This document shows positions 1 through 64,000 of a stretch of 64,000 nt of DNA, one piece after another; within the stretch, counting starts at the first letter, position 1; every line of letters begins with the position of its first letter. The translations under genes and the position numbers were made by a program. The notes under the pieces were generated by a model. The model was not told the DNA's origin. It ran no database searches and was given only the letters and a program-made list of their open reading frames with translations. Source of the stretch: Candidatus Omnitrophota bacterium (GTDB lineage Bacteria > Omnitrophota > Gorgyraeia > Gygaellales > Profunditerraquicolaceae); the NCBI GenBank assembly GCA_025453395.1, contig JALOQK010000002.1:21625-85624 (forward strand), in the 5' to 3' direction.

Positions 1-1
1 T

Positions 2-490
2 AACTATAGAAGCGGGAAAGAGCCAGTTTTTAGCAAGGTTGATGGTTTGTATCGTGAGATACCCACAAAAGACGCCGAAAGCGTTTTAATCAGCTGGACT
101 TTAAGGATTGAGGGGGCAACGGGTTCTTCGGTTAAGCCCGAACAAGAGTCGCGGCTTTGTAGCGGAGCATGGACTGGGACCGTCATGGAAAGTTTTAAAG
201 GAGGGCAGGTCTATTCTAAGGCTTACGTAGCTTACGGCAATAGCAATGATTATCAGCCTATTGGTCAGGATGCGGCAATGACCGTGCCTGATGGTGGATC
301 GGTAACTGTAACCGCTCCGCCTCCTGTTTTTGACCCCACGCATACAGGAAGCTGTACTTTAAAGGTACCTGAAAATACAGATAAGATTAAGGTCCAGATC
401 TATTGGAAGAATGACACGGCTCTTAATATCACCAGTAAAGCGGACTATCAGGATTTGATGGTCACGGTTTTGCCTAAAGGGCATAAATAG
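2..490 (+). CDS. secreted protein of unknown function, paralog A; 5' end cut by window edge
   Basis: Frame-2 ORF runs from the window edge. It aligns residue by residue with the C-terminal two thirds of the 498..1202 product (KVDGL.., TWTLR.EGA.., GGQVYSKAY.AYGNS.NYQP.GQDAAMTVPDGGS, THTGSCTLKVPENTDKIKVQIYWKNDTALNITSKADYQ). Confidence 0.5.
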   Translation, partial: NYRSGKEPVFSKVDGLYREIPTKDAESVLISWTLRIEGATGSSVKPEQESRLCSGAWTGTVMESFKGGQVYSKAYVAYGNSNDYQPIGQDAAMTVPDGGSVTVTAPPPVFDPTHTGSCTLKVPENTDKIKVQIYWKNDTALNITSKADYQDLMVTVLPKGHK

Positions 491-497
491 CGGGGAG

Positions 498-1202
498 GTG
501 TACAATATGAGATTATTGGTTTTGTTAATACTTGCCATATTTTCCTTTTCATCTTTGGTAAAGGCGGCAGAGGAAACTGGCCTTAAGGCTAAGGTAGAGG
601 CTGTTCCGAAGATACTGCAGAAGTCCGGAGCAAGGACTGCTACTTTGAAGGCTTCAAGATGGCCGGATTTCTCTAATTGTAACGGCGAGAGCTCTTGTTG
701 CGATAAACTTAAGGCTATTAAATTTCCAGATAACTATAGAGGCGGGAGAGATCCGGTTTTTAGTAAAGTTGACGGTCTGCATCTTGAAGTGCCCACTAAA
801 AATGCCCAGAGTGTTTTTATAACCTGGACTTTGAGGGTGGAAGGTGCCGGTGAAATAATAAACCCATGGCAGAATATTTGTAGTGCTTGGCATGGCTCGG
901 TTACGGAAAGCTTTAGAGGCGGACAGGTATACTCCAAGGCCTACATAGCTTACGGCAATAGTGATAATTATCAGCCCGTCGGGCAGGATGCGGCAATGAC
1001 TGTGCCAGACGGCGGTTCAGCTGTTTCAAATAATCCGTCTGACCCCACGCATACAGGAAGCTGTACTTTAAAGGTACCTGAAAACACAGATAAGATTAAG
1101 GTCCAGATCTATTGGAAGAATGACACGGCTCTTAATATCACCAGTAAAGCTGACTATCAGAACCTGATGGTCACGGTTTTACCTAAGGGTAGAAATGATT
1201 AG
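498..1202 (+). CDS. secreted protein of unknown function, paralog B, with Sec-type signal peptide
   Basis: N-terminal signal peptide MRLLVLLILAIFSFSSLVKA-AEE. Tandem paralog of the upstream gene. Cys-containing mature domain. Tightly linked to the downstream pseudopilin genes. Confidence 0.55.
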   Translation: MYNMRLLVLLILAIFSFSSLVKAAEETGLKAKVEAVPKILQKSGARTATLKASRWPDFSNCNGESSCCDKLKAIKFPDNYRGGRDPVFSKVDGLHLEVPTKNAQSVFITWTLRVEGAGEIINPWQNICSAWHGSVTESFRGGQVYSKAYIAYGNSDNYQPVGQDAAMTVPDGGSAVSNNPSDPTHTGSCTLKVPENTDKIKVQIYWKNDTALNITSKADYQNLMVTVLPKGRND

Positions 1203-2058
1203 CAGGCCCGTTAGAGAACCGGGGTTATCCGGTTTAGGGATCAAGGGTTTTACCCTTGTTGAGATCATTGTTTCTCTTATTCTGGTCGGCATAGGATTGT
1301 TTCTCTGCACTAAAATCTTTATCGTATCTAAATATCTGAACAAAGAGGCAGAAAACAAGGCCCGGGCCATGGAATTGGTTTCTGCCTTGATTAATGAACG
1401 CCTAGCGCAGTCTTACTTAAGCCTTTCTGGTGACGCTGTGGATAGCTATGACGGCGGTTTCTTCAACTGTACTACTACTATCAATGAGAAGCAAATGCCT
1501 GCCGGGTCTTCCGGAAAAGACGATATACCATATAAAGAGATAGAAGTTATCTGCGGATACCAGGATAAAAACGCTAACGGCCAATCTACTCCTAGGAGCG
1601 TGCGTTTGGTTAATATTGTGCCGTACCCCCGGATGCATTTTTTTAGCGCGGAAGATTCTCCGGGCGTTTTAGTCAGACAGTTTGCCAATTCTACCGTTGC
1701 TAACAAAGACCTTAACGCCAGGATACTTGAATTTAATTTTGACATAGCCGTAAAAAGCGACTATAGTGTTTTCTATAATATAGCAACTGAGTTTGGCGAT
1801 ATAAGCGCAGTGGCAGATACGGACCTTATTTATTCTGCCTGTCTTCTTATAAATAAAAATACAAAAAAGGAACATTGGGCGGATTTGCAGACAGGCACTC
1901 CCATTCGTACACAACCGACTATTAACAGTGCTGTGACTATTGAGAATATCCCCAAGGGTTCTTATATTTTCAGGTTAATCTGGTGGAAGCAATTTGATCG
2001 GGGAGAAATAAGGGCCAAAAGGGTCAATATGGTCATAGAGCAGGTGGAATCGGAATAA
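1195..2058 (+). CDS. type IV pilin-like protein (pseudopilin / minor pilin)
   Basis: Class III signal motif KG-FTLVEIIVSLILVGIGL with Glu at +5 followed by a hydrophobic helix. Its start overlaps the stop of the upstream gene. Confidence 0.65.
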   Translation: MISRPVREPGLSGLGIKGFTLVEIIVSLILVGIGLFLCTKIFIVSKYLNKEAENKARAMELVSALINERLAQSYLSLSGDAVDSYDGGFFNCTTTINEKQMPAGSSGKDDIPYKEIEVICGYQDKNANGQSTPRSVRLVNIVPYPRMHFFSAEDSPGVLVRQFANSTVANKDLNARILEFNFDIAVKSDYSVFYNIATEFGDISAVADTDLIYSACLLINKNTKKEHWADLQTGTPIRTQPTINSAVTIENIPKGSYIFRLIWWKQFDRGEIRAKRVNMVIEQVESE

Positions 2059-2067
2059 TACTAATAT

Positions 2068-2646
2068 ATGAATGTGAAAGCGCTGACTTTAATAGAGCTT
2101 ATAATAACACTTATCATTATAAGCATAGTTATGGTTCTTATATCAGCCAGCCTTTTCTTTTTTATCGCCCAATTTCAGAGCAATGTGGAAAGGAGCCAGC
2201 TTTATGCTCAGATGAATTACGCCATGGAAGATGTAAAGATGCGTTGTCCAAGCGCCATAGATCTGGGAAGCTATTTTGACGTTAGATTCCCTTCGGGCGG
2301 TAACAAGGATACAAAAGACAAGCTTATTTTTTGGGGAGAGAAAGACCAGGCAAATGTTACTCCTGACGATAAATCCGATAACCTGTGGTATAAATATTAT
2401 ATTAATCCATCCGGTGACTTTGTGATCAAGGAGTGCGTAAATTCATCTTGCAACGCGGGATCCGAGGATATATTAATTGATAAAGACTTTCAACCTAAAA
2501 TAGAATTCATTTATGAAAAGGATTCCGCGCCGAATTTTCTTAAAGTTTTATTAACTGCCCAGAATAAGAAACCTGCTTTGGGATCTCAGGCCCAGATTGT
2601 AAAAGAAGCAGGTTTGAGATTCTGGTTTATTGACATAGCCAAATGA
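2068..2646 (+). CDS. pilin-like protein with non-canonical junction (A-LTLIE)
   Basis: N-terminus MNVKALTLIELIITLIIISIV resembles a prepilin but has Ala in place of Gly at -1. Hydrophobic helix follows. Confidence 0.5.
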   Translation: MNVKALTLIELIITLIIISIVMVLISASLFFFIAQFQSNVERSQLYAQMNYAMEDVKMRCPSAIDLGSYFDVRFPSGGNKDTKDKLIFWGEKDQANVTPDDKSDNLWYKYYINPSGDFVIKECVNSSCNAGSEDILIDKDFQPKIEFIYEKDSAPNFLKVLLTAQNKKPALGSQAQIVKEAGLRFWFIDIAK

Positions 2647-2963
2647 TAGCCATAATATCTTCTGTAATTGTTATAATTAGTTCTATTGTGGTCACGCTTG
2701 TAAGTTTTAATCCTAATTTCCACAGTATGATGGAAAATGATTTCAAGCGTTCCGCGTTTAATAATGCATACCTATATAGCTGGGAGATAGCACAGCTTAA
2801 GGTGCGTTCTGGTCAGCTTACAAACACGAAAACCAAGATTAATGACTTGCCGCTTGGCTATTTAACTAAAAAAGGCGGTACTGAAGTGCAGAAATTCAAG
2901 ACCGATATAACCTTAAAGCCTGCCGATGGATCGCTTACTATCATTGTAGAGGAAGACAATTGA
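2643..2963 (+). CDS. small membrane-anchored protein, possibly a minor pseudopilin
   Basis: N-terminal hydrophobic segment IAIISSVIVIISSIVVTLV. Overlaps the upstream stop, so it is operonic with the pseudopilins. No Glu5. Confidence 0.3.
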   Translation: MIAIISSVIVIISSIVVTLVSFNPNFHSMMENDFKRSAFNNAYLYSWEIAQLKVRSGQLTNTKTKINDLPLGYLTKKGGTEVQKFKTDITLKPADGSLTIIVEEDN

Positions 2964-2996
2964 CAAGTCTCGCCTCTTTTCGTATAATAATTTTTC

Positions 2997-3605
2997 ATGA
3001 GAATAAAAGACTGTAAATCTTTGAGTTTGCTTTTGTTAGGTTTTTTCTTGTTGCCTGCATTGTTAACAGCCCAAGAAGCGCCTCAACGCTCTTTAGAGGC
3101 AATAGAGTTTTTTGCGGGTTACGGCTGGAATCAATTAAAGCCTTTCAAAGCTGGAGAACCAAGAAAAGATTACCGCCAAATCCCTTTATTAGCAGATTTT
3201 GATTTCAATCTTAAGAACTTCACCAAGAAAGTGGGGGTTAATCCTCCCGGTTTACTGCAATTTCAGGTTGAGCCATTTTTTTCTTTTGTTACAAGCCCGG
3301 ATAGAAATATAGAAACCGGCACCTCGTTTTTTATAAAAATCGGGATATTGCCCCAAACTTCCCGTATACAACCTTATATCAAAGCCGGGCCCGGTATGGT
3401 TTATATGACCCAGAATACCGCAGAACAGGGTACGAAATTTAATTTTATTGAAACCGGCGCTGCCGGATTTCATTTTTTCATAAATAAAAACACAGCCTTT
3501 AGCGCGGAATACAGGTTTCGCCATCTCTCCAATGCCGGGATAAAAGAACCTAACGGAGGCATTAATTCCCGTTTTGTCTTAGCCGGCGTAACATACCAAT
3601 ATTAA
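2997..3605 (+). CDS. outer-membrane beta-barrel protein, PagL-like lipid A deacylase candidate
   Basis: Signal peptide LLLLGFFLLPALLTAQEA. C-terminal ..EYRFRHLSNAG.. (H-x-S-N-A resembles the PagL catalytic motif). Ends in an aromatic residue (VTYQY), typical of OM barrels. Confidence 0.45.
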   Translation: MRIKDCKSLSLLLLGFFLLPALLTAQEAPQRSLEAIEFFAGYGWNQLKPFKAGEPRKDYRQIPLLADFDFNLKNFTKKVGVNPPGLLQFQVEPFFSFVTSPDRNIETGTSFFIKIGILPQTSRIQPYIKAGPGMVYMTQNTAEQGTKFNFIETGAAGFHFFINKNTAFSAEYRFRHLSNAGIKEPNGGINSRFVLAGVTYQY

Positions 3606-3610
3606 TAATC

Positions 3611-4588
3611 TTGAAGGATATTAAAATGCCTCTTTGTATAGGAAAATTAAAAATTCCTTCGCGGCTTATCTTAGCCCCTATGGCAGGAGTTACAGATTTT
3701 CCTTTTCGTTCTCTTAACCGCAGGTTTGGCTGTGAGTTTGCTTTTGTGGAGATGATCAATGTGCGCTCTTTAAGCCATAAAAGCAAAAAAACCAAATCCA
3801 TGCTTTTTTCGGATAATAAGGATTCGCCTTTGGGAGTGCAGATATTAGGCTGTGAGTCAGAATACATTCTAAAGGGCATGGAGGTTTTGGCTAATTATAA
3901 GTATGATCTATTGGATTTTAATTCTGCCTGCCCCGCAAAAAAGATCGTGCGCAGGCATGAGGGATCGTATCTGATGCGTACCCCAAAGAAATTGGCGAAA
4001 TTGCTAAAGCTTGTGGTTAAAAATTCCAAAGTTCCGGTAACAGTTAAAATCCGTTCCGGATGGGATAAGGATTCTATTAATGCTGCGGATGTAGCGCTTG
4101 CTTGCCAGGACGCAGGGGTGTCGTGTGTTTTTATGCATGGCCGAAGCAGAATGCAGGAGTATTCCGGAAACGTGGATTATAAAATTATTAAACAAACCAA
4201 GAAAGTTTTACAGATTCCGCTAGTAGCAAGCGGAGATATTTTTGACGCAAGGTTAGCTAAAAAGATGTTTGATGAGACCGGATGCGATGGTTTGGCGGTT
4301 GCGCGCGGCGCGTTAGGGAATCCATGGCTATTTAATCAGATAGGCAAATATTTAGATAAAGGGATTTTGATTGATCAGCCCAAGGTAGAGGAAATTAAAA
4401 AGGTTATGCGGGAACACCTTGATGGTTGCGTGAAATTTTACAACGCAAAACCCGCGGTAATAATCTTTCGGAAATTCTTTGTCTGGTATACCAAGGGCCT
4501 GCGTGATATAAGGAAAATCCGGCAGGATGCTATGAGCATAACTTCTCTTGATAAAATGCAGAAAATTATAGATGGGCTTGAAGAATAA
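3611..4588 (+). CDS. dus: tRNA-dihydrouridine synthase
   Basis: LAPMAGVTDFPFR near the N-terminus and a TIM-barrel Dus-family signature through the protein. Confidence 0.8.
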   Translation: MKDIKMPLCIGKLKIPSRLILAPMAGVTDFPFRSLNRRFGCEFAFVEMINVRSLSHKSKKTKSMLFSDNKDSPLGVQILGCESEYILKGMEVLANYKYDLLDFNSACPAKKIVRRHEGSYLMRTPKKLAKLLKLVVKNSKVPVTVKIRSGWDKDSINAADVALACQDAGVSCVFMHGRSRMQEYSGNVDYKIIKQTKKVLQIPLVASGDIFDARLAKKMFDETGCDGLAVARGALGNPWLFNQIGKYLDKGILIDQPKVEEIKKVMREHLDGCVKFYNAKPAVIIFRKFFVWYTKGLRDIRKIRQDAMSITSLDKMQKIIDGLEE

Positions 4589-4598
4589 AGATATAATA

Positions 4599-4691
4599 TC
4601 AGCTATCAGCTTTCAGCTAAAAGCGTAAAGCTTAAAGCGAAAAACTAAAACTTAAAGCGAAAAATGAAAAGCAAAAACTAAAAGCGAAAAA
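4599..4691. repeat. heptanucleotide-periodic simple repeat (ATCAGCT / AAAAGCG / TAAAGCT units)
   Basis: Sequence reads atcagct atcagct ttcagct aaaagcg taaagct taaagcg aaaaact .. with strict 7-nt phase. Intergenic between dus and the next gene. The same units recur inside recG. Confidence 0.8.
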
Positions 4692-4697
4692 GGAAGA

Positions 4698-5177
4698 ATG
4701 GATATGAAAAAAATAGAATTAATGTTAACGGCATTCATTGCGGCAGGGATTTTCTTGTCTAGCGCGCAGGCTTCGGAAATAAAAGTAGAGGCGCAGGTGG
4801 ATAAGAAAGCAATGACTACGGATGAAGCGCTTACCTACAAAATAAGCGTTTCTTCTTTGGAAAACAAGCTTCCCGAAATAAAGCTTCCTGATTTTGCAGG
4901 CTTCACAGTAATTTCGCAGGCGCAATCAAGCTCATTTAACTTTTCTTCTGGAAAGGCCAATAATAGCGCGGTATTTATATATGTTTTAGCTTGTTTGAAG
5001 GTAGGGAAATTGGAGATCAAACCAGCTTCAGTAAAAATAGGAAAAGATACATTTACCACAGAATCTTTTGTTATAGAAGTAAAGCAAGGTAAGAATCCCT
5101 TAAGATCAAGGCCAGAAAAGCAAGATAATGCTTTGCCGGAAGAATTTACTTCTGACCGCCCGCAATACGCATTATAA
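4698..5177 (+). CDS. secreted protein, BatD-like N-terminal domain candidate
   Basis: Signal peptide followed by a pattern resembling the BatD N-domain (..LPEIKLPDFAGFTVISQAQSSS..KVGKLEIKPASVKIG..). Weak call. Confidence 0.3.
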   Translation: MDMKKIELMLTAFIAAGIFLSSAQASEIKVEAQVDKKAMTTDEALTYKISVSSLENKLPEIKLPDFAGFTVISQAQSSSFNFSSGKANNSAVFIYVLACLKVGKLEIKPASVKIGKDTFTTESFVIEVKQGKNPLRSRPEKQDNALPEEFTSDRPQYAL

Positions 5178-5182
5178 AGCTT

Positions 5183-7321
5183 ATGGAAAATAATCCGCTT
5201 GAGCAGTCTGTCCAGTATCTAAAAGGGGTCGGCCCGGCACGCCTTAAATTGCTGCAGAAAATAGGGGTTAATTCTTTAGAAGACCTTTTGTATTATTTCC
5301 CCCGCCGCTATCAAGACCGCAGGAATTTTATTCCAATAGCAGCTTTAGAGCAAGGCCAAGTTCAGGCAATTAGAGCTAAGATTATTTCTTGTTATCAGCG
5401 CAGTTCTTTTTACCGCCGCGGGTTTAAGATAACTGAAATCGTTGCCGCAGATAAAAGCGGGAAAATTACCTGTGTCTGGTTTAACCAGCCCTACATTAAA
5501 AATTATTTGAAGATCGGCGAGGAAGCTATTTTCTACGGCAGAGTGGGGAGTTTTGGCAAGAAACTGCAGATGCACTCTCCGGAATTTGAAGTCTTATCTG
5601 TTGGCGAAGATGCGCAAGCAAATAGCGACAGCCTTATGCCGGTGTATTCTTTGCCGGATTCTATCACCCAGAGATATTTCCGGGATCTTATAAAATTAGT
5701 GATAGATGCCTATTTGCCAAAGCTGCATGATTTTATTCCTTATAGTATGCGTCAGCGTAATAATTTGTTAAACCTTGCCAAGGCGCTGGTAAGTATTCAT
5801 TTTCCTGCTGATCAAGAGGCGCGGGCCTTAGCCTATCAACGCTTGGCCTTTGATGAATTCCTGTTTTTCCAAATACCGCTGGCTTTAAGAAAACATCGCA
5901 GGAAAGAAGAACAGGGTATCGCCCATAAAACAGAAGGGGGCTTAGTGGATTGTTTCCTGCGCGGGTTAGGTTTTAAGCTAACTTCTTCGCAGGAGCAGGT
6001 TTTAAAAGAGATCAAGAAAGATATGGCCAGCCCTCAAGTTATGCAGCGGCTTTTACAGGGCGATGTTGGTTCAGGCAAGACCGTGGTAGCTACAGCTTCT
6101 TGCCTAATGGCTGTTCAGGGAGGCTTTCAGGCGGCATTTATGGTGCCTACGGAAATCTTGGCGAGACAGCATTATGAGAAAATAAGCTCTCAGCTTTCAG
6201 CTATCAGCCGTCAGCCTTCAGCTATCAGCCGTCAGCCTTCAGCTATCAGCTTTCAGCTAAAAGCAATAAAAGTGGCTTTACTAACTAGTGCGTTGAATAA
6301 GAAAGAAAAAGAGAAAATATATCAAGGCATAAAAAATGGAGCAATAAATTTGGTGATTGGCACGCACGCTTTACTGCAGCAACAGGTTGAATTTAAGAAT
6401 CTGGGGCTGGTGGTTATTGATGAACAGCATAAATTCGGCGTGGGTCAGCGAGCGTTATTGCCGCAAAAAGGAAAAAGCCCGGATATTCTGATCATGACCG
6501 CCACCCCTATCCCGCGGACTTTAGCAATTACCATTTATGGGGATTTGGATGTTTCTGTTATTTCGGAGTTACCTGCGGGCAAGGGCAAGATTAAGACCAT
6601 GAATTTTTCCGTCGGGCAAGAAAAAGCGGCCTATAGTTTGGCTAAAAAAGAGCTTGAGGCAGGCCGTCAGGCGTATATTATTTATCCGGTTATTGAAGAG
6701 TCTTATGCTTTGGATATGGAGGGCGCCAAGAAAAAATACGCGCAATTAAGTTCCGGAGATTTTAAACAATACCGCTTAGGGCTTATCCATGGCAGGCTTG
6801 ATGACAAACAGCAGAATCAATTGATGCAGGATTTCCGGGATAAGAAATTAGACATTCTTGTTTCTACCACTATTCTGGAAGTCGGGATTGATATCCCCAA
6901 TGCTACCTGTATAATCATTGAGAATGCCGAACGTTTTGGCTTGTCGCAGTTACATCAATTGCGGGGGCGGGTAGGAAGAGGCAAAGATGACGCCTATTGT
7001 TTATTGATTGCCAATACTTCTACTGTTGAAGCCAAGGCGCGCATGGAGGCAATGGTAAATTATAGCGATGGTTTTCATATTTCCGAGGAAGATTTAAGAA
7101 TCCGGGGGCCGGGTGAATTCTTCGGCATGCGCCAGCATGGCCTAAGCCAGCTTAAGATCGCCAATCCTCTGACCCAGATGCAGCTTTTAAAGAAGGCGCG
7201 TGATGAGGCACTGCGTTTGATTAATGACGATGCGGGGCTTGTTGCCAAAGACAATGTCTTGATCAGGCAGCGTTTATTCAAGGCCTTTCCGGAATATGAA
7301 AATTTAATACTCACGGGATAA
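5183..7321 (+). CDS. recG: ATP-dependent DNA helicase RecG
   Basis: Wedge domain, Walker A GDVGSGKT, DEQHKFGV, and QLHQLRGRVGRG helicase motif VI. Carries an in-frame repeat-derived insert at 6181..6262. Confidence 0.9.
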   Translation: MENNPLEQSVQYLKGVGPARLKLLQKIGVNSLEDLLYYFPRRYQDRRNFIPIAALEQGQVQAIRAKIISCYQRSSFYRRGFKITEIVAADKSGKITCVWFNQPYIKNYLKIGEEAIFYGRVGSFGKKLQMHSPEFEVLSVGEDAQANSDSLMPVYSLPDSITQRYFRDLIKLVIDAYLPKLHDFIPYSMRQRNNLLNLAKALVSIHFPADQEARALAYQRLAFDEFLFFQIPLALRKHRRKEEQGIAHKTEGGLVDCFLRGLGFKLTSSQEQVLKEIKKDMASPQVMQRLLQGDVGSGKTVVATASCLMAVQGGFQAAFMVPTEILARQHYEKISSQLSAISRQPSAISRQPSAISFQLKAIKVALLTSALNKKEKEKIYQGIKNGAINLVIGTHALLQQQVEFKNLGLVVIDEQHKFGVGQRALLPQKGKSPDILIMTATPIPRTLAITIYGDLDVSVISELPAGKGKIKTMNFSVGQEKAAYSLAKKELEAGRQAYIIYPVIEESYALDMEGAKKKYAQLSSGDFKQYRLGLIHGRLDDKQQNQLMQDFRDKKLDILVSTTILEVGIDIPNATCIIIENAERFGLSQLHQLRGRVGRGKDDAYCLLIANTSTVEAKARMEAMVNYSDGFHISEEDLRIRGPGEFFGMRQHGLSQLKIANPLTQMQLLKKARDEALRLINDDAGLVAKDNVLIRQRLFKAFPEYENLILTG
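6181..6262 (+). repeat. heptanucleotide repeat array embedded in frame in recG
   Basis: Sequence cagcttt cagctat cagccgt cagcctt cagctat cagccgt cagcctt cagctat cagcttt cagctaa, encoding ..SQLSAISRQPSAISRQPSAISFQLKA.. The 21-nt (3-unit) block is duplicated. The terminal agctatcagctttcagctaaaagc is identical to the intergenic element at 4599. Confidence 0.85.
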
Positions 7322-7324
7322 CAG

Positions 7325-7879
7325 ATGCGTATTACAAGCGGCATTTACAAGAATCGTAAGCTTAAGATGCCTGCAGGTATTCGTCCGACACAGGAGAAAA
7401 CCCGCAAGGCCATATTTGATATTATGGGCGATATATCGGGCTTGAGGTTTTTGGAGCTTTTTGCCGGGTCAGGGGCGGTAGGTTTTGAGGCTTTGTCGCG
7501 GCAAGTTGAAGAGGTGGTCTTAGTGGAAGATAGCCGCGCCTGCCAAAAGGTGATTCAGGAGGCTATCCGGGATTGGAAAATCCCGAATTGTTCGCTTTTG
7601 CCTTTGCCTGTTCCCAAAGCCATAGAAATACTGGTGAAAAATAACGATAGATTTGATATTATCTTTATGGACCCCCCGTATTACCAGGATTGGGCAAAAA
7701 AAATCTTGCAAAGCCTATCCTCTTGTGATATATTAGCGCCCAATGGTTTTGTGGTTGCCCAGACGCACAAAACAGAGAATCTCCCTGATTGTCAGGGAGG
7801 TTTAATTTTGTTTAAGCGCTCTGTTTATGGAGATACGGTTCTTTGGTTCTATAAAAACAAGTTAAATGAGGTTACATAA
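7325..7879 (+). CDS. rsmD: 16S rRNA (guanine966-N2)-methyltransferase RsmD
   Basis: ..KTRKAIFDIMG.. LFAGSGAVGFEALSR .. DPPY motif. Confidence 0.8.
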   Translation: MRITSGIYKNRKLKMPAGIRPTQEKTRKAIFDIMGDISGLRFLELFAGSGAVGFEALSRQVEEVVLVEDSRACQKVIQEAIRDWKIPNCSLLPLPVPKAIEILVKNNDRFDIIFMDPPYYQDWAKKILQSLSSCDILAPNGFVVAQTHKTENLPDCQGGLILFKRSVYGDTVLWFYKNKLNEVT

Positions 7880-7960
7880 GGTTACATGGGGTTAATTGAG
7901 GTTGCCTTTGCAACGTCATGTAACATCATTTAACATCATGCAACTTCAGATAACCTATAT
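7855..7960. repeat. palindromic element built from ~10-bp GGTTACATGA-type units (family B, copy 1)
   Basis: Left arm gttaaatgag gttacataag gttacatggg gttaattgag gttgcc, then its approximate reverse complement tgcaacgtca tgtaacatca tttaacatca tgcaacttca. Confidence 0.75.
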
Positions 7961-7964
7961 TATT

Positions 7965-8456
7965 ATGTGTAAAACAGCGATTTACCCGGGCAGCTTTGAC
8001 CCGGTAACTTATGGCCATATTGATTTAATCAAGAGGGCAAAGGAAGTCTTTCCGGATTTGATAGTGGCCGTAGCCTATAACGCCCATAAAAAGCCTATTT
8101 TTAGCGTTAAAGAGCGAGTTGATATGCTTAAAAAAGCTACCGCTGGAATTGAAGGGGTAGAGATCACTTCCTTTGACGGCCTGGTTGTGGATTTTGCCCG
8201 TAAGCACAAATCCGCTGTGATCATCCGGGGATTGCGCATGATCTCAGATTTTGAATATGAGTTTCAGATGGCTTTGACCAACCGCAAACTTGCCCCTGAT
8301 ATTGAAACGATCTTTCTTATGCCGCAGGAAGCCTATAGTTATGTTTCTTCCCGGCTTTTAAAAGAAGCATCCTCCTTGGGCGCTAATTTAGGCGCGTTTA
8401 TCCCGGATTTCGTGGAAAAGGCCTTGAGGGATAAATTAAGGCTTGGCAAGAAATAA
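7965..8456 (+). CDS. coaD: phosphopantetheine adenylyltransferase
   Basis: AIYPGSFDPVTYGHIDLIKRA. I chose the start at MCKTAIYPG; the upstream in-frame extension lies inside the repeat element. Confidence 0.85.
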   Translation: MCKTAIYPGSFDPVTYGHIDLIKRAKEVFPDLIVAVAYNAHKKPIFSVKERVDMLKKATAGIEGVEITSFDGLVVDFARKHKSAVIIRGLRMISDFEYEFQMALTNRKLAPDIETIFLMPQEAYSYVSSRLLKEASSLGANLGAFIPDFVEKALRDKLRLGKK

Positions 8457-8462
8457 GCCAGA

Positions 8463-8870
8463 ATGAAGATTAACATCCATCAGATCCCGCAAGATGGAAT
8501 ATACATAGAAGAAAAAATCGACCCGCGCCACTGGGAATTAGACGCTGCCCATGTGCGTTTTACGGGTGATGTTCTTTTAAAGGCGCATTTAAACAAAATA
8601 ACCAACGCCATAAGCGCCAAGATCAGCGTTTCCGGGAAAGCGTTAATGACCTGCGGCAGATGCTTAGGCGATTACCGGGTTAGCCTGAATAAAGATTTTC
8701 AGCTGGATTTTCCGGTTGACGAAAAGGAACAGTTTTTAGTTTTAGACGATAAGATACGCGATGAAATAATAATAGATTTTCCCATCAAGCCTTTATGCAA
8801 AGAAAATTGCAAAGGATTGTGCGTTTCCTGCGGCGTAAATTTAAATGAAAACAAATGCAATTGCAGGTGA
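8463..8870 (+). CDS. yceD: YceD/DUF177 family protein
   Basis: Cys-rich C-terminus CGRCLGDY..CKENCKGLCVSCGVNLNENKCNC. Sits in the conserved position upstream of rpmF-plsX. Confidence 0.7.
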   Translation: MKINIHQIPQDGIYIEEKIDPRHWELDAAHVRFTGDVLLKAHLNKITNAISAKISVSGKALMTCGRCLGDYRVSLNKDFQLDFPVDEKEQFLVLDDKIRDEIIIDFPIKPLCKENCKGLCVSCGVNLNENKCNCR

Positions 8871-8888
8871 AATTGAAAGGAGCAAAAG

Positions 8889-9092
8889 GTGCCATTACCC
8901 AAAAGGAGACATTCCAAGACGCGCGGCAGAAAACGCCGTACGAATTGGAAGATAGCTAAAGCCAATCTTATTCTGTGCCCTCAATGTAAAAGCCTGAGAG
9001 TTCCTCATCGTGTTTGCGCGGTTTGCGGGTATTATGCCGGCAACAAGGTTCTGGAAATCAAGGTTAAAGAGAAGAAAAACAAAAAAGCCTAA
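8889..9092 (+). CDS. rpmF: 50S ribosomal protein L32
   Basis: MPLPKRRHSKTRGRKRR.. and a CxxC..CxxC zinc ribbon. Confidence 0.9.
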   Translation: MPLPKRRHSKTRGRKRRTNWKIAKANLILCPQCKSLRVPHRVCAVCGYYAGNKVLEIKVKEKKNKKA

Positions 9093-9100
9093 GATAAACC

Positions 9101-10084
9101 ATGAGAATAATCGTAGACGCGATGGGCGGTGATTACGCGCCACAAGTAGTGATAGAAGGCGCGATTGCCGCGGTTAAGGAATACGGTAAAGAAGTGGTTT
9201 TAGTGGGAGACCAGCAGAAAGTTGAAGCCCTGCTTGGCAAGCATCGTTATTCTGGGGATAAGATCTCTGTTGTGCATGCTGCGGATGCCATTGAAATGCA
9301 TGAGCCGGCAGCTAATAGCGTGCGCAGGAAACGCAATTCTTCCATTGTTATCGGCCTTAATCTTATTAAAGAAGGCAAAGGCGACGCTTTTTTCAGCGCC
9401 GGCAATACCGGAGCGGTAGTTTGCGCGGCTACTTTATCTTTAGGGCTCTTGCCCGGCATTGAAAGGCCAGGCATTGCCATAGTCACGCCTACCTTAAAGG
9501 GGATTTCCCTTATTGTGGATGTGGGCGCCAATATTACTGCTAAGCCGGAGCATCTCTTGCAATACGGCATTATGGCCGCGGCTTACAGCAAATTCATTTT
9601 GAATAAACCCAACCCTACCATCGGGCTTTTAAATGTAGGCGAAGAGGAGTCTAAGGGTACAGATTTTCTAAAAGAAACCTTTGAGCTTTTAAGCAAAAGC
9701 AAAGTCAATTTTATCGGCAATGTTGAGGGGAAAGATTTATTTTCCGGCAGGGTAGATGTTATTGTTTGCGACGGTTTTGTGGGCAATGTCGCTTTAAAGG
9801 TCATTGAAAGCACCGCCGAAGCCATTCAGATATTCTTAAAAAGGCACCTTCAGAAAAGCAGCATCTTCGGAAAATTCGGGCTGTTGCTTTTGCGGCCTAC
9901 CTTTATTCGTTTCAAAAAAGATATGGATTATTCAGAATATGGAGGGGCGCCGTTGTTGGGAGTAAACGGCGTAGTCATCATCGGCCACGGCAGGTCTAAT
10001 GCCAAGGCGATCAAGAATGCCATTCGTATTGCCGCGGAAGAAGTAGAGCGCAAAGTAAATGATAAGATCTTAGAGTCTTTGTGA
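9101..10084 (+). CDS. plsX: phosphate acyltransferase PlsX
   Basis: MRIIVDAMGGDYAP.. PlsX signature. Canonical rpmF-plsX-fabH context. Confidence 0.9.
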   Translation: MRIIVDAMGGDYAPQVVIEGAIAAVKEYGKEVVLVGDQQKVEALLGKHRYSGDKISVVHAADAIEMHEPAANSVRRKRNSSIVIGLNLIKEGKGDAFFSAGNTGAVVCAATLSLGLLPGIERPGIAIVTPTLKGISLIVDVGANITAKPEHLLQYGIMAAAYSKFILNKPNPTIGLLNVGEEESKGTDFLKETFELLSKSKVNFIGNVEGKDLFSGRVDVIVCDGFVGNVALKVIESTAEAIQIFLKRHLQKSSIFGKFGLLLLRPTFIRFKKDMDYSEYGGAPLLGVNGVVIIGHGRSNAKAIKNAIRIAAEEVERKVNDKILESL

Positions 10085-10116
10085 CCCGCGCATAATCAAG
10101 TTATCCCGGAGAGAAA

Positions 10117-11094
10117 ATGAATAGTGTCGGAATAATCGGAATAGGAAAATACCTGCCGAAAAAGGTCCTTACAAATCAGGACTTGGAAAAAATGGTGGAT
10201 ACTTCCGATGAATGGATTACTACCCGCACCGGAATTCAAGAAAGGCGTATTGCCGCGAAGAATGAAGCGTGTTCGGATTTAGCTTTAAAAGCAGCGCAGG
10301 ACGCTTTAAGTGATTCCAAAATAAACCCTTTAGATTTAGATCTGATTATTGTGGCAACTGTTACCGCGGATATGCATTTCCCTTCGGTGGCCTGTATTGT
10401 GCAAAGCAATCTGGGGGCTAAAAACGCTATTTGTTTTGATGTAAGCGCTGCCTGTGCCGGGTTTATCTACGCGCTTATAGTCGCCAAGCAATTTATTGCC
10501 CGCGGAAGCGTTAAGCATGCTTTAGTCATCGGAAGCGAGGTAATGTCTTATATTACTGATTGGACAGACAGAAATACTTGTGTTCTTTTCGGGGATGGTT
10601 CAGCGGCAGCAGTCTTGGGGCAGGTTAAGTCTGGGGGGATTATCGCCAGCCACTTAGGCTCTGATGGCTCAGTGCATGATATCTTAAATGTCCCTGCCGG
10701 AGGGTCCCGGATGCCTTTGACCAAGGATAATATTGATAAAAACATGCAATATATTAAGATGCGCGGCAATGAATTATTTAAGATGGCGGTTAATGCCATG
10801 AGCGACGCGGCTAAAAAGGCCCTGGAAAAGGCGCATTTAAAAGTAGAGGATGTGAATTTACTTATTCCGCATCAGGCGAATCAGCGCATTATTGCCGCGG
10901 TAGCCAAAAAATTGAACTTGAGCATGGATAAAGTATACCTTAATATAGCCCGTTACGGTAATATGTCTTCGGCTTCTGTGGCTGTGGCTTTATGCGAAGC
11001 GGTAAAAGAAGGCCGGATTAAGAAAGGCGATATCATTGTTTTAGATTCTTTTGGCGCGGGGCTTGTTTGGGCAGCTTGTGTTATAAAATGGTGA
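10117..11094 (+). CDS. fabH: 3-oxoacyl-ACP synthase III
   Basis: Active-site Cys in AACAGF, His/Asn motifs, ..GAGLVW.. C-terminus. Confidence 0.9.
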   Translation: MNSVGIIGIGKYLPKKVLTNQDLEKMVDTSDEWITTRTGIQERRIAAKNEACSDLALKAAQDALSDSKINPLDLDLIIVATVTADMHFPSVACIVQSNLGAKNAICFDVSAACAGFIYALIVAKQFIARGSVKHALVIGSEVMSYITDWTDRNTCVLFGDGSAAAVLGQVKSGGIIASHLGSDGSVHDILNVPAGGSRMPLTKDNIDKNMQYIKMRGNELFKMAVNAMSDAAKKALEKAHLKVEDVNLLIPHQANQRIIAAVAKKLNLSMDKVYLNIARYGNMSSASVAVALCEAVKEGRIKKGDIIVLDSFGAGLVWAACVIKW

Positions 11095-11104
11095 TTTTGT
11101 ATTT

Positions 11105-11139
11105 GCTGATAGCTGATAGCTGATGACTGAAAGCTGATA
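11105..11139. repeat. heptanucleotide repeat (GCTGATA units)
   Basis: gctgata gctgata gctgatg actgaaa gctgata. This is the reverse-complement orientation of the ATCAGCT family. Confidence 0.75.
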
Positions 11140-11141
11140 AT

Positions 11142-12077
11142 ATGGATAAATGCGCATTTTTATTCGCTGGGCAGGGCAGTCAATATATAGGCATGGGCAA
11201 GGACCTTTATGAATCTTTCCCGGCAAGCCGGCAGATCTTTGACCGGGCCGAAGAGGTCTTAGGTTTTGACTTGAAAAGGCGCGTATTTGAAGGGCCGCAG
11301 GAATTGCTGCGCATGACAAGCGTCTCGCAGCCAGCAATTCTTACTGTAAGTTTAGCTTGTTATGAAGCTTTTAAATCATCTGACATCTGTCCTCTGTCCT
11401 CTGTGCAGTATACAGCAGGACTAAGTCTAGGTGAATACACTGCTTTAATAGCAGCAGGCAGTATTTCCTTTAAAGACGGGATTCTTTTGGTGAGAAAAAG
11501 AGGGGAATTAATGGAGGAGGCGGCAACTAAACATCCCGGAAAGATGGCCGCAGTGCTAGATCTTTCTTTGGATGCCTTAAAAGAAATCTGCGCTAAAACG
11601 CATGCTGAAATCGCCAATCTTAATTGCCCGGGACAGGTAGTTATTTCCGGAAAAGCTGAAGCTGTGGACAAGGCCATGGAACTATGTGTCCAGGCGCAAG
11701 CCAAGAGGGTTATTCCTCTTGAAGTAAGCGGCGGTTTTCATTCTTCGCTTATGAAAGAGGCGTCCGTAGAGTTTAGTAAGGTTTTGGATACGGTAGAGAT
11801 ACTCCCGGCTAAGATACCGGTGGTTAGTAATTATACCGCGTCTGTGCAGGCTCAGCCCGGAGAGATCAAGGCTAATCTAGTGGCGCAGATGTATTCTTCG
11901 GTGCGCTGGGAAGAGTCTATGCGGTTTATGATCGCTGAAGGGGTTTCAAAGTTTTACGAATTTGGCCCGGGCAAGGTATTAAAAGGTTTAGCCCGCAAGA
12001 TTGACGCGCAAGCAAATGTGCTAAACATAGAAAAAAGAGATGATGTTATTAACCTTCAAAAGGATGAGGTGAAATAA
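11142..12077 (+). CDS. fabD: malonyl CoA-ACP transacylase
   Basis: FAGQGSQYIGMG and the GLSLGEY active-site serine motif. Confidence 0.9.
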   Translation: MDKCAFLFAGQGSQYIGMGKDLYESFPASRQIFDRAEEVLGFDLKRRVFEGPQELLRMTSVSQPAILTVSLACYEAFKSSDICPLSSVQYTAGLSLGEYTALIAAGSISFKDGILLVRKRGELMEEAATKHPGKMAAVLDLSLDALKEICAKTHAEIANLNCPGQVVISGKAEAVDKAMELCVQAQAKRVIPLEVSGGFHSSLMKEASVEFSKVLDTVEILPAKIPVVSNYTASVQAQPGEIKANLVAQMYSSVRWEESMRFMIAEGVSKFYEFGPGKVLKGLARKIDAQANVLNIEKRDDVINLQKDEVK

Positions 12078-12820
12078 TGGACCTTAACGGCAGGGTAGCT
12101 TTTATTACTGGAGGCGCTCAAGGCATAGGAAGACAGATAGTTTTAGCTTTTGCTAAAGCAGGCGCGGATATTGCTATTGGCGATGTGAACATGGAAAAGG
12201 CAGCTCAAACCGTAAAAGAGGTTGAGGTTTTGGGTAGAAAAGCCATCGCTGTAGAGCTTAATGTCACGGATATCAAACAGGTGGAGCAGGCTTTAAACAA
12301 AATTCTTGACAAATTTACAAGGGTTGATATATTAGTTAACAATGCCGGCATCACTCGCGACAATTTGATGCTTAGAATCAGCGACGCAGACTGGGATGCG
12401 GTAATAAATGTTAACCTTAAGGGCACATTTAACTGCACCAAAGCAGTCTCAAAGGTTATGATTAAGCAACGGCAGGGTAAGATAGTAAATATCGCTTCGA
12501 TCATTGGGATAATCGGGAATGCAGGGCAGGCTAATTATGCTGCTTCTAAGGCAGGGATAATCGCTCTTACCAAGACTACGGCAAAAGAATTCGCCAGCCG
12601 TAACATAAACGTAAACGCGATTGCTCCCGGGTTTATCCAGACGGATATGACCGCAAAACTGCCTGAAGAAGTAAGAACAAAAATGCTTGCTGCTATTCCG
12701 TTGAATAGATTTGGACAGCCGCAGGATGTTGCCAATTTGTGCTTGTTTTTAGCTAGTGAAGAATCAAGCTACATTACCGGGCAGACAGTAGTTATTGACG
12801 GCGGCATGGTGATGGCATAA
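12077..12820 (+). CDS. fabG: 3-oxoacyl-ACP reductase
   Basis: TGGAQGIGR Rossmann motif, NNAG, and the YAASKAG catalytic motif. Confidence 0.9.
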   Translation: MDLNGRVAFITGGAQGIGRQIVLAFAKAGADIAIGDVNMEKAAQTVKEVEVLGRKAIAVELNVTDIKQVEQALNKILDKFTRVDILVNNAGITRDNLMLRISDADWDAVINVNLKGTFNCTKAVSKVMIKQRQGKIVNIASIIGIIGNAGQANYAASKAGIIALTKTTAKEFASRNINVNAIAPGFIQTDMTAKLPEEVRTKMLAAIPLNRFGQPQDVANLCLFLASEESSYITGQTVVIDGGMVMA

Positions 12821-12850
12821 ACATAAGGACAATATAAAGGAGGAACCAGA

Positions 12851-13087
12851 ATGGCAGTGCAAGAAAAAGTGAAGTCCATAATCGCTGAACAGCTTGGTGT
12901 AAAACCAGAAGAGGTAACTCCGGAAGCATCTTTTGTGGATGACCTGGGTGCTGATTCTTTGGATACTGTGGAATTGGTTATGGCGTTAGAAGAAGAATTC
13001 GGTGTTGAGATCCCGGATGGGGACGCGGAAAAAATCACTACCGTAGGAGACGCGATCAAATATATTGAAGAAAAATCCGCTAAATAA
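12851..13087 (+). CDS. acpP: acyl carrier protein
   Basis: [21 protein letters not shown] with the phosphopantetheine-attachment Ser. Confidence 0.9.
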
Positions 13088-13112
13088 CGTGTAGATAATA
13101 ACAAAAAATAAT

Positions 13113-13151
13113 GTTACCCCGCCTTTATTTATCATGGCGGGGTAACTTTTG
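13113..13151 (+). terminator. rho-independent terminator candidate after acpP
   Basis: Perfect 11-bp stem gttaccccgcc / ggcggggtaac, 12-nt loop, followed by tttt. Confidence 0.6.
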
Positions 13152-13178
13152 TAAGGTTAAAAGGGGCAAAAAAAGATT

Positions 13179-14426
13179 ATGCAGCAAAGAAAAGTAGCAG
13201 TTACAGGTTTAGGGGTTATCTCGCCAGTGGGTAATGACGTAGCTAGCTTTTGGGGAGCTTTAAAAGAAGGCAAAAGCGGCATTGGCCCTTTAACTACCTT
13301 TGACGCATCCAAGTTTGATTCGCGCATTGCCGGAGAAGTAAGGAATTTTGACCCGACCTTGTATGGCATTTCTTTAAAAGATACCAGGCGTATGGATCGT
13401 TTTGTGCAATATGCTGTGGCGGCAGCAAAGCAGGCCTTGGTGGATTCAGGCCTTGATATGGCAGAAGAAAACGCAAATCGTATTGGAGTTATCATGGGCT
13501 CAGGTATCGGAGGTTTGGATACCATTGAGAAAGAGCACAGTATTTACCTTAATAAGGGCCCGTCACGGCTTTCCCCATTTTTGATCCCGATGCTTATTAT
13601 TAATGAAGCTGCCGGACAGGTCGCGATTAATTTTGGGTTTAAAGGCCCTAATTCCTGCGTGGCTACCGCTTGCGCATCAGGCTCGCATTCTATCGGGGAT
13701 GCTTTTCGCCTGATTGAGCATGGCGACGCTGACATTATGTTTGCCGGAGGCACGGAAAGCTGTATCGTTCCTACAGGTGTTGGCGGGTTCTGCGCTCTAA
13801 AAGCGCTTTCTACTCGTAATGACCGTCCGCAGCAGGCCAGCCGCCCTTTTGAGCGCGACCGCGACGGTTTTATTATGGCTGAAGGATGCGGGGTAGTGGT
13901 CCTGGAAGAATTGGAACGCGCTAAGAAAAGAAACGCTCATATTTATGGCCAGATCATAGGATATGGGATGTCTTGTGACGCGTATCATATTACTGCTCCT
14001 GATCCGCAGGGCGATGGCGCTTGCCGGGCGATGCTTCTTGCCCTTGAGGATGGCGCGATCAATCCCGAAGAAATAAGTTATATTAACGCCCATGGCACTT
14101 CTACTAAGCTGAATGATAAACTGGAAACCTTGGCGATTAAGAGGGCTTTGGGGGATTATGCCAATAAAGTAATGGTTTCTTCCACAAAATCCATGACCGG
14201 GCATTTATTAGGCGCCGCAGGAGGAGTAGAATTTATTGTGTGTTGTTTGGCGATCAAAGACCAGGTTGTCCCTCCCACTATTAATTATGATAATCCCGAT
14301 CCGGAATGTGATTTGGATTATGTGCCTAACATTGCGCGTAAATGCAATGTAAATATCTGCATGTCTAATTCCCTCGGGTTTGGCGGGCATAATGCCAGTC
14401 TGGTAGTAAAAAAATTTAAGGGTTAA
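13179..14426 (+). CDS. fabF: 3-oxoacyl-ACP synthase II
   Basis: KAS I/II fold with active-site Cys in ..ATACASGSH.. and His motifs. Confidence 0.9.
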   Translation: MQQRKVAVTGLGVISPVGNDVASFWGALKEGKSGIGPLTTFDASKFDSRIAGEVRNFDPTLYGISLKDTRRMDRFVQYAVAAAKQALVDSGLDMAEENANRIGVIMGSGIGGLDTIEKEHSIYLNKGPSRLSPFLIPMLIINEAAGQVAINFGFKGPNSCVATACASGSHSIGDAFRLIEHGDADIMFAGGTESCIVPTGVGGFCALKALSTRNDRPQQASRPFERDRDGFIMAEGCGVVVLEELERAKKRNAHIYGQIIGYGMSCDAYHITAPDPQGDGACRAMLLALEDGAINPEEISYINAHGTSTKLNDKLETLAIKRALGDYANKVMVSSTKSMTGHLLGAAGGVEFIVCCLAIKDQVVPPTINYDNPDPECDLDYVPNIARKCNVNICMSNSLGFGGHNASLVVKKFKG

Positions 14427-14466
14427 GCCTGTCTGCCGGTAGGCGGGGGGTTAAGGGGTATGGGTT

Positions 14467-15762
14467 ATGGGCTATACAATAGCTGAAAAAATCTTAATGG
14501 CGCACGCCGGAAAAAAGGATATTCATCCGGGTGAGTTTATTGAAGCCAAAGTCGATATCGCTTTAGGCAATGATATTACCGCGCCTTTGGCGATTGAAGA
14601 ATTTAAGAAGACAGGAGTAAAGAAAGTATTCGATAATAAGAAAATAGTTCTGGTGCCGGATCATTTTGCCCCTGCTAAAGATTTAAAAAGCGCCAATCAA
14701 TGCAAAATTCTGGCTAATTTTGCCCAAGAGCAAAAGATCAAGAATTATTTTGAGGTAGGTTGTATGGGCATAGAGCATGCCCTCTTGCCGGAAAAAGGGA
14801 TAGTCGGGCCCGGATATTTGGTGATCGGGGCCGATTCTCATACCTGTACCTATGGGGCCTTAGGCGCTTATGCTACTGGGGTTGGCTCAACGGATTTAGC
14901 GCGCGCTTTCATAGACGGGGAATGCTGGTTTAAAGTTCCGGCATCGGTTAAATTTGTTTATAAAGGAAAATTAAAGAAGTGGGTTGGCGGGAAAGACCTT
15001 ATACTTTTTACTATTGGGCAGATCGGTGTTGATGGGGCCCTGTACAAAGCAATGGAATTTACCGGCCCTGTTATAGATAAGCTTCCCATGGATGATCGTT
15101 TTTCTATGTCAAATATGGCCATAGAAGCCGGAGCCCGGGCAGGGTTGATTAACCCGGACGAGATTACTTTAAGTTATATGGAAGAAAGTCAAAAGTCAAA
15201 AGTCAAAAGTCAAAAGTTCAGAGCAAAAGTTAAAAGCTTAAGATCAGATGATGATGCTGTATATGAGAAAGTTTATGATTGGGATGTGAGTAATTTAGAG
15301 CCGCAGGTCGCCTGTCCGCATTTACCAAGCAACACTAAACCTGTGGGAGAGTTGAGTAATATTACTGTTGACCAGGTAGTCATTGGTTCTTGCACTAACG
15401 GCAGGATTGCTGATTTGCGCACCGCAGGCAAGATTCTAAAGGGCAAGAAAATAAAACCTGGTTTGCGTTTGATTGTTATCCCGGCAACCCAGAAAATCTA
15501 TCTGGAAGCAGTCCAAGAGGGTTTGGCAGAAATATTTGTCAAAGCAGGCGGGGTTTTCTCTACGCCTACCTGCGGCCCGTGTTTAGGCGGACATATGGGT
15601 ATTTTAACTGAAGGCGAAAGGTGCCTGGCCACAACCAATAGAAATTTTATTGGCAGGATGGGGCATCCTAAATCCGAGGTTTATTTGTCAAGCCCCGCGG
15701 TCGCCGCCGCAGCGGCAGTTACAGGAAGGATTACGCATCCCGAAGAAATAAATAAACAATAA
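14467..15762 (+). CDS. leuC: 3-isopropylmalate/homoaconitate-type dehydratase large subunit (short archaeal-type LeuC)
   Basis: [17 protein letters not shown].., aconitase-family Cys ligands (GSCTNGR, CGPCLG). A small-subunit gene follows. Carries an in-frame heptamer repeat insert. Confidence 0.75.
15183..15240 (+). repeat. AAAAGTC heptamer repeat array in frame inside leuC
   Basis: aaagtc aaaagtc aaaagtc aaaagtc aaaagtt cagagca aaagtta aaagctt, encoding ..[18 protein letters not shown].. Confidence 0.8.
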
Positions 15763-15862
15763 CCAATACCCAAATCTGTTTGGTCAATTGGTTATTGATT
15801 ATTGGGTATTGTTTGGTGTTTCCAGATTTGGTGTTTGGTGATTAAATAAACAGGTATAGCTA
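15763..15862. other. structured ~100-bp spacer between leuC and leuD with inverted repeats
   Basis: ccaatacccaaatctg .. cagatttgg and ttgggtattg segments are mutually complementary. This is unusual for a large/small subunit pair, which are normally translationally coupled. Confidence 0.4.
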
Positions 15863-16351
15863 ATGATTATTAAAGGTAACGCTCATAAATTTGGTGATGA
15901 CATTAATACCGATGATATTATTGCCGCTAAGTATTTGGTGACTACAGATGCCAAGGAATTAGGCAGCCGCTGTATGGAAACTATCCAGCCGGATTTTGTG
16001 AAAAAAGTCAAAGAAGGCGATATTATTGTTGCCGGGAAGAATTTCGGATGCGGCTCTTCAAGAGAGCACGCCCCATTGGCAATTAAAGGATGCGGGATAA
16101 AAGCAGTGATTGCCAAAAGTTTCGCCGGAATATTCTTTAGAAACGCCATTAACATAGGATTGCCATTCTTAGAATCAGAAGCTGTTGAAGAATTAAAACA
16201 AGGTGATTTGCTGGAAATAGATCTATCAAGCGGGGTAATTAAGAATTTAACTGAAGGTAAAGATTATAAGGCCCAAGGTTTCCCGCAGTTTTTGCAGGAT
16301 ATCGTTAAACATGGCGGGCTTTTAAATTATGTAACAAAGAAAGGCAGATAG
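15863..16351 (+). CDS. leuD: 3-isopropylmalate dehydratase small subunit
   Basis: GDDINTDDII .. GKNFGCGSSREHAP aconitase swivel-domain motif. Confidence 0.8.
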   Translation: MIIKGNAHKFGDDINTDDIIAAKYLVTTDAKELGSRCMETIQPDFVKKVKEGDIIVAGKNFGCGSSREHAPLAIKGCGIKAVIAKSFAGIFFRNAINIGLPFLESEAVEELKQGDLLEIDLSSGVIKNLTEGKDYKAQGFPQFLQDIVKHGGLLNYVTKKGR

Positions 16352-16353
16352 GT

Positions 16354-17403
16354 ATGCATAAAATAGCGGTAATACCCGGAGACGGCACCGGGCCAGAGGT
16401 TGTGCGTGAAGGCTTGAAGGTTTTGGAAGAGGCTTCCAAGAAATTTGGTTTTGCATACGAAACCAAGACTTTTGATTTTGGAGCAGCAAGATACCTGAAA
16501 TCCGGCAAGACCATTGATGATAATGATATTGTTGAACTGAAGAAGTATTCGGCAATTTTCTTAGGCGCTATTGGGCATCCGGATGTAAAACCCGGAATAC
16601 TTGAAACAGGGATATTATTGAAGCTTCGTTTCGCGCTTGATCAATATATCAACCTGCGCCCGGTGAAATTGTATAATCCTGATTTTTGCCCTTTGAAGGA
16701 TAAAAAGCCAGAGGATATAGATTTTGTGGTAGTAAGGGAAAATTCTGAAGGGCTTTACAAGGGCATGGGTGAGTTTCAGAATAAAGGCACAAAAGATGAA
16801 GTGGCGATCCAGCTTTCCTATAATACCAAGAAGGGCGTGGATAGGTGTCTTCGCTATGCCTTTGATTATACCAGAGCCAGAAACAAGAGAAAGAAACTTA
16901 CGCTTTGCGGAAAGACTAATGTTTTAACTTACGCCTGGGATCTTTGGGAACGCAGCTTTTATGAGGTAGCAAAAGAATACCCGGATGTTACTGTTGATTA
17001 TGCCCACGTGGATGCCACGACTATGTGGTTTGTAAAGAATCCGGAATGGTTTGATGTGATTGTTACCGACAACATGTTTGGCGATATTATCACGGATTTA
17101 GGCGCGATGATCCAGGGAGGCATGGGTATTGCCGCCGGAGGCAATATTAATCCCCAAGGCGTCTCTATGTTTGAGCCTATTGGCGGAAGCGCCCCTAAAT
17201 ATACCGGGAAAGACGTGATTAACCCATTGGCGGCAATCTGCGCCTGTGGCATGATGCTTGAGTCATTGGGAGAAACAAAAGCCGCTCTGGCGATAGAAAA
17301 AGCGGTGATTAAAATTGTCGCGGAGAAATTAAAAAGCCTTGCCGCAGGTAAAATGGGGTATTCTACAAGTCAAATCGGTGATATGGTGGCAGAGCGCCTT
17401 TAA
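16354..17403 (+). CDS. leuB: 3-isopropylmalate dehydrogenase (isocitrate/isopropylmalate dehydrogenase family)
   Basis: IAVIPGDGTGPEVV N-terminus and NMFGDIITDLGA motif. Sits next to leuCD. Confidence 0.7.
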   Translation: MHKIAVIPGDGTGPEVVREGLKVLEEASKKFGFAYETKTFDFGAARYLKSGKTIDDNDIVELKKYSAIFLGAIGHPDVKPGILETGILLKLRFALDQYINLRPVKLYNPDFCPLKDKKPEDIDFVVVRENSEGLYKGMGEFQNKGTKDEVAIQLSYNTKKGVDRCLRYAFDYTRARNKRKKLTLCGKTNVLTYAWDLWERSFYEVAKEYPDVTVDYAHVDATTMWFVKNPEWFDVIVTDNMFGDIITDLGAMIQGGMGIAAGGNINPQGVSMFEPIGGSAPKYTGKDVINPLAAICACGMMLESLGETKAALAIEKAVIKIVAEKLKSLAAGKMGYSTSQIGDMVAERL

Positions 17404-17421
17404 AATATTTAGGAGAGAAAG

Positions 17422-18435
17422 ATGAAAAAGTATAATGTCGCAGTAGTGGGGGTTGGCGTAGTAGGCCTTGAAATGTTAAAGGTCCTCGGCCAGCGTAATT
17501 TTCCTGTCGGCCATTTAAAGGTATTAGCGCGTTCCGCGCGTGAAATAGAGCTGGATGGGCGTAAATATTCCGTGGAGGCGATTTCATCGGATTCTTTTAA
17601 GGGGGTAAATATTGCTTTATTCGCCGGCACCGAAGGCGAAAAAGGCGCGGCAGTTACTTATGCCAAGGATGCCATTAAGCATGGCGCGGTTGTGATTGAT
17701 AATGGAGCAGATTTTCGTATGGACCCAAAAGTTCCTTTGGTCGTGCCGGAGGTAAACGCTAAAGATGCCAAGAAGCACCACGGTATTATCGCAAATCCTA
17801 ATTGTTCTACTATCCAGATGGTCGTAGCCTTGGCGCCTATTTATAAAAAGGCCGGGATCAAAAGGGTCATCGTTACCACTCTTCAGGCGTCCAGCGGCGC
17901 AGGAAGAGGTGCGGTTGAGCAATTAAAGGATGAGGTTTCTCTTATTTCCGGAGTGGGGTTTGGCAATGTGCATGTAAATACAGAGAACAAGGCTATGCCG
18001 CAGCAGTTGGCATATAATGTTTTTCCTCATATCGGCAGTTTCGCGGAACTGGATTACACAAGTGAAGAATGGAAGCTTGTCAAAGAAACCCATAAGATCA
18101 TGCATGATGATTCCATTAATATTTCCGCTACTACCGTGCGTGTTCCGGTTAGGACCGGGCACTCCGAATCCATATATATAGAAACAGAGAAAACTGTATC
18201 TGCGGAAAAGGCAAGAGATATTTTAACCAAGGCTGCGGGGATAAAAGTTATTGATGACCCTAAAAATAATCTGTATCCCATGCCTAAAGATGTTGAAGGC
18301 AAAGATGAAACCTTTGTCGGGCGCATCCGTAAAGACCCGTTTGTGAAAAATGGGCTATGGCTTTGGGTTGTCGCGGATAATTTGCGCAAAGGCGCAGCCA
18401 CCAATGCGGTGCAGATCGCAGAATGCCTGATTTAA
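17422..18435 (+). CDS. asd: aspartate-semialdehyde dehydrogenase
   Basis: VAVVGVGVVG Rossmann motif and the NPNCSTI active-site Cys motif. Confidence 0.9.
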   Translation: MKKYNVAVVGVGVVGLEMLKVLGQRNFPVGHLKVLARSAREIELDGRKYSVEAISSDSFKGVNIALFAGTEGEKGAAVTYAKDAIKHGAVVIDNGADFRMDPKVPLVVPEVNAKDAKKHHGIIANPNCSTIQMVVALAPIYKKAGIKRVIVTTLQASSGAGRGAVEQLKDEVSLISGVGFGNVHVNTENKAMPQQLAYNVFPHIGSFAELDYTSEEWKLVKETHKIMHDDSINISATTVRVPVRTGHSESIYIETEKTVSAEKARDILTKAAGIKVIDDPKNNLYPMPKDVEGKDETFVGRIRKDPFVKNGLWLWVVADNLRKGAATNAVQIAECLI

Positions 18436-19172
18436 AACGTAATCTCAGGATACTTTTAGAATACGACGGTACGCGTTATCAGGGCTGGCAAAAACAAAAA
18501 CACACCCAAGATACTATCCAGCAGGTTTTAGAGGCTGCCCTGCAAAAGCTTTTTAAGCAAAAAATAGCAGTTTATTCTTCCGGAAGAACCGACGCTGGAG
18601 TCCACGCTTTAAACCAAACCGCAAATTTTATCGTCAGCACAAAAATACCCAATAAAAGGATTTTATTAGGCGTTAACGCGTTTTTGCCTAAAGACATCGT
18701 GGTTAAAAAAGTAACCGATGCGCCTTCTTCTTTTCATAGCCGTTTTTCCTGCCGTTACAAAACTTACCGTTATGCTATCGTTAATCGTCATTATCACGCG
18801 GCTTTGGCCAGGCATTATAGTTACTTGTATCCCTGGAAACTGGATCTTGAGTTTATGCGCAAAGAATCCAAGGCGCTTATCGGCAGGCACGATTTCCGTT
18901 CGTTTTGCAGCTCAAATACGCTTAAGCAAAATTGCGTTAGAACCATAAAGAAGATCGCTATAACAAAGGATAAAGATAAAGTGTATATAGATGTACAAGC
19001 CGATGGATTCCTTTATAATATGGTGCGAAGTATTGTCGGGACACTTCTTCTTGCGGGAAGGGGTAAGTTAAAAAGAGGGCGTTTATTAGAGATATTGAAA
19101 TCAAAAGACAGGAAAAAAGCCGGGCCGGTTGTTCCGGCAAAAGGCTTATGCCTTATCAGAGAGCAATATTAA
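18423..19172 (+). CDS. truA: tRNA pseudouridine synthase A
   Basis: LEYDGTRYQGWQKQ .. GRTDAGVHA catalytic Asp motif. Confidence 0.85.
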   Translation: MPDLKRNLRILLEYDGTRYQGWQKQKHTQDTIQQVLEAALQKLFKQKIAVYSSGRTDAGVHALNQTANFIVSTKIPNKRILLGVNAFLPKDIVVKKVTDAPSSFHSRFSCRYKTYRYAIVNRHYHAALARHYSYLYPWKLDLEFMRKESKALIGRHDFRSFCSSNTLKQNCVRTIKKIAITKDKDKVYIDVQADGFLYNMVRSIVGTLLLAGRGKLKRGRLLEILKSKDRKKAGPVVPAKGLCLIREQY

Positions 19173-19173
19173 C

Positions 19174-20733
19174 ATGCCAAAAAGGAATTTATATTTTCTA
19201 GATTGGGATTATTTTTCTTGCGTGATGATAGCGCTTTTTTTTACCATGCAAGTTGTGCGCTGGCAGATTTTGCCGCAATTCATGGATATCTATTATCATC
19301 TGCATACTGCGTGGGGTTTTTTGCAGGCAGGCGGCTATAGCGGCTGGGATTTCTGGCAGTATGCCCCATATGGCCGGGAGCATATCTATCCGCCATTTTT
19401 CCATATTATCTTAGCTATATTCATGAAACTTGGCGTAAAAGCAATGATCTTAGCCAAAGTCCTTGAAATTACCGTTACAATATTTTTCTTTCTTTCTCTA
19501 TGGTTGTTCACTAAGAGGAATTTCTCAAGCCGCGTGGGGTTTTTTAGCCTCTTGGTTAGTGTTTCTTCGTATTCTTTCTTGCCTAGCCTTACCAACCATC
19601 TGCCAGCGACTGTTGCCTTGATCTTGGGGCTTTGGGCGATGGATGCGCTTTTAAGCAAGAGGTTTATTTTAGCAATTGTTTTCTTAACCTTATGTTTTTA
19701 TACGCATATCGGTGCCTCATTCTTTATGGCCGCGGCAATTCTTATTTTTAGCTTTTTAAATAAAGGATACAGGAAAATGTCCTGGTTTATTTTATTTTCT
19801 GCTTTCATCTTAAGCCTGCCTATTTTAATTAAAGAAATACTTGTTTCCAGGCATATATCCAGCATGGGGTTTAATTTAAATGAAAGGTATAATTGTGAAA
19901 TTAAAATAATAGAATACATAATGGCTTGTTTTGGAGTATATCTTTCGTTTAAGATGAAGAATAAAAATAATCTGACCGGCTTTTGTCTTTTTGCCGCAAG
20001 CCTTATTTTTGTTTCTTATCCTTACCGGCTTTTTTCCGCGGAGGGCTATTTGGGGGTGGTCTTGCCAGCTTCTTTGGCCTTAGATTTTATATATCAGAAA
20101 ATACGCCAGGATTTTAAGATGCCAAGGATGATTTCTCTGGGCGTTATTCTAATCTTTGTCTTAATCTCTCCGTCTTTCTTGATCAGGCGCACTGTTGATA
20201 CGCGAGGGGAAACTTTTTATAGAGTAAAACCATTTAATTCTGCCCTAAGCGCTATGCTGATTCCGGCGCTTAATAAACCCGCCGGCCTTTGGTTCCCGGA
20301 ACATTATTCTTTTGCCGCGGACTGGATAAGGGCTAATTCTTCAGAAACTGATATTATTTATTGCTCTATTAACTGCGCGGGAGTTGCTTTGGCAGCTTTA
20401 TCCGGCAGGCCTACTTCAAACGCGCTTTTGCCGGAAATCGGGCCAGTTAATCCGCAGGATCCATTTTTGTTCTCAAGGGTTATTGTTTTAGCTAAAGATG
20501 AACAAGATGAATATGTCCAATATGTAAAAGAGAAGTATTCGCTGGTTAAGTCCGGGGAAGATAAACTTTTCCCTTTCTATATGAATAATAAGCCGTTGGG
20601 TAAATATTCTAAAAGGCCGGCCGCAGTCAGTTTCACGGTTATTTATCTTCTTTTATTTTTAGCTATTTTTTTATCAATAGCCTCCCGCAGGCTGGAAAGA
20701 TTTCTTAGGCAAAAATCAGGCATATTAATATGA
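19174..20733 (+). CDS. polytopic membrane protein of unknown function (possibly a glycosyltransferase-like fold)
   Basis: About 12 predicted TM helices. Start chosen at MPKRNLYF immediately after the truA stop. No recognisable catalytic motif. Confidence 0.4.
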   Translation: MPKRNLYFLDWDYFSCVMIALFFTMQVVRWQILPQFMDIYYHLHTAWGFLQAGGYSGWDFWQYAPYGREHIYPPFFHIILAIFMKLGVKAMILAKVLEITVTIFFFLSLWLFTKRNFSSRVGFFSLLVSVSSYSFLPSLTNHLPATVALILGLWAMDALLSKRFILAIVFLTLCFYTHIGASFFMAAAILIFSFLNKGYRKMSWFILFSAFILSLPILIKEILVSRHISSMGFNLNERYNCEIKIIEYIMACFGVYLSFKMKNKNNLTGFCLFAASLIFVSYPYRLFSAEGYLGVVLPASLALDFIYQKIRQDFKMPRMISLGVILIFVLISPSFLIRRTVDTRGETFYRVKPFNSALSAMLIPALNKPAGLWFPEHYSFAADWIRANSSETDIIYCSINCAGVALAALSGRPTSNALLPEIGPVNPQDPFLFSRVIVLAKDEQDEYVQYVKEKYSLVKSGEDKLFPFYMNNKPLGKYSKRPAAVSFTVIYLLLFLAIFLSIASRRLERFLRQKSGILI

Positions 20734-22592
20734 AAAAGTATGTATTGGGTATTTTCTTATCTTATGTGTTTTTATTCTCCTGCGTGGCGTATTTAAAATA
20801 CAGGGCGTTTCTTTACAATGACATTGATCTTACAGGCATGATGCTTGTTTTAAGTAACATGGCGCGGGGAAACTGGTTTTCTTCTTCTTATGGAACAGCT
20901 ACTTTGTTTGGAGGCGGGCACATCCCGCTTACCAATTCTATCTTTCATCTTTCGTTTATTAATTTTATTTTCCTGCCGTTTTACATGCTTTTTACCTCAT
21001 CTGTTTTTTTGCTTATTTTGCAGGTGTTATTTATAGGCTCTGGGATTATCGGGGTATATCTTATCGCCAAACACGTGCTTGGCGATAAGTGGGCGCTGTA
21101 CATAGCTTTGCTCTACGCGGTTTACCCCGCGGTAAATTATATTAATCTTTATGAGGCGCATTATATCGCTTTTAGCATACCGCTACTTTTGTTCATGTTT
21201 TATTTTTACCTTCAAAGCCGTTACGGCCTATTTGTTTTATTCATGTGTTTATCTTTATCTTGCAGGGAAGATGTGGCGTTGGCGGTGTTGGGCATGGGCG
21301 CATACTTATTGTTGCGTTCCACGAAAAAAAACGGCCCGCCTCTGAAGTGGGCGGCAACTGCTTTCAGCATAACAGCGGTTTTTATTTCCGCGTTCTTCTG
21401 GGCGGAGCATTCTTCTAAGAATGCCTTATCGTGCAATCCGGCAATGGTTAATTTTAGCTCAGCGTCTTTTTATAACTGGATGGGGGATTCTTGGCGGGAA
21501 GTGTTCAATAATTTCTCTACCCGTTCGGGTTATATCTTTGAGAATATTTTTACCGCGCATAAAATTAAATACTTGATGCAGCTTTTTTCTCCCTGTTTAT
21601 TTATTTGTTTCTTGGATGTTTCTTTTATCATGGTTTTAGCCGGGCTCCCTCAAGTTTTGCTTTCAAGCTGGCAGTTTCACTCTGACATACATTATCAGCA
21701 TGCTTCAATTGTGGTACCGTTTATTTTTATTTCTTTTATTTTTGGCATAAATAAGATTATAAATTTACGGATAAATATTCTGATCAAGAAAGCGGTTTTT
21801 TTCTTTGTGGTAGTAATAGGGGTGGGGCTGGCTTTATATATTGGCCCGTTGCCTATGTTATTATCTGGCCTGGCGGATTTGCGAAAAGCAGCTTTTTCTG
21901 ATTATTCCCGGATAAAAGAATCATTGGTTAAGCTTGTCCCGGATGAAGAGCCGTTAATCAGCACCTTTTCTTTATCCAATCATCTTATAAAGCGCAGTGT
22001 TTTAGTCCCGTTTCACACCTTTACCTACAAAAAAGCTTTAGCTTATATTCCGAAAGCTCAAGAATGTACCGCAGCTATAGTAGATTTTGAGGATGCCTTG
22101 ACGTTTCACCCTGTTTTTTATAATGCCGCGAAAGGTCTTTTTAAAAAGTGTTTCTTTGTCCAGTCCAAAGACTGGGGACTTGTGCAGAGTATAAATAATA
22201 TCGCTGTCTACAGGAAAGGGGTTTCGGGCGGCGGCGGGTTAGTAGAGATTTTAGGCCTTAAGCCGGAATTTAAAGACCCCGCAAACGGTGATCTAAGGGT
22301 GCTGAAGTATGATGTTTCTAAGGTTGTGATCGCGGGTTTTCCTTGCCTTAAAGTAAGCTTTGACCTTCTTAAGAACCGCAATACAGACTTAGATTACCTG
22401 CCCGGGCTTCAAATTGTGAATAAGAAATGCGAAGAATTCAGATTTTACTTTATTGCTTCTCACAGATTGTATCCTTTCCGCGGTTACAAGGATGGGCAGC
22501 TTGTCAGGACCAGGGCCAACGTTTTTGTGCCGGCAGGCTTTAGGGATCCTGATGCCAGAATCAACCTTTTTTTTGAGAAAATTAATCATTAA
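20730..22592 (+). CDS. large polytopic membrane protein with ~200-aa C-terminal soluble domain, unknown function
   Basis: Many TM helices in the first ~400 aa, then a hydrophilic C-terminal domain. Overlaps the upstream stop, so it is operonic. Confidence 0.4.
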   Translation: MKKYVLGIFLSYVFLFSCVAYLKYRAFLYNDIDLTGMMLVLSNMARGNWFSSSYGTATLFGGGHIPLTNSIFHLSFINFIFLPFYMLFTSSVFLLILQVLFIGSGIIGVYLIAKHVLGDKWALYIALLYAVYPAVNYINLYEAHYIAFSIPLLLFMFYFYLQSRYGLFVLFMCLSLSCREDVALAVLGMGAYLLLRSTKKNGPPLKWAATAFSITAVFISAFFWAEHSSKNALSCNPAMVNFSSASFYNWMGDSWREVFNNFSTRSGYIFENIFTAHKIKYLMQLFSPCLFICFLDVSFIMVLAGLPQVLLSSWQFHSDIHYQHASIVVPFIFISFIFGINKIINLRINILIKKAVFFFVVVIGVGLALYIGPLPMLLSGLADLRKAAFSDYSRIKESLVKLVPDEEPLISTFSLSNHLIKRSVLVPFHTFTYKKALAYIPKAQECTAAIVDFEDALTFHPVFYNAAKGLFKKCFFVQSKDWGLVQSINNIAVYRKGVSGGGGLVEILGLKPEFKDPANGDLRVLKYDVSKVVIAGFPCLKVSFDLLKNRNTDLDYLPGLQIVNKKCEEFRFYFIASHRLYPFRGYKDGQLVRTRANVFVPAGFRDPDARINLFFEKINH

Positions 22593-22598
22593 AAATAT

Positions 22599-22626
22599 TT
22601 GACTAAATACAAAAATATGATATACT
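22599..22626 (+). promoter_or_regulatory. sigma70-like promoter for rplM-rpsI
   Basis: TTGACT, 16-nt spacer, TATACT, located about 55 nt upstream of rplM. Confidence 0.5.
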
Positions 22627-22681
22627 TATCCTTTCCATAAAACAGGTATGTAAAGAGGGTATGAAAGAGCAGGGGATTAAA

Positions 22682-23116
22682 ATGTTGAAGACTTATATGG
22701 CAAAGAAGCAGGAAGTTAAGAGAAAATGGTATCTTATAGACGCCAAGGATAAGATCTTGGGCCGGGTAGCGACCAAGGCTGCCACTATTCTAAGGGGCAA
22801 GCATAAAACTATTTATACCCCCCATGTTGATACAGGCGATTATGTGATTATTACCAACGCATCTTTAGTTAAGGTAACCGGCCGCAAGATGAGCGATAAG
22901 ATCTACCGCAGGTATTCCGGCTATCCGGGAGGCTTAAGAGAGGTTACATTGGATACAATGTTAACCAAAAGGCCTGCCACGGTAATGCAGTTAGCGGTTC
23001 AACGCATGCTTCCGGCAGGATCATTGGCTAAGCAGATGGTCAAAAAGCTTAAAATTTATGCTGATGGTAAGCATGCTTTTGAAGGCCAGAAAATAGAAGT
23101 TTTGGAGGTTAAATAA
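22682..23116 (+). CDS. rplM: 50S ribosomal protein L13
   Basis: [42 protein letters not shown] matches L13. Start chosen at MLKTY. Confidence 0.85.
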
Positions 23117-23118
23117 GC

Positions 23119-23514
23119 ATGGAACAGAAAGAAAAATATCCCGCAACAGGAAGAAGAAAAGAAGCAACCGCCAGGGTCCAGCTTATTCCGGGCAAGGGCT
23201 TGATCAGGGTGAATAAAAGGGCTTTTGAAGATTATTTTAAGCGTGAGACTGACAGGATCATCGTGCAGCAGCCGCTTACCACAACCAATACCTTCAGTAA
23301 ATACGATGTGTTGGCTAATATAGCCGGCGGTGGCTTAACCGGGCAGGCAGGGGCTTTAAGGCATGCTATTTCAAGGGCGCTTCTTTTGGTTGAGCCGTCA
23401 TTAAAGGAATTATTAAGGAAAAGCGGATTTTTAACCCGCGACCCGCGCATGAAGGAAAGAAAGAAATACGGGCAGAAAGGGGCACGCAAGCGCTTCCAGT
23501 GGACTAAACGTTAA
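23119..23514 (+). CDS. rpsI: 30S ribosomal protein S9
   Basis: [14 protein letters not shown] .. [19 protein letters not shown] .. [10 protein letters not shown]. Confidence 0.9.
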
Positions 23515-23534
23515 AGAAACATCGCTTTTATATG

Positions 23535-23573
23535 ATCCCGCCAGGCCTTCAGTGCCCGGCGGGATTTTTTTTA
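23535..23573 (+). terminator. rho-independent terminator after rpsI
   Basis: Stem atcccgcc .. ggcgggat followed by an 8-T run. Confidence 0.65.
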
Positions 23574-23593
23574 TTCTACGACGGATAAAATGC

Positions 23594-23622
23594 TTGACGC
23601 ATAGTTATTTTTGCCTTATTAT
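23594..23622 (+). promoter_or_regulatory. sigma70-like promoter ahead of argC
   Basis: TTGACG, 17-nt spacer, TATTAT, about 40 nt upstream of the argC start. Confidence 0.5.
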
Positions 23623-23660
23623 GTTAGCATTATCGACTAAGAAGAGAAAGGTTTTACAAT

Positions 23661-24686
23661 ATGATCAATGCCGGAATTGTCGGGGCAAGCGGTTATACCG
23701 GAGAAACCCTTTTAGGTATTCTTCTGAAGCACCCCTTTGTGCGCTTAAGTTATCTTTCCCGGGGCCAGGATAAAGAACAGAAGATATCTGAGCTGTTTCC
23801 TAAATTTGAGAAAATAAGCGGCCTCTCCTGCGGGCCGACGGATATCAAGCAAATAAAAGAAAAATGCGATGTGGTTTTCTTGGCTATGCCGCATACCGCT
23901 TCCATGAGCCTGGTGCCGAAGCTTATTTCTTGCGGCAAAAAGGTCATAGATTTAAGCGCGGATTATCGCATAACCGATTATAGGCTTTACGAGAAATCTT
24001 ATCAGGTTAAGCATACGGATAAGGCCAATTTAAAGCAGGCAGTTTACGGACTGCCGGAGCTTTATCGCAATAAAATAAAAACCGCCAGTTTAATCGCCAA
24101 CCCCGGATGTTATCCCACAGCGGCAGTTTTGGCATTAGCGCCGCTTTTGGGCCTTGGGGTTATAGAAAAAGACAATATTATTATAGACGCTAAGTCCGGG
24201 ATAAGCGGCGCAGGGAAGAAAATGTCGGAGGGATTTTTGTTTAACGAGGCCAATGAGGATTTTAAGGCCTATAAGGTAAACAGCCATCAGCATGCTCCGG
24301 AGATAAATCAGATCTTGTCACGGCTGACAGGCAGGAAGACAGAAATTATTTTTGTGCCGCATCTTTTGCCTTTGTATAGGGGGATATTGGAAACTATATA
24401 TGTAAAGAGGTCGGAAGTCAGAGGTCGGAAGTCAAAAGGCAATATAATCGAGTTGTATAAGAAATTCTATAAGGATGAGCCGTTTGTCAGGATTAAGAAG
24501 GACGCGGAATTCCCGCGCCTAAAAGATGTGCAGGGGACAAATTTCTGCGATATCGGGATAAAGGATTGCGGAAGTAATATTATTATTATTTCTGCTATTG
24601 ATAACCTGATCAAGGGGGCTTCTGGACAGGCAGTGCAGAATATGAATATTATGTATAACTTTCCTCAAGAGACCGCGCTTCTATGA
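23661..24686 (+). CDS. argC: N-acetyl-gamma-glutamyl-phosphate reductase
   Basis: AGIVGASGYTGETL .. active-site Cys region PGCYPTA. Carries an in-frame heptamer insert at 24417..24441 (RSEVRGRKSKG). Confidence 0.9.
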   Translation: MINAGIVGASGYTGETLLGILLKHPFVRLSYLSRGQDKEQKISELFPKFEKISGLSCGPTDIKQIKEKCDVVFLAMPHTASMSLVPKLISCGKKVIDLSADYRITDYRLYEKSYQVKHTDKANLKQAVYGLPELYRNKIKTASLIANPGCYPTAAVLALAPLLGLGVIEKDNIIIDAKSGISGAGKKMSEGFLFNEANEDFKAYKVNSHQHAPEINQILSRLTGRKTEIIFVPHLLPLYRGILETIYVKRSEVRGRKSKGNIIELYKKFYKDEPFVRIKKDAEFPRLKDVQGTNFCDIGIKDCGSNIIIISAIDNLIKGASGQAVQNMNIMYNFPQETALL

Positions 24687-25822
24687 TAAAGTTTTATTCA
24701 AAAGCTATTCTTCCGGCTGGATTCAAGGCCAATGCTGTTTCTTGCGGGCTGAAGAAAAGCGGCAAGCCGGATTTGGCTTTTTTCTATTCCAATGTTCCGG
24801 CAAAGGCAAGCTGTGTGTTTACCTCTAATACCCTAGCGGCAGCGCCAGTTATTTTATCCCGTAGGTTTCTTAAAGAAAATAAGTCTGGCTATTATGGGAT
24901 CATTGTTAATAGCGGCAATGCCAATTGTTTTACCGGTAAAAACGGCATGCAGGATGCCTTGAACATGGCCTCTTATTCTGCGCAGAATTTGGGGGTAGAT
25001 AAAGAAAGTGTCCTTGTTGCTTCTACCGGTATTATTGGCAAGAGACTTGATATTGCTAAAATCAAAAAGGCGCTGCCTAATTTAATTGGCGGCTTATCGC
25101 TTCGCGGCATGGATTTTGCCAAGAAGGCGATTATGACTACTGATACTTTTGCCAAAGAGGTTACCGCGGTAATAAATATTGGCAAAGAAAAGGTTGCTAT
25201 CTGTGCAATAGCCAAAGGCGCGGGGATGATCGCTCCGGACATGGCGACGATGCTCTGTTTTATTTTTACTGACGCGGATATCAAACAAAAAACATTGGAT
25301 AAAAGCTTGGCGCGTGCTATAGAGAAATCTTTTAATTGTATAAGCGTTGATGGGTGCATGAGCACGAATGACAGCGTTATGGTTTTGGCTAATGGTTGTT
25401 CTTGTAGAGTAGATAAAAATAAGAGATCATTGGAGTTATTTAGCCAAGCGCTGGATAAGGTATGCCTGGAATTAGCCAAGATGATTGTCAAAGACGGCGA
25501 AGGGGCAACTAAATTCATTCAGATTGATGTAACAGGCGCATCCTCGGGAAAAGAAGCAAAGGTCGCAGCTTTAGCGATTGCTAATTCCGCGTTATTTAAA
25601 ACCGCGATGTATGGGTGTAATCCTAATTTTGGCAGGGTTGTATCTGCGGTTGGTTCTTGCGGGATAAAAGTTGATGAAGCTAAGTTGCAAGTTAAGTTAA
25701 GCCCGCTTGATCAAAAGAATATCAAGGTGTCAGTTGATTTAGGAAAAGGCAAGGCAAAAAGCACTGTTTATACCTGCGATATGACGCCTGCTTATGTTAG
25801 AATAAACGCAGAATATAATTAA
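24683..25822 (+). CDS. argJ: bifunctional ornithine acetyltransferase / N-acetylglutamate synthase
   Basis: ATMLCFIFTDA self-cleavage motif of ArgJ. Confidence 0.9.
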   Translation: MIKFYSKAILPAGFKANAVSCGLKKSGKPDLAFFYSNVPAKASCVFTSNTLAAAPVILSRRFLKENKSGYYGIIVNSGNANCFTGKNGMQDALNMASYSAQNLGVDKESVLVASTGIIGKRLDIAKIKKALPNLIGGLSLRGMDFAKKAIMTTDTFAKEVTAVINIGKEKVAICAIAKGAGMIAPDMATMLCFIFTDADIKQKTLDKSLARAIEKSFNCISVDGCMSTNDSVMVLANGCSCRVDKNKRSLELFSQALDKVCLELAKMIVKDGEGATKFIQIDVTGASSGKEAKVAALAIANSALFKTAMYGCNPNFGRVVSAVGSCGIKVDEAKLQVKLSPLDQKNIKVSVDLGKGKAKSTVYTCDMTPAYVRINAEYN

Positions 25823-25837
25823 TCGGAAAGGGATATT

Positions 25838-26692
25838 ATGGAAGAAGCAATTAGAAAGGCGCATGTTTTAATCGAGGCATTGCCATATATCAAGAGGTTC
25901 CATAAGAAAACCATAGTGATAAAATACGGCGGCAGTATTTTAGGCGATGATAAGATCCGCCACGCAGTATTGGAAGATATAGTTTTTTTGAATTTTATGG
26001 GCTTGCGCCCGGTTTTAGTGCATGGCGGCGGGCCAAATATAAGCGAGCGCATGCGTTCTACCGGGAAGAAAGCGGAATTTGTAGAAGGTATGCGCGTAAC
26101 TGATAAAGAAACCCTTGAAGTCGTGGAAGAAGAATTGCGCAAGCTAAACGATATGATCGTTGAGGAAATAATCGCTATGGAGGCAAAGGCTGTAGGCTTA
26201 AACGGCAAGAATGATATTATACAGGCGGTGAAGAAACAGGCGGCAGTGGATTTAGGTTTTGTCGGAGATATTAAATCCGTAAACCCGGAACATATTTTAG
26301 ATGCTTTGCGTTCTGATAAAATCCCGGTTATTTTGCCCATGGGCAAAGGAAGCGATAAGCATACCTATAATATCAATGCTGATGAAACCGCATCCCAGGT
26401 AGCCTGTTTTCTTAAGGCGGAGAAACTGGTGCTTTTAACTAACGTCAAAGGCATTATGCGTAATTCCGAAGACGCGCATTCTTTTATCTCCACAATTACT
26501 ACCCGCGAGGTTGAGGGTTTGATAAAAGAAAATATCATCCAGCAGGGCATGATACCTAAGGTCAATGCCTGTATCCAGGCATTGCAAGCAGGGGTTAAGA
26601 AGACGCATATTATTGACGCCAGGACCCAGCATGCATTGTTGCTTGAAATCTTCACTGATCAGGGCATTGGAACAGAAATAATACAGGAGTAA
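25838..26692 (+). CDS. argB: acetylglutamate kinase
   Basis: IVIKYGGS .. VLVHGGGP amino-acid kinase motifs. Confidence 0.9.
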   Translation: MEEAIRKAHVLIEALPYIKRFHKKTIVIKYGGSILGDDKIRHAVLEDIVFLNFMGLRPVLVHGGGPNISERMRSTGKKAEFVEGMRVTDKETLEVVEEELRKLNDMIVEEIIAMEAKAVGLNGKNDIIQAVKKQAAVDLGFVGDIKSVNPEHILDALRSDKIPVILPMGKGSDKHTYNINADETASQVACFLKAEKLVLLTNVKGIMRNSEDAHSFISTITTREVEGLIKENIIQQGMIPKVNACIQALQAGVKKTHIIDARTQHALLLEIFTDQGIGTEIIQE

Positions 26693-26693
26693 T

Positions 26694-27875
26694 ATGAAGT
26701 TAGAGGAAGTATTTCAATCTTACAGCGATTTTATAATGCCTACTTACGCTAAAACCCCGCTTGTCTTTGTCAAGGGCAAGGGCAGTTTTCTTTGGGATAT
26801 CCATAGCAAGAAATATTTGGATTTTTTCCCGGGATGGGGCGTAGGAAGCATGGGCCATTGCCATGCTAAGGTGGTGCAGGCGATAAGGGAGCAGGCCGCG
26901 AAACTTATTTTTGTGCCTAATAATTATTATACCCTGGCGCAGGCAAAGTTAGCAAAAAAACTTGTTAGTTTAGCCTTTCCCTCTAAAGTATTTTTCTGCA
27001 ATTCTGGGGCTGAAGCCAATGAAGCCGCGATAAAGTTTAGCCGTAAGTTCGGCAATGGAAGATATGAGATCATAACCTTTCAGGATTCTTTCCACGGGCG
27101 CACCGCTGGGGCATTGGCTGCCACGGGCCAGAAAAAATATCAAGAAGGTTTTCAGCCGCTTTTATCAGGCTTTAAGCTGGCGCAGTTTAATAATTTAGAT
27201 TCGGTGAAATCTCTGATTAATCCCGATACGGTTGCGATTATGTTGGAGCTTATCCAGGGAGAGGGCGGAGTTAACGTTGCCGGTTTAGATTTTATCAAGG
27301 CCTTAAGGGAAATTTGCGACCAGAATAAGCTTCTTTTGATCGTGGACGAAGTGCAAACTGGGATTGGCAGGACGGGGAAGTTTTTTGCTTATCAGCATTA
27401 TGGGATAATCCCTGATATAATTACTTTAGCCAAGGCCTTAGGCGCAGGTTTGCCGATAGGGGCTATGTTAGTCAAAAAAGAAATTGCTGATATATTAACA
27501 TCCGGAACACACGCTTCTACTTTTGGCGGGGGTGCGGTAGTTTGCGCCTCAAGCCTGGCGGTTTTAAAGGCCATGCGCGATGAAGATATTCTTAGTAATG
27601 TGCGTGATGCAGGGGAATATCTTTTTGAGATGGCTTTTAAGTTAAAGGAAAAATATAATATTATCCAAGATGTCAGAGGCAGGGGATTGATGCTAGGCAT
27701 ACAGCTTAAATGCCCGGGTAAGGATATTGTTGCAAAATGCATGCAGAAGGGGCTTCTTATTAATTGCACGCATGATACAGTATTACGGTTAATGCCGGCC
27801 CTTAATGTTACCAAGAAACAGATAGGCCAGGGGATGAGAATATTAGAAGACGTAATTAAGAAAGCGAAAAGTTAA
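26694..27875 (+). CDS. argD: acetylornithine aminotransferase
   Basis: Class III aminotransferase: DEVQTGIGRTG, PLP-Lys in TLAKALGAG. Sits inside the arg gene string. Confidence 0.85.
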   Translation: MKLEEVFQSYSDFIMPTYAKTPLVFVKGKGSFLWDIHSKKYLDFFPGWGVGSMGHCHAKVVQAIREQAAKLIFVPNNYYTLAQAKLAKKLVSLAFPSKVFFCNSGAEANEAAIKFSRKFGNGRYEIITFQDSFHGRTAGALAATGQKKYQEGFQPLLSGFKLAQFNNLDSVKSLINPDTVAIMLELIQGEGGVNVAGLDFIKALREICDQNKLLLIVDEVQTGIGRTGKFFAYQHYGIIPDIITLAKALGAGLPIGAMLVKKEIADILTSGTHASTFGGGAVVCASSLAVLKAMRDEDILSNVRDAGEYLFEMAFKLKEKYNIIQDVRGRGLMLGIQLKCPGKDIVAKCMQKGLLINCTHDTVLRLMPALNVTKKQIGQGMRILEDVIKKAKS

Positions 27876-27900
27876 AAGCGTAAAGCGAAAAGCGAAAAAA
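27871..27900. repeat. AAAAGCG heptamer repeat
   Basis: aaaagcg taaagcg aaaagcg aaaaaat. Confidence 0.7.
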
Positions 27901-27923
27901 TAAAACAAATACGAGGCAAAGAC

Positions 27924-28844
27924 ATGAAAAAAGATTTAATTTCCATAAAAGATTTATCATCTGCAGAGATAAATCAGCTTTTTGATTTGACTGCGCAATT
28001 AAAAAGGAACAAGAATAAATTCTCTCGGGTTTTAAGCGGAAAGACTTTGGCCCTGATTTTCCAAAAGCCCTCAAACCGCACGCGGGTTTCTTTTGAAGTG
28101 GGGATGTATCAGCTGGGAGGAAATTCCATATATTTATCCCCGGGAGAGATAAACCTTGGGGTCAGGGAATCTATCCCGGATGCGGCTAAAACTCTTTCCC
28201 GTTATGTGGATGGGATTGTTTTAAGGACTTTTGCGCATAAAAACGTGATTGAATTGGCTAAATATGCGGATATCCCTGTAATAAACGGTTTATCGGATTT
28301 TTCTCATCCCTGCCAGGCGCTGGCGGATATCTATACGGTTGTTGAGAAATTAGAAAATGTGAAGGGAAAAACCTTAGCTTATGTGGGCGACGGAAACAAT
28401 GTTTGTAATTCGCTTTTATTTATTTGCGCCAAGACCGGCATGAACATTAATGTTGCTGCGCCTGTTGGCTATAAGCCTGATAGAGCGGTGGTGGAGCAAG
28501 CAGAAAATATCGCCCTGCCCAATAAAAGCAAAGTTAGCATTTTTAGCGATCCCTTAAAGGCTGTTAAGGGCTCGGATGTTATTTATACCGATGTTTGGAC
28601 CAGCATGGGGCAGGAAAAAGAGGCCTTAAACAGGCTCAAGGCTTTTAAAGGCTTTCAGATTAATCAGCGGCTTTTGGCGCATGCCAAGAAGGGTGTCCTT
28701 GTTATGCATTGCCTGCCCGCGCACAGAGGCGAGGAAATTACCGGAGAAGTTATGGACAGCAAAAATTCAGTAGTTTTTGATCAGGCGGAAAACCGCATGC
28801 ACGTGCAGAAAGCAGTGTTGATTAAACTGTTAAAACAGCTGTAA
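27924..28844 (+). CDS. argF: ornithine carbamoyltransferase
   Basis: STRTR carbamoyl-phosphate motif and the HCLPAHRGEE motif. Confidence 0.85.
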   Translation: MKKDLISIKDLSSAEINQLFDLTAQLKRNKNKFSRVLSGKTLALIFQKPSNRTRVSFEVGMYQLGGNSIYLSPGEINLGVRESIPDAAKTLSRYVDGIVLRTFAHKNVIELAKYADIPVINGLSDFSHPCQALADIYTVVEKLENVKGKTLAYVGDGNNVCNSLLFICAKTGMNINVAAPVGYKPDRAVVEQAENIALPNKSKVSIFSDPLKAVKGSDVIYTDVWTSMGQEKEALNRLKAFKGFQINQRLLAHAKKGVLVMHCLPAHRGEEITGEVMDSKNSVVFDQAENRMHVQKAVLIKLLKQL

Positions 28845-28892
28845 GCTGTAAGCTATAAGCTGTAAGCTGAAGACTGATAGCTGACAGCTGGA
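28836..28892. repeat. GTAAGCT / GATAGCT heptamer repeat
   Basis: gtaagct gtaagct ataagct gtaagct gaagact gatagct gacagct. Overlaps the argF stop. Confidence 0.75.
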
Positions 28893-28900
28893 AAGGTCTT

Positions 28901-30082
28901 ATGAAGAAAGTTGTATTAGCTTATTCGGGCGGTTTAGACACTTCTTGTATCGTGCGTTGGCTAAAGGATAAGGGTTATGAAGTTATTTGTTTTACCGCGG
29001 ATTTGGGCCAGGGTTTAGGCAGCGGCGAGGATTTATCGGCAATTGAAAAAAGAGCATACGCTGCCGGGGCAAGCAAGTTCTTTATTAAAGACCTGCAGGA
29101 TGAATTTGTCCGGGATTTTGTTGCTCCAGCCTTAAAGGCCAATGCCATATATGAAGGCAAATACCTTTTGGCTACCGCATTAGGCAGGCCTTTAATTGCC
29201 AAGCATCTGGTAGAGTTGGCGCATAAAGAAAAGGCTCAGGCAATCGCCCATGGCTGTACCGGCAAAGGCAACGATCAGGTCAGGCTTGAAGTTGCCGCTT
29301 CTATACTGGATCCCAAGCTTGAGATTATCGCCCCGGTGCGTGATTGGGAATTTAAATCCCGCGAAGAAGAAATAGACTACGCGCTTAAAAATAGCATTCC
29401 GATAGATGTTACCAAAAAAAAGCCTTACAGCATTGACCGCAATATTTGGGGGATCAGCATTGAGTCCGGGATATTAGAAAATTTGCAGCAGGAGCCACCG
29501 GAGGATGCGTATCTTATCACTAAGACTCAAAGCGGCGGTTCCAGCTATCCTAAATACATAGAAATTTATTTTGAAGATGGAGTGCCTAAGAAAATAGAAG
29601 GCAAAAGTTATAAATTAAAAGATCTGATCAGCCAGCTTAATGAAACCGGCGGCGCCTATGGCGTGGGCAGGTCGGATGTGATTGAAAACCGCCTTGTGGG
29701 CATTAAGTCCCGGGAAATTTATGAAGCCCCTGCTGCGACAATGCTTCATATCGCGCATCGCGAGCTGGAGTCGCTTGTTCTGGATAGAGAGTTGGCGCAT
29801 TTTAAAGAAATAATCGCTTTAAAATATTCAGAGCTTGTCTATTACGGCTTATGGTATTCTCCTTTAAAAGAGGCGCTCGATGGCTTTATTGAATCTACCC
29901 AAAAATTGGTAACCGGTTCAATAAAGTTGAAGCTTTTTAAGGGCAGCTGTGTTGCGGTAGGCAGGTCTTCTAAAAATTCTTTGTATAGAAAAGAATTAGC
30001 TACATACGGGAAAGAAGATAAGTTTGATCAAAAGTTAGCAGAAGGTTTTATTAAGATTTGGGGAATGCCGTATAAGAGATGA
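28901..30082 (+). CDS. argG: argininosuccinate synthase
   Basis: VVLAYSGGLDTS PP-loop. Confidence 0.9.
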   Translation: MKKVVLAYSGGLDTSCIVRWLKDKGYEVICFTADLGQGLGSGEDLSAIEKRAYAAGASKFFIKDLQDEFVRDFVAPALKANAIYEGKYLLATALGRPLIAKHLVELAHKEKAQAIAHGCTGKGNDQVRLEVAASILDPKLEIIAPVRDWEFKSREEEIDYALKNSIPIDVTKKKPYSIDRNIWGISIESGILENLQQEPPEDAYLITKTQSGGSSYPKYIEIYFEDGVPKKIEGKSYKLKDLISQLNETGGAYGVGRSDVIENRLVGIKSREIYEAPAATMLHIAHRELESLVLDRELAHFKEIIALKYSELVYYGLWYSPLKEALDGFIESTQKLVTGSIKLKLFKGSCVAVGRSSKNSLYRKELATYGKEDKFDQKLAEGFIKIWGMPYKR

Positions 30083-30084
30083 AA

Positions 30085-30200
30085 AAAATGGGTGAGGTTG
30101 TATAAGGTTACATGAGGTTAAATGATGTTACATGAGGTTGCAAAAAGCTTTAAAGCAACTTCATGTAACCTTCGGTAACTTCATGCAACTTTAATTAACC
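30085..30200. repeat. family B palindromic element (copy 2)
   Basis: aggttacatg aggttaaatg atgttacatg aggttgcaaaaagc ttt aaagcaactt catgtaacct tcggtaactt catgcaactt. Confidence 0.75.
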
Positions 30201-30224
30201 TTATAATTACGGAGGTTTTTATAC

Positions 30225-31577
30225 ATGGCTAAGAAATTATGGGGGGGAAGGTTTAAGAAGCAGATAGACGCTGATTTCTATAATTTCCAGAAGTCTATTC
30301 AGTATGACTATAAGCTTGCTGAATATGATATCTACCACTCCATGATCCATATCAATGCCCTGGCGCATACGGGAGTGTTAAACCCTTCTGAAGCCAAGAG
30401 ACTGCGGGCGGGATTAAGCGCGGTTCTTTCGGAGGTTAAAAGCGGCAATTTTAAATATGACCCTGCCTGCGAAGATATCCATACTTATATTCAGAATAAA
30501 CTTGAAAGCAAGGTAGGGGAAGTCGCGCTTAAAATGCACAGTTTTCGTTCCAGAAATGATCAGGTGGTTTTTGATGAAAAATATTATTGCCTTTCGCAGG
30601 GATCAAGGATATTTAAACTCTTAACAGAGTTAAAAAAGTCGTTTTTATGGCTTGCTAACGCTTATAAGTATGATTATTTTGTTGGTTATACCCATACCCA
30701 GCGGGCGCAGATCGTGAAATTTTCTGATTATCTGCTCAGCTTCCTGGAAATGTTTAATCAGGACGCAGAGAGGCTTCAGATATATCTGGATAATCTGAAG
30801 GTTTATATCGGATCAGGCGCTTTAGCCGGAAGCTTCATCAAGAAAGATGATTATCAGAAGGCGATCAAGGAGTGCGCGGATAAGATCTCACAGGACCTGC
30901 CGCTTAGGATATCATCGGCGCACAACTCTTTGAATAACGTCAGCAACCGGGATTTTATCATTGAGCTATTAAGTATCTTTGCTATTTTGCAGATGCATCT
31001 GTCGCGTTTAGCCGAGGATTTTATCCTTTATTCCACAAGAGAATTTAATTACCTGAACCTGCCCGAAGAATTTTGCACTGGCTCAAGCTTGATGCCGCAC
31101 AAGAAGAATCCAGATTTCTTAGAATTGGTACGCGGGTATACCGGTAAAGTATATGGGGATCTGTTTTCCTTATTGACTACGATGAAGGGTTTGCCGCTTA
31201 CTTATAACCGGGATATGCAGCTTGATAAAGAGCCGCTTTTTTCTTCAACGCAAGTTGTCTTGGAAGAGCTTTTGATCATGTCTAAGTTCGTCAAAAAGGT
31301 CACCTTAAACAAAGAAGCTGTTACGCGCGCGCTAGAAGATGAGACTCTTTATGCCACTGAAATCGCGGAATATTTAGTTTCTAAGGGCGTCCCCTTTAGG
31401 ACTGCGCATGAAATAGTAGGCAAGATCATCCGTTATTGCGAGGATAACAATATAAAGATACAACATTTAAGCGATGACCCTTTAAAGAATTTCTCGCAGT
31501 ATTTGAGTTCACAAAAGATCAAGAAAATCTTTGATCCGGGTTATGCCACAAGTTTAAAAAGGTCAACAAAGGATTAA
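30225..31577 (+). CDS. argH: argininosuccinate lyase
   Basis: Fumarate-lyase family signature GSSLMPHKKNPD. Confidence 0.9.
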   Translation: MAKKLWGGRFKKQIDADFYNFQKSIQYDYKLAEYDIYHSMIHINALAHTGVLNPSEAKRLRAGLSAVLSEVKSGNFKYDPACEDIHTYIQNKLESKVGEVALKMHSFRSRNDQVVFDEKYYCLSQGSRIFKLLTELKKSFLWLANAYKYDYFVGYTHTQRAQIVKFSDYLLSFLEMFNQDAERLQIYLDNLKVYIGSGALAGSFIKKDDYQKAIKECADKISQDLPLRISSAHNSLNNVSNRDFIIELLSIFAILQMHLSRLAEDFILYSTREFNYLNLPEEFCTGSSLMPHKKNPDFLELVRGYTGKVYGDLFSLLTTMKGLPLTYNRDMQLDKEPLFSSTQVVLEELLIMSKFVKKVTLNKEAVTRALEDETLYATEIAEYLVSKGVPFRTAHEIVGKIIRYCEDNNIKIQHLSDDPLKNFSQYLSSQKIKKIFDPGYATSLKRSTKD

Positions 31578-31578
31578 G

Positions 31579-32856
31579 ATGCATTATTTCCAATATAAAA
31601 ATAACCGCCTTTTTTGCGAAGACGCTGATATCCAGGAGCTGGCTGTTAAACACGGCACTCCGCTGTATCTGTACAGCTATAAGACTTTAGTCGACCACTT
31701 TGTGAAATTAACAGATGCCTTCAGTGAAATTGACGCGCTTATTTGTTATTCGGTGAAAGCAAATTCAAACTTAAGCATTCTAAAGGCGCTTGTCAAGAAA
31801 GGCGCAGGGCTTGATATAGTTTCAGGAGGAGAATTGTTCCGCGCGCTTCGTGCCGGCTGTCCCCCTGAAAGGATCGTCTATGCATCGGTGGGCAAAACCG
31901 CTCAGGAGATAAAACAGGCTTTACAGAAAGGTATTTTATTCTTTAATGTGGAATCTATCCCGGAGCTTGAGAATATTAACCGCATAGCAGGTAATTTAAA
32001 TAAAACTGCCCGGGTAGCTCTGCGTATCAATCCCGACGTTGAAGCCAAGACCCATAAATACATTACTACCGGAAAACTTACCAATAAATTCGGTATTGAC
32101 CTTGAAAGCGCGCGCAGGATATTCGGCAGGTCAGCTGAATTTCCTAATCTGCGCATTTGCGGTATTCACATCCACATCGGCTCTCAAATCACTCAAAGCG
32201 CTCCGTTTGTGGCGGCGATAAGGAAAATAGCAGTGTTTATCGATTCCTTGAAGAAAGACGGCATTTGTCTGCAGTATTTGAACATTGGAGGGGGTTTAGG
32301 CATTGTTTATAATAAAGAAACTCCGCAGACAGCCGCTATATACGCTAGCAAGGTTATGGGTTTGCTTAAGAAGACAGGTTTGAAGATTATTCTGGAGCCG
32401 GGAAGGTTTATCGTCGGTAATAGCGGGATATTATTGGCAAAGGTTTTGTATGTCAAAAAAACATTTAAGAAGAATTTTATTATTGTGGATGCGGCAATGA
32501 ATGACTTGATAAGGCCGGCCCTTTATGAAGCGTATCACGAAATCCTGCCGTTGGTAAGATTTCAAGGTGGAAAGCCAAAAGCCAAAAGTCAAAAGTTTGA
32601 TGTGGTCGGCCCTATTTGCGAGAGCGGGGATTATTTTGCCAAAGGCCGCCTATTGCCACAAATTAAAGAGGGCGATTATTTGGCGATTATGAGCGCCGGC
32701 GCCTATGGTTTTAGCATGTCCAGCAATTATAATTCCCGCTGCCGCGCCCAAGAAGTAATGGTAGTCGGCAAAAAAGATTTTGTGATTAGAAATAGAGAGA
32801 TTCGCGAGGATCTAATACGTAACGAGAAAATCCCGCAGTTCTTAAGGCGAAAATGA
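31579..32856 (+). CDS. lysA: diaminopimelate decarboxylase
   Basis: Fold-III PLP decarboxylase (..YSVKAN.., ..HIHIGSQ.., ..GPICESGD..). Carries an in-frame heptamer insert at 32571..32598 (KPKAKSQK). Confidence 0.85.
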   Translation: MHYFQYKNNRLFCEDADIQELAVKHGTPLYLYSYKTLVDHFVKLTDAFSEIDALICYSVKANSNLSILKALVKKGAGLDIVSGGELFRALRAGCPPERIVYASVGKTAQEIKQALQKGILFFNVESIPELENINRIAGNLNKTARVALRINPDVEAKTHKYITTGKLTNKFGIDLESARRIFGRSAEFPNLRICGIHIHIGSQITQSAPFVAAIRKIAVFIDSLKKDGICLQYLNIGGGLGIVYNKETPQTAAIYASKVMGLLKKTGLKIILEPGRFIVGNSGILLAKVLYVKKTFKKNFIIVDAAMNDLIRPALYEAYHEILPLVRFQGGKPKAKSQKFDVVGPICESGDYFAKGRLLPQIKEGDYLAIMSAGAYGFSMSSNYNSRCRAQEVMVVGKKDFVIRNREIREDLIRNEKIPQFLRRK

Positions 32857-33689
32857 GAAAAATAAAATTTACAAAAATGGTCGCATCTGGTAATGATTTT
32901 GTCGTTGTTGATAAGCTTAAAGCTTATAGCTTAAAGCTTAAAGCTTTTTCTAAATCTATTTGTGACAGAAAATATGGAGCTGGGGCTGATGGGCTGCTAA
33001 TTTTGTCACAGCTTGTATTATCTCATGGCAAGCGTTCCGCTTCCTGCGGTATGCGTATTTTTAATGCCGATGGCTCTGAAGCCCAGATGTGCGGCAATGG
33101 GGCTAGGTGCGCGGCGTTGTATTTCAGCTGTCAGCTGTCAGCTGTCAGCTGTCAGCAAAAGATAAAAATAGAAACCAAAGCAGGGGATATACATTCTTTA
33201 GTAAACGGTAATAATGTAAAGATTAAATTAACTGATCCCAAAGGTTTAAGATTAAACATTCCAATTAAGCTTAATGGCAGAACGCTTAAGGTTAATTTTA
33301 TTAATACCGGGGTCCCGCATGCGGTTATTTTTGTGGAGGGCCTTGATAAAATTGACGTGGATAATTTAGGCAGAGCTATTCGTTATCATCAGGTTTTCAA
33401 GCCGCAAGGCGCGAATGTAAATTTTGTGGAAGTTTTGAATAATACTTCTATCAGGATAAGGACTTATGAAAGAGGCGTAGAGGGCGAAACTTTAGCCTGC
33501 GGTACCGGCTCTGTTGCTTCGGGTTTGCTTACCGCTTACAACTTACCGCTTACAGCTAATATTATAAATGTCCACACCCGGGGCGGCCAGATATTAAAAG
33601 TTGATTTTCAAAAATCAGGCGATGGTTTCAAGGATGTCTGGTTAGAGGGCAAAGCAAAAATTGTATACCAAGGAGAATACTATGTTTAG
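32853..33689 (+). CDS. dapF: diaminopimelate epimerase
   Basis: ..ASGNDFVVVD.. N-terminus, GNGARC catalytic Cys motif, second Cys in ..LACGTGS... Contains two internal heptamer repeat arrays. Confidence 0.85.
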   Translation: MRKIKFTKMVASGNDFVVVDKLKAYSLKLKAFSKSICDRKYGAGADGLLILSQLVLSHGKRSASCGMRIFNADGSEAQMCGNGARCAALYFSCQLSAVSCQQKIKIETKAGDIHSLVNGNNVKIKLTDPKGLRLNIPIKLNGRTLKVNFINTGVPHAVIFVEGLDKIDVDNLGRAIRYHQVFKPQGANVNFVEVLNNTSIRIRTYERGVEGETLACGTGSVASGLLTAYNLPLTANIINVHTRGGQILKVDFQKSGDGFKDVWLEGKAKIVYQGEYYV

Positions 33690-34557
33690 AGGATCAATTG
33701 TGGCTATGGTCACGCCATTTAAAGACGAAAAAATTGACGAGAAGAGATTCAGAAGTTTAATTGATTTTCAGATTGAAAACGGCACTTCCGGCATCGTCCC
33801 CTGCGGCACTACAGGTGAATCCGCGACATTGTCGGTTAAAGAGCACCAGCGTTTGATTGAATTGGCCATAGAGCAGGTGAATAAGCGCGTGCCGGTAATT
33901 GCCGGTACAGGTTCCAACTCTACGGATGAGGCGATCACTTTAACGAAGCACGCTTTTCATGCGGGCGCAGATGCTTCTTTGCAGGTAGCTCCGTATTATA
34001 ACCGCCCTACCCAGACCGGGTTATACCAGCATTTTAAGAAAATAGCCCAAGCAGTAGATATCCCGATCATTGTTTATAATATTGCTTCCCGCACAGGGGT
34101 TAATATCGAGCCGGAAACTATCGCGAAGCTGGCCTCTGAATGTAAGAATATTGTAGGAGTGAAAGAGGCATCCGGAAATCTTGAGCAGATGTCTCGTATC
34201 TTAAGTCTTACTCCAGCAGGATTTATTCTTCTTTCAGGAGATGATGCGCTCACACTTCCTGTTTTAAGCATCGCAGGAGCAGGGGTAATTTCTGTGGTGG
34301 CTAATATTGTTCCAAAAGATGTTTCCAGGCTGGTAAATGTCTTTGAAGATGGCGACATCCAAAAGGCGCAAGATATGCATTACAAACTTTTTCCGCTTGT
34401 CAAAGCTATGTTTATTGAAACAAATCCTATACCGGTTAAAACCGCGATGGGCCTGTTAAAGATGTGTTCACCGGAACTTCGTCTTCCGATGTCAGAAATG
34501 CTTCCTGACAATGTAGAGAAACTTAAGAAGGCGTTGAAAAATTACGGGTTATTATAA
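33682..34557 (+). CDS. dapA: 4-hydroxy-tetrahydrodipicolinate synthase
   Basis: MFRGSIVAMVTPF .. GTTGES; Schiff-base Lys in GVKEASGN. Start chosen at MFRG (aggaga ribosome-binding site 6 nt upstream). Confidence 0.85.
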   Translation: MFRGSIVAMVTPFKDEKIDEKRFRSLIDFQIENGTSGIVPCGTTGESATLSVKEHQRLIELAIEQVNKRVPVIAGTGSNSTDEAITLTKHAFHAGADASLQVAPYYNRPTQTGLYQHFKKIAQAVDIPIIVYNIASRTGVNIEPETIAKLASECKNIVGVKEASGNLEQMSRILSLTPAGFILLSGDDALTLPVLSIAGAGVISVVANIVPKDVSRLVNVFEDGDIQKAQDMHYKLFPLVKAMFIETNPIPVKTAMGLLKMCSPELRLPMSEMLPDNVEKLKKALKNYGLL

Positions 34558-34660
34558 AGGAAGTTAAATAAGGTTACATGAAGTTACCGTAGGTTAAATT
34601 AGGTTGCTTAAAAGCTTTTTGCAACTTCATTTAACATCATTTAACCTCAATTAACCTTAA
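34558..34660. repeat. family B palindromic element (copy 3)
   Basis: aagttaaata aggttacatg aagttaccgt aggttaaatt aggttgcttaaaagctttttgcaa cttcatttaa catcatttaa cctcaattaa. Confidence 0.75.
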
Positions 34661-34674
34661 ATGGAGGAGTTTTT

Positions 34675-35385
34675 ATGATAAAGCTTGGTATATCAGGCGC
34701 CTGCGGAAAAATGGGCAGGCGTATCTATGAGTTAGCTGCGCACGATAAAGATATAGAGGTGACGCTTTTATTGGAGAAAAAAGGCACTCCTCTGATCGGA
34801 AGGGAAGTAGGGAAACTGAAGGTTTCTTCTAATTCGGACGGGATATTCTTGATTGATGTCTTGGTTGATTTTACTTTGCCTGAATCTATAGAGGCAACCC
34901 TTGATTATGTGGCGCGTTATAAAAAGGCGCTTGTTTTAGGCACTACCGGATTAAGCCAAGAGCAGATTAAGAAAGTGGAAGAAGTTTCTGCTGTAGTGCC
35001 GGTTGTTTTTACTCCTAATATGTCTATCGGAGTAAATGTTTTGTTTTCTATTCTCCCAGAAATTGCCAAACGCTTGGGCAAAGATTATGATATTGAAGTT
35101 GTGGAGGCGCATCATAAGTTTAAGAAAGACGCCCCCTCGGGGACGGCCAAGAAAATAGTCTCGATCTTAGAAGAGTCAACCGGGAAGAAAATCCCCGCGC
35201 ATGCTGTACGTTTGGGAGACATCGTTGGAGACCATACCATTATTTTCTGCGGAAATTCCGAACGCATTGAAATCAAACATCAGGCGCATACACGGGATTT
35301 ATTTGCCGTAGGTGCGGTAAAAGCCGCCAAGTGGGTTGCCGGAAAGCCTGCCGGGCTATATACAATGCAGGACGTATTAAAGTAA
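34675..35385 (+). CDS. dapB: 4-hydroxy-tetrahydrodipicolinate reductase
   Basis: LGISGACGKMGRR N-terminus and ..EVVEAHHKFKKDAPSGTA.. motif. Confidence 0.85.
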   Translation: MIKLGISGACGKMGRRIYELAAHDKDIEVTLLLEKKGTPLIGREVGKLKVSSNSDGIFLIDVLVDFTLPESIEATLDYVARYKKALVLGTTGLSQEQIKKVEEVSAVVPVVFTPNMSIGVNVLFSILPEIAKRLGKDYDIEVVEAHHKFKKDAPSGTAKKIVSILEESTGKKIPAHAVRLGDIVGDHTIIFCGNSERIEIKHQAHTRDLFAVGAVKAAKWVAGKPAGLYTMQDVLK

Positions 35386-35404
35386 GGGGCAAAAAAGGAG
35401 ATAA

Positions 35405-36565
35405 ATGTTTAAGCTTTCTAAGAAAATTACCAGTTTGCCGCCGTATTTGTTCGTGGAAATTGATAAGGCCAAAAGAAAGGCGCGCGCTGAAGGAAGAGAT
35501 ATTATTGATTTAGGAATTGGCGACCCGGACCAGCCGACCCCCGCGCATGTAATTGAGAGGTTATATCAGGCGGCAAAAGACCCGGCCAATCACCGTTATG
35601 CCTTGGACCAGGGGATGCCTTCTTTGCGTCAAGCCATGTCCAAATGGTATCATAAAAGGTTTAATGTTGTTTTAGACCCGGATACCGAAATACTCCCCCT
35701 CATCGGCTCTAAAGAAGGGATCGCGCACTTCCCGCTGGCATTTTTAAATCCCGGCGACTATTCTTTGATTCCTGATCCTTGCTATCCTCCGTATAAGGGG
35801 GGTACTATTTTAGCTGGGGGCAAGCCGTATTTAATGCCGCTGTTGGAGACGAATAACTTTTTGCCGGATTTAAATAAAATAAGCCGCGCAGTGCTTAAGA
35901 AATCCCGCATAATCTACGTTAATTATCCTAATAACCCCACAGCTAGTATTGCCGGAAAAGAATTTTATCTTAAACTTATAAAGTTCGCCCACAAACATAA
36001 ACTTATCATTGTTTCTGATCTGGCTTATTCAGAAATGGTCTATGATAATTACCGTCCACCAAGCATTCTGGAATTTGACGGCTCAAGGGATGTGGCTATT
36101 GAATTTCATTCTTTATCTAAGACTTACAATATGACTGGATGGCGGGTGGCTTGGGCATGCGGTAATAAGGAATTGATCGCTGGCCTTGCTAAAGTTAAGT
36201 CAAATATTGATTCTGGGATATTCTCTGCTGTGCAAGTAGCAGCCTTATCCGCACTTGAGGGCTCTGATGAGCATGTACTTAAGATGTGTCAGATGTATCA
36301 AAACCGCCGCGATGCTTTAGTTATGGGGTTAAATACATTAGGTTGGAATGTTAAGCCGCAGAAAGCCACTTTTTATTCTTGGATAAAAATCCCCGGTAAA
36401 AAAAGTTCTATAGATTTTGCCGCCAAGATCTTAAAGGAAGCAGATATTATTGTTACCCCGGGAGTTGGTTTTGGGCAGGCTGGCGAAGGCTACATCCGTA
36501 TTGCTTTAACTGTTCCTGTAGATAGAATAAAAGAAGCAGTTAATCGTTTAGCTAAAGTGATTTAA
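35405..36565 (+). CDS. dapL: LL-diaminopimelate aminotransferase candidate (class I aminotransferase)
   Basis: LPPYLFVEIDKAK .. IDLGIGDPDQPTP N-terminal pattern typical of DapL; PLP-Lys in SLSKTYNMTGWR. Sits in the dap gene context. Confidence 0.65.
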   Translation: MFKLSKKITSLPPYLFVEIDKAKRKARAEGRDIIDLGIGDPDQPTPAHVIERLYQAAKDPANHRYALDQGMPSLRQAMSKWYHKRFNVVLDPDTEILPLIGSKEGIAHFPLAFLNPGDYSLIPDPCYPPYKGGTILAGGKPYLMPLLETNNFLPDLNKISRAVLKKSRIIYVNYPNNPTASIAGKEFYLKLIKFAHKHKLIIVSDLAYSEMVYDNYRPPSILEFDGSRDVAIEFHSLSKTYNMTGWRVAWACGNKELIAGLAKVKSNIDSGIFSAVQVAALSALEGSDEHVLKMCQMYQNRRDALVMGLNTLGWNVKPQKATFYSWIKIPGKKSSIDFAAKILKEADIIVTPGVGFGQAGEGYIRIALTVPVDRIKEAVNRLAKVI

Positions 36566-36578
36566 ATTCTTTAAAATT

Positions 36579-36980
36579 ATGGTTACTTGTTATTTGGGCT
36601 TAGGCGCGAACCTTGGCAACAGACACAGCGCAATTAGAAATGCGGTCACCGAGATTTCCCGCATTCCAAAAACGCGCGTCTTGAAGTTGTCACATCTTAT
36701 CAAGACTAAAGCATTGGGCGGGCCAAAAGACCAGCCGGATTTCTTAAACGCTGCTTTAAAGATCAAGACCGCACTTACACCCTTAGAGTTGTTGGATAAT
36801 CTAAAAACAATAGAAAAGAAATTAGGCAGAAAAAAGACTGTGCGCTGGGGGCCGCGCGCAATTGATCTGGATATTCTTTTTTATTCAAATCGGGTAGTCA
36901 ATAATAAAAGGCTTAAAGTCCCGCATCCCAGGGTGTTTGAGCGGTTGTTTGTTTTAAAACCGCTTATTGAGGTTATTTAA
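36579..36980 (+). CDS. folK: 2-amino-4-hydroxy-6-hydroxymethyldihydropteridine pyrophosphokinase
   Basis: YLGLGANLGN .. RWGPRAIDLDIL. Confidence 0.8.
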   Translation: MVTCYLGLGANLGNRHSAIRNAVTEISRIPKTRVLKLSHLIKTKALGGPKDQPDFLNAALKIKTALTPLELLDNLKTIEKKLGRKKTVRWGPRAIDLDILFYSNRVVNNKRLKVPHPRVFERLFVLKPLIEVI

Positions 36981-36983
36981 GTT

Positions 36984-37826
36984 ATGCTTATTGCAAAAAA
37001 TATCCGGCAGGCCAGGAAGTTTCTGAATAAGTACAGGCTTCTTAGGAAATCTGTGGGTTTTGTACCGACCATGGGAGCTTTACATCAGGGGCATTCCAGC
37101 CTTATTAGGCTTGCCCGCAAAGAAAACGATATAGTGGCAGTAAGTATCTTTGTTAATCCTGCGCAATTTGCGCCTCATGAAGACTTAAAGAAATACCCGC
37201 GCGATCTTAACTCTGACGCGCGAGTCTGCGCCAAAGAAAAGGTGGATCTTATTTTTTATCCCCGCCCTGAAGAAATGTATCCTAAAGGTTATAAAACATT
37301 TGTTAAGGTGGAGGGGTTATCAGAAGTCCTTTGCGGGAAATTCCGCCCCGGGCATTTCCGCGGCGTCTCAACGGTAGTCTTGAAACTTTTTAACATTATC
37401 CTTCCGGATAAAGCCTATTTTGGGCAGAAAGACGCTCAACAGGCGGCAATAATTAAAAAGATGGCGGAAGACCTAAATGTCCCGACACAGATAAAAATTG
37501 TCCCGACAGTAAGAAGCGAAGATGGCTTGGCGTTAAGTTCCCGCAACAATTATTTATCTGGCAGGGAAAAAGAAAAAGCCCTTATTTTATGCTCAAGCCT
37601 TTCTTTGGCCAGAGAAATGGTTAAATCTGGCGTGCGCGATGCGAAAACGATCATAGGCCAAATGCGCAAATTGATTGTCCGGGTAAAAGAAGCGAAAATA
37701 GATTATGTGGCCATTGTTGATCCGGCGACTTTGCAGGATGTCCTGTTTGTTAAAAAAGGCGATTTGGTCTGTTTGGCGGTTTGGATCGGGAAGACGCGTT
37801 TGATTGATAACCTATTGGTGGATTAA
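36984..37826 (+). CDS. panC: pantoate--beta-alanine ligase
   Basis: VPTMGALHQGHSSLI HIGH-type motif; ..GQKDAQQ... Confidence 0.85.
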   Translation: MLIAKNIRQARKFLNKYRLLRKSVGFVPTMGALHQGHSSLIRLARKENDIVAVSIFVNPAQFAPHEDLKKYPRDLNSDARVCAKEKVDLIFYPRPEEMYPKGYKTFVKVEGLSEVLCGKFRPGHFRGVSTVVLKLFNIILPDKAYFGQKDAQQAAIIKKMAEDLNVPTQIKIVPTVRSEDGLALSSRNNYLSGREKEKALILCSSLSLAREMVKSGVRDAKTIIGQMRKLIVRVKEAKIDYVAIVDPATLQDVLFVKKGDLVCLAVWIGKTRLIDNLLVD

Positions 37827-38650
37827 TGCGAAAGAAAATAAGGATCGGGATTGTCGGATGCGGAGCGATCGGCTCTTCTTTGGCAAAAGCTATAACTAAA
37901 GAATTTTCTGCAGATGCTTACGTGTCGGCATTGTTTGACACTCAGCCCGATAAGGCGCAGCTTTTATCTGTGGCGCTTCGCAAAGATATTTCTTTGGCAG
38001 TTTCTTCCCTTAAAGACCTGATCAGCTTCTCTGATTTTATAATAGAATCTTCAAGCGCTCAGGCCTCAGGCGGAATCTGCCGTCAGGCTGTCAATAACGG
38101 CAAGGATATATTGGTGATGAGTGTGGGAGGGCTTCTGAAGAGTTATCCGCGGATATTTAATTTAGCTAAAAAGAAAAAGGTGAAAGTCTATATCCCAAGC
38201 GGAGCTATCGGCGGGGTTGATGCCTTAAAGGCCCTGAATCTGTCAGATGTCAAAAAGGTCACGCTTACTACCACTAAAAACCCTATCGCTTTTAAGAAAG
38301 TGGAATATTTGATTAAGAAGCGCATTGTGCTTTCCGAAATTAAGAGTAAAAAAGTTTTATTTTACGGAAACGCTTTAAGGGCAGTGCGTTGTTTTCCGCA
38401 GAATATCAATGTGGCGGCTGTTTTATCATTAGTTGGAATAGGCGCGAAGCAAACAAAAGTAAAGATCGTTGCTTCTCCAAAGGTTAACAAGAACATACAT
38501 GAAGTGCAAATAATTTCCCGGGCCGGTAATTTTTATAGCCGTTCGGAGAATGTATTGCATCCGGGCAACCCAAAGACCAGCTACTTGGCTTTTTTATCGG
38601 CAAAGGCGCTGTTGCGCGATATTTTTCTGCCGGTTAAAATAGGCACATAA
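37826..38650 (+). CDS. nadX: L-aspartate dehydrogenase candidate
   Basis: IGIVGCGAIGSSLAKAI Rossmann N-terminus, ~270 aa, C-terminal ..HPGNPKTSYLAFLSA... A family-level guess only. Confidence 0.5.
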   Translation: MRKKIRIGIVGCGAIGSSLAKAITKEFSADAYVSALFDTQPDKAQLLSVALRKDISLAVSSLKDLISFSDFIIESSSAQASGGICRQAVNNGKDILVMSVGGLLKSYPRIFNLAKKKKVKVYIPSGAIGGVDALKALNLSDVKKVTLTTTKNPIAFKKVEYLIKKRIVLSEIKSKKVLFYGNALRAVRCFPQNINVAAVLSLVGIGAKQTKVKIVASPKVNKNIHEVQIISRAGNFYSRSENVLHPGNPKTSYLAFLSAKALLRDIFLPVKIGT

Positions 38651-38820
38651 TAGATGTTAAATGAAGTTACATGAAGTTAAATAAGGTTAAATGAAGTTGC
38701 TCGAAGAATGTTACATGAAGTTGCATGAGGTTACATAAAGTTACATGACGTTGCAAAATAATTTCTTTTATGCAACCTCACGTAACATCATTTAACCTCA
38801 TGCAACCTCAATTAACTTCA
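38651..38820. repeat. family B palindromic element (copy 4, longest)
   Basis: At least eight direct units (gttaaatgaa gttacatgaa gttaaataag gttaaatgaa gttgctcgaa .. gttacatgaa gttgcatgag gttacataaa gttacatgac gttgcaaaataatttcttttatgcaa), then inverted units cctcacgtaa catcatttaa cctcatgcaa cctcaattaa. Confidence 0.8.
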
Positions 38821-38845
38821 AAAAGAGAGGGGGTGAATACAGAAT

Positions 38846-39088
38846 ATGGCGAAGAAATTAGCGAAGGTCGGTATCAAGAGGGAAAAAGGTTTCCTCTATT
38901 ACGTCGACAAGCAAGGTGACATTTCCTGCGCGAAGATGGCCAGAGGCAACAAAAAAGGCGGAAGCCCCAAGAAAGTTGCTAAATGCGGCATCAAGAGACA
39001 GGAAGGTTACTTGTATTTCGTTGACAAAAATGGAGACATCTCCTGCGCGGTAATGAAAAGAGGCGGGAAAAAGAAGAAAAAGAAGTAA
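38846..39088 (+). CDS. small highly basic protein made of two tandem ~33-aa modules with a poly-Lys tail
   Basis: Module 1 AKVGIKREKGFLYYVDKQGDISCAKMARGNKKG. Module 2 AKCGIKRQEGYLYFVDKNGDISCAVMKRGGKKKKKK. Ribosome-binding site gagagggggtg upstream. Confidence 0.5.
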   Translation: MAKKLAKVGIKREKGFLYYVDKQGDISCAKMARGNKKGGSPKKVAKCGIKRQEGYLYFVDKNGDISCAVMKRGGKKKKKK

Positions 39089-39099
39089 AACAAAAACAA

Positions 39100-39165
39100 G
39101 GGGACGGTTCTATTTTTAAATAACTATTAAAGGTAGAAAAATAGAACCGTCCCCAAGTTTTCTTT
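39100..39165 (+). terminator. long hairpin terminator after the small basic gene
   Basis: 18-bp perfect stem ggggacggttctattttt / aaaaatagaaccgtcccc followed by a T-rich tract. Confidence 0.65.
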
Positions 39166-39170
39166 CTAAT

Positions 39171-41996
39171 ATGACTTCCAATATCATCATTCGCGGCGCC
39201 AAGGAACATAACTTAAAAAACATTTCTTTAGAGCTTCCGCGCAATAAATTGATTGTGGTTACCGGTTTATCCGGCTCAGGTAAATCAAGCCTTGTGTTTG
39301 ATACTATCTATGCCGAAGGCCAGCGCCGCTATGTGGAAAGCCTTTCCAGCTACGCCCGGCAGTTTTTAGGTCAGCTTCAGAAACCGGATGTGGAGTATAT
39401 TGAAGGCCTTTCTCCGGCAATTGCTATTGAACAAAGGACTGCTGGCGGTAACCCCCGTTCCACGGTAGCTACCCAAACCGAAATCTACGATTATTTGCGC
39501 CTTCTTTTTGCGCGTATCGGAGAGGTATCCTGTTATCAATGCGGCAGGTTTGTGAAGCGCCAGAGCGCCCAAGAGATCGTCCAGCAGGTTATGGAATTAG
39601 GCGAAGGCGCAAGCATTCAGATTTTAGCAAAAGTAATAAGCGGTAGAAAAGGGCAATATCGGCAGGAGTTTTCAAATCTTAAGAAGGCAGGTTTTATCCG
39701 CGCGCGCGTCGATGGTAAAATATATGAGTTGGATCAAAAAATAAATTTAGATAAATATAAAGCGCATAACATAGAAGTTCTGGTAGACAGGCTGACCATT
39801 GCGCCGGCTGTAAAGCCGCGGCTTACTGATTCCATAGAAACCGCGTTAAAGGCAGGCCAAGGCATTGTGGTTGTTGCCGCCAAGCTTTCTAGCGGTAAAG
39901 AAGCCGAATCAGTATATAGCCAGCACTATGCCTGCACAAACTGCGGCATAAGTTATACGGAAGTCCAGCCGCGCATTTTTTCTTTTAATTCTCCTTATGG
40001 GGCCTGCCCGGAATGTAACGGCTTGGGTACAAAATTTGAGTTTGACCTGGATTTGATCATCCCGGAGAAAGATAAATCTATCAATCAGGGCGCGCTTGCC
40101 GTCTGGAGGAGAGGCGGACGAGGCTATATTATGTATTACCGCTGGCTTTTGCGCGAGTTATCGCGCGAACTGGGGTTTAGTCTGGACACGCCTTTTAATA
40201 AGCTTAAGAAAGACACCCAGAAAGCGATCCTTTATGGTACGGATATCGAAATCGGCAGTAAGCCTTTTGAGGGGGTTATCCCGCACTTAGAAAGGCTTTT
40301 TAGGGACACCGACAGCGATTATTTAAAGCATGAAATATCCAAATTTATGTCTACGCTTGCCTGTCCGGGCTGTAATGGCGCGCGCCTTAAGAAAGAAAGC
40401 CTCAGCGTTAAGATAAAGGGCAAGAATATTTGGGAAGTAGCTCAGATGCCGATAAATAAGGCAAAGGAATTTTTCTCTTCCCTTAATTTAAGCGCCAAAG
40501 ATAAACTTATTGCCGCAGAATGCTTGAAACAGATAAATCAGCGTTTGCAGTTTTGTATTGATGTGGGGCTTGATTATTTAACTTTAGAGAGAAAAAGTTC
40601 CACTCTTTCCGGAGGAGAGGCGCAGCGAATCCGGCTTGCCACTCAAGTGGGTTCGCGCTTGGTAGGAGTTTTGTATGTTTTAGACGAGCCCAGTATCGGC
40701 CTGCACCAGCGGGATAATATTAAGCTTCTTTCAACATTGGAATCTTTGAGGGATTTAGGCAATACGGTATTAGTGGTGGAGCATGATGAATATACCATAA
40801 GAGCCGCTGACTATGTTGTGGATTTAGGCCCGGGCGCGGGGCTTCATGGAGGGCATGTAGTTTTTGCCGGTACCAATAAACAATTGCTGGAGAATAAACA
40901 GTGCTTAACCGCTAAATATTTACGCCGCGAATTGGATATTCCCATTCCAGAAAGCCGCCGCACTTTTGATCCTAATAGGGCCATTGAAATTAAAGGCGCC
41001 CGGCAGCATAACTTAAAGAATATTGATGTCAAATTTCCCATAGGCGCTTTTATTGCTGTGACAGGCGTTTCCGGTTCGGGGAAATCAACGCTTATAGAGG
41101 ATATACTGTATCGGGGGTTGAATCAGAAGATCTACAGTTCCCGCGAGAAACCCGGAGCGCACGATGAACTATTAGGGGCAGACCTTATAGACAAGGTTAT
41201 TGTCGTGGATCAGTCGCCTATTGGAAGAACGCCCCGTTCCAACCCCGCTACTTACACAGCAGTGTTTAGCCATATCCGTGATTTATTCAGCCGGCTTCCG
41301 GAAGCTAAGATGCGCGGATATAAGCCGGGAAGGTTTTCTTTTAATGTTAAAAGCGGGCGCTGTCAGGCATGCATGGGAGATGGAATCAAGAAAATAGAGA
41401 TGCATTTCTTGCCGGATGTCTATGTGAAATGCGATATCTGCAAGGGCAGGCGTTTTAATGATGCTACTTTAGAGGTTAAATATAAAGGAAAATCCATTGC
41501 TGATGTCTTGGAGATGACCGTCGAAGAAGCGGTTGTATTGTTTGAGAATATCCCGGTAATTAAAAATACCCTGTCATATCTGTATGATGTGGGTTTGGAA
41601 TATGTTCAATTGGGCCAGTCCTCCACTACTCTTTCCGGAGGCGAGGCGCAAAGAATTAAGCTTGCCAGTGAATTAAGCAAGCGTTCAACCGGGAAGACCT
41701 TATATATACTTGATGAGCCGACCACGGGCTTACATTTCGCGGATGTGCATAAGCTTATTACTGTGCTGCAGCGGCTGGTGGATAAAGGCAATACGGTTAT
41801 TGTTATTGAACATAATTTGGAAGTAGTAAAATGCGCGGATTATATTATTGATTTAGGGCCTGAAGGCGGCGATAAGGGGGGAGAGCTTGTTTTTTGCGGA
41901 ACCCCGGAAGATTTAGCAGGGTCAAAGAAATCCTATACGGGAGAGTTTTTAAGAAAGATATTGAAGGCGGGAAAAGGAAGTGATATAGTGAAATAA
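39171..41996 (+). CDS. uvrA: excinuclease ABC subunit A
   Basis: Two ABC ATPase modules ([20 protein letters not shown]), zinc fingers, LSGGEAQR signatures. 941 aa. Confidence 0.95.
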
Positions 41997-42000
41997 GTAA

Positions 42001-42030
42001 AAAGTCAAAAGTAAAAAGTCAAAAGTAAGA
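42001..42030. repeat. AAAAGTC heptamer repeat (intergenic)
   Basis: aaagtc aaaagta aaaagtc aaaagta agaag. Confidence 0.7.
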
Positions 42031-42044
42031 AGATTAAATTAAAA

Positions 42045-44552
42045 ATGAAAAGAAAGAATTTTATAATAAATATATTAATCACTCTAGGGGTGTTTCTATT
42101 TTCTAGTGTATACTGCGTAGCTTCTTATGCCCAGACTCAAGCTCAAAACTCCGAAGACAAAGAAGAAGAGGCGCTTTTTGTCGCCAAAAGAGCTTTGGAA
42201 GACGGATTTTATGACGTTTCTTTGGAGTTGTCAGAAAGGTTCCTCAAGAATTATCCGCAATCTGCCAAGCTGGCCAAAGCCCACCTTATCATCGGGCAGT
42301 CGTATTTCTATAAAAACGATTTTATTGCTGCTTTGCAGAAATTTGAATGGCTTATACAGCAGCCTTTTGCATCCGAGGTTAAAGATGAGATAATTTACTG
42401 GATAGCGGAAGTGCATTTCCGGGGAAATGATTTTATCAAGGCATCCTCTTATTATAAACAGATCGTGGATGGCTATCCTAATTCCAAATATCTGGGATTG
42501 GCGTATTATTCGCTTGGTTGGTGCGATTTTCAGGCTCAGGAATATAAGAGTGCCCTTTCTTATTTTAAAACTGTTGAAGAAAAATTCCCCCAGGATACTT
42601 TCTGGAGGGAGGCAAGTTTTAAAATATTCGAATGTTTATATAACTTAAAAGATTACAGGCTTCTTAAGGAGAAAATTGACGCGAATGTCAAGTCGTACTC
42701 CAAAGATAGCGCTAAGTCTGGTTACCTGTATTTTTATCTGGCAGAATCAGATTATTATTTAGGCGATTTTGCCGCTTCTCTCGAGGCTTACCAGAAGGTT
42801 TTATCTTTATCAGGCGACGATAAGATGCAAGGTTTATCTAAGCTGGGCATGGGATGGGCGTATCTTAAATTAAAAAAATACAAAGAGGCAAAAGAGGTTT
42901 TAGAAAGCATCCCTTTTGATAAGCTTGAGAAAGCCAGCCAAAATGCCTTGTATCTTGCCAAAGGCATTCTTATGATAGAGACAGAAGAATATGGCCAGGC
43001 AAGGGATATTTACGACAAGCTTATTCTGGAGGCTTCTGATCCGGTAGTGCTTATCCAGGGGTATATAGGAAAAGCCGATGCCTTGTATAACTTGGGGGAT
43101 TATAAGGGTGCGGTTGATGTTTATCAGGAGGCGCAGGGGAAATTGCCAGAAGGCCTCTCAAGCGACATAAGCGATAAATTTCATTATGGTTTTGCCTGGG
43201 CCTATCTTAAAGAAGGAAAATTCAAGGCAGCCATAGGCCAGTTCCAGAGGATAGTTAAACAAAGCGAAGATAAGACGATCAAAGTCTCCGCGCTGTGCCA
43301 AATAGGAGATGCTTATTTTGAGCAGGGTGACTACGCAAAAGCGCAGGAAGCCTATAATAGCATACTTAAAGATTACCGGGGAAGTTTCTATGAGGATTAT
43401 GTGCAATATCAGCTGGGCCTGACTATGTTAAAAACTTCTAATTACGATTCCGCGGCGGTTGTTTTCCAGAACCTGAAAAGCAAGTATCCGGATTCCAAAC
43501 TTCTTGATGATGCTTCTTATGCTTTGGGTTTAAGTTATTTCCAGCGTGAAAATTATCAGGCCAGCAAAGAAATTTTCTCTAAGTTCCAAGATGAATTTAA
43601 AGACAGCCCATTAGCTTCTCAGGCAATGTATTTATGGGCAGTAAGCCTGTATAACCTGGGCTCTTACAATGAAGCGATAGAGGTATTTAAGAATATTATT
43701 CGCGTTTACAATCAGGATATCCAGCTTCTTCAAAAATCAGAATATCAAATAGCGGATTGCTTGTACCATCTGGGCGACGAGAAAGAGGCAATGCAGCGTT
43801 TTAATGCCTTGCGCACAAAATACCCGGATTCATCGCTTACCTCGGAAGTGGTTTGGTGGCTGGCGGAATATTATTACCGCAATAATGACTTGAATATGGC
43901 TAAGCGCTATTTTGCTTCATTGACCCAGGATTTTCCTAAAGCAAGTTTAGCCCCCAATGCTTACTATGCGTTAGGCGCCATTTATGACCAGGAAGGCAAT
44001 TACGACGAAGCGATTAAGAATTTTCAAAAGGTCGTAGAGTTTGGCAAATCTGAATTATCTGCCACCGCTTCAGTAGCCATAGCAGACCTTTATTTGAAAG
44101 AAAAAAAGACTGAAACGGCGGTTAAGGCCTACAACCAGGTCTTGCAAGATTATCCCAATCTTTCAGGCCTTGTTTATCCTAAGATCGCTCAAGGCTATCA
44201 GGACCAGGGTAATTACGATGAGGCGGTGAATTTCTACCATAAGAGCCAGGAGGTGGTCCCTTCAAGCGAGATGGCCTCAATCCAGTTTAAAATAGCCGAG
44301 ATTGATGAAGTAAGAGGCAGGTATGACCAGGCTATTGAAGAATATTTGAAGCTGGCTTATTTGTATCCCGATGATGTAAAATTAAGCCTAAAGGCGCTTT
44401 TAAGGGTAGCGGCCATTTACGAGAATAAGGAAGATTTTGAGCAGGCAGTCAGCACTTACAAAAAAATATCCGCGATGAATGTGGATGAAAGCAAATATGC
44501 CGATGAAAGAATAGGTTTTATCAATAAACAATATCTAAAAAAGGAGCAGTAA
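42045..44552 (+). CDS. secreted tetratricopeptide (TPR) repeat protein
   Basis: Signal peptide, then numerous 34-aa TPR-like repeats (..AYYSLGWCDFQAQEYKSALSYFK.., ..GDYAKAQEAYN..). 835 aa. Sits immediately upstream of exbB-exbD. Confidence 0.7.
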   Translation: MKRKNFIINILITLGVFLFSSVYCVASYAQTQAQNSEDKEEEALFVAKRALEDGFYDVSLELSERFLKNYPQSAKLAKAHLIIGQSYFYKNDFIAALQKFEWLIQQPFASEVKDEIIYWIAEVHFRGNDFIKASSYYKQIVDGYPNSKYLGLAYYSLGWCDFQAQEYKSALSYFKTVEEKFPQDTFWREASFKIFECLYNLKDYRLLKEKIDANVKSYSKDSAKSGYLYFYLAESDYYLGDFAASLEAYQKVLSLSGDDKMQGLSKLGMGWAYLKLKKYKEAKEVLESIPFDKLEKASQNALYLAKGILMIETEEYGQARDIYDKLILEASDPVVLIQGYIGKADALYNLGDYKGAVDVYQEAQGKLPEGLSSDISDKFHYGFAWAYLKEGKFKAAIGQFQRIVKQSEDKTIKVSALCQIGDAYFEQGDYAKAQEAYNSILKDYRGSFYEDYVQYQLGLTMLKTSNYDSAAVVFQNLKSKYPDSKLLDDASYALGLSYFQRENYQASKEIFSKFQDEFKDSPLASQAMYLWAVSLYNLGSYNEAIEVFKNIIRVYNQDIQLLQKSEYQIADCLYHLGDEKEAMQRFNALRTKYPDSSLTSEVVWWLAEYYYRNNDLNMAKRYFASLTQDFPKASLAPNAYYALGAIYDQEGNYDEAIKNFQKVVEFGKSELSATASVAIADLYLKEKKTETAVKAYNQVLQDYPNLSGLVYPKIAQGYQDQGNYDEAVNFYHKSQEVVPSSEMASIQFKIAEIDEVRGRYDQAIEEYLKLAYLYPDDVKLSLKALLRVAAIYENKEDFEQAVSTYKKISAMNVDESKYADERIGFINKQYLKKEQ

Positions 44553-44553
44553 T

Positions 44554-45186
44554 ATGGAATTGTATAAAATGAGCCTATGGAATATCTTTTTGGCTGGCGG
44601 CCCGGTAATGTGGCCGATACTTCTGTGTTCTATCTTTGCCTTGGCTATTATTCTGGAAAAGCTTTGGGACCTGCGCCGGATGAAGATAGACGAAGAGGGT
44701 ATCTTAAAAGGCATCTTGGATAAGATGAAGCATCATCAGGTCAAGGAGGCGCTGGAAATCTGCGATAAGACGGAAAGCCCGGTTACTAATATTTTAAAAG
44801 CCGGCATCCTGAAATATGACCGCCCCAGGGCCCAGATCAAAGAGGCCATTGAAGACGCTTCTTTGCATGAAATGCCGCGGCTGGAAAAGAACCTTTCCGC
44901 GTTAGCCACTATCGCGCATATATCCCCGCTTTTAGGGCTTTTAGGGACAGTTACCGGAATGGTCAGGTGCTTTCAGACTATCCAAGCTAAGGCTACAAGT
45001 TTTCATCCTGTGTCTCCTGGAGACCTGGCAGGGGGGATTTGGGAAGCGCTTCTTACTACTGTGGCAGGGTTGATCGTGGCGATACCGGCGTTTGTCGCTT
45101 ACAACTATCTGGTCAATAAGGTAAACAATTTTATTTTTGAAATGGAAAAAGCGGCCACGGAATTGGTAAATTTCTTAACCGAATAA
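44554..45186 (+). CDS. exbB: MotA/TolQ/ExbB family proton channel
   Basis: Three TM helices with the LLGLLGTVTGM signature. tolQ vs exbB cannot be distinguished. Confidence 0.8.
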   Translation: MELYKMSLWNIFLAGGPVMWPILLCSIFALAIILEKLWDLRRMKIDEEGILKGILDKMKHHQVKEALEICDKTESPVTNILKAGILKYDRPRAQIKEAIEDASLHEMPRLEKNLSALATIAHISPLLGLLGTVTGMVRCFQTIQAKATSFHPVSPGDLAGGIWEALLTTVAGLIVAIPAFVAYNYLVNKVNNFIFEMEKAATELVNFLTE

Positions 45187-45196
45187 AAGGCCGCTA

Positions 45197-45231
45197 TGCG
45201 TACCTTTGCCTATCTGAAGGCAAAGTACGCA
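45197..45231 (+). other. stable hairpin between exbB and exbD
   Basis: tgcgtacctttgcc tatctga ggcaaagtacgca, a 13-bp stem with one bulge and no T-run after it. Confidence 0.4.
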
Positions 45232-45259
45232 TTCACAAAGTCTATAGAAAGGTTTAACT

Positions 45260-45661
45260 ATGCGCTTTAGAAAACATATGAAATTAGAGCATGGGCTTAA
45301 GCAGATAGATATAGCCCCGCTTATAGATGTTGTTTTCCAGCTTCTTATATTTTTCATGCTTACTTCAAGTTTCGTGATACAGCCGGGGATCAAGGTAAAC
45401 CTGCCTAAGGCGGTGACAAGCGAGACACTGAAGGCGGAAAATATCGACATAGTTGTTTCTAATGAAAATGTGGTTTACTTAGACGGGAAAGTAGTTACCT
45501 TAGCGGAGCTAAAGAATATATTTAAGCGCGCCAGTTCCAAGAACAATTCTGTGTTGATTAAATCCGACAGAAGGGCATCTTTAGGCAGGATAGTTGAGAT
45601 TTGGGACATGGCCAGAGACGGCGGGATAACCCAGATTAATATCGCCACCAATCAGGAATGA
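45260..45661 (+). CDS. exbD: ExbD/TolR family protein
   Basis: IDIAPLIDVVFQLLIFFML single TM and a periplasmic domain. Confidence 0.8.
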   Translation: MRFRKHMKLEHGLKQIDIAPLIDVVFQLLIFFMLTSSFVIQPGIKVNLPKAVTSETLKAENIDIVVSNENVVYLDGKVVTLAELKNIFKRASSKNNSVLIKSDRRASLGRIVEIWDMARDGGITQINIATNQE

Positions 45662-46296
45662 GCGTTTGCCTTTGTTCCAGAAAAAGTTTTATTTTTTCAT
45701 TGGCAGGCCACATTTTTGTTTTTGCCGCTTTTTCATTTTCATTCGGCAGAATTCCGGTTGATTTAAGAGGTTTTAATGTTTCTTCTTTTGGGGGCATACT
45801 TAATAGATATGATTTGGCAGCTGAAGTTAAGCGCCCCTATCTGGATGTAAAGAAAGCTTTCTTGAAATCCCATTATTTTGTCCCCGCGCCAAGAATGGAA
45901 AACGCGGAAAACTTTTTAAATAACTACCACCTAAAACCCGCAGTTAAGCAGGGACTTATTTTTAGCTCTAATAAATCTTTTGCAGGGCTTTCAGGATCAG
46001 CCTCTTGCCCATATAAAAGAAAGATTCAGACTTCAACAGTAATACTGTATCCGCAGCTGCCGCATTACTTCGGTATTTATTTCCGCAATCAGCAAAAGGC
46101 GCACATTGAATTGGAGTATATGGTTACCCCCAGACAGATGGCCGGCTTTATTACCGTAAGGCGGAAGATCTCTTCCGGGGATTTGGAGATGGACCTTTTG
46201 TGCGCGCGTTATATAAGCCAGTATCTTTCTACCCAGCAGGATAAAATCTCGTCCGGTGTTTGGCATAAGGTAAAGATAGAATTGGGGGCTAAGTAA
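45658..46296 (+). CDS. membrane-anchored hypothetical protein in the TonB/TolA position
   Basis: N-terminal TM FIFSLAGHIFVFAAFSFSF, then ~180 aa without a Pro-rich linker. Overlaps the exbD stop. Confidence 0.3.
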   Translation: MSVCLCSRKSFIFSLAGHIFVFAAFSFSFGRIPVDLRGFNVSSFGGILNRYDLAAEVKRPYLDVKKAFLKSHYFVPAPRMENAENFLNNYHLKPAVKQGLIFSSNKSFAGLSGSASCPYKRKIQTSTVILYPQLPHYFGIYFRNQQKAHIELEYMVTPRQMAGFITVRRKISSGDLEMDLLCARYISQYLSTQQDKISSGVWHKVKIELGAK

Positions 46297-46517
46297 TGTT
46301 CACTTTGGATTTTTCATTAGCGCTTGGCTTGTATTGTTTGCTTTTCACGGTTGTGTCCCTGGTTTTCTGGCTTTGGAATAAGGCCCCTAAGAAACGCGTG
46401 CTTTCTCTGGAGGAGAAATATATCTGGTTTTGTTCTGTTTGCACGTACACTTATGTTAATACTAAAGAAGAGTTTATATCTATCTGCCCGCGTTGCGGCA
46501 ATTATAATAAAAAATAG
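46296..46517 (+). CDS. small membrane protein with C-terminal zinc ribbon
   Basis: TM LALGLYCLLFTVVSLVFWLW, then CSVC ..16 aa.. CPRC. Confidence 0.35.
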   Translation: MFTLDFSLALGLYCLLFTVVSLVFWLWNKAPKKRVLSLEEKYIWFCSVCTYTYVNTKEEFISICPRCGNYNKK

Positions 46518-46547
46518 TTGACGCGTCCGCTCGAAGTAGCTTATAAT
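46518..46547 (+). promoter_or_regulatory. near-consensus sigma70 promoter
   Basis: TTGACG, 17/18-nt spacer, TATAAT, about 50 nt upstream of the 46596 gene. Confidence 0.5.
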
Positions 46548-46595
46548 AAAACCAATATCAAAGGGATTCTTCACGAAAGATAAGGAGGAATTTTA

Positions 46596-46802
46596 ATGAT
46601 CACTGAAATCGGAATTATTGCCGGAGATATCTGGCATTTCCTTGACCAGCACGGAGAGGTTTCTTTGGAAAATCTTGTCAAGGGCATAGATAAATCTCGT
46701 GATAATGTGCTGATGAGTTTAGGTTGGCTTGCCCGTGAGGGTCATGTCCTTGTGCAATCGCAAGGAAGCGGCTATACCGTGTGCTTAAGGAAAAATGATT
46801 AG
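46596..46802 (+). CDS. small winged-helix-like protein (DUF2582-like)
   Basis: 68 aa. IAGDIWHFLDQHGEVSLENLVKGI .. SLGWLAREGHV pattern recalled from small wHTH proteins. Ribosome-binding site aaggagg upstream. Confidence 0.4.
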   Translation: MITEIGIIAGDIWHFLDQHGEVSLENLVKGIDKSRDNVLMSLGWLAREGHVLVQSQGSGYTVCLRKND

Positions 46803-47193
46803 GGTCCATCTCCAAAGATCAAGCGTGCTGCTTGTTACCTTATTTATTGTGCTTATCGCGGTGATCTTGGCGCAGGTTATGTTATCTATTCTAAGAAGCC
46901 ACTCCCGCCTTTCCCATCATCAAGTAAGCAGGATCCAGGCCCAGTATGCTGCCATGGCAGGGGTGGTTTATGCTTATGATAGCTTAAGAAGTGGGCATTT
47001 GTCATCTAGCGATTGCCCAGAAGGTAATTCAAATCCAAAGTGCCGGGTAGATGATAATAATTTCCCCGTTTGCATAAAGGATAAAAGAGTAAAAATTATT
47101 CTTTGCCCCGCAGGCGCCACCTGTGCGGGTAAAACCTGCCCTGTCTCAAATAATCTCTGCATCTATTCTACCGCAGAGTATACCTATAATTAA
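46795..47193 (+). CDS. membrane-anchored Cys-rich protein of unknown function
   Basis: N-terminal TM VLLVTLFIVLIAVILAQV. C-terminal domain with 8 Cys (CPEGNSNPKC .. CIKD .. CPAGATCAGKTCP .. C). Confidence 0.35.
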   Translation: MIRVHLQRSSVLLVTLFIVLIAVILAQVMLSILRSHSRLSHHQVSRIQAQYAAMAGVVYAYDSLRSGHLSSSDCPEGNSNPKCRVDDNNFPVCIKDKRVKIILCPAGATCAGKTCPVSNNLCIYSTAEYTYN

Positions 47194-47290
47194 GTCTAAG
47201 TAAGTCTAAGTAAATCTATCGTATTTCTGTTAGTCATCTTTTCCGGCGGAGTATACTGCTATAAGTAAGTCCAAGTAAGTCTGCATAAAA
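47194..47290. repeat. TAAGTC-based short tandem repeats
   Basis: taagtctaagtaagtctaagtaaatcta .. taagtaagtccaagtaagtctg. Unit length differs from the 7-nt family. Confidence 0.6.
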
Positions 47291-47296
47291 AAACAC

Positions 47297-47325
47297 TTGA
47301 CAAAATAAGTTTTTGATGTTTTAAT
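47297..47325 (+). promoter_or_regulatory. sigma70-like promoter of the pilus assembly operon
   Basis: TTGACA, 17-nt spacer, TTTAAT, about 50 nt upstream of the HTH gene. Confidence 0.5.
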
Positions 47326-47375
47326 GAACTCCACTGTTATTTGAATAAGAATAAAGCAGAATACATAGGGATTAT

Positions 47376-47564
47376 ATGCCAAGACTTATAGACATTGATG
47401 AGTTAGCAGAATATCTGAAATTAAAGAAGCAGACGATTTATAATTGGCTGCACGAAAGAAAGATTTCAGGTATTAAGGTTGGCGGGGTCTGGAGATTTGA
47501 CCGCCGCGAGGTAGACGCCTGGCTTAGGAGCAGACGGCGTTTATCTACAACAGGAGATAAATAA
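47376..47564 (+). CDS. helix-turn-helix DNA-binding protein (excisionase/MerR-like HTH_17 family)
   Basis: LIDIDELAEYLKLKKQTIYNWLHERKISGIKVGGVWRFDRREVDAWL. Its stop overlaps the pilM start. Confidence 0.6.
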   Translation: MPRLIDIDELAEYLKLKKQTIYNWLHERKISGIKVGGVWRFDRREVDAWLRSRRRLSTTGDK

Positions 47565-49108
47565 TGGCCAATTCATTAGGGATTTATTTTGGCACAAGCC
47601 TTATAGCTTTAATAGAGGTAAAAGGGAAAAAGATCATTAAACAGATCAATATCCCACGCGCGCTTATTTCCGGGAAAGATCTGGAAGAAAAGGTCCCCGA
47701 AGAAGTTAAGATCGTGGCTTTCTTAAAAGAAGAATTACGCCGCAACAAAATTGAAGCCAAAGAAGCGATTATGTCATTGTCTGGGCAAGATATGATAATC
47801 CGCACCTTTGAAACGCCCGTTCTTCCTGCTGGTGAACTTGCCAGCGTGGTTAATTTTGAAGTCAAGAAGTACATCCCCTTTAAGACTGAAGATCTGGTAT
47901 CGGATTTTCAGGTCAAATTTGACCGCGCCAACCGCAAGAACAATGTATTATATACAGGCATTAAAAAAGAATCTTTGAATAAATACTTGGCGGTGGTGGA
48001 GCAGCTGGGGTTAAAGCTTATTAATATTGAATATGGGGGTTTTAGCCTCTTAAGGTTCATGCGCCTGACTAATCTTATGCAAAAAGGGATAGTAGGCGTA
48101 TTGAGCATGGATTTTTCTGAAGATGAAGAGATTAATTTCACGGTTGTCGAGGATGGATTCCCGCTTTTTAGCAGGGATATTACTCTTTCGTCGGTTAGCG
48201 AGGACTTGACCAGAAAAACTGAAATGTCCATGCCGCAGATAATAGAGAAATTAAAGACAGAGATCAGGATTTCTCTGGATTATTATAACCGGAAATTTCA
48301 GTCACGCAAAATCCAGAAGATGCTTTTCTTGTGCAATGATGAACAGCGGCATGATCTGGAACTATTGCTTAAAGAGATGCTTGTCCCGGCTGTTTTTGTG
48401 GACAGCCATAGGTATATCGGAAAGGCCAGGCATTACAGCTTAAGTTTTATAAAATGTTATGGCACCGCGATCATGAAATGCATCAAGGACAATATTAAGG
48501 TAAATATAATCTCGGCTAAGTCCAAGGCTTTTACGCAGAAAGAAAGAGAAATTGAAGATCAACTTGATTTCGGCGCGTTCTTCAGCGATTTTCAGGTTGA
48601 CCCAAAGTTTATCGCAATAGGCGTATTAGCTTGTTTGGGGATTTGGGGCTTGGGGCAATACCAGCAGTTTCCCGTAAGGCATGACCTTGATACGGTGATC
48701 TCTTTGAGGCCTCAGTTACCCAGTGTGGGCCCAAGCGCCACTTTGCAGAGTTTAGTTGATATGGAGCAGGAGAGCAAAAATAAAATTAATGCTTTGCACA
48801 AAGCAGTGATGCAGCAGCTATATCTTACGGATACCCTGGATGTCCTGCCGCGGCTTATCCCGGATGATATAATGCTTACGCGCATAAATTACAGAAAAGG
48901 TGAAAATAGCACAGAAGTAAACATTGACGGGATTGTTTTCTTAGGCGATAGCGACAAAGAGCGCAAGGAAGTTAACGCCTTTTTGGCAGCCTTAAAGCAG
49001 GATCCGTCTTTGAGCAGGGTTTTTAAGGAAATGTCTATTACCTATATAGACCATGCTACAATGGAAAAGGCCGAAGTCACAAAATTTAATCTTTTATTAA
49101 AAGGTTAG
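47564..49108 (+). CDS. pilM: type IV pilus assembly PilM-PilN fusion protein
   Basis: N-terminal actin-like ATPase fold pattern of PilM (~340 aa). Then TM helix FIAIGVLACLGIWGLGQY and a ~150-aa periplasmic PilN-like tail. Confidence 0.65.
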   Translation: MANSLGIYFGTSLIALIEVKGKKIIKQINIPRALISGKDLEEKVPEEVKIVAFLKEELRRNKIEAKEAIMSLSGQDMIIRTFETPVLPAGELASVVNFEVKKYIPFKTEDLVSDFQVKFDRANRKNNVLYTGIKKESLNKYLAVVEQLGLKLINIEYGGFSLLRFMRLTNLMQKGIVGVLSMDFSEDEEINFTVVEDGFPLFSRDITLSSVSEDLTRKTEMSMPQIIEKLKTEIRISLDYYNRKFQSRKIQKMLFLCNDEQRHDLELLLKEMLVPAVFVDSHRYIGKARHYSLSFIKCYGTAIMKCIKDNIKVNIISAKSKAFTQKEREIEDQLDFGAFFSDFQVDPKFIAIGVLACLGIWGLGQYQQFPVRHDLDTVISLRPQLPSVGPSATLQSLVDMEQESKNKINALHKAVMQQLYLTDTLDVLPRLIPDDIMLTRINYRKGENSTEVNIDGIVFLGDSDKERKEVNAFLAALKQDPSLSRVFKEMSITYIDHATMEKAEVTKFNLLLKG

Positions 49109-49121
49109 AACAGAGGGTTTT

Positions 49122-49643
49122 ATGCCGGTAAAAGATGCAAGCAAATATAAAGATTACCTGATCAATATAGTGGTTTTGGCTATTGCCGCGATTATTGGTT
49201 TTAAAATTTATATAAAGAGCAATCAGGATATAGATGCTTTAAAGAAAAGCATTGAAGAAGAAAAAAGCAAGAATAAGGTGCTGGCAAGCCTTGAGGAAAA
49301 AGAAAAAGAAATAAACGCCTACCGCAAATATCTTAATAGCAAAGAGATCACCGGCATTCTGGATGTTATTGGCGATATCGCGCGGGAGTCGGATATTGAG
49401 ATTGATTCTATGCGTCCTTCAGGAGAAAACAAATACTCTTTTTTCAAGAAATACTTATTTGATATAAGATGCTCCGCAGGCAGCTACCATGATATTGCCA
49501 GATTCATAAGCTATCTTGAGAGCAATAAAAATGTCTTTACGGTAGAAAGCGTGTCTTTAAGCCCCGAAGGATCAGGCGTGCAAAGACGGGTGGGTAGGGT
49601 TTTTGTGGAGATTTCCTTAAGCACAATTGTTTTGGTAAATTAA
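49122..49643 (+). CDS. pilO: PilO-like inner-membrane pilus alignment protein
   Basis: TM LINIVVLAIAAIIGF, a coiled-coil KKSIEEEKSKNKVLASLEEKEKE, then a ~100-aa periplasmic domain. Position is after pilMN. Confidence 0.5.
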   Translation: MPVKDASKYKDYLINIVVLAIAAIIGFKIYIKSNQDIDALKKSIEEEKSKNKVLASLEEKEKEINAYRKYLNSKEITGILDVIGDIARESDIEIDSMRPSGENKYSFFKKYLFDIRCSAGSYHDIARFISYLESNKNVFTVESVSLSPEGSGVQRRVGRVFVEISLSTIVLVN

Positions 49644-49653
49644 AGGTTAAGAT

Positions 49654-50154
49654 ATGGGAAAATATCCGGTCAAATTAAATTTTATAAATGAAATTATATT
49701 ATTTTGCATAATTTTGGGGATAGGTTCCACTGTTTTTGCCAATACTACTTCTAACACTATGAAGAAACTTATTGAAGGCGACGAAGAAAAAGAGGAAAAG
49801 GCCTATGATGTTAAGCGGCCGGCGGCTGAATATAAAGCTGCCAATTATAGAGATCCTTTCAGATTACAGCGCCAGGAGAAAGAAGAAACTAAAGAAACAA
49901 AGAAATACCAGGAGGAAGAGATAATCCCTCCGGATTTAGTCATACAGGGCGTGGTTTGGGGGGCCGCTACTCCGCAGGCGATAGTTAATGATAAAGTAGT
50001 CAAAAAAGGCGACATTATACAGGATGCGCATATTTTGGATATTACAAAAGAGGGTATAGATATTTTCTATCAGGGGGCACAGTTTCATATTTCCGCTCCG
50101 GCATCCGGAAGCGGCATATCCAAAAAGAAAAAAGAGGGAGGCACAAATGAATAA
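49654..50154 (+). CDS. pilP: PilP-like periplasmic/lipoprotein component
   Basis: Signal/anchor ILFCIILGIGSTVFA. Size and position between pilO and the secretin. Weak sequence evidence. Confidence 0.4.
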   Translation: MGKYPVKLNFINEIILFCIILGIGSTVFANTTSNTMKKLIEGDEEKEEKAYDVKRPAAEYKAANYRDPFRLQRQEKEETKETKKYQEEEIIPPDLVIQGVVWGAATPQAIVNDKVVKKGDIIQDAHILDITKEGIDIFYQGAQFHISAPASGSGISKKKKEGGTNE

Positions 50155-51649
50155 CCGCCGGAAATCATATATAAGCTTATTTTTTATCCTCGCGCTTATT
50201 TTCGCGCCTTCGGGGTTAAACGCGCAAATGGATATCCCGTTTGACAATCCTAATATTTTTATCTCCATGGATTTCCAGAATGCCTCTTTAAAAGATATTC
50301 TAAAGATTTTCTCTGTGCAGTCCGGGCTTAATTTTATCGCCTCGGAAAACGTGCAAGACAGAAAAGTGACCCTTTATATGGATAAGGTTGGGGTTAAAGA
50401 CGCCATGGATAAGATTTTTACCGCTAATAATCTTGTTTATGAGCTGGACAGGGAATCCAATATTTTTATCGTCAAGGACCTGGGAAAGCCCAAGACTGAA
50501 ACCGAAACCAAGGTTTTTCCGCTTAAATATGCCACGGTTTCAGGGTCAGCTTTTAACCGCGAAAAAAGCAGTGTTTCTACTACGGCAGGGGCAGCCGCAG
50601 GAGGATCTTCAGGCATTGCCGCGGCGGTAGCCAAGATAGTTACTGAGAATGGTTCAGTTATGGAAGATATCCGCACCAACAGCATTATTGTTACGGATGT
50701 GCCTAAGAATATGCCCAATATTATTCAGCTTGTGAATGCCCTGGATGTTTCAGTGCCGCAGGTGCTTTTGGAAGTGGAGATGTTGGACGTGAATAAAAAC
50801 TTGAGCGAAGCTTTGGGTGTAAAATACGGGCAGTCGCCCATGACTTTAAACGCGCTTTTTAAAGGCGGGACATTTCTCTCTAAATTTCCTTCAGGCAGCC
50901 CGTTCGGCACCGGGCAGAAAACTGGTTTTGGGTCTTTTGAAGTAAATAGCGGCAATGATGGCTCTGATATTAGCACTTATCAGGTGGTCTTAGATTTTCT
51001 AAAATCCCAGACCGATACTAAATTTCTTGCGCGGCCTAAGATCTTGACTTTAGACAATGAAACCGCGGAAATAAAGATCTCTACCCAGGAATCTGTGGGC
51101 ATTATTAATTCTACTACTAATACCGGCAATAGCTCCACAAGCACTACTACCAAAGAAGCGGAAAGATATGAAACCGGCGTAATCTTGAGGGTAACTCCAC
51201 AGGTCAACTTTAAAACCGGTGAAATTACCATGTTTGTTAATCCTAAGGTAAGCGAGGCTATTGCCGGCAATAGCATAACCGAAGGTAATACTGTTTATAC
51301 TTACCGCGACCCGGAAGAAAGAAGCACTAAATCTGTAGTCAGGATCCAAGATGGAGAAACCGTAGTTTTGGGAGGGCTTATCCGTAAAGAAAAAACAGAA
51401 ACTATCACTAAGCTGCCGTTTTTAGGGGATATTCCGGTTTTAGGGGCTTTGTTCCGCCATAAAAATATTTCCAAGGACAAGGAAAGAGAACTGCTTGTTT
51501 TTATCACTCCACACATCGTTAAAGACGCAAGCACCCAGCTTGCCAACGCGCAAGTTAAGCAAACCGGCTCTGCGTTAGGGGCCCCTGGCAATAAACGCGA
51601 GGCGATTATTACCGCAAGCCTGAATGCCTTTGAAAAGAAGAAAAGGTGA
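50147..51649 (+). CDS. pilQ: secretin (PilQ/GspD family), compact form
   Basis: Signal peptide, N0/N1-like domains, and secretin C-domain motifs VVLGGLIRKEKTETITKLPFLGDIPVLGALFRHK ..LLVFITPHIV. No AMIN domains. Confidence 0.8.
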   Translation: MNNRRKSYISLFFILALIFAPSGLNAQMDIPFDNPNIFISMDFQNASLKDILKIFSVQSGLNFIASENVQDRKVTLYMDKVGVKDAMDKIFTANNLVYELDRESNIFIVKDLGKPKTETETKVFPLKYATVSGSAFNREKSSVSTTAGAAAGGSSGIAAAVAKIVTENGSVMEDIRTNSIIVTDVPKNMPNIIQLVNALDVSVPQVLLEVEMLDVNKNLSEALGVKYGQSPMTLNALFKGGTFLSKFPSGSPFGTGQKTGFGSFEVNSGNDGSDISTYQVVLDFLKSQTDTKFLARPKILTLDNETAEIKISTQESVGIINSTTNTGNSSTSTTTKEAERYETGVILRVTPQVNFKTGEITMFVNPKVSEAIAGNSITEGNTVYTYRDPEERSTKSVVRIQDGETVVLGGLIRKEKTETITKLPFLGDIPVLGALFRHKNISKDKERELLVFITPHIVKDASTQLANAQVKQTGSALGAPGNKREAIITASLNAFEKKKR

Positions 51650-53394
51650 TCCCTGCTAAAATAAACAGTATGCCCAAAGAAAAATATTTAAGGTTAGGCG
51701 AGCTTCTGGTTAAAGAGGGCCTGATTACTCCTGCCCAGCTTGAGAAGATCATTATTATCCAGCGGCAGGAGGGCGGGCGCATGGGGGAACTTTTGATCCG
51801 CGAAGGCATGATCAAAGAAGAGCAGTTTGTGGTGGTTTTGGGCAAGCAGTTAGGCATACCTTTTTTTACCTTTGGTACCGGGATGTTAAAGCCGTCGGTC
51901 GATCAGGGGCTTGAAAGGCTTATCTCGCAGGATTTTGCTTTAAAAAACCTGGTTATCCCGCTTTCGCGCACGCTTAATTCTCTAAGTGTAGCTATGGTTG
52001 ACCCGCTGGATCTAATCTTAATAGACAATCTTAAAAAGCTTACCGGATGTGACATCAATCCGGTAATTGCCACTCGTTCTGATATTTTAAAATCAATAGA
52101 AGAATTCTATGGCAAGACCGGGATGTTAAACCGCGCGGTTCAGGATACTTATGATGACCAGTCCCAAGATAATAGGGTGAACACAATTGACCTTGCGGAT
52201 GAAGAATTAAGCTTAGATAAATTAGTTGCCCGCGCTGAAGAGGCGCCAGTTGTAAAGCTGGTGGATTTGATTATTCGTCAGGCCATAGATGAGCGCGCAT
52301 CGGATATTCATATTGAGCCGTTTAAGGACAGGATTTCCCTTCGTTATCGCATTGACGGCAAGCTCTATGAAATCCCCCCTCCGGCAAAATACCTGCACTT
52401 GCCGATCATCTCGCGTATTAAAATATTAAGTAAAATGGATATTGCCGAGAAAAGATTGCCGCAAGACGGCACGTTTCTGGTAAAAATGGAGGACAGGGTT
52501 GTAGATCTAAGAATTTCTACAATTCCTACTATCTACGGAGAAAAGATTGTTTTAAGAATCCTGGACCGAGGCTCTGTAGTTCTGGATTTAAATGTTTTAG
52601 GTATGGACGCCAAACAGCTGGAGGCGGTGCGCGCAGCTGCCGCTATGCCCTATGGCCTGATTTTTCTTACCGGCCCCACTGGAAGCGGCAAGACCACAAC
52701 GCTCTACGCGCTTTTAAACGAAATCAAAAGCCCCTCCAAGAATATAATCACTATTGAAGACCCGGTTGAGTATAAAATAGAGGGCATAAATCAAGTGCAG
52801 GTAAAGCCGGAAATCGGCTTAAATTTCGCAAACGCGCTTCGCTCTTTTCTAAGGCAGGACCCGGATATCATGCTGGTGGGCGAGGTGCGCGATTTAGAGA
52901 CCGCGCAGATTTGTATCCGCTCGGCATTAACCGGGCACTTGGTTTTAAGCACCCTTCACACCAATGACGCGCCTTCAGCAGTAAGCCGGCTTATGGACAT
53001 CGGGATTGAGTCGTATCTTTTGGCGCCGTCTCTTCTTTTAATCGTCGCCCAAAGGCTTATCCGCAGGCTCTGTCCGGACTGTAAAGAAGCTTATGAGCCT
53101 ACCCCGGAGCAGGTTAAGAAATTTAAGCTTACCGCCGAGCTTATTTATAAGCCAAGAGGCTGTTCCAAGTGCGCTCAAATCGGCTACAAGGGCAGGATAT
53201 CTGTGGCAGAGGTAATGAATACCAATGATGAATTAAAAACTTTGATTAATGAAGGGGTCCCCTATCAGAAGATCCGCGATGCCGCTAAAAAAGCCGGCAT
53301 GCAGACTTTGTATGATTCCGCGATCAAGAAAGTGGAGATGGGGCTTACTTCTTTGGAAGAGGCGCTTTCAGTTGCTATTGCCGCTGACTACTAG
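51646..53394 (+). CDS. pilB: type IV pilus / type II secretion assembly ATPase (PilB/GspE family)
   Basis: N-terminal T2SSE_N-like domain (LGELLVKEGLITPAQLEKIIIIQ..). Walker A GPTGSGKTTT, VGEVRD, and a tetracysteine motif CPDC..CSKC. Confidence 0.85.
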   Translation: MIPAKINSMPKEKYLRLGELLVKEGLITPAQLEKIIIIQRQEGGRMGELLIREGMIKEEQFVVVLGKQLGIPFFTFGTGMLKPSVDQGLERLISQDFALKNLVIPLSRTLNSLSVAMVDPLDLILIDNLKKLTGCDINPVIATRSDILKSIEEFYGKTGMLNRAVQDTYDDQSQDNRVNTIDLADEELSLDKLVARAEEAPVVKLVDLIIRQAIDERASDIHIEPFKDRISLRYRIDGKLYEIPPPAKYLHLPIISRIKILSKMDIAEKRLPQDGTFLVKMEDRVVDLRISTIPTIYGEKIVLRILDRGSVVLDLNVLGMDAKQLEAVRAAAAMPYGLIFLTGPTGSGKTTTLYALLNEIKSPSKNIITIEDPVEYKIEGINQVQVKPEIGLNFANALRSFLRQDPDIMLVGEVRDLETAQICIRSALTGHLVLSTLHTNDAPSAVSRLMDIGIESYLLAPSLLLIVAQRLIRRLCPDCKEAYEPTPEQVKKFKLTAELIYKPRGCSKCAQIGYKGRISVAEVMNTNDELKTLINEGVPYQKIRDAAKKAGMQTLYDSAIKKVEMGLTSLEEALSVAIAADY

Positions 53395-53411
53395 AATAAA
53401 AGGAATAAATT

Positions 53412-54650
53412 ATGGCAAAATTTTTCTATACTGTGCGCGATTCAAGAGGGGTAAAGCATAGCGGCACTGAAGAAGGCACCAATGAGGAAGATGTAGTAAG
53501 CCGGCTTCAGGCAAAAGGTTTTCTAGTGGTAGGCCTTGTGCATGAAAGCAAGCAATCTGCCGCAGGGTTGCAGGCGGATAAAACTCCTACAAGTAGAGGT
53601 AAGTTTAAGCATTACGGGGTTTCAGGCGATGACTTGGTGCTTTTTTGCCGGCAGTTGGCCACGCTTTTAGGAGCAGGCGTAACTATTCTAAAAAGTGTTG
53701 ATATAATTTGCCTGCAGATTTCAAGCCGGGGTTTATATAAAGTATTGAAAAAGGTTTCTTCGGATATGCAGGCAGGTTTAAGCCTGCACGAAGCGCTCTC
53801 TCGGCATCCGCAGGTTTTTTCTGAACTTTGGGTTAACCTGGTAGAAAGTGGAGAGGCAAGCGGTAACTTGGCAATGGTGCTTTCGCGTTTGGCAGGATAC
53901 CTTGAAAGAAACGCCGCCTTTAGAAGAAGGATAATCTCCGCTCTTCTGTATCCTATTATTCTTATGGTTGCCGGCTTAGGCGCGCTATTATTTCTAACCC
54001 TTAAAATAATCCCCACTTTCGCCGAGTTGTTTAAGGGGTTTAATGTGGAGCTTCCTTTTCTTACTAAGGTCCTTATATCTTTTAGTGAAGGCCTGCGGCA
54101 TAGTTTCCTATTTATTATCGTCGTAGCTGTATTAGGCGGGTATCTTTTAAGAAAATACCTCAAAACCAGAAAAGGCCGCAGGCAGTATGAAGAGCTTCTT
54201 TTTAAATCTCCGATTTTCGGGGATTTTATCAAGGGGCTGGTGGTGGAGCGGTTTTCTTCAGAGATGTCAACGCTTGTGGAAAGCGGAGTGCCGATACTTT
54301 ATTCGCTTGAAATTGCCGAGCATAGCGTGGGCAACTTAGTTATGGCGGATATTATCCATCAAATTAAAGAAGATGTCAGAGACGGCAAGCCTTTAAGTTA
54401 TCCTCTTGAGAAAAGTAATTTCTTTGAGCCGATGGTGATTCAAATGGTGGCTATCGGAGAAGAAATAGGAGAACTGCCGCAGATGTTCAAGAAAATAAAT
54501 CTTTTTTACCAGGAATATGTGGAGACATTCTTGACCCGTTTTGCTTCTATGTTTGAGCCGATCATGCTTATTGTGATGGGGGTGATTATCGGGGTTATTG
54601 TTATCGGGATGTTCTTGCCAATATTTAGCATAAGCAGGATTGGCGGGTAA
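53412..54650 (+). CDS. pilC: platform protein PilC/GspF
   Basis: Two GspF repeats and three TM segments. Position is after the ATPase. Confidence 0.85.
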   Translation: MAKFFYTVRDSRGVKHSGTEEGTNEEDVVSRLQAKGFLVVGLVHESKQSAAGLQADKTPTSRGKFKHYGVSGDDLVLFCRQLATLLGAGVTILKSVDIICLQISSRGLYKVLKKVSSDMQAGLSLHEALSRHPQVFSELWVNLVESGEASGNLAMVLSRLAGYLERNAAFRRRIISALLYPIILMVAGLGALLFLTLKIIPTFAELFKGFNVELPFLTKVLISFSEGLRHSFLFIIVVAVLGGYLLRKYLKTRKGRRQYEELLFKSPIFGDFIKGLVVERFSSEMSTLVESGVPILYSLEIAEHSVGNLVMADIIHQIKEDVRDGKPLSYPLEKSNFFEPMVIQMVAIGEEIGELPQMFKKINLFYQEYVETFLTRFASMFEPIMLIVMGVIIGVIVIGMFLPIFSISRIGG

Positions 54651-54672
54651 AGGTAAAAGGTTAATTAAGGTA

Positions 54673-54700
54673 TTGACAACAAAGAATTTAAGGTTAAAAT
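54673..54700 (+). promoter_or_regulatory. sigma70-like promoter ahead of the pilin genes
   Basis: TTGACA, 16-nt spacer, TAAAAT. An additional gttataat lies downstream. Ribosome-binding site aaggag. Confidence 0.5.
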
Positions 54701-54755
54701 ATATTTTAGGTAAACGTTATAATAAAATAGAAATTAACATAAGAAAGGAGTAGTT

Positions 54756-55169
54756 ATGAAAAAAGGTTTTACGCTGTTGGAATTAATTGTAGTTATCATC
54801 ATCATCGGGGTTTTGGCAACATTGGGGTTTGTGCAGTATGTTAATATGATTGAAAAAGGCAGAAGAGCTGAAGCGCGCACGAATTTGGGTATGTTGCGTA
54901 CTTTGCAGATGGCTTATCATCAGGAGCATAGTACTGCCTACGCGGCAATAGGTGATTTGCAATCTGGTTTACCTGCTGCAACCGGTACTGGCGATCACAC
55001 TTGTACTAATGCTAATTTCTATTTTGAATATTTTTGTGATGCTACTGGTGGCACTGTTCCTGGTACCTGTTATGCAATGAGATGTGCCTCGGGCGGTAAG
55101 GATCCTGTAACTGGCACTACTTCTGTAATTTCGCTTAGTGTAGATGGAGCAGGTGGAAACGATTGGTAA
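54756..55169 (+). CDS. type IV pilin (candidate major pilin)
   Basis: MKKG-FTLLELIVVIIIIGVLA canonical class III signal with Glu5. 137 aa. Four C-terminal Cys (disulfide-bonded region). Confidence 0.75.
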   Translation: MKKGFTLLELIVVIIIIGVLATLGFVQYVNMIEKGRRAEARTNLGMLRTLQMAYHQEHSTAYAAIGDLQSGLPAATGTGDHTCTNANFYFEYFCDATGGTVPGTCYAMRCASGGKDPVTGTTSVISLSVDGAGGNDW

Positions 55170-55176
55170 TCAATGG

Positions 55177-55596
55177 ATGAGTATGAAATCGCGTGGTTAC
55201 ACGCTACTTGAAATCGTCATAGTGGTTGTGATTGTGGGGATTTTGGTAAGCTTAGGTTTGGTTAATTACACCAATGTCCGGGAAAGGGCTCTGGGCAAAG
55301 AGGCAAGGGCGACCTTGAAGCTTATTGCCGCGGCAGAGAGAATCTACCGTATGGAAACAGGGCTGTATCTTATTCCAGGAAATGCTGTTCCAGCTAGGGC
55401 AGCTAATGATTTAGCTTACATTAATAGTATGCTAAAGCTTGCCATCCCTCAATCAAACAACGCTTGGGGATATAGTATTACTTCAACTACTAATCCTGCT
55501 ATTTCTGAATTTGACGCGCAGGCCGCAAGAGCAGCGTGCACCTATAAGATGACTCAAGGTGATGATGAACCCAGTGATTCGGGGACATGTTATTAA
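55177..55596 (+). CDS. type IV pilin-like protein with G-YTLLE junction
   Basis: MSMKSRG-YTLLEIVIVVVIVGILV with Tyr at +1. C-terminal Cys pair. A terminator hairpin follows. Confidence 0.65.
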   Translation: MSMKSRGYTLLEIVIVVVIVGILVSLGLVNYTNVRERALGKEARATLKLIAAAERIYRMETGLYLIPGNAVPARAANDLAYINSMLKLAIPQSNNAWGYSITSTTNPAISEFDAQAARAACTYKMTQGDDEPSDSGTCY

Positions 55597-55618
55597 AGTT
55601 TTGTTAGTTTAAACAAAT

Positions 55619-55654
55619 AAAGGGGGTATCGTAAGATGCCCCCTTTATTATTAT
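55619..55654 (+). terminator. terminator-like hairpin after the second pilin gene
   Basis: aaaggggg tatcgtaagat cccccttt followed by attattat. Confidence 0.5.
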
Positions 55655-55666
55655 GGGTAGAATTAT

Positions 55667-56026
55667 ATGAAGAATAAAGCCATGACCTTACTTGAAATCT
55701 TAATCGCGGTTTTGATTATCGCCATTACCGTCGGAGGGCTGGTTGCTGTTTTTGTAAGTTCCCGCGGGTTCATAGAGCATTCCCGTTCCCGTTTGCAGGC
55801 AGCGCAGTTATCCAAATACTATATTGATCAATTACATGGGTTTGTGCGCCAGGATTCATGGAATACCGCAAGTAACCAGCTATATGATGGAGCTGCTCCT
55901 TCCTATTCAACAACTTTTTCCGGGGTAACATATAATGTGACTTCTGTAGTGGACGCTGTTGATCCCGTAAATCCGGGAGGGTTGCGCCGGGTAGTCACAA
56001 AAATAAAGTGGACAGAGCCAAAATGA
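55667..56026 (+). CDS. minor pilin-like protein (A-MTLLE junction)
   Basis: MKNKA-MTLLEILIAVLIIAITVGGLVAV with Glu5 present but Ala at -1 and Met at +1. Confidence 0.55.
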   Translation: MKNKAMTLLEILIAVLIIAITVGGLVAVFVSSRGFIEHSRSRLQAAQLSKYYIDQLHGFVRQDSWNTASNQLYDGAAPSYSTTFSGVTYNVTSVVDAVDPVNPGGLRRVVTKIKWTEPK

Positions 56027-56679
56027 AGATTAACCCTAATAGGTCAGTTACTCTTTTGGAATTATTGATGAGCCTGCTTATCATGAGTATTGTTTTAGCC
56101 GCCTTAACAAGTATCAATACTTTTATTAATCACAACGCTTTATCCAGTGACAGAAGATCTAAGCTGCAGAATGAAGTATCTTATACTTTAGAGCATATGA
56201 CTAAAGAAATAGGCAAGGCGCGGGGCAATGAGGTTGCTTCTGGCGCGGGCAAGGTTTTAGCAATTACGGCAAGCGCTTCTGCAGGGGGGCAAGTAATAAG
56301 GTTTTTAGCTAATGATAATGATTATGCTGTTCCGGGAAACTGGGCAGCGTATCTTTACATTCCTCAGGGTTATCCAAATAGTTATCAAATACGTTATTGT
56401 GAGAAGTGCGCTGATACGGATTGTAATTCTTGCAGTTTTCCTGCTTCCTGGGCAGCTTTACCTGCTAATTACATTATCGCCCGGAAGGTAAAAGTATTTG
56501 TGCCTGATAAGCCGATGATAAATGACCCTTCTGATCAACGTTTGAATCAAAATTATTTTAGCGTTAGGATTACTTCTTGTTGGGATCCGGCGCTTGCTTC
56601 TCCGCCTGACGGCACATCGGAAAATCCCTGCATTACCATGGAAACCCGCATGAAGATGCCCTCGGTTTCTACCCATTAG
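56023..56679 (+). CDS. minor pilin-like protein (S-VTLLE junction)
   Basis: MKINPNRS-VTLLELLMSLLIMSIVLAAL. ATGA start/stop overlap with the upstream gene. Several Cys in the C-terminal domain. Confidence 0.55.
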   Translation: MKINPNRSVTLLELLMSLLIMSIVLAALTSINTFINHNALSSDRRSKLQNEVSYTLEHMTKEIGKARGNEVASGAGKVLAITASASAGGQVIRFLANDNDYAVPGNWAAYLYIPQGYPNSYQIRYCEKCADTDCNSCSFPASWAALPANYIIARKVKVFVPDKPMINDPSDQRLNQNYFSVRITSCWDPALASPPDGTSENPCITMETRMKMPSVSTH

Positions 56680-56680
56680 A

Positions 56681-56900
56681 AAAGCGCAAAACTAAAAGCG
56701 CAAAGCGTAAATCGATAATCCAAAATTCAAAATTTTTAATTTTACGCTATAGTTTTACCTGCCTGCCGGCAAGGCAGGCGTTTTTCGCTTTACATTTTAC
56801 GCTATATAAGACAAAAATCGTCTAACTTTTATGTATTTGGCTGATAGCTGAAAGCTGATAGCTGATAGCTGAAAGCTGATATAATTTGACTGAACTTATG
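56681..56900. repeat. family A heptad-periodic palindromic element plus GCTGATA repeats (copy 1)
   Basis: aaaagcg caaaact aaaagcg caaagcg taaatcg ataatcc aaaattc aaaattt ttaattt tacgcta tag .., inner hairpin ctgcctgccggcaaggcaggcg, then gctgata gctgaaa gctgata gctgata gctgaaa gctgata. Confidence 0.8.
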
Positions 56901-56958
56901 CCTTATGTTATATTGTTTTCTATATTGAGCGGATTTTAAGTGATAAATTGATTAAATT

Positions 56959-57031
56959 GGGGCTGTAGCTCAGTTGGGAGAGCGCCTCGTTCGCAACGAG
57001 GAGGCCAGCGGTTCGATCCCGCTCAGCTCCA
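56959..57031 (+). tRNA. tRNA-Ala (anticodon CGC)
   Basis: 73-nt cloverleaf with 7-bp acceptor stem including G3:U70, D-loop agttggga, anticodon loop ttCGCaa, T-loop ttcgatc. CCA is not encoded. Confidence 0.9.
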
Positions 57032-57162
57032 CTTAATGAGCCCAAAACTTACGGAAGCGATAGCGACGTAAGTTTTATGGGCGAATTAACTCCGACGAAT
57101 GCCCGAAAATTTACGTAAGGAAATTTTCGGAGCGTTTATGAGTCGGAGCAGATAATAGCGTA

Positions 57163-58644
57163 GTGGCAAGTCAGTGCGACGCCACGACCCATCTAATCCC
57201 TATGCGTCACATTTTTTTTATTTTATCTTTATTATTCCTAAACATCTCTTTTGCCCAAGAAGTAAAACTTCCCGATGCCGCAGGAGGATTTTATCCGGAT
57301 GACCCCAAGCAATTATCCGACATGATAGATGCCTGCCTTAAAGATGCAAATCCTAAAACGCCAGAGGGTAGAATTCTTGCCATTATTGCCCCGCACGCAG
57401 GATACGGCTTTTCTGCTGGCACCGCCGCCTTTTCCTATAAGCTTGTAGAGGGCACGCCTTATAAAACAGTGATTATAATCGGCCCCAGCCACTTTTATTC
57501 TTTTGCGGGTGTTTCAGTTTATCCATCCGGGGTTTTTCGCACTGCCTTAGGCGATGTCCCAGTTGACAGTGATTTTACCGCTAAGCTTTTAAATCAAAAC
57601 CCGGAAATAATCTTTGATCCTAAGGCCTTTGAAAAAGAACATTCTGTTGAGGTACAGCTTCCATTCTTACAAAAGACATTGGTAGATTTTAAGATTGTTC
57701 CCATTGCTATGGGTGATTGCACTTTGGGCGCCTGTCAGAAGCTTTCAGATTTTTTAAGCGCGGCAATTGGAGCAAGGGATGATGTTTTGGTGGTAGTTTC
57801 AAGCGACCTTTGCCACAGTTATAATTATCATCTTACGGAGAAAACCGACCGCGCTACTTTAGATGCTTTGCTTAAGATGGATGACGAAGCGTTTTATTAT
57901 GGCGTGCGTGACGGTAAATTTCAGGCCTGCGGGGCCTTTCCGATAGTGGTTGCCTTAAAGTTGGCCAAGGCAAAGGGTTTTAAAGATTTAGAAGTTTTAA
58001 AATACACTAATTCAACCGAGGTTATTTCTAAGAAAGAAAAAGGCGTATGGTCCGTAGGATATGCCGCGTCCGTTATAAGCGCTAAACCGGAGGGTGAAAA
58101 TATGTTAGACACAAAACAGCAAAAGCGGTTGCTTCAGATTGCCCGTCAGGCAATAATAGAACATTTTAAAGGCAAGAAGGCAGAAGAAATCAAAGAAACT
58201 GACCCGGATTTATCCAAGCCAATGGGGTCTTTTGTAACTTTGCATAATAAGGGCAAGCTTCGCGGATGTATCGGTAATATCATCGGCGGAAAACCGCTTT
58301 ATCTGACGGTAAGGGACATGGCAATTGCCGCCAGCACCCAGGATTATCGTTTTTCTCCAGTTGAGGAAGCAGAACTAAAGGATATAGATATTGAAATTTC
58401 AGTTTTATCTGTTCCGCAGAGAGTCGCTTCCGCAGAAGAAATTCAATTGGGGAAACACGGAGTAATCGTTAAGCGCGATGGCCACAATGGAGTATTCTTG
58501 CCTCAAGTTGCTACAGAGACCGGATGGACAAAAGAGGAATTTTTGTCAGAGTTGTGCCAGCAGAAGGCAGGCCTTGCGCCTAGCGCTTGGAAAGATCCGC
58601 AAACCGAACTTTATATTTTTACCGCGCAGGTGTTTAAGGAGTAG
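57163..58644 (+). CDS. Memo-like (AmmeMemoRadiSam system protein B) fused to AMMECR1 domain, with apparent signal peptide
   Basis: N-terminal half FYPDDP..ILAIIAPHAGYGFSAG..VIIIGPSHF (Memo/DUF52-type). C-terminal half ..MGSFVTLHNKGKLRGCIGNIIG.. (AMMECR1 RGCIG motif). The probable true start MRHIFFILSLLFLNISFAQE at 57202 looks like a Sec signal. Confidence 0.7.
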   Translation: MASQCDATTHLIPMRHIFFILSLLFLNISFAQEVKLPDAAGGFYPDDPKQLSDMIDACLKDANPKTPEGRILAIIAPHAGYGFSAGTAAFSYKLVEGTPYKTVIIIGPSHFYSFAGVSVYPSGVFRTALGDVPVDSDFTAKLLNQNPEIIFDPKAFEKEHSVEVQLPFLQKTLVDFKIVPIAMGDCTLGACQKLSDFLSAAIGARDDVLVVVSSDLCHSYNYHLTEKTDRATLDALLKMDDEAFYYGVRDGKFQACGAFPIVVALKLAKAKGFKDLEVLKYTNSTEVISKKEKGVWSVGYAASVISAKPEGENMLDTKQQKRLLQIARQAIIEHFKGKKAEEIKETDPDLSKPMGSFVTLHNKGKLRGCIGNIIGGKPLYLTVRDMAIAASTQDYRFSPVEEAELKDIDIEISVLSVPQRVASAEEIQLGKHGVIVKRDGHNGVFLPQVATETGWTKEEFLSELCQQKAGLAPSAWKDPQTELYIFTAQVFKE

Positions 58645-58650
58645 CCTAAT

Positions 58651-59385
58651 ATGAGAAGATTTTTCTGCCCTTCGGAGAATATCAGGAATAATAAAATATG
58701 CATTAGTGACAAAGATACGCTTCATCATATAAAAGATGTCTTGCGCATGAAGCCAAAAGACGAAGCAGTTATTTTTAGTGAAAAATCCGATGAATTTAAA
58801 GCCTGTCTGGAATCTGTGGATGAAGAAAAGGCCCAGTTTTTTATTAAGCAAGCTTTGATGCCCTCAAAAGAGCAGTTACTTAAGATTACGGTTTGTTGCG
58901 CTATTCCCAAAAAAGCCAAGATGGATGAAATTGTGGATAAGCTTACTCAGCTTGGTGTAGAGAAGATTATTCCGTTAGCCAGCGACCATGTGATCGGGCG
59001 CATGGACAAACAAAGGCAAAAGGAAAAAGTCGCGCGCTGGCAAAGGATCGCTAAAAGCGCCAGCCTCCAAAGCCAGAGGAATATCATACCGGTTGTAGAA
59101 GAGATTAAAACCGTGGATGAGGCGCTTAAAGAAAACAATGCTTTTGACCTTAAGGTCATTGCTAATTTAGCCAATCGCCCCAAATTCCTAAAAGATGTTT
59201 TTTCCCCGGATAAGCACAAGAGGATTCTTGTTTTTATCGGTCCAGAAGGTGATTTTTCCGCGCGGGAAATAAATTTGGCCTTAGAAAATTCCTGTGTTGC
59301 GGTTTCCCTGGGAGAAACTACCCTTAGGGTGGATACCGCGGCGATTGCGGTGGTAAGTTATATAAAGCTTAGTAACGCGTGTTAG
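58651..59385 (+). CDS. rsmE: 16S rRNA (uracil1498-N3)-methyltransferase RsmE
   Basis: RFF.. N-terminus, PUA-like domain, C-terminal SPOUT knot motif VFIGPEGDFSAREI .. SLGETTLRVDTAAIA. Confidence 0.75.
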   Translation: MRRFFCPSENIRNNKICISDKDTLHHIKDVLRMKPKDEAVIFSEKSDEFKACLESVDEEKAQFFIKQALMPSKEQLLKITVCCAIPKKAKMDEIVDKLTQLGVEKIIPLASDHVIGRMDKQRQKEKVARWQRIAKSASLQSQRNIIPVVEEIKTVDEALKENNAFDLKVIANLANRPKFLKDVFSPDKHKRILVFIGPEGDFSAREINLALENSCVAVSLGETTLRVDTAAIAVVSYIKLSNAC

Positions 59386-59390
59386 CTAAA

Positions 59391-59480
59391 AATTAAAAGC
59401 GCAAAGCGTAAAACGATAATCCAAAATTCAAAATTTTTAATTTTACGCTATAGCTTTTCGCTTTTCGCTTTACGCTTTTA
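59391..59480. repeat. family A heptad-periodic palindromic element (copy 2)
   Basis: aaaagcg caaagcg taaaacg ataatcc aaaattc aaaattt ttaattt tacgcta tagcttt tcgcttt tcgcttt acgcttt. Left and right arms are reverse complements. Confidence 0.8.
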
Positions 59481-59488
59481 GCTTATTT

Positions 59489-60724
59489 ATGAAAAAGACC
59501 ATTAAATTTTATACCCTCGGCTGTAAGGCCAACCAATACGAAACACAGAGCATAAGAGAATACTTTTTGAATAATGGTTTTAGCGAGAAAGAAGGTAGCG
59601 CTAAAGCAAATGTCTATGTTATTAATACCTGTACGGTAACTTCCAAGGCTGACAGCCAATCGCTTAATATTATCCGCCGCCTGCGCAAGGAAAATCCAAA
59701 GGCTAAAATTATTGTTACCGGGTGTTTGACTGAATTAGACGCGGATAAAATTAAACAAGCCTGCCAGGTTGATTCCATTATTAAGAATAAAGACAAAAAT
59801 AAGATTTCCCAATCCATTTCATATTTTAAAAACCATACCCGCGCTTTCTTAAAAGTGCAAGACGGCTGTAATTATTTCTGTTCGTATTGTAAAGTGCCTT
59901 TGGTGCGCGGGCGTTCTCAAAGCCGGGATTTTAATCAGATCATTTCCGAAGCCGAGAGGCTTTCGGCCAATGGCTATAAGGAAATTGTTTTAACCGGCAT
60001 TTGCCTGGGCTCTTATCAGGATTTGGCAAAATTAGTAAGCACTTTAGAGAAAATCCCTGGGTTGCTGCGTTTAAGATTAAGCTCCATTGAGCCGCAAGAT
60101 ATAAAAGATGATCTAATAAAAGTTATCAAGAATTCTTCGGTTTTATGCCGGCATTTGCATATTCCGTTACAAAGCGGAGATGATAGTATTCTAAAGAAAA
60201 TGCGCCGGCGTTACAGCAGCAAAGATTTTTTGCGGTTAGTTAAGAAAATCCGCAAGAATATCCCCGGCATTGCCATTACTACCGATTGTTTAGTGGGGTT
60301 TCCCGGCGAAACAAAAGAGAATTTTCAGAATACTGTAAAATTGATAAAAGAAATAAATCCTCTTAAGGTGCATATCTTTCCGTATTCGCCGCGGCCAGGC
60401 ACGCAAAGCTACCTAAAATATAAAACGCAAGTTGATTTAGAAGAAGTAAAAGAAAAATGCCGCATGCTTGAGGCAGTAAACTCTAATCAAGCCAAGAAAT
60501 ACTTACGTAAATTCTTAAATAAGCCGATGGATGTTCTAATAGAGGGCAAGGTTAAAGGCGCAAGCGAATTTTGGCAGGGGCATACTTCAAATTACATAAA
60601 AGTGCTTGTGGATTCCAAGGAAAATTTGTATAATAAAATAATAAAAGTTGCGCCTAATAAGCTTAAGAATGAGTGTTTGCAAGCTATAAGCTATAAGCGT
60701 AGAGCGAAAAATGCAAAACCATAA
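59489..60724 (+). CDS. MiaB-like tRNA/ribosomal methylthiotransferase (MTTase domain + radical SAM + TRAM)
   Basis: N-terminal MTTase Cys triad (LGCKAN, NTCTV, TGCL), radical-SAM CNYFCSYC, C-terminal TRAM-like domain. 411 aa. Confidence 0.75.
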   Translation: MKKTIKFYTLGCKANQYETQSIREYFLNNGFSEKEGSAKANVYVINTCTVTSKADSQSLNIIRRLRKENPKAKIIVTGCLTELDADKIKQACQVDSIIKNKDKNKISQSISYFKNHTRAFLKVQDGCNYFCSYCKVPLVRGRSQSRDFNQIISEAERLSANGYKEIVLTGICLGSYQDLAKLVSTLEKIPGLLRLRLSSIEPQDIKDDLIKVIKNSSVLCRHLHIPLQSGDDSILKKMRRRYSSKDFLRLVKKIRKNIPGIAITTDCLVGFPGETKENFQNTVKLIKEINPLKVHIFPYSPRPGTQSYLKYKTQVDLEEVKEKCRMLEAVNSNQAKKYLRKFLNKPMDVLIEGKVKGASEFWQGHTSNYIKVLVDSKENLYNKIIKVAPNKLKNECLQAISYKRRAKNAKP

Positions 60725-60860
60725 TTCAAAACTTAAAATTTTAAATTTTACGCTATAGTTTTACGCTTTGCGCTTTAAGTTTTTAGTTTTTAAGGTTTTG
60801 AATTTTTAATTATGGCTTTTAGCTCTTAGTTTTTAGCTTACAGCTTACAAGGAGGCTGAT
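60725..60860. repeat. family A element (copy 3) with core in both orientations
   Basis: ataattcaaaacttaaaattttaaattttacgctatag .. ttttgaatttttaattatgg (reverse complement of core) .. tagctta cagctta. Confidence 0.75.
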
Positions 60861-61349
60861 ATGTTTAAAAGATTGTTCTGTCTGGTTGTTATTTTTATTC
60901 TTCCGGCAATAGTTTTTGCTTTAGAGGAACAGATTACGGTTACAACTTATTATCCCAGCCCCTATGGCTCATACGCGGAACTGCGTTCAAAGAAAATGGT
61001 AATTGGAGCTACCTATATAAAAGAAAGTACTTTGCCAACTTCTTCTGTTGCGGATAGTAATTTAATAGTAGAAGGAAATGTTGGTATTGGGATAACAGCT
61101 CCGGTAGCAAAGTTGGAGGTGAATGGTGCTGCTATAATTCAGGGTAATGCCGTAATTAATAATGGTGCTAATATCATGAATGGCCTGCAAACTGATCAAC
61201 TTAGAGTTATGAGTACAGTCCAATTCCCTTTCCCCCCACCCGGTCCGGTTGGTTCTAGTATTTTATGTGTAAAAAATGGTGGTTTTATCGGAACCTGTAA
61301 TCCTACTATAAATGGAGGTACTAATACGTTTACATGTATTTGTAACTAA
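60861..61349 (+). CDS. small secreted Cys-containing protein with tail-fibre-like repeat motif
   Basis: Signal peptide LFCLVVIFILPAIVFA. Motif EGNVGIGITAPVAKLEVNG resembles the xVGIGTTxPxxKLxVxG motif of phage tail-fibre / endosialidase-chaperone-associated proteins. C-terminus has 5 Cys. Confidence 0.45.
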   Translation: MFKRLFCLVVIFILPAIVFALEEQITVTTYYPSPYGSYAELRSKKMVIGATYIKESTLPTSSVADSNLIVEGNVGIGITAPVAKLEVNGAAIIQGNAVINNGANIMNGLQTDQLRVMSTVQFPFPPPGPVGSSILCVKNGGFIGTCNPTINGGTNTFTCICN

Positions 61350-61520
61350 TCATTCCAATATAGCCTGCATAGATAAATTTATGCATTTATTTGTAAGATT
61401 GCCTTCTTTTTTGCGTCTAATAGCGTAAGAGAGGAGGTTTTTTATGTCTACCATTAAAGTGTCAAGTTAAATCCCAAATCCAAATAATACCAAATCCCGG
61501 ATTGTCTGGTATGAGTAAAT

Positions 61521-61590
61521 GACGGTAGCGAAAAGTGTAAAGCGAAAAATGTAAAAGTATAATTTAAAATTAAAAACAGAAAGAGAGAAA
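61521..61590. repeat. family A element fragment (copy 4)
   Basis: agcgaaaagtgtaaagcgaaaaatgtaaaagtataatttaaaattaaaaac. Confidence 0.6.
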
Positions 61591-61955
61591 TGAACAGCCA
61601 GAATTTGAAATTAAAAGATAGGGCATATCAGTATTCTGTAAAAATAATTGAGTTTCTGGATATATTACCCAAAGATACATCAACCCAGGTTATTTTGAAG
61701 CAACTATTAAGGTCAGCTACTTCTATAGGAGCAAATATTATTGAAGCACAGGCCTCAAGCTCAAAGAGAGATTTTACTAATTTCTTCAGTTATTCTCTTA
61801 AATCTGCTAATGAGAGTTTGTATTGGTTGAGTTTATTAAAAGATGCTAGGAAAGTAGGTAATCCTCAATTAGGGTATCTTTTGGTTGAAACTCAAGAATT
61901 AGCAAATATACTAGCAGCGAGTATTTTGACCTTAAAAGGTAAGAATAAGTTTTGA
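61590..61955 (+). CDS. four-helix-bundle protein (TIGR02436 / 23S rRNA intervening-sequence protein family)
   Basis: ..AYQYSVKIIEFLDILPKD .. LLRSATSIGANIIEAQ .. SLKSANESLYWLSLLKD pattern of this family. Confidence 0.7.
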   Translation: MNSQNLKLKDRAYQYSVKIIEFLDILPKDTSTQVILKQLLRSATSIGANIIEAQASSSKRDFTNFFSYSLKSANESLYWLSLLKDARKVGNPQLGYLLVETQELANILAASILTLKGKNKF

Positions 61956-62000
61956 ATTTTTAATTATAGTTTTTAGCTTTAAGCTTTAAGCTGAGCATAC
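61951..62000. repeat. family A element fragment (copy 5, core in reverse orientation)
   Basis: ttttgaatttttaattatag tttttagctttaagctttaagctgagc. Confidence 0.6.
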
Positions 62001-62094
62001 AACTTGCAGCTGTTTTTTGCTTTGACAGGGACCAAGAGCTGTCTTATAATAGAACTCTTGTATTGCTATTATCATAATAAAATGGAGGATTTAA

Positions 62095-63144
62095 ATGAGC
62101 GCGGAAAAGAAAAAAGAAGAGCATAAGAAAGAAGAGCACAAGAAGGAAGAGGCCAAAGAATTATCCAATCGTCAAAAGGCGCTGGAGCTGGCGCTTGCCC
62201 AGATTGAGAAACAGTTTGGCAAAGGTTCAATTATGAAAATGGGAAGCGAAACCCGCTTTGATGTGGAGGCTATCCCTACCGGAGCCCTGACTTTAGATTT
62301 AGCTTTAGGTGTTGGAGGCCTGCCAAGAGGAAGGGTCATTGAGATTTTTGGGCCAGAGGCTTCTGGTAAAACGACTCTTACTTTAAGCGTAATTAAAGAG
62401 ATCCAGAAAAAAGGCGGGGTGGCGGCTTTTATTGACGCGGAGCATGCCTTTGATTCCACATATGCCAAAGTCGTGGGTATTAATCTGGATGATCTTTTGA
62501 TTTCCCAGCCTGACACCGGTGAGCAGGCGCTGGAGATTGCCGAGACCCTGGTGCGCTCCAATGCCGTGGATTTAGTGGTCATAGATTCAGTGGCGGCTTT
62601 AACTCCCAGGGCGGAAATTGAAGGCGAGATGGGTGATTCGCATGTGGGGCTGCAGGCGCGGCTTATGTCGCAGGCTTTAAGAAAACTTACCGCGGCTATC
62701 TCTAAATCCCGCACCTGTGTTATTTTCATTAACCAGCTGCGCGAGAAGATCGGGGTAATGTTTGGCTCTCCGGAAACTACTCCCGGAGGCAGAGCCTTAA
62801 AGTTTTATTCTTCGGTCAGGCTTGACTTAAGAAGGATCCAGACTTTAAAACTCGGCGAACAAGTAGTCGGTAACCGCGTCAGGGCAAGGGTAGTTAAGAA
62901 TAAAGTCGCCCCTCCTTTTAGAGAGGCGGAATTTGAGACGCTGCATAACGAAGGAATAGCCAAGGTAAATACCATTTTGGACGCGGCAGTGAATTTAGAG
63001 ATCGTGGAGAAATCCGGCACTTGGCTTTCTTTTGCCGGAGAGAAACTGGGGCAGGGCCGTGACGCGGCAATTAAGCTGTTAAGGGAAAAGTCCAAGATCG
63101 CGGATGATATTGAGAAGGAAGTCAGGAAGAGAATATCTTTGTAG
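62095..63144 (+). CDS. recA: recombinase RecA with Lys/Glu-rich N-terminal extension
   Basis: ..[24 protein letters not shown].. Walker [11 protein letters not shown]1/L2 loops. Extra N-terminal [21 protein letters not shown]. Confidence 0.95.
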
Positions 63145-63250
63145 CGTAAAGTGTAAAGCGAAAAACTAAAAGTTATAATTCAAAATTCAAAAGTTTTTAA
63201 TTTTGCGTTATAGTTTTACGCTTTTAGCTTTAAGTTTTTAGCTATCTAAA
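63145..63250. repeat. family A heptad-periodic palindromic element (copy 6)
   Basis: gcgtaaagtgtaaagcgaaaaactaaaagttataattcaaaattcaaaagtttttaattttgcgttatagttttacgcttttagctttaagtttttagcta. Confidence 0.8.
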
Positions 63251-63264
63251 ACAGTGAGGAGAAA

Positions 63265-64000
63265 ATGAAAAATAAAATATTCCTTTATTTTGCAGTATTT
63301 TCTGTCCTTAGTTTTCTAAATGTTCAAGCTCAGAATCTGCCGGCGGTAAATTCTGCGCAAGGCCAGTTTAGCCTGCAGGATGCGGTTATCAATGTTGCCA
63401 GCACCGTTGGTAAAGCGGTAGTATCTATAAGCACCGAAAAAACCGAGAAGATCGGTGTTCCGGGAAAGTCCAGCCGCAGGTTTTATTTTAACCGCCCTTT
63501 CGGTAATAATCAGTACGGGCAAGGCCAGGAAGAATTCTTTGATCGTTTCTTTGAGGATTTTTTCGGGGATATGCCGGAAAGAGAATTTAAACAAAAAGGG
63601 CTAGGCTCGGGAGTAATCATAAGCGAAGACGGTTTTATTTTAACCAATGAGCATGTGATTAGCGGCGCGGATAAGATCACTGTTACCTTGTCCGACGGCA
63701 GAGAGTTTAAGGCAGAGTTGAAAGGCCAGGATGTGCGCTCGGATTTGGCGGTAATCAAGATTAGCGCCGGCAAGAATATCCCTTACGCGAAATTAGGCAG
63801 TTCCGATAGTTTAAGAATTGGGGAATGGGTGGTGGCGATAGGCAACCCTTATGCTTTTGTGATGCAAAACCCCGAGCCTACGGTAACTACAGGAGTAATA
63901 AGCGCGCTGCATCGTTCTTTAGGAAGGACCATGTCCGGCCAAGACCGGGATTACAATGATTTAATCCAGACTGACGCCGCGATTAATCCGGGGAATTCCG
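63265..64000 (+). CDS. htrA: periplasmic serine endoprotease HtrA/DegP family (3' end beyond window)
   Basis: Signal peptide, then GSGVIISEDGFILTNEHVI (His), DLAVIKI (Asp) and the start of the Ser motif ..TDAAINPGNS. Ribosome-binding site gaggag upstream. No stop codon before the window end. Confidence 0.85.
   Translation, partial: MKNKIFLYFAVFSVLSFLNVQAQNLPAVNSAQGQFSLQDAVINVASTVGKAVVSISTEKTEKIGVPGKSSRRFYFNRPFGNNQYGQGQEEFFDRFFEDFFGDMPEREFKQKGLGSGVIISEDGFILTNEHVISGADKITVTLSDGREFKAELKGQDVRSDLAVIKISAGKNIPYAKLGSSDSLRIGEWVVAIGNPYAFVMQNPEPTVTTGVISALHRSLGRTMSGQDRDYNDLIQTDAAINPGNS

Follow-up and report, generated by a model that had tools for sequence, protein, structure and literature searches.

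A compact pilus-assembly locus with fused PilM and PilN, probably a lineage-typical T4aP cluster of Omnitrophota

Which class of type IV filament is encoded by a compact assembly locus of Candidatus Omnitrophota, and are its departures from known systems peculiar to one genome? The analysed stretch of 64,000 nt (the window) is part of the 346-kb JGI metagenome contig Ga0392394_0000003, on which we also read flanks of ~7 kb on the 5' side and ~9 kb on the 3' side. The initial annotation had described eleven ORFs, encoding a 62-aa excisionase/MerR-like HTH protein, a PilM-PilN fusion, PilO, a PilP-like protein, a 500-aa secretin without AMIN domains, a PilB/GspE ATPase with a tetracysteine motif, PilC, and four pilin-like proteins. 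All 11 were recovered at the same coordinates, co-directionally on the + strand, and the family matches agreed with this parts list. The winged-helix gene and the PilX-like fifth pilin in front of them (46596-47193) were absent from that reading, which likewise lacked the repeat operator and the c-di-GMP motif in the ATPase, both described below.

46596..46802, + strand: 68-aa winged-helix protein (DUF2582), candidate second regulator (Pfam DUF2582, 9.7e-15)
46795..47193, + strand: minor pilin of the PilX/GspK class, lacking Glu5; fifth pilin of the set (NCBIfam GspK N-terminus, 1.3e-5; ComGG, 1.2e-3)
47376..47564, + strand: 62-aa BldC/Xis-like winged-helix protein, first gene of the operon, putative autoregulator (HTH_17, 2e-16)
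47564..49108, + strand: PilM-PilN fusion, 514 aa (Pfam PilM_2, residues 6-208; PilN, residues 424-510)
49122..49643, + strand: PilO (Pfam PilO, 2.7e-9; syntenic in relatives)
49654..50154, + strand: PilP-position protein, 166 aa, with C-terminal HR (secretin-N0-binding) domain
50147..51649, + strand: PilQ-type secretin, 500 aa (Pfam STN, weak; Secretin_N; Secretin)
51646..53394, + strand: extension ATPase of PilB architecture (T2SSE, 7e-135, plus MshEN)
53412..54650, + strand: PilC platform protein (T2SSF, 5e-59)
54756..55169, + strand: pil1, probable major pilin, MKKG/FTLLE (N_methyl, 1.4e-6; N-terminal PilA and GspG model matches)
55144..55596, + strand: pil2, GspG/GspH/FimU-like pilin (N_methyl, 5e-6; GspG and GspH matches)
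55667..56026, + strand: pil3, PilV/GspI-like minor pilin (TIGR02523 PilV, 4.4e-7)
56008..56679, + strand: pil4, PilW/GspJ/PpdC-like minor pilin (N_methyl, 4.9e-5; PRK10557, 1.7e-5; ComGF)
56758..56790, + strand: terminator-like GC-rich hairpin, then a T run (8 pairs, 6 of them G-C)

For the ATPase, the start is probably ATG 51670 rather than 51646, because its orthologues begin with MPKEKY, and that of pil4 is probably 56023, in agreement with the JGI gene call. The DUF2582 gene and the one after it share 8 nt. At the other end, the hairpin is likely the end of the pilin transcript, and is followed by tRNA-Ala at 56959.

Among 25 related Omnitrophota loci, the gene order wHTH, PilX-like, HTH, PilMN, PilO, PilP, PilQ, PilB, PilC, pilins was common to all that were long enough. 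Relatives of the fusion protein, a family of 728 members of ~515 aa, were found only in Omnitrophota MAGs, and the DUF2582 protein was 67-79% identical and syntenic in all loci that include the upstream flank. The features considered non-canonical in the initial annotation thus turned out to be the norm in Omnitrophota relatives and not peculiar to one genome. A compact, PilM-PilN-fused T4a-like machine with a conserved promoter and a small regulator is therefore a lineage-typical variant and no new kind of system. T4aP are already known in Omnitrophota from published surveys, as TXSScan detected them in 135 of 141 Velamenicoccia and in most other classes of the phylum (PMC10066038). We consider it likely that the locus is the pilus-assembly cluster standard for its Omnitrophota lineage, belonging to the T4aP class (PilMNOPQ/PilBC) and organised in three adjacent transcription units.

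Textbook T4aP are neither encoded at a single locus nor marked by a PilM-PilN fusion; both traits are instead known from T2SS and MSHA (PMC6668835, PMC10191384). One alternative is a non-retractile T2SS-like machine, in which a short periplasmic pseudopilus would push folded proteins (hydrolases, adhesins) through the secretin; all genes lie in a single locus, and the fusion has the topology of GspL (PMC10191384). The fusion comprises an actin-like domain, an INLL-type linker motif (aa 312-316), a TM helix, a coiled coil and a ferredoxin-like domain. Foldseek matched the cytoplasmic domain of its AF2 model (pLDDT 83) to PilM at 1e-19 to 1e-16 (best 5eou, 2ych, and 3jc8) versus 1e-9 for EpsL/GspL. 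As modelled, this domain adopts the PilM fold in full instead of the shorter fold of GspL. The linker retains PilN's conserved PilM-binding K-[IV]-[ND]-L-L motif; both features speak against a T2SS-like machine.

By itself, the 166-aa protein gave only a weak T2SSB match, and its orthologues matched T2SSB (18/19; 2.8e-8), CdsD_C (14), PilP (4), and T2SSC (2). The T2SSB, PilP, and T2SSC matches argue for a secretin-binding HR domain; that T2SSB/T2SSC matches outnumber those to PilP favours the T2SS-like reading. The secretin consists of a signal peptide, N0, one N domain and the secretin domain, with neither an AMIN domain nor a lipobox, and in having N0 plus a single N domain it resembles PilQ, whereas GspD has an N0-N3 series. 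It covered the NCBIfam PilQ model over positions 4-428 of 428, its best PDB match was N. meningitidis PilQ (122 bits, residues 38-463), and the N0-N1-secretin part of PilQ aligned with it end to end, while GspD did so from residue ~105-171 onwards only. A PDZ-bearing GspC was not found. Furthermore, PilC matched M. xanthus PilC over its full length (243 bits), and its first domain was nearer to PilC (88 bits to Thermus PilC) than to GspF (54-56 bits).

With regard to the pilins, all four genes of the initial annotation carry N_methyl motifs. The match of the fifth, upstream pilin to the GspK N-terminus would suit a T2SS; in its orthologues, Pfam PilX_N was matched in 6 of 17 (best 1.5e-6), and the N-terminal 70 aa are conserved, followed by a variable Cys-rich C-terminus. 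By sequence, the set comprises five pilins, i.e., one major pilin together with four minor ones that are H-, I-, J-, and K-like. T2SS-like loci have been reported beside giant genes of Omnitrophota. However, those loci contain rcpC, which points to a different, Tad-like system, and neither a giant gene nor a secreted hydrolase adjoins the present locus. Overall, we regard a T2SS-like machine as quite unlikely.

The ATPase carries the following motifs:

51691-51849 (aa 16-68), + strand: MshEN c-di-GMP motif pair
aa 343, + strand: Walker A
53071-53172 (aa 476-509), + strand: tetracysteine C476xxC...C506xxC

The MshEN model NF053729 scored 58.6 bits (cut-off 38), and both 24-residue motifs (residues 16-39 and 45-68, 5-residue spacer) are intact and fit the published definition (PMC5013675). 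NCBIfam scores were 606.6 for PilB and 591.7 for GspE, each under its own cut-off, and the core was 47-54% identical to every reference, PilB and GspE (49-52%) alike, a closeness to GspE that would also be expected of a T2SS. Judged by its sequence, the ATPase core alone does not discriminate between PilB and GspE. In the PDB, the ATPase was closest to PilB of M. xanthus (497 bits) and Geobacter (488 bits), both full-length, and the domain layout is that of Myxococcus and Geobacter PilB. In an NJ tree of 18 sequences, which contained no MshE reference, the Omnitrophota ATPases did not nest in the canonical T4aP clade, but formed their own clade outside the PilB of Myxococcus, Geobacter, and Acinetobacter, with 13-32% support for the placement relative to GspE.

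The Vibrio msh order is mshIJKL...EG, then mshBACD. The present order parallels it, which raises the alternative of an MSHA-type (T4eP) pilus built from fused PilM/N-like, PilO-like, and PilP-like proteins, secretin, MshE-type ATPase, platform protein and pilins. The intact MshEN pair, the lack of a nearby pilT, and the single locus, as in MSH systems (PMC6668835), agree with this. However, MshEN is also present in ordinary PilB, including those of Myxococcus and Thermus, secretin and ATPase are not separated by any MshM-like or MshN-like gene, the MshL model reached 142.5 bits on the secretin (cut-off 250), below the PilQ and GspD models, and MSH reports are limited to a few Proteobacteria. 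We therefore regard an MSHA-type pilus as highly improbable.

As stated in the initial annotation for the window, Peptidase_A24, PilT/PilU, and PilY1 families were absent from its + strand ORFs of at least 110 aa; the same applies to the gene calls in the flanks (~7 kb upstream, ~9 kb downstream). Neither pilT nor pilD was seen in ~80 kb of the contig, and the missing pilT is a further point in favour of a T2SS. For two Omnitrophota genomes, the source data of PMC10066038 list KOs for pilB, pilC, pilD, pilM, and pilT, but none for pilN. The prepilin peptidase, and probably PilT, would be encoded elsewhere in the genome.

The separate pseudopilin cluster noted 45 kb upstream (1195..2963) exists, but is only the tail of a ten-gene pilin cluster that begins 3.3 kb before the window start. 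The lead pilin of that cluster has a precomputed Pfam match to ComP_DUS, and the short AMIN-less secretin resembles HofQ-type secretins (NF010083, 150 bits), as could be expected if the T4aP-class machine served mainly as a DNA-uptake (competence) pilus; transformation-serving T4aP systems are still classed as T4aP. However, the HofQ score is far under the cut-off of 554, ComP_DUS on generic pilins is weak evidence, and comEA, comEC, and dprA were not seen in the region read, which makes such a main use unlikely.

According to the initial annotation, sequence alone does not allow the filament class to be assigned. This applies to the ATPase core, but not to the fusion, linker, secretin, and PilC, which point to T4aP. 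The T4aP class is favoured by the PilM fold, the INLL-type linker, the co-linearity with PilQ, the greater similarity of the platform protein to PilC than to GspF, PilB as best PDB match of the ATPase, PilX_N in the fifth-pilin orthologues, and the HR domain at the PilP position. Against it stand the scores of secretin and ATPase below all NCBIfam equivalog cut-offs, the ATPases outside the PilB clade in the 18-sequence tree, the single locus and the PilM-PilN fusion, and the lack of pilT and pilD in ~80 kb.

The proposed transcription units are defined by the following elements:

46518..46547, + strand: promoter P1, TTGACG, 18 nt, TATAAT (consensus-scan score 11/12)
47187..47215, + strand: putative distal operator, three tandem 10-bp TAAGTAAGT-type units
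47262..47280, about -70 to -52, + strand: putative proximal operator, two tandem 10-bp units, TAAGTAAGTC / CAAGTAAGTC
47289..47325, + strand: promoter P2, with A-tract, -35 TTGACA (47297-47302), 17-nt spacer with TG, -10 TTTAAT (47320-47325)
54673..54700, + strand: promoter P3, TTGACA, 16 nt, TAAAAT (consensus-scan score 11/12)

The two promoters claimed initially, P2 and P3, are real in the sense of conservation: phylogenetic footprinting revealed P2 to be nearly invariant across 25 loci, and 10 of 11 loci have an equivalent of P3 after pilC. Most related loci have a P1-type site (GTTGAC(A/C), ~17 nt, TAnAAT) at the same place 5' of their wHTH gene. The 15-mer AAAAACACTTGACAA of P2 is unique in the window, and the exact operator motif has no other copy there. 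The proximal operator is likewise nearly invariant (25 loci), and relatives carry TTATAAT-CTAAGTAAGTYT-ATTATAA at the distal position. AGTAAGT reached a density of 4.5/kb in the 450 nt 5' of the HTH gene versus 0.06/kb in the rest of the loci, an enrichment of ~70-fold, on the + strand every time.

The 62-aa HTH protein matched the excisionase domain TIGR01764 (56.9 bits) and is 79-93% identical in >120 clusters. The folds closest to its AF2 model (pLDDT 86) were BldC-DNA complexes (rmsd 1.5-1.9 Å, TM 0.72-0.81), besides Pukovnik Xis and RdfS. BldC and excisionases bind direct repeats head to tail, one helical turn apart (PMC5859096, PMC7498355). By analogy, the HTH protein probably binds the 10-bp TAAGTAAGT direct repeats before the operon promoter; alternatively, the DUF2582 protein or another factor may do so.

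We propose that P1 would drive the DUF2582 gene and the PilX-like minor pilin, P2 the HTH gene and then pilMN, pilO, pilP, pilQ, pilB, and pilC, and P3 the genes of the major pilin and of three minor ones. Assembled head to tail on the repeats at -70 to -52 and on the second site 65 bp upstream, the HTH protein would autoregulate the operon. PilO and the HR-domain protein would connect the inner-membrane complex with the short AMIN-less PilQ secretin, c-di-GMP at the ATPase N-terminus would switch on filament extension, and the four minor pilins would prime filament assembly. In this ultra-small bacterium, the pilus would serve surface or host-cell attachment, possibly DNA uptake.

Regarding known systems, the HTH protein shares its MerR-like winged-helix fold (rmsd 1.5-2.3 Å) and monomer-like size of 62 aa with BldC of Streptomyces and with Xis/RDF excisionases (Pukovnik Xis, RdfS, Apl). 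Its gene, however, heads a pilus operon, with no integrase or att site nearby, whereas BldC and Xis are a developmental regulator and a recombination factor. The Vibrio cholerae MSHA locus (MshI...MshE) is similar in its compact gene order, fused PilM/N-type gene and MshEN-bearing ATPase, but the Omnitrophota locus lacks MshM, MshN, and MshF, its secretin is not MshL-like, and its host phylum lies outside Proteobacteria. With T2SS (GspC-M), it shares the single operon, the tetracysteine ATPase, and the lack of a retraction ATPase in the locus, and with GspL the fusion of a cytoplasmic actin-like domain with a TM helix and a ferredoxin-like domain in the periplasm. It differs in its full PilM domain, a secretin without N2 and N3, the lack of a PDZ-bearing GspC, and scores that miss the GspE, GspD, and GspF equivalog cut-offs. 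Unlike in the T4aP of Myxococcus xanthus, Geobacter, and Thermus thermophilus, PilM and PilN are joined in a single polypeptide, AMIN domains are missing from the secretin, a small HTH gene heads a single 10-kb block, pilT, pilD, and pilY1 are not nearby, and the ATPase lineage lies outside the PilB clade of a small tree. Nevertheless, the locus shares with these T4aP the full component set (PilMNOPQ, PilBC, PilA, and minor pilins), the ATPase layout of MshEN, N2, and C-terminal domain with Zn finger together with the best PDB matches, the PilM fold and PilN docking motif of the fusion, the N0-N1-secretin core of PilQ, and five pilins including one of the PilX class.

The pilus block comprises eleven co-directional genes in the ORF listing (47376–56679), and Pfam and NCBIfam profiles bore out every gene that the initial annotation had assigned to it.

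Genes of the pilus block in order (47376–56679, + strand), with the identity of related loci to the window protein (tblastn) in brackets
62-aa HTH protein, HTH_17/excisionase-type in Pfam and NCBIfam (70–87%)
514-aa PilMN fusion protein, N-terminus PilM_2, C-terminus PilN (37–48%)
PilO, Pfam PilO 2.7e-9
166-aa protein in the PilP position, weak T2SSB match only
500-aa secretin, STN (weak), Secretin_N and Secretin domains, no AMIN domain (44–60%)
T2SSE ATPase with an MshEN domain (68–78%)
Platform protein PilC, T2SSF 5e-59 (53–69%)
Four pilin-like proteins with prepilin N-terminal methylation motifs, pil1 to pil4 (26–54%); pil2 is GspG/H-like, pil3 PilV/GspI-like, and pil4 PpdC/GspJ-like

Two start sites probably need adjusting. 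The ATPase probably begins at ATG 51670, because its orthologues open with MPKEKY, and pil4 likely starts at 56023, which matches the JGI gene call.

The fusion protein served as query against a genome set with a single representative per GTDB species, which gave 25 loci, all of them from Omnitrophota MAGs (fusion identity 37–48%), including three deposited as 'uncultured Planctomycetales'. Comparison of the window proteins to these loci by tblastn revealed a single fixed gene order wherever the contig was long enough. In most loci it starts with MotA/ExbB, ExbD, a 212-aa protein, and a 73-aa zinc-ribbon membrane protein, followed by a DUF2582 winged-helix protein, a 132-aa protein, and a gap. 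The pilus part then runs from the 62-aa HTH gene through PilMN, PilO, the PilP-position protein, secretin, ATPase, and PilC to the pilins, and a Memo-AMMECR1 gene closes the order. Database members of the fusion family number 728, with lengths of ~510–525 aa; where they are named at all, it is as 'pilus assembly protein PilM'. As gene order and fusion family are common to the relatives, the features for which the block had been called non-canonical are present but represent the norm of the lineage. In a plasmid collection, PilMN had no tblastn match. A compact pilus locus on the Allomeiothermus silvanus plasmid pMESIL02 (L034, 5119–13565) encodes a PilF-like ATPase, PilT, a 509-aa protein, PilO, a small HR-like protein, and a secretin. 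Its 509-aa protein may be another PilM-PilN-type fusion; the support was weak (hhalign E 0.053, weak PilN-domain match), and it was left out as evidence.

The initial annotation had considered the filament class not assignable from the sequence alone. The components are given here with their T4aP, T2SS, and MSHA counterparts. In the AlphaFold2 model of the fusion protein (pLDDT 83), the N-terminal 300-odd residues match the PilM structures of P. aeruginosa, T. thermophilus, and M. xanthus with E-values of 1e-19 to 1e-16. Next come FtsA (~1e-9) and the EpsL/GspL cytoplasmic domain, the latter at only 1e-9 to 1e-8 and over a shorter alignment. The linker carries a conserved K-[IV]-[ND]-L-L motif (residues 312–316), which corresponds to the PilM-binding INLLP peptide at the N-terminus of free PilN (complexes 2ych and 5eou). 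C-terminal to the linker are a transmembrane helix, a coiled coil, and a ferredoxin-like domain. From the PilM fold, the linker motif, and the PilN part, the fusion consists of complete PilM and PilN joined head to tail. PilM, PilN, and PilO of a T4aP are thus represented by the Pfam matches PilM_2, PilN, and PilO, the PilM fold (1e-19), and the INLL-type motif. A T2SS would instead require GspL, whose actin-like cytoplasmic domain is truncated; the fusion protein has the topology of GspL, yet it is no GspL orthologue, its EpsL/GspL match falling far behind that to PilM and a T2SSL Pfam match being absent. The 166-aa protein in the PilP position showed no significant PilP match itself and no lipobox Cys. 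Among 19 orthologues, however, T2SSB was found in 18, CdsD_C in 14, PilP in four, and T2SSC in two, all of which are HR-type domains that bind the secretin N0 domain.

The secretin aligns over residues 38–463 with the N0-N1-secretin part of PilQ from Neisseria, Myxococcus, Vibrio, and Pseudomonas, and covers positions 4–428 of the 428 positions of the NCBIfam PilQ model, with a score below the subfamily cut-off. It corresponds to a T4aP PilQ from which the AMIN domains are absent. GspD proteins align only from residue ~105–171 onwards, only one Secretin_N domain is present where GspD has N0-N3, and the GspD model scored 213.8 against a cut-off of 351. For an MSHA system, the MshL model reached 142.5 against a cut-off of 250, the lowest of the three secretin models. 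Furthermore, the secretin and ATPase genes overlap, so that no gene (MshM/MshN) lies between them, and the MSHA class was excluded on this gene content and the low MshL score. PilC aligns with M. xanthus PilC from end to end (243 bits), and its first cytoplasmic domain scored 88 bits with Thermus PilC versus 54–56 bits with GspF domains; the GspF model reached 345 against a cut-off of 424. It corresponds to the T4aP platform protein.

The ATPase scored 606.6 bits with the PilB model TIGR02538 (cut-off 675.65) and 591.7 bits with the GspE model (cut-off 630; both NCBIfam), and its core is 47–54% identical to every PilB, GspE, and unclassified reference. Judged by its sequence, the ATPase core by itself is not decisive between PilB and GspE, and the database names of its orthologues vary between TadA, GspE, PilB, and generic labels. 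The proposed check by phylogeny was carried out for the ATPase as a neighbour-joining tree (329 core columns; outgroup PilT). In this tree, the ATPases of Omnitrophota grouped as a distinct clade (100% support) whose sister was a clostridial PilB-like protein (84%), and they fell outside both the GspE clade (83%) and the canonical PilB clade of Myxococcus, Geobacter, and Acinetobacter (100%), with deeper nodes lacking resolution. In its full-length architecture, the ATPase agrees with PilB of M. xanthus and Geobacter, which are also the best solved matches (497 and 488 bits, from residue 15–16 to the C-terminus). The tetracysteine noted earlier (C476-P-D-C ... C506-S-K-C) is kept in 120/120 listed orthologues.

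The MshEN c-di-GMP motif is defined as two 24-residue stretches of the form RLGxx(LVI)(LVI)xxG(LVI)(LVI)xxxxLxxxLxxQ with a 5-residue spacer (PMC5013675). The ATPase fits this definition with residues 16–39 (RLGELLVKEGLITPAQLEKIIIIQ) and 45–68 (RMGELLIREGMIKEEQFVVVLGKQ), separated by RQEGG, and NF053729 recognized it with 58.6 bits (NCBIfam cut-off 38). With the strict pattern, both halves were found in 58 of the 120 listed orthologues and one half in 48 more. Control of the ATPase by c-di-GMP is predicted from this motif pair.

Besides the four pilins of the block, an ORF of 132 aa lies upstream of the gap.

Features between the ExbB/ExbD genes and the gap
46596–46802, + strand, 68-aa DUF2582 winged-helix protein, with its own conserved promoter (P1)
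46795–47193, + strand, 132-aa ORF, translationally coupled to the DUF2582 gene

In the 132-aa protein, the N-terminus is hydrophobic and lacks Glu5, and a SRIQAYYAA motif is conserved. The protein matches the N-terminus of GspK (1.3e-5) as well as ComGG; Pfam PilX_N was found in 6/17 of its orthologues (best 1.5e-6). On these matches, it is a fifth pilin that completes the usual four minor pilins with pil2, pil3, and pil4. The locus hence holds a major and four core minor pilins, i.e., four N_methyl pilins and one PilX_N-class protein. The separate pseudopilin cluster previously placed at 1195–2963 does exist, but is only the tail of a second cluster of ten genes (L028, a contig flank stretch, 3728–9967, equal to window −3275 to 2963). 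This cluster includes three pilins (150, 132, and 157 aa), a 106-aa ORF, a 525-aa Cys-rich membrane-anchored protein without family match, two paralogous secreted proteins of 234–237 aa, and two large pilin-like proteins of 287 and 192 aa. It may supply pilus-tip adhesins.

For + strand ORFs ≥ 110 aa of the window, families were assigned by Pfam in most cases, and by translation or contig gene calls for the rest. As initially reported, none of these ORFs encodes a prepilin peptidase, PilT/PilU, or PilY1; given this and the ORF content, the earlier description was accurate. Neither pilT nor pilD was found in the window or its flanks, i.e., 7 kb upstream (genes for fatty-acid synthesis and the first part of the second pilin cluster) and 9 kb downstream (htrA, recX, alaS, and his genes). 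Since all pilins carry class III signal peptides, a prepilin peptidase is required. KOs for pilB, pilC, pilD (K02654), pilM, and pilT (K02669) are listed for two Omnitrophota genomes, and a pilN KO for neither (PMC10066038). Thus, pilT and pilD exist in the phylum, and the missing pilN fits a fused PilMN. The symbiotic F-type ATPase described beside T4aP in Omnitrophota was absent here.

The neighbours of the pilus block are ExbB/ExbD upstream, and tRNA-Ala and the Memo-AMMECR1 gene downstream. The upstream stretch 42045–46517 encodes an 835-aa TPR protein, MotA/ExbB, ExbD, the 212-aa protein, and the 73-aa membrane zinc-ribbon protein; ExbB through the zinc-ribbon protein hold this place in most, not all, related loci. 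The 212-aa ORF (45658–46296), in the position of TonB, had no Pfam match and was given no name. All credible genes over ~80 kb (the window and the flank stretches L026 and L028) lie on the + strand, which is an unusually long co-directional stretch; each 2-kb bin has a positive GC skew, so that cumulative skew rises monotonically. Regarding other genes of the window, the RecG helicase (5183–7321) contains an insertion-like internal tandem peptide repeat, in which SAISRQP is present roughly three times and the third copy is degenerate. Two large membrane proteins are encoded at 19129–22592, one of 534 aa without Pfam match and one of 620 aa with DUF2079, with a strongly negative AT skew (−0.25). 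At 60861–61955, a 162-aa secreted protein without family match and a four-helix protein of the 23S rRNA-intervening-sequence type precede recA.

The 183-bp gap before the HTH gene contains a striking phylogenetic footprint in the 25 loci. The footprint is almost invariant (AGTAAGTnTAAGTAAGTnTATATAAAAAAACAC-TTGACA-(17 nt ending in TGn)-TTTAAT), whereas the proteins there are only 40–80% identical.

Regulatory elements around the HTH gene and pilC
47187–47215, + strand, distal repeats, three tandem 10-bp TAAGTAAGT units
47262–47280, + strand, proximal repeats, two tandem 10-bp TAAGTAAGT units
47297–47302 and 47320–47325, + strand, promoter P2 before the HTH gene: A-tract, perfect −35 box TTGACA and extended −10 box TTTAAT
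54673, + strand, promoter P3 after pilC, TTGACA

Both promoters claimed initially are conserved among the relatives, P2 (whose −35 box is the start coordinate 47297 given for the block) in 25 loci and P3 in 10/11, and a GC-rich hairpin with a T run lies 3' of pil4. The five repeat units, in two blocks 65 bp apart, are likewise conserved in 25 Omnitrophota loci and confined to the stretch before the pilus operon. Their exact 9-mer has no further copy in the 64-kb window, and in related loci AGTAAGT, always on the coding strand, occurs at 4.5/kb in the 450 nt that precede the HTH gene versus 0.06/kb elsewhere. An Rfam scan of 44–58 kb (E ≤ 1) returned tRNA-Ala alone, so the leader showed no match to a known RNA family, including c-di-GMP riboswitches.

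The HTH protein is 79–93% identical in > 120 clusters. Its model (pLDDT 86) superposes best on BldC in DNA complexes (rmsd 1.5–1.9 Å, TM 0.72–0.81), followed by Pukovnik Xis, RdfS, and another excisionase; Foldseek E-values are weak (~0.03) because the domain is small. The protein thus combines an excisionase domain match with the fold of BldC/Xis-like proteins, a monomeric class of MerR-like winged helices that lack a dimerisation coiled coil. A prophage excisionase was rejected, as an integrase is absent and all relatives keep the gene at the head of the pilus operon. Assignment as MADS1 defence protein was also rejected, since 70.5 bits (cut-off 80) reflect generic HTH_17 similarity and the gene has no defence genes next to it. 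Multimers of BldC and of recombination directionality factors assemble head to tail on direct repeats that are spaced by one helical turn (PMC5859096, PMC7498355). From the BldC-like fold and this binding mode, we infer that the HTH protein would bind the 10-bp repeats and autoregulate the operon, with 47187–47280 as its candidate operator. Alternatively, the repeats might be bound by the DUF2582 protein.

Although the ATPase core alone leaves the class undecided, the PilMN fold and linker motif, the co-linearity with PilQ, PilC, and the HR domain, taken together, favour a T4aP-class (PilMNOPQ) machine. This agrees with published work that used TXSScan and reported T4aP for 135/141 Velamenicoccia and most genomes of other Omnitrophota classes (PMC10066038).

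The locus reveals no new kind of machine. Omnitrophota are uncultivated, mostly ultra-small bacteria suspected of an attached or predatory life on other cells, and pili are their main candidate attachment organ. The standard architecture of their pilus locus is now pinned down, the database names of the ATPase (TadA, GspE, PilB) are shown to be inconsistent, and c-di-GMP control of the ATPase can be predicted. Furthermore, the very well conserved module of promoter, candidate operator, and small regulator is testable in vitro without culture.

The variant features of the system are the PilM-PilN fusion, the AMIN-less secretin, the single-block layout, and the BldC-like HTH protein with its candidate repeat operator. 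The locus could instead stand for a branch of its own within the type IV filament superfamily, with a single operon, a PilM-PilN fusion, and no PilT, that left the T4aP stem parallel to T2SS and MSHA, and by which ultra-small cells hold their hosts, with c-di-GMP and a dedicated BldC-like repeat-binding regulator as switches; we regard this as improbable. The locus is best regarded as a compact pilus system of the T4aP class that is typical of its lineage, and such systems have been described for the phylum before. Compared to T2SS, its fusion protein resembles GspL in topology but differs from it in its PilM-type domain.

Follow-up and report, generated by a model that had tools for sequence, protein, structure and literature searches.

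The window analysed here is a stretch of 64,000 nucleotides from a Candidatus Omnitrophota bacterium. The clustering of repeats and the gene content were checked over 72 kb, which comprises the window and 8 kb beyond it. A repeat family, called family A, is found around the tRNA-Ala and recA genes. It is composed of four full imperfect palindromes (c1, c2, c3, and c5) of about 105–125 nt each, a right arm standing alone (c3b), and one copy divided by a gene for a four-helix-bundle (4HB) protein of family PF05635. All of these copies lie within 56.68–63.25 kb, and one further copy is located 7 kb downstream. The junction of hisH and hisA holds a family A copy. The features are as follows.

4613..4690, + strand: AAAGCG-type 7-nt units, left arm only, without a partner arm; weak profile match
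27851..27911, + strand: lone left arm of AAAGCG type, 5' of the gene for ornithine carbamoyltransferase
56680..56804, + strand: family A copy c1, after the stop codon of the last pilin-like gene and before the promoter region of tRNA-Ala; profile E 2e-25
56758..56780, + strand: within the right arm of c1, a G+C-rich stem-loop with TTTTT after it; intrinsic-terminator-like
56840..56881, + strand: six 7-nt units (GCTGATA/GCTGAAA) in an array, 5' of the promoter-like site of the tRNA
56959..57032, + strand: tRNA-Ala (anticodon cgc)
59383..59485, + strand: family A copy c2, between rsmE and the MTTase gene; profile E 4e-29
60682..60794, + strand: family A copy c3; profile E 2e-27
60795..60849, + strand: solo right arm c3b, with 86% identity to the arm 3' of the 4HB gene
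60861..61349, + strand: secreted-looking ORF of 162 aa, with no family match
61526..61577, + strand: left arm c4L of the gene-bearing copy, followed by the ribosome-binding region and the 4HB ATG
61590..61955, + strand: 4HB gene, 121 aa, PF05635 (23S_rRNA_IVP) and TIGR02436
61947..61992, + strand: right arm c4R of the gene-bearing copy, holding the last three codons of the 4HB gene and its TGA stop
62022..62050, + strand: recA promoter-like site, TTGACA, 17 nt, TATAAT (12/12)
63142..63244, + strand: family A copy c5, between recA and htrA; profile E 2e-25

The copies are closely fitted to the neighbouring genes. The stop codon TAG of the last pilin-like gene (56677-56679) directly precedes c1, and the stop codons of rsmE and recA are themselves the first three bases (TAG) of c2 and c5, respectively. 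The ATG of the MTTase gene is located 3 nt past the end of c2 without a Shine-Dalgarno sequence, and the MTTase frame reads into the left arm of c3 for 40 nt. The recA promoter-like site lies outside the element and is kept in relatives. The array of GCTGATA/GCTGAAA units belongs to a unit family distinct from family A. There is no rRNA in the window; all of the copies are placed between protein-coding genes or beside the tRNA gene. As listed in an earlier note on this DNA, the copies separate single genes, and Pfam matches confirmed Memo/AMMECR1, RsmE, radical-SAM MTTase, the PF05635 gene, RecA, and HtrA among them.

Palindromes built from seven-base units

The family described in the earlier note was recovered at the same place. 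A search with its 38-nt core, allowing up to 3 mismatches, gave 3 matches against 0.00 expected, and a profile built from the family A copies matched c2, c3, c5, and c1 at E values of 4e-29 to 2e-25, scores which the A/T-rich 7-nt units push up. The family is real, but its core is not shared by every copy as had been claimed. The exact core is present only in c1 and c2, and there are 3 mismatches in c3 and an indel with substitutions in c5. The count of six copies also needs amendment, for the sixth is split by the 4HB gene (61526-61577 and 61947-61992) and the solo arm at 60795-60849 comes in addition. The left 75 nt of c1 is nearly identical to c2. The forward and reverse strands of all copies align mutually, which marks the element as palindromic over about 110 nt. 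The reported occurrence in either orientation therefore has little meaning.

Each arm repeats a 7-nt unit in an array, with NAAAGCG in the left arm and CGCTTTN in the right. The elements are short and non-coding with terminal inverted repeats, as expected of miniature inverted-repeat elements (MITEs). The alignment of the copies revealed no constant head sequence. As regards target-site duplication, their ends often read TA/GC...GC/TA, but the arm units contain the same letters and the empty sites of relatives are too diverged to fix the junctions. A Logan contig from an independent assembly (L002) is 100% identical across 5.2 kb of the region; therefore, the family A region is no assembly artefact.

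The local clustering proposed for family A was confirmed within the 72 kb read, where the copies are confined to 56.7–70.5 kb. The first 56 kb gave a single profile match, the weak partial one at 4613..4690. The rest of the window had been regarded as tightly packed, and this does not hold: most of the other spacers longer than 40 nt carry arrays whose units, 7 nt or 10 nt long, belong to other families.

The four-helix-bundle gene and its arms

The 4HB protein was assigned to PF05635 (E 1e-20) and TIGR02436 (E 6e-24), the S23p/Avd-like proteins. Its predicted structure matches 2RLD and 2GSC, crystal entries that list five chains (A–E) each in the fold search, and more weakly the Avd protein of diversity-generating retroelements (4DWL and 8UB7, TM about 0.7–0.8), to which its sequence identity is only about 15%. 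One homologue search returned more than 5,500 PF05635/TIGR02436 relatives, the best 120 of which are all 74–83% identical. We know of no catalytic activity of the 121-aa helical bundle. PF05635/TIGR02436 is a very large orphan family, which to our knowledge occurs only in rRNA intervening sequences and, through its distant Avd branch, in diversity-generating retroelements. Comparison of seven 4HB genes gave dN/dS values of 0.03–0.23 with saturated synonymous sites, codon-level evidence by which purifying selection on the protein is shown. Since the arm motifs are still recognisable despite this saturation, we argue that the arms are constrained as well. The saturation also suggests that the gene-bearing cassettes move rarely, if at all; an identical 4HB protein was never found in two different genomic contexts among those compared. 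Neither the cassette nor the rest of the window has a gene for a transposase, integrase, or reverse transcriptase, and no IS200/IS605-like tyrosine transposase (RAYT) was found among the genes of the window and the 8 kb beyond.

The same arms flank 4HB genes in seven independent contexts (the window, L031, L033, L041, L056, L060, and L064) from organisms with 31–51% G+C. In the window, L031, L033, and L041, the two halves of the profile match immediately beside the gene, the left half on its 5' side and the right half on its 3' side; the arm pattern in L056, L060, and L064 was judged by eye. The left arms of all cassettes contain 7-nt units, and 7/7 cassettes share the orientation of the flanking host genes. 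The two arms co-vary within each cassette, for example GCTCAAA...TTTGAGC in L064. The inverted repeat includes the first and last codons of the 4HB gene itself.

Contig CAYMVY010000001.1 carries both a full cassette (L031) and a gene-less element (L028). Their left sides share a 141-nt match with few differing positions and short indels, which spans the ribosome-binding site, the ATG, and 11 codons. Their right sides match at 49/52 positions, and the 326-nt interior of the gene is absent from L028. The presence of both on one contig indicates that the gene-less copies are internal-deletion derivatives. Remnants of the gene were also found in other copies. The gene-less copy in L041 retains both 5' and 3' remnants, the centre of c3 retains ATGCAAAACCATAATTCAAAACTTAAAATT, corresponding to the start codon and about nine codons of the 4HB gene (36/40 identical to L056 around the ATG), and c3b contains TTTTGA, a remnant of the stop codon. 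No clear ORF remnant is present in c1 and c2. The arms of c5 are 85–89% (left) and 84% (right) identical to those of the window cassette, and the corresponding values for the gene-less copy and the cassette in L041 are 91% and 87%. On these nucleotide identities, gene-less copies appear to be most like the cassette of their own genome. Among the profile matches, the gene-less copies outnumber the gene-bearing ones. In other genomes, either orientation is seen, and the elements also stand between gene pairs that converge or diverge; their nucleotide-level homology reaches across phyla.

Origin of the gene-less copies

The orthologous sites are empty in relatives, a presence/absence pattern typical of MITEs. 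In the syntenic relative L052, whose RecA is 87% identical, rsmE overlaps the MTTase gene and hisH overlaps hisA. Its recA–htrA spacer is 10 nt, and its MTTase–recA spacer is 153 nt without a 4HB gene. The recA–htrA spacer is 13 nt in L051 and L054. Because the genes of L052 overlap or are 10 nt apart at the sites occupied here, the copies are taken as lineage-specific insertions; at individual sites, loss from the relatives may account for the difference instead of gain. The 162-aa ORF is absent from the syntenic relative and thus belongs to a lineage-specific insert between the MTTase gene and recA.

Family A probably represents gene-less derivatives of a small selfish cassette. The cassette would consist of the 4HB gene between inverted 7-nt unit arrays, of which the upstream one is A-rich and the downstream one T-rich. 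Once the interior of the gene was deleted, a palindrome of about 110 nt would remain. In this lineage, the copies would have entered operons at those ends of genes where the stop codon lies, in a cluster of about 14 kb around the gene-bearing copy residing there. The MITE-like, locally amplified, and 4HB-linked reading of the earlier note is strengthened by the empty junctions in relatives, the shared arms in seven contexts, and the deletion derivative beside its parent.

For the understanding of the copies in RNA, their folding was predicted. Each copy folds as a long hairpin (–22 to –34 kcal/mol, z –1.4 to –3.8), and the fold of the c2 plus strand barely beats its shuffles (z –1.4). RNAalifold with 13 copies gave a weak, out-of-register consensus of –2.3 kcal/mol. 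The terminator consensus of a G+C stem and a U-run was found in c1 only, as a nested extra hairpin that the other family A copies lack. The centres of the other copies are A/U-rich, with interrupted outer stems and weak central stems. Neither the MTTase gene nor hisA has its own promoter or Shine-Dalgarno sequence; therefore, the copies seem to be co-transcribed with the host operons. In the transcripts, they would form long imperfect hairpins, which RNase III would cleave if they behave like rRNA intervening sequences; the cleavage would separate or destabilise the neighbouring cistrons, not terminate transcription. The 4HB protein would be an element-encoded factor recognising the 7-nt arrays.

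The terminator-like hairpin of c1, standing at an operon end with its T-run, could be read differently, namely that the copies are host regulatory devices such as bidirectional terminators or insulators, evolved in place and not inserted as selfish DNA. The order of A-rich arm, hairpin, and T-rich arm has the layout of a bidirectional intrinsic terminator, related elements with a central G+C hairpin occur in L064, and every copy is set precisely between a stop codon and the start codon that follows. We nevertheless regard this as very improbable. The c2 and hisH–hisA copies split pairs that overlap in relatives, where efficient termination would silence the MTTase gene and hisA, and the weak A/U-rich central stems do not suit a terminator. 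The occurrence in both orientations and beside convergent and divergent gene pairs of other genomes also speaks against it, and the cross-phylum homology together with the ORF remnants points to descent from the cassette.

The direction of descent would be reversed if the palindromes were pre-existing host hairpins and the 4HB ORF were the mobile part homing into their loops, so that gene-less copies were empty targets. This is improbable, although rRNA intervening sequences do sit in hairpin loops (PMC4990558), gene-less copies are the more numerous, and c1 and c2 lack an obvious ORF remnant. An empty target would not be expected to hold a ribosome-binding site, ATG, and 11 codons that almost match those of the full gene on the same contig, as L028 does, or the ORF ends retained in c3 and in the gene-less copy of L041. 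Moreover, the inverted repeat itself takes in the first and the last codons of the ORF, and relatives without the palindromes indicate that these are not conserved host structures. Equally doubtful is the idea of ordinary MITEs moved in trans by a conventional or REP-associated tyrosine transposase with the 4HB gene as a passenger. Inverted ends, insertion polymorphism against relatives, and local clustering agree with it, and the transposase may lie elsewhere in the genome, for only 72 kb was read. It does not explain why the same gene with the same arm type recurs in seven contexts over such a range of G+C, with its termini within the repeat. The window holds no transposase or RAYT, the length of 105–125 nt far exceeds that of REPs, and passengers are not usually under purifying selection as strong as that on this protein.

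Related systems and wider arrays

The proposed derivation from a 4HB cassette invites comparison with known elements, and the closest is the group of ORF-carrying 23S rRNA intervening sequences of Coxiella burnetii, Leptospira, Xanthomonas, and Brucella. The Coxiella intervening sequence has terminal inverted repeats that form a stem, with the S23p ORF in its loop; tandem repeats of a heptamer precede the start codon, and RNase III cuts within the stem (PMC4990558). The gene-bearing copy of family A has the same PF05635/S23p protein family. Here too, in the predicted hairpins, an inverted-repeat stem encloses the ORF with the start region within the stem, and 7-nt tandem repeats stand just 5' of the start codon. 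However, family A lies between protein-coding genes of operons, whereas the intervening sequences are placed in helix 9, 25, or 45 of 23S rRNA. The arms here are arrays of 5–7 units in place of a 28-bp stem, strong purifying selection maintains the 4HB protein while the ORF of Coxiella decays, and gene-less palindromic derivatives are dispersed nearby.

Family A resembles the Correia/NEMIS MITEs of Neisseria in being non-coding elements of 100–150 nt with inverted ends, placed between genes and apparently co-transcribed with them, in arising by internal deletion from a longer element, and in varying in presence among relatives. Correia hairpins in mRNA are cut by RNase III. In contrast, the parent element here has no recognisable transposase, the ends are 7-nt unit arrays instead of a unique 26-bp repeat, and there is no sequence similarity. 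The REP/RAYT system likewise consists of clustered extragenic palindromes tied to one small repeat-flanked gene. REPs measure 20–40 nt and have a GTAG or CGTC head (PMC3733652). The REP-like alternative of the earlier note was not upheld, since the elements of 105–125 nt are three times the REP length and the associated gene is a 4HB gene, not an IS200/IS605-type tyrosine transposase; neither RAYT nor any other transposase is in the window. The Avd protein of diversity-generating retroelements shares the 4HB fold, and such a retroelement was considered and rejected. No reverse transcriptase, template repeat, or variable repeat was found within 10 kb of the 4HB gene or elsewhere in the window, and the neighbours of the gene are the MTTase gene, the ORF without a family match, recA, and htrA.

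The analysis describes a 4HB gene travelling as a cassette with conserved heptamer-array arms in ordinary operons, a cassette which probably gives rise to MITE-like offspring, gene-less palindromes at gene junctions. PF05635/TIGR02436 thereby gains a defined genetic context and a candidate ligand, the 7-nt arrays, and sequence evidence gives new life to the earlier idea of rRNA intervening sequences as mobile elements. The palindromes split translationally coupled genes and add protein tails, which is relevant to the annotation of Omnitrophota and Planctomycetota MAGs. They probably also break metagenome assemblies, as many homologues are on contigs shorter than 2 kb.

A bolder and fairly unlikely extension is that the 4HB protein is the trans-acting factor of a transposase-less class of mobile elements, binding and spreading 7-nt arrays. 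One unit would be bound per 4HB subunit, which fits a shoulder at 4–5 units in the distribution of array lengths. With host enzymes, heptamer-armed palindromes and one-armed arrays would have spread through Omnitrophota and Planctomycetota chromosomes, including in-frame sites inside housekeeping genes. If true, this would explain the origin of ORF-carrying rRNA intervening sequences and might explain the heptanucleotide arrays of Geobacter and heterocystous cyanobacteria. The STRR repeats of cyanobacteria are comparable 7-nt unit arrays. Geobacter metallireducens has arrays of four or five 7-nt units, often in inverted pairs, between and inside genes, which were proposed as regulator binding sites with no reported link to a 4HB protein (PMC2700814). 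Their unit sequences differ from those of family A.

Seven-base arrays are pervasive in these genomes, and some are in frame inside housekeeping genes. Rickettsia palindromic elements are selfish repeats tolerated in frame within such genes, and a 19-aa array insert in RecG is comparable here. Unlike the Rickettsia elements, the in-gene arrays are one-armed, tandem, and non-palindromic, and they may not belong to family A.

The palindromic family around recA

The G+C content of the window is 42.5%, and all of the credible genes are on the + strand. Repeat finding grouped four copies, at 56683, 59384, 60689 and 63144, into a 101-nt family, and these regions also pair mutually as inverted repeats. 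When both strands of these four copies (c1, c2, c3 and c5) were aligned, one palindromic consensus of about 110 nt was obtained. Thus, the palindromic repeat family that an earlier note had described around recA, here called family A, is real. The consensus proceeds in 7-nt steps, with (N)AAAGC(N) units making up the left side and complementary units the right side, and the A/T-rich centre keeps the same period. The right arm of c1 additionally carries a nested 21-nt G+C hairpin and a T-run. A 38-nt core was said to be shared by every copy. This is exact for two copies (56715 and 59416) and does not hold strictly for a third (60721), which has three mismatches; the expected number of such matches is 0.00. 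A fifth locus is split by a four-helix-bundle gene of family PF05635 (S23p/Avd-like, hereafter 4HB). Contig L001, which extends the sequence by 8 kb beyond the window, holds a further copy.

Family A elements besides the four palindromes
61526-61577: left arm of the split fifth locus, before the PF05635 gene; 85% identical to the left arm of c5
61947-61992: right arm of the split fifth locus, holding the last codons and the stop codon of the PF05635 gene
60795-60849: extra solo right arm (c3b), 86% identical to the right arm at 61947-61992
70285-70488 (window-equivalent, on L001): further composite copy between hisH and hisA

Over 5,244 nt spanning ORF162-htrA, the window agrees at 100% identity with L002, a contig of a Logan assembly. 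Therefore, the repeats are not an assembly artefact. In a profile search, the first 56 kb gave a sole family A match, weak and partial, and therefore the local clustering proposed earlier is real within the 72 kb readable. No family A copy was found in the tightly packed htrA-recX-alaS-hisD-hisB-hisH block on L001.

The 4HB cassette and its gene-less relatives

The 4HB protein of the window matches PF05635 (E 1e-20, Pfam) and TIGR02436 (E 6e-24), and PDB entry 2RLD matches it by sequence (E 1e-16). Its AlphaFold model is a four-helix bundle (pLDDT 89.6). The nearest structures are 2RLD and 2GSC, each of which appears among the matches with five chains (A-E), followed by the DGR Avd proteins (4DWL, 8UB7; TM 0.7-0.8). 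Of its 5,549 relatives (E below 1e-5), the 120 best matches are 74-83% identical and come from Omnitrophica and Planctomycetota assemblies, mostly on short contigs. A phage or viral origin was considered and rejected, as neither a single-sequence nor a profile search of IMG/VR contigs found a relative.

A degenerate pattern of 24 nt, taken from the right-hand part of family A, was scanned against metagenome and species-representative genome collections. The scan returned 30 loci of 30-51% G+C, carrying MAG labels such as Planctomycetota, Pirellulales, Phycisphaerae, Atribacteria and 'Gammaproteobacteria'. In the majority, the conserved blocks AAAACCATAATTCAAAAC ... TTTTGAATTTTACGCTATAGTTTTAC lie between arms of 7-nt units amid unrelated housekeeping genes. 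Elements outside the window genome take either orientation relative to their housekeeping neighbours and are also found between convergent and divergent genes. Two loci share contig CAYMVY010000001.1. One (L031) has a full 4HB gene, 48% identical to that of the window, between such arms. The other (L028) has the arms of L031 and shares its ribosome-binding site, ATG and initial 11 codons, but these pass straight into the final codons and the right arm. The left 141 nt of the two align with few mismatches and short indels and the right parts at 49/52 positions, and 326 nt of gene interior are absent from L028. The two are related as an autonomous element and its miniature derivative.

Five further 4HB contexts were fetched, which with the window and L031 make seven.

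Further 4HB cassettes
L033: between POR alpha and beta genes
L060: between POR alpha and beta genes, in another genome than L033
L041: between an rsmI-like gene and metG; 31% G+C
L056: between a CN-hydrolase gene and aroA; 51% G+C
L064: downstream of ribBA

In all seven contexts the 4HB gene points the same way as the adjacent genes; an A-rich 7-nt array extends into its start codon, and its stop codon is followed by a T-rich array. The inner ends of the arms encode the conserved N-terminus MQNQNSKFK and C-terminus KGKNKF* of the protein. The arms co-vary from cassette to cassette when judged by eye, and the covariation claimed here is limited to this. The family A profile matches the left and right 4HB flanks in the window, L031, L033 and L041. 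Moreover, c3 of the window retains ATGCAAAACCATAATTCAAAACTTAAAATT, which is 36/40 identical to the start-codon region of L056, and gene-less copies most closely resemble the cassette resident in the same genome (89% and 84% for c5; 91% and 87% for the L041 copy). Both the descent of the family A copies from the cassette and their insertion at gene junctions are shown. Confidence in the anatomy and descent of family A is high.

The synonymous sites of the seven 4HB genes are saturated (pS 0.6-0.85), and pN is about 0.1 within the six close genes. Where computable, dN/dS is 0.03-0.11 within these six and 0.13-0.23 against the distant L031 gene. Therefore, the 4HB protein is maintained by selection. 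The cassettes are old, and their recognisable arm motifs are more conserved than expected of neutral sites. The same exact 4HB protein in more than one context, a sign of recent transposition, was not seen; each exact protein had one context.

Two other kinds of element were observed among the fetched loci. Two gene-less palindromes (L064 376-491 and 2940-3056), 85% mutually identical, lie within 5 kb of the L064 cassette; they have A-rich/T-rich 7-nt arms around a central G+C hairpin resembling a bidirectional terminator and belong to a family different from the arms of that cassette. On Planctomycetota-labelled contigs (L007 1120-1210, L023 11040-11170, L027, L029, L014/L022, L019/L030), the right-arm motif (TTTTGAATTTTACGCTATAG with CGCTTTT units) stands alone, preceded by a conserved non-4HB segment ending in GAAAT(T/C)(C/T)GTGGCT.

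The Coxiella burnetii rRNA intervening sequence (IVS) is described as a selfish element in 23S rRNA, in which the S23p ORF sits in the loop of a 28-bp terminal-inverted-repeat stem that is cut by RNase III; three tandem heptameric repeats, variable in number, lie just upstream of the start codon (PMC4990558). Such elements were proposed to be mobile, with the ORF as mobility factor (PMC4990558). The window cassette resembles the Coxiella IVS in its protein family, gene-in-hairpin layout and heptamers. However, it is outside rRNA, the defining location of an IVS. Geobacter metallireducens was reported to carry four or five heptanucleotide repeats per array, in paired arrays located both in genes and between them, and these were read as regulator sites (PMC2700814). 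Our literature search, of incomplete coverage, found no paper linking PF05635 genes to palindromic repeats outside rRNA. The source of family A is best filed as an IVS-type 4HB cassette in protein-coding operons, with MITE-like offspring.

Insertion junctions and transcription

Syntenic loci were obtained through RecA relatives at 85-88% identity. In L052, from the same metagenome as the window, the order is pilins, tRNA-Ala, Memo/AMMECR1, rsmE, the radical-SAM methylthiotransferase-type gene (MTTase), recA, htrA, alaS, hisD, hisB, hisH and hisA, and no family A copy, 4HB gene or 162-aa ORF is present at this locus. The rsmE/MTTase and hisH/hisA pairs overlap there, the MTTase-recA gap is 153 nt with a conserved hairpin and the recA promoter, and the recA-htrA gap is 10 nt (13 nt in the relatives L051 and L054). 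In the window genome, the rsmE and recA stop codons are formed by the three bases (TAG) at the left end of c2 and c5, respectively, and the MTTase reading frame extends 40 nt into c3. MTTase (start 59489) and hisA (start L001 18900) begin a few bases past the right arm of a palindrome of 100-200 nt, without a Shine-Dalgarno sequence. TA is frequent at both element ends, yet it is also part of the repeat units, so that no target duplication is definable. The earlier note had suggested a locally amplified MITE or REP-like family with the 4HB gene in its midst. The homology of family A arms to 4HB cassette arms, the L028/L031 deletion pair and the empty junctions of L052 bear out the MITE-like reading, and the interpretation of the note was largely right.

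All-against-all comparison of the loci gave no clean presence/absence pair. In the tmk/holB spacer, L041 (270-450) has a gene-less family A copy whereas L043 (250-500), from another strain, has unrelated 7-nt and 8-nt arrays, and the flanks are 99.8% identical on one side and 89% on the other. Spacer content thus turns over quickly. Confidence that lineage-specific insertion reflects active mobility is moderate. Among the genes of the window and of the 8 kb next to it, which include fab, leu, arg, dap, uvrA, tol, type IV pilus, recA and his, there is none for a transposase, integrase, reverse transcriptase or REP-associated tyrosine transposase. The 4HB protein is the sole element-encoded candidate for arm recognition.

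A different, G+C-rich palindromic element was observed in L054 (RecA 85% identical), with two copies of about 128 nt that are 95% identical (1938-2065, 7730-7857). The hisH/hisA junction of L054 (16260-16400) carries a G+C-rich palindromic insert apparently like it. Different elements seem to hit the same junctions repeatedly, as hisH/hisA holds family A in the window genome and a G+C-rich palindrome in L054. Upstream of the recA promoter, a hairpin GCCTTCTTTTTTGCG...GAGAGGAGGT followed by a T-run (61401-61438) is kept in position and partly in sequence (L052 about 5465-5510; L054 about 7700-7750). It may be a terminator or regulatory structure for recA.

Every family A copy is predicted to form an imperfect hairpin of about 50 pairs (–22 to –34 kcal/mol; z-scores –1.4 to –3.8 on either strand). 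The RNAalifold consensus of 13 copies was weak and out of register, as pairing between the 7-nt units is possible in several registers. Rfam gave the tRNA alone at the gathering threshold, and the extra weak matches at E up to 1 were plant microRNA hairpins. A directional sigma-70 promoter was considered for the core (TTCAAA, 16-17 nt, TATAGT) and rejected; it scores only 9/12, and the mixed orientations of the elements, with copies elsewhere lying between convergent and between divergent genes, argue against it. Only for c1, which has gained a canonical hairpin and lies at the end of an operon, is a terminator role plausible. The genes downstream of c2, c5 and the hisH/hisA copy have neither a coupled start context nor a promoter of their own, and therefore these copies must presumably be transcribed through. 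The rRNA elements suggest by analogy that RNase III would cut the family A stems. Folding would place the stop codon of the upstream gene close to the start codon of the downstream gene at the stem base. This proximity may explain the tolerance of insertions between formerly overlapping genes and may preserve translational coupling. Confidence in an RNA-level function, and in any role of the 4HB protein, is low.

Heptamer and decamer arrays beyond family A

The rest of the window had been described as tightly packed and polycistronic. This description is incomplete, since most other spacers longer than 40 nt also hold 7-nt or 10-nt arrays. Tandem Repeats Finder located 7-nt-unit arrays at about 26 places in the window (26/59 tandem arrays have period 7) and 10-nt-unit arrays at about 12, mostly in the few spacers of this length. 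Other array units are TCAGCTN, GCTGATA, AAAGTCA, AAGCTTA and GGTTACATGA; palindromic pairs occur among these arrays, as do one-armed ones. Family A belongs to this wider class as one of its families. Over 271 kb of non-redundant Omnitrophota and Planctomycetota loci (window, L004-L064), period 7 accounts for 102 of the 245 tandem arrays, with lengths piled up at 4-5 units and dropping above about 5.6. Eight period-7 arrays are in frame within housekeeping genes of the window, including the following.

In-frame 7-nt arrays
6185-6259: recG
15185-15236: leuC-like aconitase gene
24406-24434: semialdehyde dehydrogenase gene
32571-32595: lysA
32913-32946: dapF
33124-33156: dapF
33527-33557: dapF

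The RecG array is a 19-residue insert relative to Thermotoga (T. maritima) RecG. The first dapF array escapes a stop codon through a variant unit (TAT for TAA), and the protein length is unchanged against solved homologues. The overall result suggests a genome-wide process creating or spreading heptamer arrays, with family A and the cassette as its most structured products.

A second palindromic spacer family has 10-nt units, GAGGTTACAT with ATGTAACCTC opposite. Its four copies (7852-7964, 30084-30204, 34554-34665, 38637-38826) lie between coaD, arg and dap cluster genes, with arms 85-88% complementary across copies, and no gene-bearing version of it was seen. A third family has 7-nt units TCAGCTN / NAGCTGA (4597-4619, 11105-11139, 28837-28890, 56840-56881; L001 20180-20252). 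Its arrays are one-armed and directly follow stop codons or precede start codons; a full palindrome occurs once, on L001. An AGC/GCT core is common to many unit types of the window genome. Repetition is also found at 47-2963, where five successive ORFs without a Pfam match contain long internal direct repeats (331-480 against 1040-1189 at 95%; 167-300 against 885-1018 at 78%), which suggests that they are recently duplicated paralogues.
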